Below are positions 1 to 39,361 of a DNA stretch of 39,361 nucleotides, one piece after another (the stretch's first letter is position 1; each line of letters begins with the position of its first letter). A program made the translations under genes and the position numbers. Source of the stretch: a virus (Duplodnaviria; Caudoviricetes); IMG/VR virus record IMGVR_UViG_3300037424_000235, positions 1 through 39,361 of that record; one strand, written 5' to 3'. The notes beneath the pieces are model-generated. The model saw only the letters and a program-made list of their open reading frames with translations, did no database searches and was not told where the DNA came from.

Positions 1-480
1 CGCAGTTGGCTCCGCAGTTTTCTCCGCAGTTGGCTCCGCAGTTGGCTCCGCAGTTTACTCCGCAGTTGACTCCGCAGTTCGCTCCGCAGTTGGCTCCGCA
101 GTTCGCTCCGCAGTTGGCTCCGCAGTTTACTCCGCAGTTGACTCCGCAGTTCGCTCCGCAGTTGGCTCCGCAGTTCGCTCCGCAGTTTACTCCGCAGTTT
201 ACTCCGCAGTTCGCTCGGCGGTTGACTCGGCGGTTGGCTCGGCGGTTGACTCGGCGGTTGACTCGGCGGTTCGCTCGGCGGTTGACTCGGCGGTTCGCTC
301 GGCGGTTGGCTCGGCGGTTGGCTCGGCGGTTGGCTCGGCGGTTGGCTCGGCGGTTCGCTCGGCGGTTGACTCGGCGGTTCGCTCGGCGGTTGACTCGGCG
401 GTTGACTCGGCGGTTGGCTCGGCGGTTCGCTCGGCGGTTGGCTCGGCGGTTGACTCGGCGGTTGGCTCGGCGGTTGACTC
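1..480 (+). repeat. 12-bp coding tandem repeat, 40 units: TCCGCAGTTNNC then TCGGCGGTTNNC
   Basis: Read directly; variable codon is GGC/TAC/GAC/CGC/TTC; backbone codons switch at about 215. Confidence 0.97.
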
Positions 481-1138
481 AAACCAAAACCTTTTTTGGC
501 ATTATTGGATGGGGGGCCAATTCTGGGTATTCTGGCACTCGTTTATTTCGTTTTTCAGAGAAGAATGTTCACTCCGGCTCAGCAAAGAACTTGAAGCCGC
601 CGATGATGCGTACCAACTCGCCGCAAAATCAGGTTGTTACTGGTGGCCCAATAAGGATTTTGTGATGGCTTGTGCAAGGCCCCTTGAGATCAATCGTAAT
701 ATCGCAGGTCAACTTCACGCAGACGGAAAACTCGCAATTTCCTGGCCTGATGGATGGGGGCTTTATATGCTGAATGGGGTTAAAGTCCCCGATTGGCTTG
801 TGCTGACTTCGGCAAGAGACATCAATCCCTCTGTGCTTACGACAGATAAATCTCTGGAGAGCGTTGATGTGCGGCGGGAGTTCATCCGAAAGGTCGGGAT
901 TGAGCGCTGTCTTGATACGCTCGGCTGGAAGCCGAAAGACATCCAGGGAGACTACACGCTCGGAGAGGTGACGGTGGGAGAAGGGACGAGACGAGTTTAT
1001 TTGCGGATGCTAAACCCTTCGGTCAAGGTATGGCATTTAGAAGCAGTCCATCCTGATTGTGGGACGGTTCAAGAAGCATTGAACTACAGAGCAAGCGGCG
1101 ACAGAAGCAAAACGTGGGTTCCAGATATACTTTCCTAA
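1..1138 (+). CDS. 3' part of DUF6745-like protein (SAVx repeats, then C-terminal domain)
   Basis: Frame 2 reads (S)AVG SAVF SAVG...SAVD SNQNLFWHYWMGGQFW in frame with ORF 509..1138; motifs SGCYWWP, GQLHADGKLAISWPDGWGLYMLNGVKVP, DVRREFIRKVG resemble DUF6745 proteins. Confidence 0.8.
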   Translation, partial: AVGSAVFSAVGSAVGSAVYSAVDSAVRSAVGSAVRSAVGSAVYSAVDSAVRSAVGSAVRSAVYSAVYSAVRSAVDSAVGSAVDSAVDSAVRSAVDSAVRSAVGSAVGSAVGSAVGSAVRSAVDSAVRSAVDSAVDSAVGSAVRSAVGSAVDSAVGSAVDSNQNLFWHYWMGGQFWVFWHSFISFFREECSLRLSKELEAADDAYQLAAKSGCYWWPNKDFVMACARPLEINRNIAGQLHADGKLAISWPDGWGLYMLNGVKVPDWLVLTSARDINPSVLTTDKSLESVDVRREFIRKVGIERCLDTLGWKPKDIQGDYTLGEVTVGEGTRRVYLRMLNPSVKVWHLEAVHPDCGTVQEALNYRASGDRSKTWVPDILS

Positions 1139-1154
1139 TCACAAGGAGGCACAG

Positions 1155-1469
1155 ATGAAACGCTACCAGCAAGGCGACGTACTGCTCGAAACTTCTTCAA
1201 TCCCGAAGTCCGCAAAGCGCGTCAAGTCTCTCGTTGTCCGCGAGGGAGAGACGACAGGCCACAAGCACGTCCTTGTCTGTGACAACGGAACCGCTGAAAT
1301 CCTCCGCGAGGAGAAGGGCAAGATGTACATCCGGGTGTTGAACGGCTCGGTTACACTGACCCATGAGGAACACGGCCCTATCGTACTTCCGAAGGGCGAC
1401 TACAAGATTCTCCCCGGAGTCTTTGAGTTCGATTACGAGGCAGAGGAATCCAAGCGGGTGATTGACTGA
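1155..1469 (+). CDS. Conserved His-rich small beta protein, usual neighbour of DUF6745 genes
   Basis: AAGGAGG RBS; motifs YQQGDV, EGETTGHKH, LTHEEHGPIVLPKGDY. Confidence 0.8.
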   Translation: MKRYQQGDVLLETSSIPKSAKRVKSLVVREGETTGHKHVLVCDNGTAEILREEKGKMYIRVLNGSVTLTHEEHGPIVLPKGDYKILPGVFEFDYEAEESKRVID

Positions 1470-1589
1470 CAACCAAGAAAGGAATGGAACAGATGACTCC
1501 CGCAGAAGCCGCGATGGATGTGCGGCTGCAACCGATGCGTGAAGCCCTTAAAAAGCTGAATGGGATGTTGTCATCACCGGAGGGATGAA

Positions 1590-1901
1590 ATGATTAAGGA
1601 AGTGCCGGTTACGAGACCTGATGTTGAGCGGCATAAGTTCTGTGATGTTTGTGGCGTGGAGGTGTCTATTGGTCTCCGTTGCTCGAAAGCTCAATGCGAA
1701 TACTGCAAGCGAGATTTGTGCAACAAGTGCGCCTTTCACGAGGACGATTCTGGCTGGGACTATCGGACAGTATGGTGCGAGAAATGCTGGAAGATTGGCG
1801 AGGGTTTTCGTCCCACGATAGAGAAGCATCAGTCGGAGATAGAACGTCTTTACGTGGAATGGCAAGAACTTTGTAAAAAGGAGAGAGAAAATGCCAAATG
1901 A
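1590..1901 (+). CDS. Cys-rich zinc-finger hypothetical protein
   Basis: Four CxxC pairs (CDVC, CEYC, CNKC, CEKC); start MIKEVP after GGAGG. Confidence 0.7.
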   Translation: MIKEVPVTRPDVERHKFCDVCGVEVSIGLRCSKAQCEYCKRDLCNKCAFHEDDSGWDYRTVWCEKCWKIGEGFRPTIEKHQSEIERLYVEWQELCKKERENAK

Positions 1902-2208
1902 ATCAACGGCAGCAGGTGGATATGCTTGCGCAGGAAGTATGACACCGACACTTGTAGGACTTGAGAACACCGCAAAAACAAGAGAATGCAAGATGTTTCA
2001 GTCGCCGACGGCCTGCTTGGACATTTTGCGGCAAGGGTTTGCGGCTACTACAGCCAACGACAACGGAGCGTTGAATGTATGGATTGATAATGACGGCAAG
2101 TATCGAGCGGAGGCTCAACGTTATTATTCACTGCTCGACAGCCAAATCTACTCGACGCAGCGACAACTCAAGCGCTGGTTGAAACGATGGCTGAAGAAAA
2201 TTGAGTGA
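1891..2208 (+). CDS. Hypothetical protein
   Basis: AAGGAG upstream, overlaps previous stop; start could be the later ATG (MFQSP). Confidence 0.55.
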   Translation: MPNESTAAGGYACAGSMTPTLVGLENTAKTRECKMFQSPTACLDILRQGFAATTANDNGALNVWIDNDGKYRAEAQRYYSLLDSQIYSTQRQLKRWLKRWLKKIE

Positions 2209-2285
2209 TCGAATTGAAAGGGAAAACAGAATGACAATGACGGCTTGCGCCCATCGACACATCGAGTACGGTAACAACAATACGG

Positions 2286-2388
2286 GCGGCTGTGGCGGGA
2301 GCAACTCACACGCCGAAAGGCTCATGGTGAGACTCTGGGTGGTGCGCCAATCCTACGCGAAATGCAGGTTCGAATCCTGCCAGCCGCT
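2286..2388 (+). ncRNA. tRNA-like RNA with canonical acceptor stem and T-arm but non-canonical core
   Basis: GCGGCTG (2286-2292) pairs with CAGCCGC (2381-2387); T-arm GCAGG-TTCGAAT-CCTGC (2364-2380); TGGCG...ACGC D-arm-like ends; no 7-nt anticodon loop; no encoded CCA. Confidence 0.7.
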
Positions 2389-2415
2389 CTTTAATTAACT
2401 GGAGGAGGAAAAGAT

Positions 2416-2580
2416 ATGCCTACGAACATCCCAGAGTGGCTTTATTGGTGCGTGCCTGTATTAATGACGCTATGGATTGTGAACATGATTCTGACGTGGA
2501 AGATTGAAAAGGTAAAGAGGAAACTTCTGGAAGGCGGTGTCTGTCCGAGATGCGGCAGAAAATTCCCGGAGGAAGGATGA
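2416..2580 (+). CDS. Small membrane protein with C-terminal CPRC
   Basis: GGAGGAGG RBS; MPTNIPEWLYWCVPVLMTLWIVNMILTWKIEK...VCPRCGRKFPEEG (54 aa, not in ORF track). Confidence 0.65.
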   Translation: MPTNIPEWLYWCVPVLMTLWIVNMILTWKIEKVKRKLLEGGVCPRCGRKFPEEG

Positions 2581-2810
2581 GCAAGATAGACGCACCGGGA
2601 GTACCGGAGACACTGAAATCATGCCCGTTTTGTGGGGAGATGCCGACACTGCTGGGGAATGATGATGGTAGCGAAGAAATAACAGGAGTGTCGATTTTCC
2701 TTGTCAGGTGCGAGACGGTTGATTGCCCCGCACATAGAATTGATGTAATGACTCCGTGGGAGTGGAACCGTCGTGCTCCCATCCCAGAATTGAAAGGGAA
2801 AACAGAATGA
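2577..2810 (+). CDS. Lar-like (restriction alleviation family) zinc-ribbon protein
   Basis: LKSCPFCG...VRCETVDC...WNRRA is the typical Lar-family pattern. Confidence 0.7.
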   Translation: MSKIDAPGVPETLKSCPFCGEMPTLLGNDDGSEEITGVSIFLVRCETVDCPAHRIDVMTPWEWNRRAPIPELKGKTE

Positions 2811-3646
2811 CAGACCAGACCACAGAGGGAGAGGAAAGAAAAGCATTGGACGCCAAACTTCTCAAGGAGTTTGAGACACACTTTGGCATCAAAACCACAC
2901 AGATACGAGGCGTTCCTTATCAGTTGGGCTATTTGACTTCCGAGCAGGCGCAGTTTCACGCGGCCTGGATATGGGAAAAAGTGCTTGATGCCCGCACCGA
3001 GAACGCCGAACTGAGGAAGGAACACGACGAATTGGAACTGCGCCGATTTGAAGGGCGAGAAGTCTCAAAGCAACTCGGGTTACAGGAAACAACGACCATC
3101 GACGAAATCACGGCGGCAATCGGGACGCTCCATTGTGAACTCTCCGCCCTTCGGAAACGGGGAGAGGAGGGAGAGATTCTCGCCGCCCTCAACACCATCC
3201 GACTCTCCCAAACCGGATGGGAGGGTTCAGAGGATATTATGACTTTCAATGGTGAGCCAACGGGTGCAACCATCCTTCGGAATGTTGAGATTGGAAGATG
3301 GTGGCCCGAATTGAAGGAGAAGATTGCGAAGTACGTTGCCGCCTTTCTCACCCGCGAGGAGAAGCCCAAACATAATTCTTGGGAGGCCTCTCAAGCGAAA
3401 GATGAGGTGGCCCGCCTAAGAAAATCCATCTCCGAATTTGAGAAAGCATCTGGGGTTCGCATTGAATCATGGGGAAGCGAACGGTTGGGCGCGGCGGTAC
3501 GATTCGTGATGGATGGGGGTATTGAGAAACAACTGAACGAAATGAAGCGCATGCGCGAATCGGCTATCTGTATCCAGACAATTGTTGACGAATTTGAGCA
3601 TGAGCGGATTGCTAATGCACCGTGGCAACCGAAGAAGGAGAAGTGA
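2807..3646 (+). CDS. Hypothetical coiled-coil protein
   Basis: ATGA overlap with previous gene; long ORF; contains FEKASGVRI motif. Confidence 0.7.
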   Translation: MTDQTTEGEERKALDAKLLKEFETHFGIKTTQIRGVPYQLGYLTSEQAQFHAAWIWEKVLDARTENAELRKEHDELELRRFEGREVSKQLGLQETTTIDEITAAIGTLHCELSALRKRGEEGEILAALNTIRLSQTGWEGSEDIMTFNGEPTGATILRNVEIGRWWPELKEKIAKYVAAFLTREEKPKHNSWEASQAKDEVARLRKSISEFEKASGVRIESWGSERLGAAVRFVMDGGIEKQLNEMKRMRESAICIQTIVDEFEHERIANAPWQPKKEK

Positions 3647-3723
3647 TGATAGCCGCTGCGTGGATAATTTGTCTTGTTATCCTGATCATTGCCGCCTTTG
3701 CTTCTTTGAAGGGACGGAAATGA
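3646..3723 (+). CDS. 25-aa single-TM peptide
   Basis: AAGGAG RBS; MIAAAWIICLVILIIAAFASLKGRK; overlaps both neighbours. Confidence 0.5.
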   Translation: MIAAAWIICLVILIIAAFASLKGRK

Positions 3724-3884
3724 ACGACGGTCTGTTTTTGGCTCTTGGCTTCATTCTTGGCCTCTGGATGGGGGTACAGCTGACATTCCTCTGGCAGAGG
3801 AAGAAGATCCGAAGGTCTATCTCTGAGATCAGAAAAGAAGCCCACGAACTGATTGACACGCTACTTGCGGAGGGGAAGAAATGA
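3720..3884 (+). CDS. Small single-TM protein
   Basis: MNDGLFLALGFILGLWMGVQLTFLW followed by basic tail; ATGA coupling. Confidence 0.65.
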   Translation: MNDGLFLALGFILGLWMGVQLTFLWQRKKIRRSISEIRKEAHELIDTLLAEGKK

Positions 3885-4033
3885 ACGACGGCGAGATGAG
3901 GTGGCGCTGGTTTGACACGCTGGCCTTCGTGGTCTGTATCATCGCTTTCAGCCTGGGGCTCATCGCCGCCCTGGTCCTAACGTGTCCCTGGTGGGTCCCG
4001 AGGTGGATAAAGACGGGGAAGGTCTCTCCATGA
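3881..4033 (+). CDS. Small single-TM protein
   Basis: GGAGG RBS; MNDGEMRWRWFDTLAFVVCIIAFSLGLIAALVLTCPWW...; ATGA coupling on both sides; not in ORF track. Confidence 0.6.
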   Translation: MNDGEMRWRWFDTLAFVVCIIAFSLGLIAALVLTCPWWVPRWIKTGKVSP

Positions 4034-4365
4034 TTAACCCGTTACTGGCTATGATGGGTCTGGAGGTTTTATCCATCCTCTTTGCATTGGTCGCCGTGTT
4101 TTTCTTCGGGGTTTTTATTGGGGGGATACTCGGGAGGCTTGAAGGGGAGGGGTTAAAGAAGGAAGCTCAAGCGAAGATCGACGCTTTCCTGGCTGAAGTC
4201 GGGCCGATAATTACTATTCCCTTGGTCAAATGTTCTCTTTGTGGGAACCTAAATGCTCCATCAGAGGAGCCGGTTCAACTGTGTCTGATCTGTAGAACTC
4301 CCCTTTATCCTAAAGACCGGGTTGAAGGATTCGTGTGCAAAAAACCTAAAAAGGAGGCAAGATGA
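4030..4365 (+). CDS. Membrane protein with C-terminal zinc ribbon
   Basis: Hydrophobic N-terminus; CSLC...CLIC. Confidence 0.65.
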   Translation: MINPLLAMMGLEVLSILFALVAVFFFGVFIGGILGRLEGEGLKKEAQAKIDAFLAEVGPIITIPLVKCSLCGNLNAPSEEPVQLCLICRTPLYPKDRVEGFVCKKPKKEAR

Positions 4366-5534
4366 TTGCGTGGCAGGTGGAGGGCGGCAAGGGAATCCAG
4401 AGTTGGTGTGAATCTCTGGAGGATGGCGCTAAAAGACAGGCGGAAAATCTCTCCCGGCTTCCTTTTGCATTTCATCACGTCGCTCTTATGCCCGATTGTC
4501 ATCAGGGGTATGGTATGCCGATAGGTGGAGTGCTGGCGACACAGGGGGCCGTGATTCCCAACGCTGTGGGTGTAGACATTGGATGTGGGATGTGCGCGGT
4601 TAGTACGAATATCCCCGCACAAGAACTGCCCATTGAAACGATCAAAGACATTCTTGGGATGATCCGCCTTACGGTCCCAGTGGGATTCAGCCATCAAAAG
4701 GAGAAGCAGTCCACGGACTTAATGCCTCCTATCCATGGGGAATCGTTGCCAATGTGCGAGGGTCAATACGAAAAGGCGCTTTCACAGATTGGGACATTGG
4801 GTGGGGGCAATCACTTCATCGAATTGCAGAAAGACTCAAGGGGTTTTTTGTGGCTTATGATTCACTCTGGGAGTCGGAACATTGGTTATCGGGTTGCCGA
4901 GGTTTACAACAAAACCGCCATTAGTTTGAATGAACGATACCGAAGTGCCGTCCCAACGGATTGGGAGCTTGCCTTTCTACCTTTGGATTCGCAAGAGGGG
5001 CAAACCTACTTAAATGAAATGAATTACTGCGTAGATTTTGCGCTTGCCAATCGGAGTCTGATGATGCAAAGAGTCAAAGACGCGGTTTTTTCTTTGGGTC
5101 TTCAGGAAGTCCGCTTTGGGGATATTATCAATATCGCACACAATTACGCACAGATGGAACACCATTACGGGAAAGACGTTTTAGTCCACCGTAAAGGTGC
5201 TACGCTTGCCAGAGAGGGGACTGTCGGTATCATCCCGGGCTCTCAAGGATCAGCGAGTTACATCGTGAGGGGACGCGGGAATCGAGACAGTTTCCAGTCC
5301 TGTTCGCATGGGGCCGGGAGAAGGATGGGGCGCAAGCAAGCCCAACGGGAACTTAACTTGGAAGACGAACAACGCAGACTTGAATCGCGGGGCATTATTC
5401 ACAGCGTCCGCAATGTCAAAGATTTGGACGAAGCACCATCAGCGTATAAGGACATTGAGAGTGTAATGCGGGAACAGGTTGACCTTGTTGAAATCGTGGA
5501 AAGATTAACTCCTCTTGCCGTTGTAAAGGGTTAA
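4362..5534 (+). CDS. rtcB: RtcB 3'-phosphate/5'-OH RNA ligase
   Basis: MPDCHQGYGMPIG, VGVDIGCG, GTLGGGNHFIE, HSGSR, HNYA, VHRKGA, IPGSQG, SCSHGAGR, DEAPSAYK motifs. Confidence 0.97.
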   Translation: MIAWQVEGGKGIQSWCESLEDGAKRQAENLSRLPFAFHHVALMPDCHQGYGMPIGGVLATQGAVIPNAVGVDIGCGMCAVSTNIPAQELPIETIKDILGMIRLTVPVGFSHQKEKQSTDLMPPIHGESLPMCEGQYEKALSQIGTLGGGNHFIELQKDSRGFLWLMIHSGSRNIGYRVAEVYNKTAISLNERYRSAVPTDWELAFLPLDSQEGQTYLNEMNYCVDFALANRSLMMQRVKDAVFSLGLQEVRFGDIINIAHNYAQMEHHYGKDVLVHRKGATLAREGTVGIIPGSQGSASYIVRGRGNRDSFQSCSHGAGRRMGRKQAQRELNLEDEQRRLESRGIIHSVRNVKDLDEAPSAYKDIESVMREQVDLVEIVERLTPLAVVKG

Positions 5535-5582
5535 CCGTCCATTGACGGTTCTAAGATGGTGCAAAAAACCAACGGGGGTGAA

Positions 5583-5771
5583 ATGAACGGGAAACATGGC
5601 ATTAAGATCGACCATATAGACCCAAGAAGGGGAAGGGTGACGGCGTATTGTTGCTGCGGGGTTGAGCTGTCTTCGGTTTCCAGAGAGATGGTAAGGGAGA
5701 AATTCTACATCCATCTTCACGATGAATCTTACATGACGGTGGGCCTTAAACGTCTGGAGAAGGCCGAATGA
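5583..5771 (+). CDS. Hypothetical protein
   Basis: GGGGTG RBS; CCC/HLH; coupled to next gene. Confidence 0.5.
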   Translation: MNGKHGIKIDHIDPRRGRVTAYCCCGVELSSVSREMVREKFYIHLHDESYMTVGLKRLEKAE

Positions 5772-5962
5772 AACAATCCACAATTGAAAAATACGTCATG
5801 CTCATGTCTGAGTTCAAAAAACTGCGAGCCGAGGGGATGACTGAGGGTGATGTTGCGGAGGAGTTGGGGAAAAAATACTTTCTCAATTCTGACACCATTA
5901 TCAAAATCGTAAATGGTCGAGGGCCATATCGCCGCGGTAGATATGGGGCAGAGGAGCGGTAA
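5768..5962 (+). CDS. Small HTH protein, candidate late-gene regulator
   Basis: EGDVAEELGKKYFLNSDTIIKIV resembles a Mor-type HTH; last gene before the late promoter. Confidence 0.6.
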   Translation: MKQSTIEKYVMLMSEFKKLRAEGMTEGDVAEELGKKYFLNSDTIIKIVNGRGPYRRGRYGAEER

Positions 5963-5969
5963 AGTTTAC

Positions 5970-5999
5970 TTGACTTCGACGGAGATTGATTGGTAGATT
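5970..5999 (+). promoter_or_regulatory. Putative sigma70-type late promoter
   Basis: TTGACT (5970-5975), 18 nt, TGG-TAGATT (extended -10, 5994-5999). Confidence 0.55.
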
Positions 6000-6060
6000 G
6001 TGCTGACGGCTGATCACCGTCTGCATTTGTAGTGGGGGAACAAATACACTTTTCAAACCA

Positions 6061-6094
6061 AGGCCCGGTCCCTGCAGGGGAGACCGGGCTTTTT
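6061..6094 (+). terminator. Intrinsic terminator in late leader
   Basis: GGCCCGGTC/GACCGGGCT stem followed by TTTT. Confidence 0.7.
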
Positions 6095-6106
6095 CACGTT
6101 AAGGCC

Positions 6107-6430
6107 ATGTCGAAACCTAAGGGTGGACGACCATTGAAGGCGGTTAATGCGCAACAGGTTGAAGCCCTTGCCCGCATAGGTTGTAAGGACGTTGACATAG
6201 CAGAGATTTGTCAATGTTCGGTAGCCACGCTGACCCGACGTTTTGATGAGAATCTAAGAAAAGGCCGCGAAAATCTTCACAAGAGATTGCGACAGAAACA
6301 GATTGAAGTTGCTCTAAAGGGCAACGTTGTAATGTTGATCTGGCTGGGGAAGCAATACCTCGGACAGTCCGATAAGCAGGAAGTCGCCATGTCTGGAGGA
6401 GTGAAGATCATCCGGGATTCAATCCCATGA
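6107..6430 (+). CDS. terS: Terminase small subunit
   Basis: MSKPKGGRP...HTH...GNVVMLIWLGKQYLGQSDKQE; directly upstream of TerL. Confidence 0.85.
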   Translation: MSKPKGGRPLKAVNAQQVEALARIGCKDVDIAEICQCSVATLTRRFDENLRKGRENLHKRLRQKQIEVALKGNVVMLIWLGKQYLGQSDKQEVAMSGGVKIIRDSIP

Positions 6431-7683
6431 GCGAAGTCCTCACATCAGACGTGATTCTGCCCTCGTTCTACGACTATTGGCATGAGTGGCGCGACGGGGA
6501 CCACACCTTTCACGTTATGAAGGGCGGCCGCAATTCTGGGAAGTCCACAAGCATTTCCCAGCGCATCATCATGGACTTGATCGAGCTGCCCGTCAACGTG
6601 CTCTGCATGAGGAAGGTTTATGACACGATTCAAGGGTCGATGTATGAGCAGCTCAAATCCGCAATCAATCTCTTGGGGGTTGAGGAGTATTTCGCATACG
6701 CCAAAGCCCCCCTGCGGATCACGTACACCCCGAGGGGGAATTACATCGTCTTTCGTGGAGCGGATGATCCCCAGAAGTTGAAGTCAATCAAGACAAGCAA
6801 CTTTCCCATTGCGAGGGCCTGGATCGAGGAGCTGACCGAGTTCAAAGTGGAGGAGGATCTTCAGGTTATCATCGACTCGATCTTGAGGGAGAAACTGCCG
6901 GAAGGCTTAACCTACAAGATCGCGTATTCCTACAACCCCCCGAAGCGGAAGCAGCACTGGGTCAACAAGAAATACGAATCGCACATCATCCCCGCCAACA
7001 CGTACGTTCACCATTCCTCCTACACCGAGAATCCTTTCCTCTCCGCTCAGACCTTAGCCGAGATCGAGGAAGTCAAAGCCAAGAGCGAACCGAAATACCG
7101 CTGGCTTTATCTCGGTGAACCATCCGGTGGTGGCGTGGTCCCGTTTGACAATCTGAGCTTCAGGAAGATCACCAACGAGGAGATTGAGCATTTCGACAAC
7201 ATCAAACAGGGGATTGATTGGGGTTATGCTGTTGATCCTGCTGCCTTCGTCAGACTCCACTACGACAAGACCCGGAGACGCATCTATTTTCTTGATGAGA
7301 TTTACGGCGTGAAGATGTCTAACCGCGAGATTGCCGCAATTATGAAGGAGCGGAAATACGATAGGGTGGAGGCCGTAGCCGACAGCGCAGAGCCGAAGTC
7401 TATCTCTGAGCTGAGAGACTACGGTATCAATGTCTCCGGGGCAATTAAGGGCGAAGGTTCTGTTGAATACGGGGAGAAGTGGCTGGATGATCTTGAAGAA
7501 ATAGTCATTGATCCCTCCCGTACTCCGAACATTGCCCGCGAGTTTGAGAACATCGACTACCAGGTTGACAAGGACGGGAACCTAAAGGCAAAGCTGGAAG
7601 ACAAAGATAACCACACGATCGACGGGACCAGGTATGCCTGCGAGTCCGAGTCTATACCGGCCCCGAATGTCAGGATACACTAA
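6427..7683 (+). CDS. terL: Terminase large subunit, PBSX family
   Basis: Walker A KGGRNSGKS, Walker B WIEE, YNPP, GIDWG, ADSAEP, DNHTIDGTRY. Confidence 0.96.
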   Translation: MSEVLTSDVILPSFYDYWHEWRDGDHTFHVMKGGRNSGKSTSISQRIIMDLIELPVNVLCMRKVYDTIQGSMYEQLKSAINLLGVEEYFAYAKAPLRITYTPRGNYIVFRGADDPQKLKSIKTSNFPIARAWIEELTEFKVEEDLQVIIDSILREKLPEGLTYKIAYSYNPPKRKQHWVNKKYESHIIPANTYVHHSSYTENPFLSAQTLAEIEEVKAKSEPKYRWLYLGEPSGGGVVPFDNLSFRKITNEEIEHFDNIKQGIDWGYAVDPAAFVRLHYDKTRRRIYFLDEIYGVKMSNREIAAIMKERKYDRVEAVADSAEPKSISELRDYGINVSGAIKGEGSVEYGEKWLDDLEEIVIDPSRTPNIAREFENIDYQVDKDGNLKAKLEDKDNHTIDGTRYACESESIPAPNVRIH

Positions 7684-9122
7684 TGGCCTTCCTTGCGAAC
7701 ATAGTCTCTAAGCTGAAGGGCGAGTATACGGGAGACACGCCGAACCCGTTTACCTCGATGTCCTCAGATCATGCTCCACATTTTGAGAAGCTCTACGACT
7801 ATTACGTAGGGGATAAGGCTGCGATCTTGAAGTGGATGCACAAGGCAATGTCCATTCAATTCAAGTATGAGAGTCTCCAGAGGATGCAGTTTCCCTATCT
7901 GAATATGGTTCACAAGATCATTGACAGGACAGCGCTTGCCTACAACGTCCCCCCGCTCCGGTATTTGGATACCGAAGGTGCGGACGAGGCATACCAGGAG
8001 ATTCTTGCCGGGAGCAACATCAATCAGAGGGCAAAGTCCTGGGGGAGGTTTGCCAAACTCCTTGACACGGTTTATGTGGGCGTGATCTGGAGAAAAGATC
8101 ACATCGAGTATGACATTCTTCCTCCTCACATGCTTAGGGTCGTAGTTAATCCCGATAACTTCCTGATTGCAGACAAACTCTCTTTCTCGATCATCCTCCC
8201 CGATGGGACTGTGGGTGCGGTTGTTTGGACCCCGACAGAAAATTATGTCGTTGATGAATACGGCAAGAGGCTCGCCAGCCCCGAAAACCCGGATGGTAAG
8301 AACCCCTATGGAGTAATCCCCTATCTCCCATGCCGTTTGAGGATGGTGGAGAACCATTGGGGAGAAGGGGACTCTGGTTTGGTGGACCTGGTTGAGAAGT
8401 CAAACATCATGCTCGTCTCGACCTTCCACAACGGGATCATGCAGTCCCACGGTCAGGCTGTTGCGATTAATCTTGGGGGGACAAGAGGAAAGGGCGATGC
8501 CTCTGAAGACGTTATCCTGACCGGCCCGGATACGATCATCGAGGCTAACGACGTAAGGAAGGACGTTGTTCAGCCGGACTTCTTTTACGCGCAGCCTCAG
8601 CCAGCGATTGAACCCTGCCTGAAGCAGATAGACTTCATGCTCAAGATGGCGGCGGTTGAAAGAGGACTCCCGGCAGAGTCTGTGTCTTTCGACGTTACGG
8701 CTCAGTCCGGGGCGGCAAAGTCCATCGACAATCAAGAGTTGATGGAAGTCAGACAGTCGGATATCGAAGCTCTGAGGGCTTTTGAAAAATCATTATTTGA
8801 GGTGACGAGGGAAGTCTGGAATTATCACGGCAAGCCCGGGATTCCGGAATCTGCGGTTTTCGGGATTGACTTCGACGAGCCCAAAGTCCAGCTATCGGAG
8901 AAGGAAGAGCTTGAAGTTAAGGAGAAGAAATATCCTCTCGGTCTCTGGACTCCGGTTGACGATGTGATTGACGAGGACGAAGGGATAGACGAGAAAGCAG
9001 CCGTTGAGCTAATCAGGCACAACCTTGAAATCAAGAAGGAATTGTCGGCGATAAATGCTCCTGAGATAGATCCGAATAAGCAGAATCTGCCAGATGACAA
9101 GGAGATGATGAATGGGCTTTGA
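7683..9122 (+). CDS. Portal protein (SPP1-like)
   Basis: Position after TerL, 479 aa, YDYYVG, NPYGVIPY, SGAAK motifs. Confidence 0.88.
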   Translation: MAFLANIVSKLKGEYTGDTPNPFTSMSSDHAPHFEKLYDYYVGDKAAILKWMHKAMSIQFKYESLQRMQFPYLNMVHKIIDRTALAYNVPPLRYLDTEGADEAYQEILAGSNINQRAKSWGRFAKLLDTVYVGVIWRKDHIEYDILPPHMLRVVVNPDNFLIADKLSFSIILPDGTVGAVVWTPTENYVVDEYGKRLASPENPDGKNPYGVIPYLPCRLRMVENHWGEGDSGLVDLVEKSNIMLVSTFHNGIMQSHGQAVAINLGGTRGKGDASEDVILTGPDTIIEANDVRKDVVQPDFFYAQPQPAIEPCLKQIDFMLKMAAVERGLPAESVSFDVTAQSGAAKSIDNQELMEVRQSDIEALRAFEKSLFEVTREVWNYHGKPGIPESAVFGIDFDEPKVQLSEKEELEVKEKKYPLGLWTPVDDVIDEDEGIDEKAAVELIRHNLEIKKELSAINAPEIDPNKQNLPDDKEMMNGL

Positions 9123-9300
9123 CGGTATTCCCCCGGGAACCATCAGGAGCCCTCGGGGGAATTCAGACACAGGAAGCAGGTTGACGGCGGAACAGTGGTG
9201 TAAGGGTGCGCCAAGAGATTCCCCCTTCCATCACTGGAGCAACACACAGAACAAGTTCTGTACCATTTGCGGAGTTGATTATGACAAAGCAACAGCATGA
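9112..9300 (+). CDS. Small hypothetical protein (HHW, CTIC)
   Basis: AGGAG upstream; overlaps portal end. Confidence 0.45.
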   Translation: MGFDGIPPGTIRSPRGNSDTGSRLTAEQWCKGAPRDSPFHHWSNTQNKFCTICGVDYDKATA

Positions 9301-9481
9301 TGATCTTCTGGCCCTCTTGAAGGGCGCGGAGGTCAAATTCGACATCCAAAGGATTTATGGTAATCAGTACAAGGGAGGGAAGGAACCCCTTGCCATGAGA
9401 GTGAAACTAAAGGGCTCCTATCTTGTGGACACGAGAGAGGAAGTCCCAACCCCCAAACAACCCGGACGGGTGAAGAAATGA
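9281..9481 (+). CDS. Small hypothetical protein
   Basis: GGAG RBS before ATG 9281; ATGA coupling to scaffold. Confidence 0.5.
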   Translation: MTKQQHDDLLALLKGAEVKFDIQRIYGNQYKGGKEPLAMRVKLKGSYLVDTREEVPTPKQPGRVKK

Positions 9482-10026
9482 CAGCAGAAGAGCAAGCCGC
9501 TGCGGATGCAGCGAAGGTCAAGGCGGATGCCGAGGCCAAGGCAAAAGCGGAAGCTGATGCCAAAGACAAGGGGCAGAAGACGTACTCGGAGGAGGCGTTC
9601 AAGCAGCTCATTGCCGAGCGGGACGCGGCAAAGGAAAAAGCAAGACTCTACGACGAGGAGAAAGCAAAGGCGGAAGCCGAGGCAAAGAAAGCCTCTGATG
9701 AAAAGGCGATTGCCGAAGGTAACGCCAAGAAACTCCTTGCCGAACGTGAGGCTGCTTTGACTGAAGCCCAGAAGAAACTCACAGCCTACGAGGAAGCCGA
9801 CAAGGCTACTCGGCAGGCCGCAATCGGCAGACTTACCGACCCCAAATTGAAAGAGGTGGCCGAAAAACTACCGACCACCGCCGACGTTTTGGGGTTCGTT
9901 GAGTTGGCCACAAACAGCAAAGTCAATCCCTTCAATGCGAATCCTCAAAAGACCGAAGGTGAGCCGAAGAAATATAAATCGGCTTACGAATGGGCCAAAG
10001 ATTTGCAGGCGCAGGGAAAGGCATAA
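9478..10026 (+). CDS. Capsid scaffolding protein
   Basis: Ala/Lys/Glu coiled coil with KTYSEE motif, immediately before capsid gene. Confidence 0.85.
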   Translation: MTAEEQAAADAAKVKADAEAKAKAEADAKDKGQKTYSEEAFKQLIAERDAAKEKARLYDEEKAKAEAEAKKASDEKAIAEGNAKKLLAEREAALTEAQKKLTAYEEADKATRQAAIGRLTDPKLKEVAEKLPTTADVLGFVELATNSKVNPFNANPQKTEGEPKKYKSAYEWAKDLQAQGKA

Positions 10027-10038
10027 AGGAGCAAGGAA

Positions 10039-10947
10039 ATGGCTTTCACCACAGTTCTCACAACCATCTCCGATGTGGATGATAGCATCATCACCCTTTT
10101 CGACCAGGGTGTGATCCTGTCTTACACGCCGGAACTCGTCGCTGACCAGCTGGCGAATGTCCGCCGGTCGATCAACGGCGCAGCGGAAAAATTCACGCTG
10201 TATTCCAATCTCGCAATTCCTTCGGCGCTGACAGAGGATACGGACCCCGCGTCGGTTGCGCTGGTTGACACGCCTGTGACCATCACCCCGGTAGAGGAGG
10301 GCAATGTCGTGACGCGGACGCGTCTGGCATACTTCCAGACCGGAGGGAAGGTTGATGTGGCGGCAGCACAGCTCGTTGGGAGGAACATGGGGGTCACGGT
10401 AGACTACAGGGCGGTCGCAATCCTGGAAGCCTTCTCGACGACCCGGATTTACCCCAACGCGGCTTCTTCGGCTGCGACGCTGACGACCGCAGATGTCTTG
10501 GACGCGAAGTTCGCGAGCAGGCTGTATAACAAGCTCTCGCGGCTCAACGTCCCCGGGCTCGGTGGCGGGAGCTACTTCGGCATCGCGCATGACGACTGTC
10601 TGCACGATCTGAGGGAGTCTTTGATCCCGATTAAACAGTACCAGGATCTTGCCTCGATCATGAATGGCGAGGTCGGTATGGCCTTCGGGATTCGCTGGCT
10701 CCGGTCTTCCAACGTCACGGTGACGGCTGATTCAAGCGGAACGATTGACTCTTACAAGGTCAACGTCCTTGGATTCAATGCGCTCGGGAAGGCCGTCTCT
10801 GACGAACCTCGTCCGGTTATCAGCGGTCCGTTTGACAAGTTGGGCCGGTTCGTGAACGTCGGATGGTATGGCCTGCTCAAATACGGGGTGGTTGACACCT
10901 CGGCCATGGTGCAGGGAATCTGCGCGTCGTCTGTTGGCGCGAACTAA
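10039..10947 (+). CDS. Major capsid protein (HK97 fold, N4 gp56-like)
   Basis: Strong RBS; LTEDTDP, EEGN, YFGIAH...HDLRE, NGEVGMAFGIRW, GPFDKLGRFVNVGWY. Confidence 0.9.
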   Translation: MAFTTVLTTISDVDDSIITLFDQGVILSYTPELVADQLANVRRSINGAAEKFTLYSNLAIPSALTEDTDPASVALVDTPVTITPVEEGNVVTRTRLAYFQTGGKVDVAAAQLVGRNMGVTVDYRAVAILEAFSTTRIYPNAASSAATLTTADVLDAKFASRLYNKLSRLNVPGLGGGSYFGIAHDDCLHDLRESLIPIKQYQDLASIMNGEVGMAFGIRWLRSSNVTVTADSSGTIDSYKVNVLGFNALGKAVSDEPRPVISGPFDKLGRFVNVGWYGLLKYGVVDTSAMVQGICASSVGAN

Positions 10948-10964
10948 GGAAAGGAGAAAATGAT

Positions 10965-11423
10965 ATGAAGAAGCTCCTTTTTGTGGTTCTCGCACTCCTG
11001 GTGGTCGCTGTCCTGTGTGACGCACAGACCATCAGCGTTCAGAGGGAAGTCAGCACGGGCGGCCTCCATGCTTACCGGACGGGCACAACGTTCGTTGCGA
11101 GGTCTTACGCTGACGACCAGATCGACACGACAACCGCATACGACATGGCGAGCTGGGAAAACGCCTATGTGGTCATAAGCTCTACTGACTCGATTGATGT
11201 CAGTCTGGGCTATATGCCCTCCTATGACGGGACCAGCTTCAAAGCGCCTGTGACCATTTCATCGTTCACAAGCGTTGTGGCTGCGGGGAACGTTCTTGCA
11301 ATCGCCCTTCCTGCTGGCGCTTTGGGATGTCCGAAGGTTCAGTTGACCTTTACATTCAACAGCTCTGGCAATGGGGTGGCGGGGACTACGACCTACAGCG
11401 CAAAACTCGTTCGGAAGCGGTAA
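10965..11423 (+). CDS. Signal-peptide-bearing beta protein in the capsid-decoration position
   Basis: MKKLLFVVLALLVVAVLCDA|Q; AAGGAG RBS; between MCP and a terminator; paralogue of next gene. Confidence 0.8.
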   Translation: MKKLLFVVLALLVVAVLCDAQTISVQREVSTGGLHAYRTGTTFVARSYADDQIDTTTAYDMASWENAYVVISSTDSIDVSLGYMPSYDGTSFKAPVTISSFTSVVAAGNVLAIALPAGALGCPKVQLTFTFNSSGNGVAGTTTYSAKLVRKR

Positions 11424-11429
11424 ACCAAC

Positions 11430-11459
11430 GGGGCGGGGGAGACCTCGCCCCTCTTTTTT
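11430..11459 (+). terminator. Intrinsic terminator after capsid operon
   Basis: GGGGCGGGG-GAGA-CCTCGCCCC then TCTTTTTT. Confidence 0.85.
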
Positions 11460-11468
11460 GGAGACACC

Positions 11469-11906
11469 ATGAAACGGCTACTCTCGATTGCGATACTCTC
11501 ACTCGTGGTTGCGGGAGCATCCGCACAGTACGTGAAGAACAACTACGAGTATCTGAAAACAGACCGGCTCGGCACACAGATTCTGGACATGGCCTATGTC
11601 TCTGAGCAGATCGACACAACTCAGGCTTTTGGCCCGGTAGACTTTGCTGCCGTGTTCGTGAATGTTCAGTCAAAGGATTCGGCCTCGATCCTGATAAAAT
11701 ACCAGCTTTCCTCTGATGGGGTGACCTGGGGGGCTTTGACTACCCTCGATTCGCTTTCGACTGCCGCTGGAGACTTCAAGAGCGTCAATCTGACTGCAAG
11801 CCTTTTGGGGGCCTACAGGGCAAGGTTGATTTTCACGATTCAGGATTACCGGCTCGGAACTTCAACGGCGACCTATACGGCAGGCTTAACCTCGAAGAAG
11901 TACTGA
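11469..11906 (+). CDS. Second signal-peptide-bearing beta protein, paralogue of 10965..11423
   Basis: MKRLLSIAILSLVVAGASA|Q; shared Y...QIDTT.A, S.DS, Y..S.DG, TY.A.L..K. Confidence 0.8.
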   Translation: MKRLLSIAILSLVVAGASAQYVKNNYEYLKTDRLGTQILDMAYVSEQIDTTQAFGPVDFAAVFVNVQSKDSASILIKYQLSSDGVTWGALTTLDSLSTAAGDFKSVNLTASLLGAYRARLIFTIQDYRLGTSTATYTAGLTSKKY

Positions 11907-11907
11907 C

Positions 11908-12564
11908 ATGGCCCTTTCCGCGAGGTCTATCATCACCGTTGCTCAGGCCAAGCTATATCTCAAAGTCGGGGCCTCGGAAACCTCTCTTGATTCGCTCCTT
12001 GAATCGTGGATTGACATTGTCTCAGGTCAGGTTGAAGATCTGATCGAGCAGAACTACGCCATCACAAGAGACGTGACCTCTTACCTTTCCGGTGATGGTG
12101 GATGCGAGTTGTTCTTGCAGTATTACCCATTCCAGGGACTTTCGGAAGCGACGGAAGCCCTGAAGCTTGCCAACCTTCAGTACCGGGGATCTGTGCTTGA
12201 TACCTGGCATGATCTCTTAACCGAAGTCGATTACGTCTTTACAGATCCGGTAGAGTACGACAGGATCAAACTCTTAGGGTACACGGTCTTCCCTTGTGGG
12301 GAGAAGAATATCAAGGTCACTTATTCAGCCGGCTGGGGAACGACTGCGACAGTCCCTTCGACATTCACAAAGGTTGCACTTGAAATGCTGAAGGTTATGG
12401 ATCTGGAGTCTGCCGAAGGGAAAAACTCTCTCGGGTATCAGTCCAAGAGCACCGCTGCTGCCGGGGTTAGTGGGTCAGACAGCTTTCTTGACATGATGCC
12501 GCGCTGGAACGGTATGCTCCAAAGCTATAAGAGGCTTCGCCGGCCTTTGAGGATGGTCCGGTAA
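11908..12564 (+). CDS. Head-tail adaptor (gp6/gp15-like)
   Basis: ITVAQAKLYLK...DSLLESWI, NIKVTYSAGW, VP motifs and position. Confidence 0.8.
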   Translation: MALSARSIITVAQAKLYLKVGASETSLDSLLESWIDIVSGQVEDLIEQNYAITRDVTSYLSGDGGCELFLQYYPFQGLSEATEALKLANLQYRGSVLDTWHDLLTEVDYVFTDPVEYDRIKLLGYTVFPCGEKNIKVTYSAGWGTTATVPSTFTKVALEMLKVMDLESAEGKNSLGYQSKSTAAAGVSGSDSFLDMMPRWNGMLQSYKRLRRPLRMVR

Positions 12565-13034
12565 TGGCAATCTCCCGCTTTGAAGATGTCATGTCTGACC
12601 TGAAGGCTGAGTTCGAGTCTATCCAATCAGGGACTACTTACAGAAGCTCCGTGGTCCTCCCGGTAGAGCTCGAACTGGTAGACCCCGATTCGGTTAAAGT
12701 CGGCCCAAAGGTTTTCATCGTCACTCTGGGAGAAAGACTGGTTTTCATCAACACAACGAAGACGATAGCCCACTCGGAGTTTGAAGTGGTTGTCGGTGGG
12801 ATAGTGAAGTCTGATCTTGGGAATCTTTACGATGACGTCAATGCCCTGGCCCATGACTTCAAGCAGTGCCTTTCGGGGTTTGCAATGAAGAACGTGAATA
12901 TCTCGGCTAACCGTTGGGTGGTCAAGAAAGACTCACCGCCCACGATGCAAAGAGGCATACCGCCCAAATCCAATTACGGGTGGGTGATGATGCAGTTCAC
13001 GGTTCAAATCTTCGCACAGGCGAGCACGTTTTGA
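12564..13034 (+). CDS. Probable tail terminator/completion protein
   Basis: Size, position and alpha/beta pattern; no strong motif. Confidence 0.55.
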   Translation: MAISRFEDVMSDLKAEFESIQSGTTYRSSVVLPVELELVDPDSVKVGPKVFIVTLGERLVFINTTKTIAHSEFEVVVGGIVKSDLGNLYDDVNALAHDFKQCLSGFAMKNVNISANRWVVKKDSPPTMQRGIPPKSNYGWVMMQFTVQIFAQASTF

Positions 13035-13528
13035 TAACGACAACGGTTGAAGCGAGTTTACCGAGAGTCGGGGAAGACCTTAGCCCTCTTATGAAGACGG
13101 TGGGTCTTTTGATGTTAGACTCCGTGAGGAAAACTTTCGGAGTCGGGGGAAGGCCCCTAACCTGGAAGGCACTCATTGGCGGAGAGGTTTCAAATCTCTT
13201 TGGCTCTGGAGGACTCTTACAGTCCCTTGAGATGACTTCAGGAATAGACTTCGCCGAAGTCTCCACAGATTTGCCTCATGCGAAGTGGATGCAGTGGGGG
13301 AGCCATCCTTTGGTGACCGAGAGATCGAAGAAGTTCTTTTGGATGAAATACATCCAGACTGGGCAGGATTTCTGGAAAGGGATGGCGCTGAAACACGTCG
13401 GGACGAGGTTGAACATCCCTCCCAGGCCGTTCATGTTGTTTCAAGAGGAAGATATCGAAACAATAAAATCCTTCTTCGGTGAAGGGTTGGTCAAATTCAT
13501 CACAGCAGACCAGGAGATAATCGGGTGA
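13031..13528 (+). CDS. Virion morphogenesis protein (Mu gpG-like)
   Basis: DLSPLM, GGRPLTWKAL, SGGLLQSL, HAKWMQWG, NIPPRPFM; TTG start overlapping previous stop. Confidence 0.8.
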   Translation: MITTTVEASLPRVGEDLSPLMKTVGLLMLDSVRKTFGVGGRPLTWKALIGGEVSNLFGSGGLLQSLEMTSGIDFAEVSTDLPHAKWMQWGSHPLVTERSKKFFWMKYIQTGQDFWKGMALKHVGTRLNIPPRPFMLFQEEDIETIKSFFGEGLVKFITADQEIIG

Positions 13529-13896
13529 TCGAAATAGGAGGCAATAAGTATCATTCAAGGAAAGTGTCTCAGAGAGATCCCTACCTGTCGGCAATCGCTG
13601 TTGAGGATTTGTTTCTGATCTCTGAGCAATTGGACGAGCTTTTGCCGAAGCGTGACAAGGAATCGCGCGAGAAATACCGGGCTCTCTGGCTGGAACTCTG
13701 CGGGATCTGTTTGGAGGAAGACGTTTCTCCCCTTGCCCTGGAGAAAATCACCCCGAAAGATAAGAGGGTACTCGTGGATTTTTTCGGGCTTCTTGCGGCT
13801 TCGGCGACCGGGAAGCTGCAAGATGGGAAAGAGAACTCAGCCGGTTCGGAGAGAAAAGAAGGCCAAGAAACAAACTCCCCGGTCGTTACGAGCTGA
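13525..13896 (+). CDS. Tail assembly chaperone (gpG-like)
   Basis: Precedes tape measure; VDFF at slippery site. Confidence 0.7.
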   Translation: MIEIGGNKYHSRKVSQRDPYLSAIAVEDLFLISEQLDELLPKRDKESREKYRALWLELCGICLEEDVSPLALEKITPKDKRVLVDFFGLLAASATGKLQDGKENSAGSERKEGQETNSPVVTS

Positions 13897-14030
13897 GTTA
13901 TACCCTCTACCTCTTGTGCGACGGGGATATTTCCAAGAGAAGGACAATCGGTCAAGAGTATAGCTACCCCGCCCTCCAGAGGTGGATGCTCTTAGGAGGG
14001 TATCACTACACGGAGACGAAACCGAAATAA
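13776..14030 (+). other. Predicted -1 frameshift site (G GAT TTT TTC) and gpGT-like extension
   Basis: The -1 frame is open from 13785 to TAA at 14028-14030: RASCGFGDREAARW...YTLYLLCDGDISKRRTIGQEYSYPALQRWMLL... Confidence 0.7.
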
Positions 14031-14035
14031 GAGTG

Positions 14036-14206
14036 TCAGGGCTTCTTGGATTTGGTTTGTGCGATATAGAGGTAGGTCAGCGGGGCGAATAGAACACAGG
14101 CGACACTCAGAGGGAACGATGCAATCCCTTTTTGTTCGGCGATTGAAACGTTGATGATGGCGATGACCCCCCAAGCGACGATAACAGCAAGCATCCATGC
14201 TTCCAT
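14036..14206 (-). CDS. 56-aa two-TM protein, moron/superinfection-immunity-like
   Basis: GGAG RBS; MEAWMLAVIVAWGVIAIINVSIAEQKGIASFPLSVACVLFAPLTYLYIAQTKSKKP; fills the chaperone-TMP gap; not in ORF track. Confidence 0.7.
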   Translation of the reverse strand: MEAWMLAVIVAWGVIAIINVSIAEQKGIASFPLSVACVLFAPLTYLYIAQTKSKKP

Positions 14207-14229
14207 GTGGGTCTCCGATTGGGCCTCAG

Positions 14230-14258
14230 AATGTGGAAAAAGGGACTGAGAAAGTCAA
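14230..14258 (-). promoter_or_regulatory. Putative promoter of the antisense membrane gene
   Basis: Minus strand TTGACT, 17 nt, CACATT. Confidence 0.4.
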
Positions 14259-15971
14259 ATGGCTGAGAATACCGTAACAATAAAAACGGTTTTTGAGGGC
14301 AAGGAACAACTCCGACAGTATAAGGCGGACATGGATCTTGCCTCAAAATCATTACAGCGGATTGACCTTGAACAACGGAATGGCATTCTCACCCAAAAAC
14401 AGGCGCTTACTGCTGTCGATGGGGTGATGAAAGGCGTCAAGGCGTATGGTTATGGTCTTCTTGACACGGTTAAGATTGAAACCCAGGCCTATCATGTCCA
14501 GCGCAGGATTGAGACGAATTGGAGAAGCATGGGGGATGCTCTTGGTGGCATCAGCGATAAGATGTCCCCAGCAACCCAAGCCCTTAAAAACTTTTACCGC
14601 GAACAAAGAGTACAAGACCGGACATTAAGAGAATCGTCGGCTGCCCTCGCGGGCTTTGCGAGTATGTTCGGGGGTGGCGGGGCGTTTACCAATGCCATTC
14701 AGGGTGCAGTTGGTGGGATTCAACAGACAGAATTTGCCCTTACTGGGATGGGGATAGCCGCGTCTTCGGCGGGTGGGGCAATGGCGAAGATGGCGCCAAT
14801 TCTTTTAGCCGCGGCCGGTCCTCTATCGGCGTTGGTGGGTGGTGCGGCGCTCCTCGTTGCTTGGTTCTCGGCGGCAAAAACTGAGACGAAGGATTTAACT
14901 AACAACATTGACGATTTGCGGTATGCTCTGGGGATTTACAATGACGAACAAATGCGTAGCATTCTTCTCGTTCGTATCAAGCTTGCCCAGGATGAACTCG
15001 AAAAGGCGAAGAAAGAAGCTGCTGGAGCAATACCGTGGGGAACGTTCTTTGATTTCTCGATGGGTGCACAGGGTGTTGCCAGCATTCTTGACCCAATCGT
15101 TCTGGCAGAGGGTCAGTTTGCAAATCTCTCGAAGGGCATGAAGGCGATTGAACCCCAACTGGAGGGGCTGTTGGGTGCTCAGAAGGCATTGAAGGATTTT
15201 GATGATAAGGCCGCGAAGGAGAGAGAAAAGAACAAAGATAAGGAGAGAGAAAAGAACAAAGATATTGTTGAAGCTCTTAGTGCGGAAGAAACTGGCCTTG
15301 CGTTGGTCAATGATAAATGGGCGAAGCAGTTCGAAATCATGTCAAAGGTTTCTGACCACATGAAGCTCCGTCCCTCGGAAAGACTTGACTACATCAAGCG
15401 CCAAGCCCCCGGTGCTCCGACACTCGCAAAGGAAGTCAAACCCGTCACCCTTGCCGACACGCTGAAGGAAATGGACAAAGCCGGCAAGGAATTAAACGGC
15501 TTTGAGTCATCCTTCAACTCTGCCTTCGGTCGGATGAACAACACGATAGGAGACTCAATCGGAGGGGGATTGGTTGAAGCCTTCGGAATTGGCCATACTC
15601 TTTTGGGACAATTTATCGCAGATTTCTCGGCTCAGATAATGAGCCTTACGACTATGGGTATCATCAAGGGGCTTTTCTCTCTGGGGAGTGGAGGCTTCGG
15701 GGCGGGGTTCCTCTCGGTCTTCAAATTCGCGAGCGGTGGCTGGATCAACGAACCTGTCTATGGAGTAGGTAAGAGCGGTAAACGCTACATGATCGGTGAG
15801 GAAGGCCCGGAATACGTTTCTCCCCGCAGAATGAATCAGATAGGGATGGCTTCAAGGGGCGGGGAACAGAGGATCATCGTTGAACTCGCCGGCGGCGTGA
15901 CCCTTTCGGGGGATCAGTTAAATATCGCCCTTGAAAAAGCCATGCCAAAGATTAGAGCCAGGAGAGCTTAG
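14259..15971 (+). CDS. Tail tape measure protein
   Basis: Ala/Gly-rich helical protein with TM-like segment; C-terminal FASGGWI...MIGEEGPEYV motif. Confidence 0.88.
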   Translation: MAENTVTIKTVFEGKEQLRQYKADMDLASKSLQRIDLEQRNGILTQKQALTAVDGVMKGVKAYGYGLLDTVKIETQAYHVQRRIETNWRSMGDALGGISDKMSPATQALKNFYREQRVQDRTLRESSAALAGFASMFGGGGAFTNAIQGAVGGIQQTEFALTGMGIAASSAGGAMAKMAPILLAAAGPLSALVGGAALLVAWFSAAKTETKDLTNNIDDLRYALGIYNDEQMRSILLVRIKLAQDELEKAKKEAAGAIPWGTFFDFSMGAQGVASILDPIVLAEGQFANLSKGMKAIEPQLEGLLGAQKALKDFDDKAAKEREKNKDKEREKNKDIVEALSAEETGLALVNDKWAKQFEIMSKVSDHMKLRPSERLDYIKRQAPGAPTLAKEVKPVTLADTLKEMDKAGKELNGFESSFNSAFGRMNNTIGDSIGGGLVEAFGIGHTLLGQFIADFSAQIMSLTTMGIIKGLFSLGSGGFGAGFLSVFKFASGGWINEPVYGVGKSGKRYMIGEEGPEYVSPRRMNQIGMASRGGEQRIIVELAGGVTLSGDQLNIALEKAMPKIRARRA

Positions 15972-17371
15972 TGGCTACCCATGCAATTGAGACCGTAGAG
16001 CTTCCAACGGGGACACTGGAGGTGACGGCCTATTCTCCGGTAGCGGGTCTCACGGTGCCGAGCTTTGCGAGTCTCAAATTTGGTTCGGGACTTGCGGAGA
16101 AGGTCGATCCGGTAGCGGGGGTGATTGAAGTGGAACACTGGGACTTCCAGTACACGGAAGACTATTCAGTCCACGCTAATGGATTCTGGTACACATTGCT
16201 TAACGGCGCGACCCTGGATATTCAAGTGACGCTCGCTTATCCAACTGGTGGGGATTTACATTTCTTCTACGGCAGGGCTGAAAAGTCTGCGATAGTTCTT
16301 GAAGAAAAGTCTTTGATCTCGGGGTCCGTTATCAGAACCGGGGTCATCGGCTGCAACTCGTTCTTAACGGCCCTGAAAGCTGTGACCCTACAGCAAGTTT
16401 ATGATGACATCGAAACTAACGTGAGATATAGAGTCCCCAACACGATCAATGGTTCGGCCCCAGGTGGGACAGGCGCAGGGTATGAGTTCGTGACCATCCC
16501 GACGATCATCAACTCAGCTCTTGCTCTTGCTACAGGCCAGGGATTTTCTGGGGACACCAACGTCTTGGGGAGCGATGACATTGAGTTTTCGGTCGATGAC
16601 GCCACCTACTATGGGATCTTCGACGATTTGTACGTTGTAAGAGAAAATCTTGGGTCTGCGGTTTGGCAGACTCAATATGGGCTTGCGTGGGATCTGGTCA
16701 ATGCTTTATGCAGAAACGTCGGGTTCATTCCAAGGCTTGTCTACGATGTTTCCGCCGGGAGGTTTTTTGTTAGACTCCTGACGCGGGGAAGGTCTTACGC
16801 CGCGAACATCACCCTTGGGGTCCCGGAAACTTCAATCTATTACGCCGATACCCCGGCTTTGGTGAGCTTCATCGAAGCGGACAATGACCTGACGGGGAAG
16901 TACTACTACGTTGTCGATTCTGATTCTGGCGGAGTTAATGAACCCCCGGCGTGGGACCCCGATATGATCCTGAAGATAAACGTGGGAAGTTATCAGGTCG
17001 CCCTTCCAAATAACAATGGGAGATCAATCTATCATTCAACCGGCTCCGAAGCTGGGGCAGATTTAGACATGAGCTACACGCTTTACACTCGATGGTGGAA
17101 CTACGAGGCGGCAGAGTGGGGAACCTCGGGGAGAACGGACATTGCTCTCTCGAAATACTATGGACATCGTTTGGGTGGCGGGAAAAGAGTTTACGAGAGG
17201 ACTTACAGGTCGATCAAGGGGAACGATGGATCGACGGAGTCTTTTGAACACGTGACTCTTTGTAGGCAGACGGCGATTGATGACGGAGTTTCTTCGAGAA
17301 ACTTCTACGCAACCGAAGTTGAAAAGAACCCAAGAGACAACACGCTAAAGGTTCGCTGGCAGGAAGTCTAA
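15971..17371 (+). CDS. Probable tail tip hub/baseplate protein
   Basis: Follows TMP; 466 aa beta-rich; WDLVNALCRNVG hub-like segment. Confidence 0.55.
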   Translation: MATHAIETVELPTGTLEVTAYSPVAGLTVPSFASLKFGSGLAEKVDPVAGVIEVEHWDFQYTEDYSVHANGFWYTLLNGATLDIQVTLAYPTGGDLHFFYGRAEKSAIVLEEKSLISGSVIRTGVIGCNSFLTALKAVTLQQVYDDIETNVRYRVPNTINGSAPGGTGAGYEFVTIPTIINSALALATGQGFSGDTNVLGSDDIEFSVDDATYYGIFDDLYVVRENLGSAVWQTQYGLAWDLVNALCRNVGFIPRLVYDVSAGRFFVRLLTRGRSYAANITLGVPETSIYYADTPALVSFIEADNDLTGKYYYVVDSDSGGVNEPPAWDPDMILKINVGSYQVALPNNNGRSIYHSTGSEAGADLDMSYTLYTRWWNYEAAEWGTSGRTDIALSKYYGHRLGGGKRVYERTYRSIKGNDGSTESFEHVTLCRQTAIDDGVSSRNFYATEVEKNPRDNTLKVRWQEV

Positions 17372-17423
17372 ACTCTCTCACACACAAGAAGACCCGCTCT
17401 CGGGCGGCAAGAAGGAGAAACAA

Positions 17424-18311
17424 ATGGCAGCCTTTGGATTTACTGAAACACTCGCAAACGTCCTCAACTCGGGGATAGCGTCCTGGAAGGTTAAGAGATC
17501 CGATGATGACGCTTACTATTCACTCGGACCTCTGAAGGACGGGAAGATCAATCTTCAGACGGTCGATGAAACGGACACCTACCAGCGCGCAAGGGTGTAC
17601 GGTTACACACTGGAAGCGGAGGCGAAAATGCTCGGGACAGACAACGCAGCCTGTCTTGCCCTGCTTGACCACTTGATTGATCTTCAGCTCACCCACAAAA
17701 TCACGCTGATAAACGGCGTGACTCTCAAAGGTGACTTTGGGTTTGATTGGGATTTTGATACCACGAAAGACTTCGATGGCGTCAGATTCATTCAGGTAAA
17801 ATCTTCGCTCGGAGAGGCCATCCCAACCAATCTGACGGCCCTTTTGGCTGCACCTCCAGCCGATGGGACCCCGAATGTCGCGGACGTTCTGTACACCTTC
17901 GCTCCTGCGACCCTTGTCTCTGCGGGTGACACGACGATGGAGATCAGAAACCTCGCCGGGGATGCCTATGAGACAATAGGCAACCACCGGGGGCTCCAGC
18001 TCCACATTCGCTCAAAATCAAGCCCGAAGAAAGACCACAAGTGGAGAAACCTGAATCTGGGCGTTGAGTTTGATCTGAAGGTCGAAATGCTTCAGTCTTC
18101 CTCAACCGAACTTGCGCTCTTGGATAATATCATAGCCGCGACGGGAGTAAGGGCGACCCTCTCAGATGCGACGGTCTTTGATTTCGGCGGGAAGATCGGC
18201 GGCGTGCCGTGGAAATATATCCACGACAATGACTCTGAAGACTTCGCCATCATTGGCATTGAGGCGAAGGGCTTCATGATTCGCTCTGACTATGCCGGTA
18301 TCATCAGCTAA
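17424..18311 (+). CDS. Probable major tail tube protein with internal domain duplication
   Basis: Strong AAGGAG RBS; two halves share DAY..(L/I)G, ML.(T/S), LALLD and TL motifs. Confidence 0.55.
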   Translation: MAAFGFTETLANVLNSGIASWKVKRSDDDAYYSLGPLKDGKINLQTVDETDTYQRARVYGYTLEAEAKMLGTDNAACLALLDHLIDLQLTHKITLINGVTLKGDFGFDWDFDTTKDFDGVRFIQVKSSLGEAIPTNLTALLAAPPADGTPNVADVLYTFAPATLVSAGDTTMEIRNLAGDAYETIGNHRGLQLHIRSKSSPKKDHKWRNLNLGVEFDLKVEMLQSSSTELALLDNIIAATGVRATLSDATVFDFGGKIGGVPWKYIHDNDSEDFAIIGIEAKGFMIRSDYAGIIS

Positions 18312-19171
18312 TGGACTCCATCGTCCTGAAATACGGGGCGGAGACCGTTGTTCATGCTTGCGATGCGAACTGGGATGAATCCGGGACGGCAAATATCACG
18401 GCGAGCCTGGACACAGCGGACAAGAAGGTCGGGACGGGCTCTGTGAAGCTGACTGCGACGGCTGAAGTAGCGGCGGGGGAAATATTGAAGACAGACAATA
18501 TAGCCTCCGCCGATCTTTCAACGTATTTGGGGATTCGGTTTTGGATCAAGCCCGTAAGAGGGACGGGATCAACCAACTATGCTGCGGGGGCGTTTCAATT
18601 GCTCTTGGATGATACGGCCTCCTGTGCGAGTCCACTTGAAACGATAGACCTTCCAGCTCTGACTAATGGGGTGTGGAGTTTGGTCTTTCTTCCCTTTTCC
18701 AATCCTTCGCTCTTGACGGCGGTTATTTCTGTCGGCTTAAAGGGTGTTTTGGCTGTCACGATAGATACAACGATCAATATTGACGCCCTAACGGCGGTGA
18801 CAGCCAAAGAGTATTCGACTCTCGGGGTGAGGGGGTTTGATGATGTTGACTCCTTGAGATTCTTTCCAAGGCTTCAGAGCGAACTCTTAGATGGGGCGAT
18901 GAGCGAAGAGGAGAATTTTTTCGGTAGGAACGTCACTGTAGACCTCGGGGTCATTTCTACGAAGGCAGACAGGGTGTGGCTCGTACTATACCTCATGTCG
19001 GCCACCAAGAAACTCCTTTGTCAGTATCCGGGTGAGGAGCTTTCGGTGGTCTTCGGAACTCCAGAGGGGATGGAGAATGAGTGGCTTGAAGGACTGGAGT
19101 TTGCACGAAGTTTCACTCTGGAATTCAAAGAGGTCGCTGTGAACTCAACTGCACCCGCGGCATGGGCTTAG
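18311..19171 (+). CDS. Distal-tail-like protein with inserted carbohydrate-binding-like domain
   Basis: Paralogue of next gene plus about 155-aa insert (DKKVGTGSVK, DLSTYLGIRFWIK, NGVWSLVFLPF). Confidence 0.6.
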   Translation: MDSIVLKYGAETVVHACDANWDESGTANITASLDTADKKVGTGSVKLTATAEVAAGEILKTDNIASADLSTYLGIRFWIKPVRGTGSTNYAAGAFQLLLDDTASCASPLETIDLPALTNGVWSLVFLPFSNPSLLTAVISVGLKGVLAVTIDTTINIDALTAVTAKEYSTLGVRGFDDVDSLRFFPRLQSELLDGAMSEEENFFGRNVTVDLGVISTKADRVWLVLYLMSATKKLLCQYPGEELSVVFGTPEGMENEWLEGLEFARSFTLEFKEVAVNSTAPAAWA

Positions 19172-19632
19172 TCACTCTCAAATATGGCGCGACGGAAAAG
19201 GAGTTTACCGCTCTTTCTGTAAGAGGCTTGGATGACGTTGACGAGGTGAGGTTTTTCGTCGCGGAGAATTGTGAGCTTCCTGACGGGTCTTTGTTCCAGA
19301 GAATCCCGGCCTTTCGGAGAGTCATCACGATAGACTTAGGCGTTTTGCTTGTTAAGTCTGACCGGGTTTGGCTTTCTGATTTCATGGATTCGAGCGACAA
19401 ACACATCATTTACGGTACTGAAGATGTACCCGTTGTCTTGGAAGATCCTGAAGGATATGAAAACGAATGGCCCGATGGACTGGAGGCGGCAAGGTACTAC
19501 GTCTTAAAACTCGAAGAAATGAACGCACGAGCGACTGTGCCTGATATGTGGTATACGTACACCTACAAGACCGATCCCGAGGGAAGAATCGTGACCGATC
19601 CCGAGGGCAGGCCACAACTCGTTCGGAATTGA
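19162..19632 (+). CDS. Distal-tail-like protein, short paralogue
   Basis: LKYGA, VRG.DDVD..RFF, DLGV...K.DRVWL, PEG.ENEW..GLE.AR shared; C-terminal TDPEGR twice. Confidence 0.6.
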   Translation: MGLVTLKYGATEKEFTALSVRGLDDVDEVRFFVAENCELPDGSLFQRIPAFRRVITIDLGVLLVKSDRVWLSDFMDSSDKHIIYGTEDVPVVLEDPEGYENEWPDGLEAARYYVLKLEEMNARATVPDMWYTYTYKTDPEGRIVTDPEGRPQLVRN

Positions 19633-19633
19633 C

Positions 19634-21439
19634 ATGAAACGAATTCTTGCGCTAATGTTGCTGGTTGTGTCGGTCGCCTCTGGCCAATACACGGGAGACC
19701 GCCGGACGCAGTCCATCTGGTATGTCGCACAGCAGGACACCACCATTTCAGCCGCGAGAGGGTTCTATCCACTACAGGTTGGGCGCTATGTGCCCTTTGA
19801 ATTCGGAAGGCCAACGGCTGGGAGGCCATATTGGAATTTCAACACACACAAGAACGCGACTCAGGCCAACGACATTGTACTTTCGATGTTCCACAACCTG
19901 ACCTATGATTCCACGGCGGGCAATTATTCAAACTCCAAGCCATTTCCGGGGATAGGGGCTTTTGCGATGCAGTGGGAATCTCATTACGATTCCGCAATGG
20001 AGTGGAACGCTAATCTTTGGGCGGCCTCAGAAAATCCTGCAGGTGGATTTTACAGACGCATCTTCCACATGAACGCCTACAACTCTGCCGTCCCCACTTC
20101 AGGCATTGTTCCTGGCATGGTGACATGGCGATGGTGGACTGGGAGGCATGGGCAATTTGCCGTGGGTTACGACCAAGGCGGGCCCCTGTACTCAAGTGGC
20201 GGCAACATTGATTCAACAAAATTTTCATTCTTTGGGCGCGGAGATGATGTCGGCCAGATGATGCGGAATTATAACGACTCCGGCTCAACCTCGGTTCTGT
20301 TGGCTGATTCGGGCTTTGGGTACTTGAAACTCCAGCAGTTCGGGACGCGCAGACAGGATAGTCTCTACGGGATTCCCCTTAACGGTCAATCGGCTTCTCG
20401 GATTATCAACTTCGGCTTTGGCGATCTATTCCTCGGCACTAATAGCGACAAGCACATCTATTTCCATAACGATGGTTCTTTGTCGGGGGAGCTCGGCACG
20501 GGGGGGCTCGGGCTTTACCGCCAGTCCTTTTATTGGTATGCGTACAATCCCCTTCTCCAGATGACAGATTCCTTCGACGCCAGTCGGACAATGCTCTTTG
20601 GGGTTTACGGGGATCAGGGTTTATTCACTACCCGCTATACCTACGACATTCATCTCTGGCCTCGGTACAATTCCAGTGGTGGGAAAGTCTTAATCGGGGA
20701 CAGCACGGGATCGGGGTTCTTGACGGCGACCACGAATGTCAATGGTTCTTTGAAGGCACTCACCACAATTGCTGCCGGAAATCTTACGGCAGACTCATCC
20801 GTCACAGGAGTTGGAGCGCACTTTACCGGCGGAGGGAGATTTGATGGGCCGGTTACGGCCTCAAACACAATAGGTTCAAGTTCCACGGATAACCATCTGG
20901 TCAGAGCGGTTACGCCAGATTCGCTCGCAGATGGACCGATATATGTTGATGCGAATACTGATACGGCAGCAACAAGGGCTTATGCGCGGGCGCAAGCCGC
21001 CCCCAAGATGGACTCTACCCGGGTCAATACCCTTCTTGACTTAAAAGCCCCACTTGCCTCACCGACTTTTAGCGGGCAGGTGCAAGCCAGAAACAACATA
21101 TCAGATTACGCCAGCGAAAGTCAGTATCCGCTTTCGGCGGGGATGAGCACGGCGACAAGGCGGGTGATCATCGGATTCCATGACGGAACGAGCCGTGGAG
21201 TCATTGCTGCGATCGATGATGGTGTTGCATGGCGGGGTCTCTGGTTCAATCCGAATGGCGGCCAAGCAGATTTTGGCGGACCAATTGCTTCCACACAGTT
21301 TAAGCTCTCGGCTTTGAACGCCGCCCCGGTCAATGCAAGTGACACCGGGACTCTGGGTGAAATCAGGATAGATGCGTCTTTTATTTATGTCTGCACTGCA
21401 ACTAATACGTGGGTTCGTGCAGCTATTTCAACTTGGTAG
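19634..21439 (+). CDS. Fibre-like protein with N-terminal signal peptide
   Basis: MKRILALMLLVVSVASG|Q; phage fibre motif KAPLASPTFSG; C-terminal ASDTGTLGEIRIDASFIYVCTATNTWVR motif typical of phage fibres. Confidence 0.75.
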   Translation: MKRILALMLLVVSVASGQYTGDRRTQSIWYVAQQDTTISAARGFYPLQVGRYVPFEFGRPTAGRPYWNFNTHKNATQANDIVLSMFHNLTYDSTAGNYSNSKPFPGIGAFAMQWESHYDSAMEWNANLWAASENPAGGFYRRIFHMNAYNSAVPTSGIVPGMVTWRWWTGRHGQFAVGYDQGGPLYSSGGNIDSTKFSFFGRGDDVGQMMRNYNDSGSTSVLLADSGFGYLKLQQFGTRRQDSLYGIPLNGQSASRIINFGFGDLFLGTNSDKHIYFHNDGSLSGELGTGGLGLYRQSFYWYAYNPLLQMTDSFDASRTMLFGVYGDQGLFTTRYTYDIHLWPRYNSSGGKVLIGDSTGSGFLTATTNVNGSLKALTTIAAGNLTADSSVTGVGAHFTGGGRFDGPVTASNTIGSSSTDNHLVRAVTPDSLADGPIYVDANTDTAATRAYARAQAAPKMDSTRVNTLLDLKAPLASPTFSGQVQARNNISDYASESQYPLSAGMSTATRRVIIGFHDGTSRGVIAAIDDGVAWRGLWFNPNGGQADFGGPIASTQFKLSALNAAPVNASDTGTLGEIRIDASFIYVCTATNTWVRAAISTW

Positions 21440-21447
21440 GAGGAAAC

Positions 21448-22119
21448 GTGAAACGACTCGCAAGTCTCGCAGTATTCTGTGTGATTGGAACACTTTCAGC
21501 AAGTGCTCAGTTTGCCGTAGGGGACAACGTAACGGTCAATCATCCTTCTGGCTGCGCGACTGTCAGATCAGCCCTCACTACAACTATTCCCGCCCTGAAG
21601 TGCGAACCCACGGGAACGGCTGGAATCGTTGGGAGCGGCCCGAGTCAGTGGGGGGACTTCCCTTACTACACAGTCTCTTTCTCTGACGGGGTTTCAGGTT
21701 GGATCGCGGGGGTCTGGCTTCAGAAATCTTCTGGACCTGTGAATCCCCCGCCCTCGGGGAGTCTTGCGGTGACACCTCTTACCAATGGATTTGCCACCGT
21801 CTCTTTCTCGGCCAAAGACGATACGATGGGGATTCTTTCTCCGTTCGCGGGGGAGTATTCTGGAGCCTTAACAGTCAAACTTGACGTCCCGACGATCTTC
21901 TCCCTGACTTTAAGAGGAAGGGGAGGGGAAAGAGTTTACGCTGCTTCGACCTTGGACGGGACTCCGCTTCCTCCGCCCGGGCCTCAGTTGGATTCAACCG
22001 CGATTGCTAATGCTGCCTATGACGCGGGAGTATTGAGGGGGATCGTGCTTGGGAAAGCAACCGTGGCCGTGGATTCTGTGATCGTTAAGCTATCTACCGG
22101 CGTGGAGGTCAGACGATGA
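21448..22119 (+). CDS. Signal-peptide protein with SH3b-like domain
   Basis: AGGAGG then GTG; MKRLASLAVFCVIGTLSASA|QFAVGDNV...VRS...YYTVSFSDGVSGWIAGVWL; Pro-rich linkers. Confidence 0.75.
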   Translation: MKRLASLAVFCVIGTLSASAQFAVGDNVTVNHPSGCATVRSALTTTIPALKCEPTGTAGIVGSGPSQWGDFPYYTVSFSDGVSGWIAGVWLQKSSGPVNPPPSGSLAVTPLTNGFATVSFSAKDDTMGILSPFAGEYSGALTVKLDVPTIFSLTLRGRGGERVYAASTLDGTPLPPPGPQLDSTAIANAAYDAGVLRGIVLGKATVAVDSVIVKLSTGVEVRR

Positions 22120-24167
22120 AAAGACTCATTCCTTTTCTGATTCTCGCGCTGACCGTCACTTTCGCGGACGCGGGAGTCCGTAGGTATGTGAGAGTGGGGG
22201 GGACTTCTTCTGGGACCGCTGCGACTCGCGCCACGGGCTGGAGTCACCAATGGGCGTGGTCTTCAAGCAACAACACCATCCAGCCTGGAGACACCTGTCT
22301 TTACATAGACGACTACGGAGCGTTTTTCGTCTCCGATAAAGACCACGGGGACATTCAAAGGAAGTCTGGAAGCTCCGGCCAGCCGATTATTTATAGAGCG
22401 GAGCCCGGAAAACATATCAGACTCTACCACGACTACACTCCTGGTTGGGCCCCAGCTCAGATCGAAGGTCAATATGTTTGGCTCTGGGGGTTTGATATAT
22501 ACGTCACTGACGTAGTGACCCCGAATGAGTGGCCCACGGTCATCATCAATAATCACAACATTAAGATCATCAACTGCACGATCCACGATGCGAAGTCAAT
22601 AGGCATAACAGACTACGCCTATAACTATACCGAGGTCTGTGGAAACATCATTTACTATTGTGGTAGGCAAACAAACATAGACCAGTTCGGTTACGCGGGG
22701 TATATCCAAAACAAGACTCCGAGCCCCGAAAAGATTTACCGGCACAACACAATCTTCTCCGAGTGGGACTTGGGGTGGCAGTTCTATGGCTCAGATGCCA
22801 CTGAAATGGACAACATCACGATTGACTACAATCGGTTGTTCAACACCGGAAATCTTCAGCCCAAACCCTCGGAACAGTTCCAGCCGAATATAGTTATTGG
22901 TGCGGGGGAGGTAACCGCGAAGGTCGTTGAAGACATCCGGTTCCGCCATAACTACGGTTTCTATTCTGCTTCTCCGGGGAACGGTCACTACTTTTCGTTG
23001 GGTTATCAGGGCTCTGGAATTGCTGATTGGATTGTCTCTGATAACGTCATTGTCTCTCAGGCCAACAGTGGACTTCATTTTTCGGAAGGCTATGGATCGA
23101 ACCTGACTTTTTCCAACAACATGATCATTGGGCCGACTCAATCCACCGTTACAGACCATCCGGGGCAAGGGAATGTGGGGTACTCTAATTTTGCCGCCGC
23201 TGCCGCCGCAAGGTCTGTGGATGTGTACATAGACCAGAACCCTTACGAGCCCAAAAGGGCCAACGTAACGATCTTCAACTGGGATGGGAGCGCCACGGTT
23301 TCTTTTGATCCATCGACTATCCTTGACGCTGGAGATGAGTACGAGGTAAGAAGTGCTACCAACTTTTGGGGATCTGCTCTTGCTTCAGGTGCCTGGACTT
23401 CCGGGAATATCACGATCACCTGTTCAGATATTACAATGGCGACCCCTTATGGGAGTCCGGCTTTCCCTCCGAGGAACCCGCAACCGTACTTTCTGCCCCT
23501 TGTTCTTGTGGGGCCGTATGACGAAACCGCGCCCAATCCTCAACCGCCCCCGGCCCCAGTTCAGACAGCCGCAACGTCGGTTGGAAGTTCGGGCGCTACG
23601 CTTCACTGGGGGGCTTCAACGGGTGCAACAAGCTACAGAGTGGACGTTGCTACTGATGCTTCGTTTACAACCCTTGTCATTGCAGATACGAACGTCGGGA
23701 ACGTCACAAGCTCTGCCATCACCGGCCTTGCCTCCGGGACTCAGCATTGGACAAGGGTAAGAGCTGTCAACGCAGACGGAACAAGCTCAAACTCCAACAC
23801 AATCACGTTCACAACGACCTCTGGGGCCCCCAATCCCCCGGATGACCCAATAGCCACATCTGCCACAAACATCTACTGGAACGCATTTACGGCGAATTGG
23901 GGGGCATCCTCCGGGGCTACCGGGCACAGACTGGACATTTCGGTGGACAACTTCTCAACCTTCGTCGAAGGATTCAACGATCTGGACGTGGGGAACGTGA
24001 CAAGCTACGCAGTCTCTGGCCTTCAGGGGTCAATAACCTACTATTACAGAGTCAGAGCTTACAACGGGGATGGATTCTCCGCAGAGTCCAACACGATTTC
24101 ACTCACAACGCTCATAGCCCCTCCTGTTCCGGATCTTCCGAGGGGGCGTCTACTCATTCACTACTGA
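22116..24167 (+). CDS. Signal-peptide protein: right-handed beta-helix (pectate-lyase-like) plus two FN3 domains
   Basis: MKRLIPFLILALTVTFADA|G; YV...G, QPGDT, GSSGQPIIYRAEPG, IINCTIHD; two W...GA..(Y/H)R.D...GL.....RVRA.N..G FN3 units. Confidence 0.85.
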   Translation: MKRLIPFLILALTVTFADAGVRRYVRVGGTSSGTAATRATGWSHQWAWSSSNNTIQPGDTCLYIDDYGAFFVSDKDHGDIQRKSGSSGQPIIYRAEPGKHIRLYHDYTPGWAPAQIEGQYVWLWGFDIYVTDVVTPNEWPTVIINNHNIKIINCTIHDAKSIGITDYAYNYTEVCGNIIYYCGRQTNIDQFGYAGYIQNKTPSPEKIYRHNTIFSEWDLGWQFYGSDATEMDNITIDYNRLFNTGNLQPKPSEQFQPNIVIGAGEVTAKVVEDIRFRHNYGFYSASPGNGHYFSLGYQGSGIADWIVSDNVIVSQANSGLHFSEGYGSNLTFSNNMIIGPTQSTVTDHPGQGNVGYSNFAAAAAARSVDVYIDQNPYEPKRANVTIFNWDGSATVSFDPSTILDAGDEYEVRSATNFWGSALASGAWTSGNITITCSDITMATPYGSPAFPPRNPQPYFLPLVLVGPYDETAPNPQPPPAPVQTAATSVGSSGATLHWGASTGATSYRVDVATDASFTTLVIADTNVGNVTSSAITGLASGTQHWTRVRAVNADGTSSNSNTITFTTTSGAPNPPDDPIATSATNIYWNAFTANWGASSGATGHRLDISVDNFSTFVEGFNDLDVGNVTSYAVSGLQGSITYYYRVRAYNGDGFSAESNTISLTTLIAPPVPDLPRGRLLIHY

Positions 24168-24176
24168 GACTCTTAC

Positions 24177-24590
24177 ATGAGAACGAAACAAAAAGAAAAG
24201 AAGCTCACTGTTGCCGAGCAGATCGGCGAGCTCAAATCAGCGTTCGACGATCACGTTCAGATCGAGACCCCTCAGTGGGACGGCATCAAGACTGCGATCG
24301 GGCAGTTGAACACCAAGCTCGATAGAATCCTCGACGTGAAGATCAACGGGACTGTCGGCTTCGAGAACGTGATCGCACTGCTCGGCGAAGTCACCTCCAG
24401 CGCGCGCTGGCGCAAGCACGCGCGTAAGGCCATGGCGTCGTGGACAGAGAAGCATCCGACGATCAAGAGCGTCGCGATCTGGGCGGTGAAGAAAACCATC
24501 ACGCTCGCACTTGCCATCGTCGTTGTCTGGGCCATGTACAAGCTCGGACTCGGGCAGCTCGTCGAGCAGATATTTCGGATAGCTCCATAA
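24177..24590 (+). CDS. Coiled-coil plus C-terminal TM protein (holin-like or lysis regulator)
   Basis: FDDHV...coiled coil, ING, one C-terminal hydrophobic segment. Confidence 0.55.
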   Translation: MRTKQKEKKLTVAEQIGELKSAFDDHVQIETPQWDGIKTAIGQLNTKLDRILDVKINGTVGFENVIALLGEVTSSARWRKHARKAMASWTEKHPTIKSVAIWAVKKTITLALAIVVVWAMYKLGLGQLVEQIFRIAP

Positions 24591-24660
24591 CAAGGGCCGA
24601 GAGGCTCACTAACCACCAACCAAACTTTGATCGTCAAACACTAATCTCTAAGGGGGAGAA

Positions 24661-25086
24661 ATGGCAGCTTTCGTAAAGTTCAACACGTTCGTCGAAGCTC
24701 TGGCAGAGGAAGGCCATAACCTCGGCTCTGATACACTCAATGTCGCGTTGTCAAATACCGCGCCCACCGCCGCGACCGATACGGTTTTTGACGCTGTTAC
24801 GGCGCATCCACCTCCGGCTGCTGCAAATGGCTACGCAGTAACTGAGGCGACGCACGTTACGAGCGCCCAGACTGCGGGGACGTATAAACTCGTCCTCGGT
24901 GACGTGGTCTTTACCGCAACCGCGGGGGGAATCGGGCCGTTCAGATACGCAATTCTGTACAATTTCACGTCGGCCACGAAATTGCTCATTGGCTATTATG
25001 ATTATGCCAGTTCGATTTCTCTCTTGGTTGATGAGACATTCACCGTCAACTTTGACGGGACAGCTGGCGTACTCACGTTGGCATAA
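24661..25086 (+). CDS. Small conserved virion fibre-associated protein
   Basis: HNLGSDTLNVAL, ANGY, GGIGPFRYAILYN, LLIGYYDY, ETFTVNF pattern common in phage structural modules. Confidence 0.7.
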   Translation: MAAFVKFNTFVEALAEEGHNLGSDTLNVALSNTAPTAATDTVFDAVTAHPPPAAANGYAVTEATHVTSAQTAGTYKLVLGDVVFTATAGGIGPFRYAILYNFTSATKLLIGYYDYASSISLLVDETFTVNFDGTAGVLTLA

Positions 25087-25095
25087 GGGGGGATT

Positions 25096-25965
25096 ATGCT
25101 ATTCACCCCTGGGAACTGCTTCAACTGGCAGGCCGATAACTTCGGTTCGACGTACACTGACGCAGGGATAGGACTGGACTCTCCCGGCCATGCCAACGCG
25201 AACACGAAGGGCGCGAACACGAACATGCTCAACGGGATCGCCGAGGACTGCTATGGAATTGCGATCATGTTCGCCGGGCAGAGCGCGACGACCGTCATCC
25301 GGCGCTGCATGGTAGACCTCCTGATCGATCCTGCTGCCGGAGTCGGGAACGCCGGAAGCTCGTGGAGCGTCATCATCAACAACCTGTACGCCAATAGCCC
25401 GACGTTCGGCACCTCGGGCGCGATAGGCGCGTGGTACTACTTCCCGCTTTACCTGAAGGCAGGCACAGCGATAGGTACGGCTCATCAGAACTTGGTCGCA
25501 GGGACGCTTCCCTTGCGCGTCGCCGTTCGCGTGTTTGGAAAGCCAACGAGGCCAGAGCTGGTCAGATGCGGGACGAAGGTGCAGACGCTCGGGGCAACGG
25601 TAGCGAGCACGACAGGTACAGCCGTCACTCCCGGTACAAGCGCGATGGGAAGTTATTCTGCGACGCTCGGCACGCTCGGTAGTGACAAGTGGTGGTGGCA
25701 GTTGGGTATTGGGTCTGCCGATACAAGTATGACGGCAAGGGGGTATCTGTTCGACGTGGCAGTCAACGCAACGAACAAGCTCCTGTGCATGCAAAACGTG
25801 CCGTACCTTGTCACAGGAACGATCGAACAGGCATCGATGGGAGCGCTCGGAATGATGCTGCCGTGTCGAGAAGCAGTCTTGGGTGAGAACGTGTACGTCA
25901 GGGGAGTCGGTGTCGGTGGTGTCGACAGCACGATGACGGCAGTCGTTTACGCTTTAGGAGGATGA
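25096..25965 (+). CDS. Virion structural protein with two related beta domains
   Basis: PG.AN..G and PG.SA.G starts, DLLID and FDVAV, FPLYLKAGT; GGGGGA RBS. Confidence 0.65.
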   Translation: MLFTPGNCFNWQADNFGSTYTDAGIGLDSPGHANANTKGANTNMLNGIAEDCYGIAIMFAGQSATTVIRRCMVDLLIDPAAGVGNAGSSWSVIINNLYANSPTFGTSGAIGAWYYFPLYLKAGTAIGTAHQNLVAGTLPLRVAVRVFGKPTRPELVRCGTKVQTLGATVASTTGTAVTPGTSAMGSYSATLGTLGSDKWWWQLGIGSADTSMTARGYLFDVAVNATNKLLCMQNVPYLVTGTIEQASMGALGMMLPCREAVLGENVYVRGVGVGGVDSTMTAVVYALGG

Positions 25966-25968
25966 CAG

Positions 25969-26313
25969 ATGGCACTCTCGGAAGCCTTTGCGGGTTCACA
26001 GGCGGTTGACACGACAGAGTGGTCGATGGTCACTGACTCGGCCGGCCCGGACGCCGAGACTTCTGACGGGGTGTTCCAGCTCTTTCTCGATCTGTCAGAC
26101 ATGGTGACTGGTGACGAGCTGCAAATCAGGATCTACGAAAAGGTTCAGTCCACCGGCACGCAGCGCGTCATCTACCAATCAAACCTCATCGGTCCACAGT
26201 CTCCTCCTTCGTGGGTGAGTCCGTCACTCTTGCTCATGCACGGGTGGGACATGACGCTTGACGCGATAGCTGGTACTATCACCGTAGAGTGGTCGATAAG
26301 GAAGGCTGCCTGA
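25969..26313 (+). CDS. Small virion structural protein
   Basis: AGGAGG RBS; beta-rich; DGVFQLFLDLSDM..GD...IRIYEKV. Confidence 0.65.
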   Translation: MALSEAFAGSQAVDTTEWSMVTDSAGPDAETSDGVFQLFLDLSDMVTGDELQIRIYEKVQSTGTQRVIYQSNLIGPQSPPSWVSPSLLLMHGWDMTLDAIAGTITVEWSIRKAA

Positions 26314-26314
26314 C

Positions 26315-28168
26315 ATGTGGAGCTTCACTCCATTACTTCTTGCTGCTGCAACTCTTGCCACCACCGGCGGGACTGCCACACCTGTCGTAGAGAACGCGCA
26401 GGTCACGACTGCTGCCACGGGAGTGACGCGGACGCTTCCCTCGTTCGTCGTCGGCAATCATACTGACCGCGTGCTCCTCGCCTTCATGGCGAGTTACTCC
26501 TCCAGCGAGCCGCACGAGACGCACGACTCCGTAGTCTTCAATACCACCGAAGGCTTCACGAAGGTCGCGGACGTCTTGCAGGGGAATAACGACTTCCGCG
26601 TGACTATGTGGAGGCTCCTCAACCCTACGGTGACCACCGCGAACATCGTTGCGACTGCGAGCGGGTCAATCTCCCAGGCACTCATGGTGCTGAGCTTGTA
26701 CGATGTGGACCAGACGACGCCGCTCGGAACTCCGGCGACTGACACGGCGCTCACCGGGGAGCCTTCGATCACGTTCGCCGGCGTAGCTGCCGATCTCGGC
26801 ATTGATTGCTCGCTCTCGGAGTATGGGGTAACGGGTCACGGAGCGGGGCAGACAGAGAATGCGATAGAGAACACCGGTTGGGGGTTCACCTCGTCGAGGA
26901 AGGCCGGCGGCACGTCGATCACGATGACCGAGACACTCTCCAATGCCGGCGCGTCGTGGGAGGCGATAGGCGTTGCGGTCAAGGGTGTCTCTACTGGCGG
27001 CGGGTATTCGATGGACGCAGATGCGGGGTCTTTTGCGTTGACTGGTGTCGCCGCCGCACTTCTTCATGCTGCGATTCTTCCGGCAAGCGCTGGAACATTC
27101 GTTGAAACCGGAAACGCTGCGGGTCTCAATGTCGGGCGCGTAGTCTCTGCCGAAGTCGGCGTCTTTACCGAAACTGGAATAGATGCGATTCTCCAGAGGG
27201 AATACGTCCTTGCCTCCGCCGTTGGGTCTTTCTCTCTTTCGGGTCAAACCGTTGGGCTTGAAGCCGACAGAATCCTTCCCGCTGAAGTCGGGGCGTTTAC
27301 CCTCTCAGGCCAATCTGCTTCACTCAGTAAGGGCGTTTCATTCCCCGTCGAAGTCGGAACGTTCACCCTGACGGGACAAGACGCTGCCTTCAGTTTGACC
27401 CGCGTCTTAGGGGCTGGAGTTGGAAACTTCAGCCTCACGGGTCAGGCTGCCGGATTGACCGCGGGGAAGTCTTTGTCTGCCTCTCCCGGCTCGTTTGCAC
27501 TCTCTGGGGTAGACGCATCTCTTAAAGTCGGTCGGGTGTTACAGGCCGACGCTGGCACATTTACAGAGGCTGGACAGGATGCAGGACTCCTGCGGGGCGC
27601 GGTTCTTGCAGCCGGGACCGGGACTTTCACAGAGACGGGCATTGATGCTGGATTGGTGAGGGCCTACAATCTCGCCGCCTCCGTTGGTGCGTTTTCACTT
27701 ACCGGAATAGCTGCGGAGCTTGAGTGGTCGGGCGGACAGGCGATTCTTGACGCTGAAGTAGGAGCATTTGCACTTACCGGACAGAGCGCAGGACTTACAG
27801 TAGGAAGGAACCTCGCGACTGAAACCGGGTCATTTGTCCATTCAGGCCAGGAAGCCGGCCTTGCGGTTGGTCGGGTTGTAGTAGCTCAGACCGGAGCGTT
27901 CACGTTCTCAGGGATAGATGCAGCTCTTACGAAGGTTGGGTCTCTCAGGATTGAGGCGGAAACCGGAGTGTTTATCCTGACCGGAAAGGCCGCGGACTAC
28001 TGTTACAACCAGATCTCAATGGATGTGGGGGATATTCAATTCTACTCCGGCGGTCGGCCACGTTTTACATCTAATCCTCGTCCGGTCTTCTATTCGTCAA
28101 AGAGGTCAAGATTCAAGTCTCCGAAAATCCCGGTTTTCTACTCAGCTAAACGTAAGAAGGTGGGATAA
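26315..28168 (+). CDS. Fibre protein: N-terminal globular domain plus 15 copies of a 22-aa repeat
   Basis: Repeats of xxLxAxxGxFxLTGxxAxLxxG from about 27005 to 28010; basic aromatic C-tail. Confidence 0.75.
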   Translation: MWSFTPLLLAAATLATTGGTATPVVENAQVTTAATGVTRTLPSFVVGNHTDRVLLAFMASYSSSEPHETHDSVVFNTTEGFTKVADVLQGNNDFRVTMWRLLNPTVTTANIVATASGSISQALMVLSLYDVDQTTPLGTPATDTALTGEPSITFAGVAADLGIDCSLSEYGVTGHGAGQTENAIENTGWGFTSSRKAGGTSITMTETLSNAGASWEAIGVAVKGVSTGGGYSMDADAGSFALTGVAAALLHAAILPASAGTFVETGNAAGLNVGRVVSAEVGVFTETGIDAILQREYVLASAVGSFSLSGQTVGLEADRILPAEVGAFTLSGQSASLSKGVSFPVEVGTFTLTGQDAAFSLTRVLGAGVGNFSLTGQAAGLTAGKSLSASPGSFALSGVDASLKVGRVLQADAGTFTEAGQDAGLLRGAVLAAGTGTFTETGIDAGLVRAYNLAASVGAFSLTGIAAELEWSGGQAILDAEVGAFALTGQSAGLTVGRNLATETGSFVHSGQEAGLAVGRVVVAQTGAFTFSGIDAALTKVGSLRIEAETGVFILTGKAADYCYNQISMDVGDIQFYSGGRPRFTSNPRPVFYSSKRSRFKSPKIPVFYSAKRKKVG

Positions 28169-28449
28169 TGGCAGAGAAACATTCTCAGAAAAAAACAGAT
28201 CATAGTCCGATTGATCTTGATTTCTCGCCGTCATTTGTGACGAGCGACGATATAACGGCGGTGGTTGTGACAGTCCCGACGAACGTGACAGAGATAAGCG
28301 CCCACCGTATAGTTTCCGGGCAGACCATCCAGGTGAGGTTCGACACAAGTTCTGCGACGATAGGGAACACTTACGCCATTAGTGTACAAGCCAAAACAAC
28401 AACATACGATGACTGGAAGACAATAGACATTGATCTGACGGTCATCTAA
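28168..28449 (+). CDS. Small adaptor-like structural protein
   Basis: KKTD....IDLDFS...DDI...GNTYAISVQAKTT pattern seen in fibre adaptor proteins. Confidence 0.55.
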   Translation: MAEKHSQKKTDHSPIDLDFSPSFVTSDDITAVVVTVPTNVTEISAHRIVSGQTIQVRFDTSSATIGNTYAISVQAKTTTYDDWKTIDIDLTVI

Positions 28450-28472
28450 CCAACAATCACAAGGAGGTAGAT

Positions 28473-28670
28473 ATGCAAGCAGTTCTCGATTGGCTCAACG
28501 GGAAAAAGACGTACATCGTCGCCATTCTCTTGGCTGTCTTTGACATCGGCGTTGCAGTCGGATGGTGGCCAGTTGACTCTGCCGTGTGGCAGTCGGTTAA
28601 CGCGATCCTCGCGGCCTTTGGCCTTGCTTTCCTTCGGGCAGGAGTGGCGAAGTCGGGCCCGGCTCAGTGA
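28473..28670 (+). CDS. Holin-like two-TM protein
   Basis: AAGGAGG RBS; WLNGKKTYIVA...GLAFLRAGV. Confidence 0.7.
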   Translation: MQAVLDWLNGKKTYIVAILLAVFDIGVAVGWWPVDSAVWQSVNAILAAFGLAFLRAGVAKSGPAQ

Positions 28671-29152
28671 GCGACTTAAAGAAATGGGCGGCCTATATCG
28701 GGGCCGCCCTTGTCTTCCTCGGGGCTTTCGGATTCTTCGTTTGGAAGATGAGCGAGAGGTCTACTCTGGCCAGAGTCGCCGCCGCGCCCGCTGATACAGT
28801 GATGATCGAGAAGGAAAAGAGGGTGGAGGTTCCAGTCGTGAGGGTTAAAAAGATCGAAACCCACAAGACGGACACTCTTTTCGTCTTCCAGCCCGCCGAT
28901 ACGGTCTATGTTGCAAGGGCTGACACGGTCATTAGAGGGACAGAACTTCGGATGGCCTACTTCTCTCCCGTCCCTCTTTCGCCACAGGGCTTCTTCGGGG
29001 ACATACAAATCAAACTTCCCGCTCAACTCGTGAAGGTGGAGGAAAGGACGATCACCAAGACGGTGATCGAGGAGAGAATAGACTTCCCGTGGATCATCGG
29101 GGTTGCAAGCGCGGGCATTGTCGCTGGCATTTTGATCGGTCGAAGACAGTAG
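28667..29152 (+). CDS. Spanin-like membrane protein
   Basis: N- and C-terminal hydrophobic segments; repeated DTV/DTL; located in lysis cluster. Confidence 0.55.
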   Translation: MSDLKKWAAYIGAALVFLGAFGFFVWKMSERSTLARVAAAPADTVMIEKEKRVEVPVVRVKKIETHKTDTLFVFQPADTVYVARADTVIRGTELRMAYFSPVPLSPQGFFGDIQIKLPAQLVKVEERTITKTVIEERIDFPWIIGVASAGIVAGILIGRRQ

Positions 29153-29236
29153 GGTGGGTTGTGCCTCCTTCGGGGGGTTGGCGACTCCTGCGCCGCCCCC
29201 CGCCACCCTTACACATCAATTCTGGAGTATACCAAA

Positions 29237-29611
29237 ACGGCCGATTTCGTTACACATGGTTTGATCGGGGCGGGGGTGATGGCCGCCCCCGCAAGGTTCT
29301 TCTGGGCTCCGAAGTGGCTGAAGAATACGTTAGCCATTTACGGGTTCATCGTGGGCTCTGCACCGGACACCTTTGATTGGATTGCTGCTCAGTTGGGACT
29401 CGCCCCGAGATGGGAGTGGTACACGATCTTTCACCACAACGCCCCGTGGTACTGGCTCATCCAACCACCTATCTTCATGCATGTCGCAGTAACGGACCCG
29501 CCGTTTCACATCATCTCTGGTTGGTCGTGGTGGCCGGTCATGTGGAGTGTGGAAGTCTTGTGGGTGCTCTTCGCCACGGCACTTCTCTATTATGCTTACC
29601 GAAAGGAATAA
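29237..29611 (+). CDS. Membrane metal-dependent hydrolase-like protein (YdjM-like)
   Basis: DFVTHGLIG, GSAPDTFD, FHH, MHVAVTD motifs; start uncertain (ACG at 29237 or TTG at 29159). Confidence 0.6.
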   Translation, partial: TADFVTHGLIGAGVMAAPARFFWAPKWLKNTLAIYGFIVGSAPDTFDWIAAQLGLAPRWEWYTIFHHNAPWYWLIQPPIFMHVAVTDPPFHIISGWSWWPVMWSVEVLWVLFATALLYYAYRKE

Positions 29612-29614
29612 TGG

Positions 29615-30079
29615 ATGACAATCCAGCTCTCGCCGCACTTCAGTCTTCAGGAAATGGTTCGCTCCGATTTCGCGATCCGGCACGGCCTGGATAACACCCC
29701 TCCGCCAGAGGGGGTTATTGCGCTCAGGATTCTCTGTGGTGTGGTTTTAGAGCAGATTCGGGCTCAAATAGGGGCACCCGTGGTTATCACATCCGGATAC
29801 CGTTCACCGGTCGTTAATGGTGGGATCGGTGGAGCGCCCACATCACAGCACCTAAAAGGGGAGGCGGCAGACTTCCACATTCCAGAAATGAGCAATCTCG
29901 AAGTCGTAAAGGCGATCATCCATTCGGAGATTGTGATACCCTTCGACCAGTTGATATATGAGGGAGGAGAGGGTGGATGGGTCCACATTTCTCACGCGGC
30001 GCAGAAGTCGCAGCGGCGTCAGGTGCTAAACGCCGATTTCTCCACGGGGAAGGCTGCATATTCTGCGCTGGAGGTGTAG
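29615..30079 (+). CDS. Endolysin, peptidase M15A family
   Basis: LSPHFSLQEM, ITSGYRS, SQHLKGEAADF, FDQLIYE, WVHIS. Confidence 0.92.
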   Translation: MTIQLSPHFSLQEMVRSDFAIRHGLDNTPPPEGVIALRILCGVVLEQIRAQIGAPVVITSGYRSPVVNGGIGGAPTSQHLKGEAADFHIPEMSNLEVVKAIIHSEIVIPFDQLIYEGGEGGWVHISHAAQKSQRRQVLNADFSTGKAAYSALEV

Positions 30080-30084
30080 AAACG

Positions 30085-30120
30085 GAAGGCCCCGGCAGTC
30101 AGCACTACCGGGGCTTCATC
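30085..30120 (+). terminator. Hairpin ending the late operon
   Basis: GGCCCCGG/CCGGGGCT stem right after endolysin stop; weak U tract. Confidence 0.55.
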
Positions 30121-30195
30121 TTCCGCAGTTTCGCACTCGTCAGTCCTTGCGAAAACCTTGCCCCATTGCCAAGTAGGGTGCGGGCGTTGCAAGAA

Positions 30196-30329
30196 GATAA
30201 CGGGTGGGCCGGTCAAAGTCAAACGCACAATAACGGATATAGACGATGCTGGCTCTCTGCAATAACAGACACTCAAATAGCCCAATTCTATTGGTAACAC
30301 CGCTACTCTCGGGCATTCCGCAATAACGG
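30196..30329. repeat. Five phased (A/G)TAAC motifs, consensus gCAATAACgg
   Basis: TAAC starts at 30198, 30231, 30263, 30295, 30324 (spacing 33, 32, 32, 29). Confidence 0.6.
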
Positions 30330-30360
30330 CGCTGGACTTAAAAGATTTCAAAGACTTTTC

Positions 30361-30389
30361 TTGACAAACCGATAAATTGTCCCTACCGT
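30361..30389 (+). promoter_or_regulatory. Early sigma70-type promoter with overlapping inverted repeat
   Basis: TTGACA, 17 nt, TACCGT; GACAA-N9-TTGTC palindrome overlaps -35 and spacer. Confidence 0.7.
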
Positions 30390-30413
30390 ATATGCAGAAC
30401 AACGGAGGACAAG

Positions 30414-30584
30414 ATGGACGAAGAAAGCAAAACCCCGCCACAGATTGCACTCCCGAAAGACCTGCACAAGATTCTGAAACAACGATCCCGCGACACGAAC
30501 ATTTCCATGCAGCGCCTTGTCGCTGATGCTCTCCGCGTCGGGATGAAAATCAAACAGTGGTTGCCGGAAGAGGTGGGGAATTGA
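30414..30584 (+). CDS. Ribbon-helix-helix (Arc-like) DNA-binding protein
   Basis: GGAGG RBS; MDEESKTPPQIALPKDLHKILKQRSRDTNISMQRLVADALRVGM (56 aa, not in ORF track). Confidence 0.75.
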   Translation: MDEESKTPPQIALPKDLHKILKQRSRDTNISMQRLVADALRVGMKIKQWLPEEVGN

Positions 30585-30728
30585 AACCGACTCGGGCGAG
30601 AGGGTGGCGAACTCGATACCATAAAACTCTATCTTGCACGAGAGCAGAAATACGACAAAGCGAGAGACCCGTATGCGCATCCACCGCTATCTTGATCGCG
30701 TTGAACGGAATAGATCGGAGAACGGCCA

Positions 30729-30917
30729 GTGAAAGTCGTGATCGAATTTATTGACCGCGAATCAAAACATCGCGCTCGCACGGTGGACATGGATATGGAC
30801 GCTCCAGCAGTCAAGCGCGACGCGATAGTGGCCTCCATAGTCAGCAATCTCTCCCCGGATTTTATCAAGGTCACGAAATACTACCGCGAACCCGTGGGGA
30901 GGAAGGGGAAACCTTGA
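30729..30917 (+). CDS. Hypothetical protein
   Basis: GGAG then GTG; coupled to next gene. Confidence 0.55.
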   Translation: MKVVIEFIDRESKHRARTVDMDMDAPAVKRDAIVASIVSNLSPDFIKVTKYYREPVGRKGKP

Positions 30918-31090
30918 GCCTGAATGAGGGCACTCTCTTTACTGTCGCCATCATCTGTTTTTTCTGCGGCTGGTATCTGCATAGAACCTGGCACGACCTT
31001 CCCCTCCGCTGGAGAACGGTGAGTCTGTGCGTCACCATTTGCATTATAGGCGGCGCGTGCATCCTAATCAACGAATTAATCGCGAGGTGA
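30914..31090 (+). CDS. Small two-TM protein
   Basis: TTG start overlapping stop; SLNEGTLFTVAIICFFCGWYL...VSLCVTICIIGGACILI. Confidence 0.5.
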   Translation: MSLNEGTLFTVAIICFFCGWYLHRTWHDLPLRWRTVSLCVTICIIGGACILINELIAR

Positions 31091-31092
31091 AT

Positions 31093-31368
31093 ATGTCCGA
31101 CTTTCTTCAAGTCTTCCTCGTCGCTTTCCTCGGCTTCGTCACATCGTTTTCGATTGTGTTTCTGGCCATCAGAATCATCGCCGTGGAGATCGCTCACCGG
31201 GAATTTGACCGGCGGGTTCATCTGGACTGGAATGTCGATACGGAGAAGCGAATCCCACTGGAGCGCATACCGCCATGTGAGCAAGTCTACCAAGGGGATA
31301 TGCTTGAAGCGCTGAGAGGCACAACGCATCACGTTGTCACCCCTGACGGCAAACTGGAACAAGTCTAA
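31093..31368 (+). CDS. Single-TM hypothetical protein
   Basis: GAGGTG RBS; MSDFLQVFLVAFLGFVTSFSIVFLAI. Confidence 0.6.
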   Translation: MSDFLQVFLVAFLGFVTSFSIVFLAIRIIAVEIAHREFDRRVHLDWNVDTEKRIPLERIPPCEQVYQGDMLEALRGTTHHVVTPDGKLEQV

Positions 31369-31395
31369 CATATCAACTAATTCTCGGGAGGCGTT

Positions 31396-31626
31396 ATGTT
31401 ACTCATAACAACCTGGCTGAAGAAATCGCTGAATTGGCTGCGGGGATTTTTCCGGTCGAGCAAACCAACAAGTGAGACTTTCGCGGTCGCTGCGCCGAAA
31501 CCGATGACGGCGTTGAAAGGGATCGCGCATCCTTCACGCGGTAAGTCGTTTGGCACATTCTCGCCATGCCGCCCTTTTGCTCGGACTCGCCAGATTCGCC
31601 CGGGCCTCATTGTCCGCATAGGGTGA
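31396..31626 (+). CDS. Basic hypothetical protein
   Basis: GGAGG RBS. Confidence 0.5.
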   Translation: MLLITTWLKKSLNWLRGFFRSSKPTSETFAVAAPKPMTALKGIAHPSRGKSFGTFSPCRPFARTRQIRPGLIVRIG

Positions 31627-31630
31627 CGCC

Positions 31631-31936
31631 ATGATCCTCACACCTGACAACCTCGACGTTTTCAACCGCCTCTATTTCGCGACGCACGAGAGCGAGATTC
31701 GCGAGGCGCTTGATCCCGTGTGTGATCTGTGCGGAGAGGAACCTTCAGATTACTGTTGCAAGGATTGTGCCTATTGCGACATGAAGGTCGCACCGCATTC
31801 TTTCGGGGGTCGGATAACATGCCCTCAATGCGGGAATTCTCTCGCTGATGTGAATGAGGAGCCGCCTGACGGTCTGGAGGATTCATTGAACCGGGCAGAG
31901 GTTGAGCAGTTCAACAGCCATCCTGGCCGCATGTAA
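31631..31936 (+). CDS. Zinc-finger hypothetical protein
   Basis: CDLC, CKDC, CAYC, CPQC. Confidence 0.6.
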   Translation: MILTPDNLDVFNRLYFATHESEIREALDPVCDLCGEEPSDYCCKDCAYCDMKVAPHSFGGRITCPQCGNSLADVNEEPPDGLEDSLNRAEVEQFNSHPGRM

Positions 31937-32019
31937 GGCAACACCCCCTGAAGCCCTGGTTCGACCCTTCCTACGGGTCGGCTGGGGTGGATGGGGTAAC
32001 CAAACCCGTAGGAGGGAAT

Positions 32020-33108
32020 ATGGAAAATTCGGAGTTGGCAACACGAGAAGGGGTGCCGGGCGCAATCCAGATGCAGGAGAACAATGCACTCGTCACATAT
32101 ACCAACGCATCAATGCTCAAGATTTCGGACGAGGAACAGAAACTTCTCCAGTCCTCGGTCGATCCGAACGAGGTTGAAATCCGCCCCGACGGATTGCTTT
32201 ATCTCCCACAAGTCTTTGTCCGCGATAAACTCAACCGCGTCTTTGGCATAGGCCAGTGGGCGCTCCTGCAGCACGCCACCCCGAAAGACCCAGACAAGGA
32301 TAAATTGTATTTCGACGGTTCTCTTTACGTCCGGGGATGCTTCGCCGCCAGGGCCGTCGGGGAGGCTGAATATCATGCTGAAAATCCGTTGCAGTCCTGG
32401 GCTTCGGTCTATGAATCGGCGAAGTCTGATTGCTTGGTCCGCTGCTGCAAGGATTTGGGAATTGCAAAGGAACTCTGGATGCCCGCCTTCGGTCGCGACT
32501 GGCAGAAGAAATTTGCCGTCAAGGTGTGGCGTGAAAAGACGAACAACAAGACGGGCGGTAAGGGTGTGTTCCAGTGGAGGCGGAAAGACGTTGATCCTTT
32601 CTACGATGAAAAAGGGGGAGGCACTGGCCAAGCCGAACAATCATCACAAGAGAATCCCGCCCCGCAATCAAAGCCCGTCAGTTCTCAGGGCGCGGAGTTC
32701 AAGACGTTCGACCCGATGGTGGAACAGATCGGCTTCGGGAAGTATCAGGGAATCGAGTGGGGAAAGATCGACACCGGATACCTTCAGTGGCTTGTGGGCA
32801 ACGGAAGGCCGGAGGCGAAGCAGAGGGCGGAGGCCACGCTGAAAGCCCTCGATGCCGTCCACGCACAGAAAGACGCCGGACCGCCGGTGATTGATTCAAT
32901 GTTCCCGAACGAACCGAAACTCGGAGAACGCGAAACCGCCGGATTCATCGACGCAATCAAGGCGGCGAAGTCTCTCAACTCCCTTGCCCTCTTGGATGAC
33001 AAGGCAATAGCGAAGTGGAACGGTGGGGAAATCACGAACGCGCAGAAGGAAGAAATAGCCAAAGCGTCCAGCTTCAGGCAATCCGAACTGACTAAGGAGG
33101 CAAAGTGA
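32020..33108 (+). CDS. Single-strand annealing protein, Mgm101/Rad52 family
   Basis: EIRPDGLLYLPQ...LNRVFGIGQW, ESAKSDCLVRCCKDLGIAKELW; second domain IGFGKYQG...YLQWL. Confidence 0.85.
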   Translation: MENSELATREGVPGAIQMQENNALVTYTNASMLKISDEEQKLLQSSVDPNEVEIRPDGLLYLPQVFVRDKLNRVFGIGQWALLQHATPKDPDKDKLYFDGSLYVRGCFAARAVGEAEYHAENPLQSWASVYESAKSDCLVRCCKDLGIAKELWMPAFGRDWQKKFAVKVWREKTNNKTGGKGVFQWRRKDVDPFYDEKGGGTGQAEQSSQENPAPQSKPVSSQGAEFKTFDPMVEQIGFGKYQGIEWGKIDTGYLQWLVGNGRPEAKQRAEATLKALDAVHAQKDAGPPVIDSMFPNEPKLGERETAGFIDAIKAAKSLNSLALLDDKAIAKWNGGEITNAQKEEIAKASSFRQSELTKEAK

Positions 33109-33764
33109 TGGACTCTCTCGCCGTGATGAAACCCGAAGATTTGAAGATCGACCTCGTTCTCTGGAACGGATACGCGATCGAAGCAGAGAAAACCGCTGAG
33201 GCCATTTCAATCGTCGATGACGTTGAGGAGGGGATGGCGGTTGATTACCTCTCGAAGATCAAGACATTCCAGAAGGAAACAGAGGTGGCCCGCGTCGCTC
33301 ACGTTGACCCATTTAACATCCTCGTCAAGCGGGTCAATGGAATGTTCAAACCGATAGCCACTTCGCTTGAGTCTGCGGAGACGGCGATCAAGACCAAGAT
33401 CAAGTTCTACCGGGGAGAGAAAGAACGGGTCCGCCTGGCGCTTGAGGCGAAGCAACAGAAGGAATATGAAGAGAAGATCGCGGCCGAACAGGTGGAGGCA
33501 AAGGCAAAGGGCGAGGAAGCCCGGATCGTTGCTCCCCCTCCAGCCATCATGCCAGCAGCGCAGACAACAAGAGGAGATGTGGGCGCTGCGACCTTAAAGA
33601 AGTTCTGGAATTATGAGTGTACTGACGTTGTGGCTCTGGCCGCGGCACATCCTGAGCTTGTGAAGATGGAACCGAAACGCCGTGAGATTCTCGCGGTGAT
33701 AAAGACCAACCAGCATATCCCGGGCCTCCGTTGTTTTGAAGACACAGACGTAATGGCGAGGTGA
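33105..33764 (+). CDS. Coiled-coil protein of the recombination module
   Basis: Long helix, KKFWNYE, IPGLRCFE C-terminus; commonly adjacent to phage SSAPs. Confidence 0.65.
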   Translation: MMDSLAVMKPEDLKIDLVLWNGYAIEAEKTAEAISIVDDVEEGMAVDYLSKIKTFQKETEVARVAHVDPFNILVKRVNGMFKPIATSLESAETAIKTKIKFYRGEKERVRLALEAKQQKEYEEKIAAEQVEAKAKGEEARIVAPPPAIMPAAQTTRGDVGAATLKKFWNYECTDVVALAAAHPELVKMEPKRREILAVIKTNQHIPGLRCFEDTDVMAR

Positions 33765-33767
33765 ATA

Positions 33768-33941
33768 ATGGAAACTGAATTTGTGTGCGCGAACTGCGGG
33801 GATACACTCAGTGGAAGGCTTGACGGAACACACTCAAATGGAGCTACTTCAATCATAGTGCGGATTGAGTCCTGCGAGAACTGCCAGAAGGAAATCGAGA
33901 AAGAAGCGTATGAGCGCGGATTGAAGGAAGCCGAAGCATGA
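33768..33941 (+). CDS. Small zinc-binding protein
   Basis: GAGGTG RBS; CANC...CENC...EAYERG; not in ORF track. Confidence 0.6.
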   Translation: METEFVCANCGDTLSGRLDGTHSNGATSIIVRIESCENCQKEIEKEAYERGLKEAEA

Positions 33942-34309
33942 CCGAGGTCGAGTTGGGAGAGGAACTTCGTCAGATTTACAAGAGGATCGGGCAACCTTTG
34001 AGCCGCGATGTGGTGGGATTGATGGATGAACTGGATGATCGCTGCCAATGGCTTGCCCGGTCCTCGGAGCTTCTTGCAGAAGCGCAAGCAATGAACGACA
34101 GGCGGAGGGGGAAAGAGTCTGAGGCTTTGACCGAACTACCCGCCAGCCTCATTAGGGAACGATTGTCGGGCATTTGCGCGGACGAATCAAGGCTCCTTAA
34201 GCTCGCAGACAGACTTAACGCAACAATTGTGCATCAGATCGACGCAATACGGACCATCCTCAGTTTTGAAAAGAGTCTATCACAACAAACATCGGGGAGC
34301 CGGCCATGA
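33938..34309 (+). CDS. Helical hypothetical protein
   Basis: ATGA coupling; QIDAIRTILSFEK motif. Confidence 0.65.
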   Translation: MTEVELGEELRQIYKRIGQPLSRDVVGLMDELDDRCQWLARSSELLAEAQAMNDRRRGKESEALTELPASLIRERLSGICADESRLLKLADRLNATIVHQIDAIRTILSFEKSLSQQTSGSRP

Positions 34310-34518
34310 GCGCAAAGATTCTCACTGACAAAGACGGCTACGCCTGTCTCTACTGCTCCACGACCGAAGTAGCATTCGGCCCGATCTTCTACCCGGATGA
34401 AGACGTTGAATCATTCTTGAAGTGGCTTGTAGAGGATCCCCGGCACCTCACTCACGAAGCACTCAGCCAGAAGGTATCGGAGTGGCGAATGGCAATACTT
34501 GCGGAGCGTGAATCGTGA
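34306..34518 (+). CDS. Hypothetical protein
   Basis: ATGA coupling; ACLYCSTTEVAFGPIF, DPR. Confidence 0.65.
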   Translation: MSAKILTDKDGYACLYCSTTEVAFGPIFYPDEDVESFLKWLVEDPRHLTHEALSQKVSEWRMAILAERES

Positions 34519-34712
34519 CTGAACGCTCTCCCGAGTACGAGATATTTCACGCTAAAATCGTCGAGCTCCTCGTAGCCGCGACCGGCGAGGAATGGCGTTA
34601 CTGGTGGGATCAGATGAATGAGTACACTCAGGAATTTGAGGACGGAGAGACTCCGGAAATTGTGGCGCAAGTGAACATTGAAATATGGAATGAAGACTCC
34701 CAAACCCAATAG
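34515..34712 (+). CDS. Acidic hypothetical protein
   Basis: GTGA coupling; FEDGETPE. Confidence 0.55.
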   Translation: MTERSPEYEIFHAKIVELLVAATGEEWRYWWDQMNEYTQEFEDGETPEIVAQVNIEIWNEDSQTQ

Positions 34713-35082
34713 AGTCAGCCGTCGGTACTTGGAGAAGAGACTGGACAAGGTTCTCTTCGAGTACCTAAAAGTGAAGACGGGCCCATTCTGTCACCTACAG
34801 GGCCACGGATGTAAATGCGGCGGGGTGCTTCAACCGAATCACCTAATCACCCGAGCGAACAAGAGACTGAGATGGGACGAAGAGAACGTGATTGTCGGGT
34901 GTGAGGGCCACAATGCGTGGGCGCATTTTCACGGACCTGAGTGGGATAAACTCTGGCGCAGTCTCTGGCCGAACCGGGCAAAGTCTTTAGACCTAAAGAG
35001 ACAGGGGACGATGTACTGTAGCGAATCAATGCTGAGGATTCTGATTTCTGAGTACGAGAAAAAACTGAAGGAGGCAGCATGA
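34690..35082 (+). CDS. NinG/HNH-like nuclease
   Basis: KRLDKVL, C...C, NHLITR...LRWDEEN...GCEGHN...H. Confidence 0.7.
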   Translation: MKTPKPNRVSRRYLEKRLDKVLFEYLKVKTGPFCHLQGHGCKCGGVLQPNHLITRANKRLRWDEENVIVGCEGHNAWAHFHGPEWDKLWRSLWPNRAKSLDLKRQGTMYCSESMLRILISEYEKKLKEAA

Positions 35083-35384
35083 GTGCTACGAATTGTAGGT
35101 GCGTCGGAAGGATTGAGGCGCAGTTCGCCAAGAATACCCCGGAGGCGTTTGAGGCCGCGGTGCAGGAAGTGGACTTGTTGACGGAGCGGACGTTCAGCAC
35201 GATTGAATGGAAGACCGTGAATAAGAAACGGAAGCACATTATCCTCGCGCACACTTACTGCCCCTTCTGTGGGAAGAAATACAAATGTCGTTGCGCGGCT
35301 GAACAGGAAGAGAGGAAGATCAAGGAATTGCTTGCTCTTGATGCTGCCCTTCCCACCGAGTACGAAAGGAAGTCCGAGCCGTGA
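35079..35384 (+). CDS. Zinc-binding hypothetical protein
   Basis: NCRC...YCPFCGKKY. Confidence 0.65.
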   Translation: MSATNCRCVGRIEAQFAKNTPEAFEAAVQEVDLLTERTFSTIEWKTVNKKRKHIILAHTYCPFCGKKYKCRCAAEQEERKIKELLALDAALPTEYERKSEP

Positions 35385-35538
35385 CAGATCACCTTCCCAT
35401 CCTTGAACAGGTGGGCAACAGAATCCGTCTGACAGAGTTCGGGAGGAAGCATCTGGAGGTGTGGGGGAAGAAAAGAGAGGTCCCGAAGGTTGGAACCTTG
35501 AAGCGGTTGCTACTCAGGATTATACCGAGGGTTGATAA

Positions 35539-36156
35539 GTGAAAATGTGGCACGTCGTAAGCGGTGGGGTTCAACTTCCGGTTAGTGCTGAGACGGTTGA
35601 GGATGCGTGTGTAGAAGCGATCAAGCAATGCTCACTTGACCAGTTCGATAGGCTGATTTGTGTTTATGAGGATGGCACCTCCTTTGAGGATGGAACAACT
35701 TCGTGGGGATTTACAGAATGGTATTTACCGCGAGCGGGTTACGAAGAAATCGAGCCGCGTCTATGGAGAAGGAGGCAAGACCCAGACGAATCTTCTTCTG
35801 GCGCCTCTGGCTCGAATCAGATGAAGGGAATCAATGCTCCGACTTCTCCACCCTCCCCCCAGGAGAGTATCTCGGAAACCGTCTACATTGTGCCTTCGAA
35901 GCAGGATGGGAAGCCAAAAGGCAAAGCCTTGGAGAGGAGAAGGACACGCGATTCATTGAAAGGGTCAAAGGAGAAGGCGTCTACGTCGCACCCGATCCAG
36001 CAGGTCAACGTTGAACGCACGCCCGAAGAATGGGCGGCAATCGTAGCCGAAGCCAAAAACAATAAACAACTTTCCGACACTGGATTGGAAGTGAGGTGCG
36101 AGCCGATTACTGCGCTGTTGCTCAGGATCGGGTCGACGCCGAACGCGCCCAATTGA
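35539..36156 (+). CDS. Hypothetical protein
   Basis: GAGG then GTG; ordered N-terminus, low-complexity C-terminal half. Confidence 0.5.
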   Translation: MKMWHVVSGGVQLPVSAETVEDACVEAIKQCSLDQFDRLICVYEDGTSFEDGTTSWGFTEWYLPRAGYEEIEPRLWRRRQDPDESSSGASGSNQMKGINAPTSPPSPQESISETVYIVPSKQDGKPKGKALERRRTRDSLKGSKEKASTSHPIQQVNVERTPEEWAAIVAEAKNNKQLSDTGLEVRCEPITALLLRIGSTPNAPN

Positions 36157-36191
36157 AACTCGCCCTATGACTTTTCCGTGCTGAGGGAAAG

Positions 36192-36527
36192 ATGAAGAAC
36201 GATGCTGGGATAAACACGGATCAACTCCGGAGATGTTTCGCCGTGCTCCGTGCCATAGACCGCCACAATCGAGCAGGACCGATCAAAGGTGAGGCGATCG
36301 AGGAGGCGACGGGGGTTGATAGCCGGGTGGTGGCAAAGATCGTCTCCGTTGCCGCTGAGATGGGTGTGCAGGTGGGTTCGTGTTCTGATGGGTATTTCAA
36401 GACAACCCCGAAAGACACGAGAGAGTACTTGGCCCGGGAGAAATCCCGGCTCATCTCCCTCGGGAAGAAAATCTCGGGGGTGAAGCGCAATGCGGACAAT
36501 CCGTTGTCATTATTTGAACAGATATAA
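36192..36527 (+). CDS. Winged-helix DNA-binding protein
   Basis: PIKGEAIEEATGVDSRVVAKIV...VGSCSDGYF. Confidence 0.7.
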   Translation: MKNDAGINTDQLRRCFAVLRAIDRHNRAGPIKGEAIEEATGVDSRVVAKIVSVAAEMGVQVGSCSDGYFKTTPKDTREYLAREKSRLISLGKKISGVKRNADNPLSLFEQI

Positions 36528-36528
36528 G

Positions 36529-37041
36529 ATGAAAGAAATTGCTTTGACACGTGGGCTTGTTGCCATTGTTGATGACGAAGACTACGATTGGCTGATGGAG
36601 TGGAAATGGAACGCAGGTGCCGCCAACCACAACAAACTTTATGCCGCCCGTGGTTACCATATCAATTACCACTGTTTTGGCGTACTGATGCACCGAGCCA
36701 TTCTAAATGCTCCGTCCGGTAGTTTTGTGGACCACATCAATGGCAATACGCTTGATAATCGAAAAGAGAATCTTCGTTTTTGCACCCGCAGCCAAAACCT
36801 TTGTAATAGACAGAGACAAAAAAATGGCGCGCATGGATTCAAGGGTATTCATTTCAAGAAAACCGATGCCGCAAGGGGGTGGGCAGCATATCGTGCTCAA
36901 ATAACGGCCAGAGGCAAGCATTATGGTCTTGGGACATTCAGAACGGCGGAGGAGGCTGCTCGGGCCTATGACGTGTTGGCCAAAAAGTATCACGGTGAGT
37001 TCGCCGTCCTAAACTTCCCCAACGAAAAGGGTGCTATATAG
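36529..37041 (+). CDS. HNH-AP2 endonuclease
   Basis: IALTRG.VAIVDDEDY, MHRAIL, VDHINGNTLDNRKENLR, LGTFRTAEEAARAYD...HGEFAVLNF. Confidence 0.93.
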   Translation: MKEIALTRGLVAIVDDEDYDWLMEWKWNAGAANHNKLYAARGYHINYHCFGVLMHRAILNAPSGSFVDHINGNTLDNRKENLRFCTRSQNLCNRQRQKNGAHGFKGIHFKKTDAARGWAAYRAQITARGKHYGLGTFRTAEEAARAYDVLAKKYHGEFAVLNFPNEKGAI

Positions 37042-37845
37042 ATGGCCTACATGGAGCTGCACCAAGAATTCAGAGAGCACACAAAAGTCAAGCGCCTCGC
37101 CTCCGCTGTCGGTTGCTCCCGCGCTGAATCGCGGAGTATGATTGTCTGCCTCTGGACCTGGGCGATCGGAGAGGCACGGAATGGAGATATAACAAAATTC
37201 ACGCCAGAGGAGATTGCCGATGCCTGCCACATGGACGAGGTTGCTGGAAAAATCGAGCCGACGAAATTGAAAAAGGCACTAATTTCCGTCTCAATCCTTG
37301 ACGAAAAAGACTCAAAATTACTCATTCACGACTGGAAATCGATGGGAGTGCGCGTGCTTGAACAGAGCAGACGGCGCATGGGTAAGTATAGACGTGATAA
37401 GGAGTTTAAGGAAGGAACGGTTACGGAACCGTTACGTAACTGCAACGACTCTCTTTCTCTCTTTCTCTCTCTCTTTCCTTCTCTCTATCCCTCCCTCCGC
37501 ACAGACCGCTTCGCGAAGGCGTGGATGGACTGGGTAGAACACAGAAAAGAAAAACGGAAACCCCTTACCGATCGTCAGGCACAGAAGCAACTCGCATGGC
37601 TCGGGGCGCAATCGGATCCGGTGGCCTGCATTGACCAATCAATCCGCAATGGATGGCAGGGGTTATTCGAGTTGAAGACCGAGAAGCCGCGATTTTCTCC
37701 GCCGAATGATCCCCCGGCTCGTCGCCGCTCCACCTGGACTTGCTCAAAGTGCGGGATGGAGGATCACGCTCAGGGGCACAAGTGTCCAGAGGGTCCGGGT
37801 ATGGCGGTTGTCAACGATCTAACCGCAGCGCGGAAAATGCAATGA
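37042..37845 (+). CDS. Replication initiator (lambda O/DnaD-like architecture)
   Basis: HTKVKRLA, LWTWA, IHDW...RRRMGKYR, low-complexity linker, WMDWVEHRKEKRKPLT, SIRNGWQGLF. Confidence 0.8.
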   Translation: MAYMELHQEFREHTKVKRLASAVGCSRAESRSMIVCLWTWAIGEARNGDITKFTPEEIADACHMDEVAGKIEPTKLKKALISVSILDEKDSKLLIHDWKSMGVRVLEQSRRRMGKYRRDKEFKEGTVTEPLRNCNDSLSLFLSLFPSLYPSLRTDRFAKAWMDWVEHRKEKRKPLTDRQAQKQLAWLGAQSDPVACIDQSIRNGWQGLFELKTEKPRFSPPNDPPARRRSTWTCSKCGMEDHAQGHKCPEGPGMAVVNDLTAARKMQ

Positions 37846-38081
37846 CCACCGAAATCAACTCTCACCCCATCTCTGATGTGGCCATGAGACTTCACGATCT
37901 TGGCTGGACGGTGGTTGTATATGACGAGCCGAAGGATCGGAGCTGGTGGAAGGTTGTAATCTCAGGGAAGGACAGGCCAGTAATAATCTCCCTTGAACCT
38001 AATCTATTTGCTGCTCTCTCTGACGGAGAACGGCAGGCGAAGGCGTGGATGGCGGCGACAAAACAAGTGGAGGTAGAATAA
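37842..38081 (+). CDS. Hypothetical protein
   Basis: ATGA coupling to initiator. Confidence 0.55.
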   Translation: MTTEINSHPISDVAMRLHDLGWTVVVYDEPKDRSWWKVVISGKDRPVIISLEPNLFAALSDGERQAKAWMAATKQVEVE

Positions 38082-38082
38082 A

Positions 38083-38805
38083 GTGGCGGAAACCACAGGA
38101 ATTGAATGGGCGGATGCCACGTGGAACCCTTGGTGGGGCTGCCACAAGGTTTCTATTGGCTGCAAGAACTGCTATATGTTCCGCGACATGGCGCGGTACG
38201 GAAAAGATCCAAATGTAGTCAAACGCACGTCACCCGCGACATTCCGAAGCCCGATGAAGTGGGCAAACAAAAGAATGGTAAGGAACCGTGGGCGCATATT
38301 CACCTGTTCCTACTCGGACTGGTTTATTGAGGAAGCCGACGAATGGCGCAACGAGGCGTGGGATATAATCGCGGAGACTCTTGAATTTGATTATCTGATT
38401 CTCACGAAACGCCCCGAGAACATCAAAGCCAGGCTGCCGAAGGACTGGGGCGCGGGTTATCCGAATGTATGGCTTGGAGTGTCGGCGGAAAATCAAAAAA
38501 CTGCCGATGAGCGGATTCCAACTCTTGTGGCAATCCCGGCGCGGGTTCGTTGGATAAGCGCCGAACCGTTATTGGGCCCGCTCAATATTTCAGGATGGGA
38601 TCTTGACTGGGTGGTCGGCGGTGGCGAGAGCGACAAATTGAAACCGCGCCCCTCAGAAATAGAATGGTTCCGAAGTCTCCGTGACCAATGCGAAGCGCGC
38701 GGCATCCCATATTTCCACAAGCAACACGGTGGCTCAAAAAAGATCGAGGGAGCATGGGGTGGCCGCGTACTCGATGGGAGGATGCATAATGGATTCCCGC
38801 TGTAA
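38083..38805 (+). CDS. DUF5131 (phage Gp37/Gp68) family protein
   Basis: TGIEWADATWNPWWGCHKVSIGCKNCY, ILTKRPE, NVWLGVSAE, ISAEPLLG, VVGGGES, FHKQHGG. Confidence 0.92.
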   Translation: MAETTGIEWADATWNPWWGCHKVSIGCKNCYMFRDMARYGKDPNVVKRTSPATFRSPMKWANKRMVRNRGRIFTCSYSDWFIEEADEWRNEAWDIIAETLEFDYLILTKRPENIKARLPKDWGAGYPNVWLGVSAENQKTADERIPTLVAIPARVRWISAEPLLGPLNISGWDLDWVVGGGESDKLKPRPSEIEWFRSLRDQCEARGIPYFHKQHGGSKKIEGAWGGRVLDGRMHNGFPL

Positions 38806-38855
38806 GTATCTTCTATGGTTATTGTGACTGAACCGACCCAACAAAAAGGAGTGAA

Positions 38856-39361
38856 ATGAAACAGATCACATCGCTCACTGAAAAACAGAAAGCTCAATTT
38901 GAACCGTGGGCAAAAAAGTGGATTGAGATTGGTTTACAAACGGGAGAAACCGACTGGAAGAATTTTGAGAAGGGAATAATCGGCTGCTATAAAGCCGCAA
39001 ATCTAAAATATCCGGGACGGGTTATCCGGGTTTCTTCTCCCCTTGTTGGAGGATTGGCTGCTCCGCTTGCTGCCCTCACGATAGAGAAACTACAGGAAAA
39101 GAAGGACTCGGCGGTTCGCTTGGCAGTTGGCTCCGCAGTTGGCTCCGCAGTTGGCTCCGCAGTTTACTCCGCAGTTGACTCCGCAGTTCGCTCCGCAGTT
39201 GGCTCCGCAGTTCGCTCCGCAGTTGGCTCCGCAGTTTACTCCGCAGTTGGCTCCGCAGTTGGCTCCGCAGTTTACTCCGCAGTTGACTCCGCAGTTCGCT
39301 CCGCAGTTGGCTCCGCAGTTCGCTCCGCAGTTGGCTCCGCAGTTTACTCCGCAGTTGACTC
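38856..39361 (+). CDS. 5' part of DUF6745-like repeat protein (continues across the window end into 1..1138)
   Basis: AAGGAG RBS then ATG at 38856; open frame MKQITSLTEKQKAQFEPWAKKWIEIGLQTGETD...RVIRVSSP...KDSAVRLAVGSAVG... with no stop to the end of the window; missing from the ORF track. Confidence 0.85.
   Translation, partial: MKQITSLTEKQKAQFEPWAKKWIEIGLQTGETDWKNFEKGIIGCYKAANLKYPGRVIRVSSPLVGGLAAPLAALTIEKLQEKKDSAVRLAVGSAVGSAVGSAVYSAVDSAVRSAVGSAVRSAVGSAVYSAVGSAVGSAVYSAVDSAVRSAVGSAVRSAVGSAVYSAVD
39108..39361 (+). repeat. 12-bp coding tandem repeat, 21 units, same array as 1..480
   Basis: Same TCCGCAGTTNNC unit; terminal 'tc' joins the initial 'cgcagtt' in register. Confidence 0.97.

What the first reader, a model, noticed from the sequence alone, without database searches (positions are those of the whole stretch)
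10965..24167. Five Sec-signal-peptide proteins inside the virion module: possible periplasm-matured virion parts
Seen: the ORFs at 10965, 11469, 19634, 21448 and 22116 all start MK(K/R), then a hydrophobic core, then an SPase I-like site (CDA|Q, ASA|Q, ASG|Q, ASA|Q, ADA|G). They are co-oriented and closely packed with head and tail genes. Two sit in the capsid-decoration slot, and one carries phage fibre motifs (KAPLASPTFSG and the C-terminal ...YVCTATNTW.R motif). Established: tailed-phage virions assemble in the cytoplasm and their structural proteins normally lack signal peptides. Inference: this phage exports decoration, fibre and depolymerase proteins to the periplasm, where they are processed and then dock on virions once the holin opens the inner membrane. 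The alternative is that they are late-expressed envelope effectors derived from virion proteins.
Basis: partly seen in the sequence, partly recalled or inferred. Interest (0 to 1): 0.9.

Follow-up and report, generated by a model that had tools for sequence, protein, structure and literature searches.

The report
Phage coat parts exported through periplasm
A tailed phage puts bacterial export signals on five proteins encoded among its head and tail genes, and one conserved family also keeps three host sugar-attachment motifs, so its outer coat and fibre parts are likely finished outside the cytoplasm and would join the particle only at lysis, unlike textbook phage assembly.

Summary
Observation confirmed. 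The window is a whole circular 39-kb tailed phage. All five ORFs have Sec/SPI-type N-termini (21448 starts at GTG), four with Gln at +1; no core head or tail gene has one. 10965 and 11469 are paralogues in a new jelly-roll family (189 clusters; 135 of the top 150 pass my signal rule). In 119 aligned members the near-invariant residues are the +1 Gln and three D-S/T sites that fit the Bacteroidota O-glycosylation motif (347 seen, 89 expected). The gene directly follows the major capsid gene in 7 of 8 close relatives and precedes a conserved terminator-like hairpin; it has weak similarity to BPP-1 cement. 19634 has a fibre C-terminus shared with a signal-bearing Cellulophaga phage protein annotated from virion MS/MS. 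22116 resembles bacterial T9SS cargo but lacks the C-terminal signal. Export is very likely, host glycosylation likely, and virion docking inferred (about 0.55). The host is probably an Ignavibacteria-like Bacteroidota lineage. This scan noted the same pattern before on other Bacteroidota phage DNA; my ten literature searches found no paper on it.

The parts
10039..10947 (+). Major capsid protein, no signal peptide
   Evidence: phrog_1357 major head protein E 4e-27
10965..11423 (+). Exported jelly-roll protein 1, cement-like; signal aa 1-20, Gln21; sequons DTT54 and DSI75 (the third family site is lost here)
11430..11460 (+). GC hairpin plus T run, terminator-like, after the first signal gene; a hairpin at this place in 6 of 6 MCP-clade loci folded
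11469..11906 (+). Exported jelly-roll paralogue 2; signal aa 1-19, Gln20; sequons DTT49, DSA70, DSL94
   Evidence: 33% identical to 10965, E 2e-16
19634..21439 (+). Exported fibre-like protein; signal aa 1-17, Gln18; 9 strict sequons against 2.3 expected
21044..21076 (+). KAPLASPTFSG motif (aa 471-481 of 19634); its fibre association is recalled, not from a call
   Evidence: sequence
21308..21439 (+). C-terminal fibre motif of 19634, shared with Cellulophaga phi18:3 gp086 and phi46:3 gp080 (both signal-bearing) and many cytoplasmic fibre or structural proteins
21448..22119 (+). Exported protein, GTG start; signal aa 1-20, Gln21; N-terminal part SH3b-like by eye, with a weak hit to an amidase (E 0.23) and Cys36/Cys52; 3 sequons against 0.8
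22116..24167 (+). Exported beta-helix plus two FN3 domains; signal aa 1-19, Gly20; related to bacterial T9SS cargo but without the C-terminal signal; 0 strict sequons
28473..30079 (+). Lysis block: holin-like 28473 (inferred from hydrophobic segments, no family hit), signal-anchored spanin-like 28667 (inferred; 4 sequons against 0.35), 29159, and M15 endolysin 29615

Best explanation
Five late genes of this tailed phage begin with Sec-type signal peptides, so their products are predicted to be exported to the host periplasm, likely cleaved and (for the jelly-roll pair and the fibre) likely O-glycosylated by the host, and they would then dock on finished capsids and tails when the inner membrane opens at lysis. 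Shown: the signal-like N-termini, their absence from the core head and tail genes, family-wide conservation of the signal, of Gln+1 and of three D-S/T sites, the slot after the major capsid gene, the hairpin behind it, and a jelly-roll model at pLDDT 92. Inferred: SPase I cleavage with pyroglutamate formation; glycosylation at D-S/T; 10965 made at capsid-protein level as the main surface cement and 11469 at a lower level; 19634 as a fibre; docking in the interval between holin opening and outer-membrane rupture, or just after release. 21448 and 22116 are exported too, but their place on the particle is less certain.
For: (1) Family: 189 clusters at E<=1e-3; 135 of the 150 listed pass the signal rule, and none of the 15 others looks like a full-length signal-less member. 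(2) In 119 aligned members (mean column identity 22%) the columns at 90% or more are M1, Q21, D54, T55, D75, D99, S100. D[ST] stands at the three sites in 114, 114 and 109 of 119; the strict motif occurs 347 times against 89 expected, while E[ST]x (17 vs 21) and D[ST]-other (90 vs 111) are not raised. The motif and its dependence on export are in PMC8550257, the Gln rule in PMC5837995. (3) Synteny: a family gene directly follows the capsid gene in the window, L001, L002, L017, L022, L023 and L024, which is 7 of the 8 MCPs in one 100/100 clade. A family gene also lies one short ORF after the protease-capsid gene of a lambda-type head in G040:C35. (4) A GC hairpin follows the gene in 6 of 6 clade loci folded. 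(5) BPP-1 cement Bbp16 occupies the same slot, is the only full-domain PDB sequence match of the profile (E 0.75) and gives hhalign probability 42%, E 2.6e-4, against 0.8% for a reversed control. (6) Cellulophaga phi10:1 gp091-094 and phi18:3 gp085-087 are annotated as structural from MS/MS and all 7 carry signal plus Gln+1; gp086 shares the C-terminal motif of 19634. (7) The phage's own signal-anchored lysis-block protein 28667 is also sequon-rich (4 vs 0.35).
Against: No virion, proteome or RNA data exist for this phage. The fold does not single out cements: with the good model the top match is PBSX XepA (Z 10.8), Eph, BcsB and CBM domains tie just below, KHP40 cement is rank 33 (Z 8.4) and BPP-1 cement is not in the top 50 (it was Z 7.8 with the poor model). 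The similarity to Bbp16 is weak. No member hits the Bbp16 or any cement Pfam (0 of 119). L015, in the same MCP clade, has no such gene. The 28 signal-less Bbp16 relatives also show some excess of the motif (42 vs 24, redundant set), and non-exported 18311 has 5 vs 1.4, so D-S/T can be structural. 10965 itself has lost the third site, and its 2 sequons are not above chance (0.8 expected). 22116 has none, and the 12 signal-bearing Cellulophaga proteins are depleted (11 vs 35), so glycosylation is not general. The MS/MS label could reflect co-purified membrane material; I could not read that paper. Alignment A3 was chosen from full-length, mostly signal-bearing hits.
Confidence: 0.55

Rival explanations
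1. The proteins are exported and probably glycosylated but never join the particle. They are late envelope effectors descended from virion and host secreted proteins: receptor blockers, decoys, or helpers that loosen the envelope and capsule at release.
For: 22116 is closest to bacterial secreted beta-helix/FN3 proteins with T9SS signals (37% over 82%), and G040 has chromosomal copies. The best fold match of 10965 is the 'PBSX exported protein XepA' (its link to lysis is recalled). Lipoprotein cargo genes occur in 6 of the TerL control loci.
Against: The jelly-roll gene keeps the slot after the capsid gene across unrelated capsid lineages and lies before the terminator-like hairpin, which fits capsid-level amounts. 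The analogous Cellulophaga proteins are annotated from virion MS/MS.
Confidence: 0.25
2. A mixed case: the cement-like pair and the fibre are virion parts added at lysis, while 21448 and 22116 are free periplasmic helpers.
For: 22116 has Gly at +1, no sequons and bacterial secreted relatives; 21448 has no relative among phage records. A run X3 contig leaves the window at 19617, which suggests this distal block is swapped between strains.
Against: A 22116 relative with a signal sits in the same distal block of another phage (G040:C35), and its FN3 part hits PHROG tail families. This rival overlaps with the best explanation in its core claim.
Confidence: 0.12
3. The hydrophobic N-terminus is not a signal but an uncleaved helix used in cytoplasmic assembly or as a membrane anchor, and the D-S/T sites are structural caps or metal ligands.
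For: No SignalP run and no processed N-terminus seen; two of the three sites lie in predicted strands; D54 has a counterpart in Bbp16.
Against: The N-terminal letters vary freely while A/S/G-Gln is kept (Gln 115 of 119), as for real signal peptides of hosts with the Gln rule; the hydrophobic runs are short; S and T interchange at site 75 (90 and 26) and Bbp16 has Gly-Ala at sites 75 and 99.
Confidence: 0.08

Closest known systems
Cellulophaga phage phi10:1 gp091-gp094 (KC821618) and phi18:3 gp085-gp087 (KC821620)
   Same: Late proteins annotated as structural from MS/MS; all 7 have signal-like N-termini with Gln+1; gp086 shares the C-terminal motif of 19634.
   Different: No homology beyond that motif; fibre or accessory slot only, no signal gene after the capsid gene in phi10:1; depleted in sequons; the records do not mention the signals.
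Bordetella phage BPP-1 cement Bbp16 (PF21190, PDB 3j4u) and other jelly-roll cements (KHP40 7dou, GP4 8h89, 7-7-1 9hz8)
   Same: Gene directly after the capsid gene, similar size, jelly-roll fold, shared Q-x-S-x-D motif in the profile alignment.
   Different: 0 of 28 Bbp16 relatives have a signal; similarity is below significance; no Pfam hit.
Bacteroidota general O-glycosylation and the Gln+1 rule (PMC8550257, PMC5837995)
   Same: Motif D-[ST]-[AILVMT], extended to S, C, G, F, on exported proteins; Gln after the SPI site; Ignavibacterium album has 77% Gln+1.
   Different: Described for host proteins; 'phage' occurs 0 times in the Q-rule paper. Glycosylation in Ignavibacteria-like hosts is not shown in what I read.
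T9SS cargo with beta-helix and FN3 domains (P0158, P0159)
   Same: Signal, beta-helix and FN3 of 22116 align with them.
   Different: 22116 lacks the TIGR04183 C-terminal domain, so it would stay in the periplasm until lysis.
Filamentous phage procoat and pIII; signal-bearing endolysins; moron lipoproteins (recalled, no call)
   Same: Phage proteins that use the host export machinery.
   Different: Filamentous coats stay membrane-anchored and assemble during extrusion; endolysins and morons are not parts of tailed particles.

Membership tests
Sec/SPI substrates | Basic n-region, hydrophobic h-region, small residues at -3 and -1, no lipobox Cys | tested here: met
   5 of 5 by my own rule and hydropathy
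Sec/SPI substrates | SignalP call or observed cleavage | not testable with these tools
   No SignalP and no proteome
Bacteroidota Q-rule substrates | Gln at +1 | tested here: met
   4 of 5 window proteins; 115 of 119 family members; 22116 has Gly
Bacteroidota O-glycoproteins | D-[ST]-[AILVMT(SCGF)] on an exported protein | tested here: met
   Family 347 vs 89; 19634 9 vs 2.3; 11469 3 vs 0.9; 21448 3 vs 0.8; not met for 22116 (0 vs 2.8)
Bacteroidota O-glycoproteins | Glycan actually attached | not testable with these tools
   Needs glycoproteomics
Bbp16-type capsid cement (PF21190) | Gene next to the major capsid gene | tested here: met
   7 of 8 clade loci; Bbp16 slot
Bbp16-type capsid cement (PF21190) | Single jelly-roll fold | tested here: met
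   Model pLDDT 92, eight or more strands, jelly-roll matches Z 8-11
Bbp16-type capsid cement (PF21190) | Significant profile match to the family | tested here: inconclusive
   0 of 119 hit PF21190 at E<=0.05; PDB profile E 0.75; hhalign 42%
Bbp16-type capsid cement (PF21190) | Bound to the capsid surface | not testable with these tools
   Needs virions or in vitro binding
Phage tail fibre or fibre connector (19634) | C-terminal fibre motif | tested here: met
   phrog_17312 E 8e-9; 169 phage records
Phage tail fibre or fibre connector (19634) | Full-length fibre homology or trimeric fold | tested here: inconclusive
   No full-length homologue; Atlas nearest clusters 'Tail fiber protein' at 0.89, a lead only
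T9SS cargo (22116) | C-terminal TIGR04183/PF18962 domain | tested here: not met
   Absent in 22116, present in P0158 and P0159

The most novel reading that the evidence does not exclude
Tailed phages of Bacteroidota-type hosts build their particle in two compartments: the core in the cytoplasm, and a full coat of capsid cement plus fibres in the periplasm, where the host's own O-glycosylation system sugars them at three conserved sites per subunit, so that lysis releases virions wrapped in hundreds of host glycans.
Probability: 0.4. Interest if true: 0.95.

Novelty: categorically new. Interest (0 to 1): 0.8.

Why it matters
Tailed-phage particles are held to be completed in the cytoplasm. An exported cement made at capsid level would mean a last assembly step that happens only when lysis mixes the two compartments, and a way for a phage to borrow the host's periplasmic folding, N-terminal cyclisation and glycosylation without encoding any glycosyltransferase. 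A host-glycan coat could alter adsorption, stability and recognition by host defences. The idea is testable now with cultured Cellulophaga phages, whose MS/MS-annotated structural proteins carry the same signals. It also warns annotators that signal-peptide genes in Bacteroidota phage late regions should not be dismissed as morons.

Tried and rejected
Complex prediction of two MCP copies with mature 10965 gave no answer (score 0.00); it is no evidence either way. Sequencing-run search: no RNA holder listed; small-share runs X3 and X4 were not used for habitat. No relatives were found for 19634 full length, for mature 11469 or 21448 in phage records, or for the beta-helix of 22116 in viral contigs. 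Foldseek against the PDB and the second VIA look were filled by Eph and CBM domains; BFVD gave unnamed small phage proteins; PHROG, Pfam and NCBIfam name no family for 10965, 11469 or 21448. The deep alignment A3 was too diverse for a pattern scan, so genomic context is known for only 11 of the family's members and for few of the 189 clusters. In 401 genomes of G002's phylum only 1 had a full-length member; the other 21 matches were short and weak, mostly to signal peptides. 26315 (MWSFTPLLL...) was considered as a sixth signal protein and rejected: no basic n-region, and its 57% relative in G040:C35 lacks that segment. A paired test of signal-bearing and signal-less homologues gave one pair only (L106 2 sequons, L015 0). 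The promoter scan was at chance (12 vs 10.3). The paper behind the Cellulophaga MS/MS annotation is not held.
Full report
What the window is. The window is the whole record and its two ends overlap within a 12-base repeat array, so it is a circular 39-kb phage genome. It has TerL, portal, major capsid protein (MCP), head-tail adaptor, neck protein and an M15 endolysin. The tail genes between 14259 and 19632 have no family hits and are assigned by position. It is held by two sediment metagenome runs, one of which may be its source.

Observation. All five ORFs are real and have signal-like N-termini. 21448 starts at GTG behind GGAGG. SignalP was not available, so I wrote a rule (basic n-region, uncharged 9-residue core, small residues at -3 and -1). 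It passes the five plus the signal-anchored 28667 among 47 called + strand ORFs of 100 aa or more; shuffles of the five pass it 0.25-3% of the time. As a control, 15 of 535 distinct ORFs downstream of TerL in 80 other loci pass: 6 lipoproteins, 3 poor calls, and 6 signal-plus-Gln proteins, all in L101-L104 and L106, which are among the best-ranked TerL relatives. So the signals are real and typical of this group of phages.

The jelly-roll pair. 10965 and 11469 are paralogues (33%, E 2e-16). A profile search found 189 clusters. Of the 150 listed, 135 pass the rule (two of them are query sequences). Of the 15 others, by eye 3 have a signal that the rule missed, 1 has an N-terminal extension, 6 look truncated and 5 are unrelated long or repeat proteins. 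I aligned the two window proteins with 117 of the 150, leaving out 33 (one duplicate, and long, extended, truncated or unrelated rows), so the signal frequency in that alignment is biased. The residue pattern in the mature part is not: at 22% mean column identity the near-invariant columns are M1, Q21, D54, T55, D75, D99 and S100. D-[ST] occurs at the three sites in 114, 114 and 109 of 119 rows, the strict motif D-[ST]-[AILVMT] in 84, 93 and 104, and nearly all others fit the extended motif. In total 347 were seen against 89 from shuffles; control patterns were not raised. This is the Bacteroidota O-glycosylation motif, which needs export (PMC8550257, abstract and passages). Gln+1 is the Bacteroidetes Q-rule, also high in Ignavibacterium album (PMC5837995, abstract and passages). 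I was led to test this by earlier finding e1-10057799.

Where the gene sits. In an MCP tree the window falls in a 100/100 clade of 8; a family gene directly follows the MCP gene in 7 of them, as two paralogues in the window, L023 and L024, and is missing in L015. L003 and L025 end too early to tell. None of the 11 more distant MCP loci L004-L014 has a signal gene there. A member also lies one short ORF after a lambda-type protease-capsid gene in G040:C35, and signal-bearing proteins with sequons lie in the head-neck interval of phages with other capsids (L101, L102, L103/104/108, L106), of which only L106 matches the family profile clearly. A GC hairpin follows the first gene in 6 of 6 clade loci folded, and none follows the second paralogue in 3 of 3. 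I infer that 10965 is made at MCP level, which suits a cement and is hard to explain for a moron.

Fold. With 119 rows the model reaches pLDDT 92 and is a single jelly-roll. The fold search does not name a function: XepA Z 10.8 (rmsd 2.9, 103 aligned), then BcsB, Eph and CBM domains; KHP40 cement Z 8.4; BPP-1 cement outside the top 50. By sequence, BPP-1 cement is the only match over the mature domain among 177,635 PDB sequences, at E 0.75; profile against profile gives 42%, E 2.6e-4. Bbp16 follows its MCP gene in the same way, and 0 of 28 relatives have a signal. I call the family cement-like and do not file it under PF21190.

The distal three. 19634 has 9 strict sequons against 2.3 and ends in a motif found in fibre and structural proteins of 169 phage records. 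No full-length relative was found. 21448 has no relatives; an SH3b-like N-terminal part is a by-eye reading with one weak hit. 22116 is a beta-helix plus two FN3 domains; its closest relatives are bacterial T9SS cargo, one from a 'Bacteroidota bacterium', whose C-terminal signal it lacks. It has no sequon, although two CTD-less relatives have 7 and 5 against 1.6.

Host. G040, a genome in the phylum of a Chitinophagaceae MAG, holds a 42-kb integrase-bearing phage contig that shares seven genes with the window, including 22116, 24177, 24661 and 26315, three chromosomal relatives of 22116 and 40 FlgD_ig-type matches. No host flank was seen, so the link rests on binning. In 380 kb of G040, 20 of 39 signal proteins have Gln near the site against 19 of 180 others, and sequons are 1.5 times expected against 1.2 times, a modest excess. 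That this type of C-terminal domain points to Ignavibacteria-like lineages is recalled.

Precedent. Following leads from earlier findings, I checked cultured phages myself. Cellulophaga phi10:1 gp091-094 and phi18:3 gp085-087 are annotated as structural from MS/MS, and 7 of 7 start with a signal and Gln; none of the other 27 proteins I translated from these two records passes the rule, though gp095 looks signal-like by eye. gp086 shares the C-terminal motif of 19634. These proteins are depleted in sequons (12 proteins including phi46:3, 11 vs 35), which argues against glycosylation as the general purpose of export. I could not read the source paper or its peptide tables; they bear directly on whether the N-termini are processed.

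Mechanism. The most likely reading is two-compartment assembly. Core parts assemble in the cytoplasm. The five proteins cross by Sec (inferred), lose the signal, cyclise Gln, fold, and in part receive host glycans (inferred). Lacking a T9SS signal they stay in the periplasm. When the holin opens the inner membrane, they meet finished particles and bind. That cements and tailspikes can bind finished particles without help (lambda gpD, T4 Soc, P22 tailspike) is recalled. I put export at about 0.95, glycosylation of the jelly-roll family at about 0.7 and virion docking at about 0.55-0.6.

Literature. Ten full-text searches listed no paper on exported parts of tailed virions; most hits I saw only as listings. 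Term look-ups in PMC5723332, PMC4615864, PMC12014285 and PMC10172136 (passages only) showed signal-peptide counts without comment, or no mention. The library lacks most subscription papers. This scan has noted the same pattern in at least 11 findings on other genomes; these are unchecked notes, not independent support. What this window adds is a new family with three near-invariant sequons, capsid-level gene context, and signals on both head and tail sides.

Verdict. Real and surprising; export well supported, docking not shown. Interest 0.8.

Noticed in passing
window 28667-29152: Signal-anchored protein beside the holin-like gene and endolysin, with 4 D-T-[VL] sequons against 0.35 expected; a similar sequon-rich protein sits in G040:C35 (L194, about 12186-12728). 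Possibly a glycosylated spanin-like protein.
   Followed up: partly
window 19617, run X3: A contig of a relative leaves the window just before 19634 and continues with another start whose first residues are basic then hydrophobic, suggesting a swapped distal gene that may also carry a signal.
   Followed up: no
window 1-480 and about 39100-39361: Array of 12-base repeats across the circular join, in a gene whose C-terminal part hits DUF6745; the repeat number may be misassembled.
   Followed up: partly
window 4362-5534: Full-length RtcB RNA ligase just upstream of the packaging genes.
   Followed up: no
window 31987-33108, 36490-37041, 38083-38805: Mgm101/Rad52-type recombinase, HNH-AP2 endonuclease and DUF5131 protein; no integrase was recognised among the 37 proteins scanned.
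   Followed up: no
L018, L020, L021 (Cellulophaga phages): Signal-bearing structural proteins are depleted in the glycosylation motif (11 vs 35), the opposite of this window's family; may be selection to avoid host glycosylation.
   Followed up: partly
L106:19479-19853 and L015:20346-20666: Similar small proteins (30% in a pairwise alignment), one with signal and sequons, one with neither.
   Followed up: partly
window 24661-28449: Signal-less distal block (phrog_644 gene, long Ala/Gly-rich repeat protein 26315) shared at 56-57% with the lambda-type phage contig G040:C35.
   Followed up: partly
window 18311-19171: Non-exported tail-region protein with 5 sequon matches against 1.4 expected; unexplained.
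   Followed up: no
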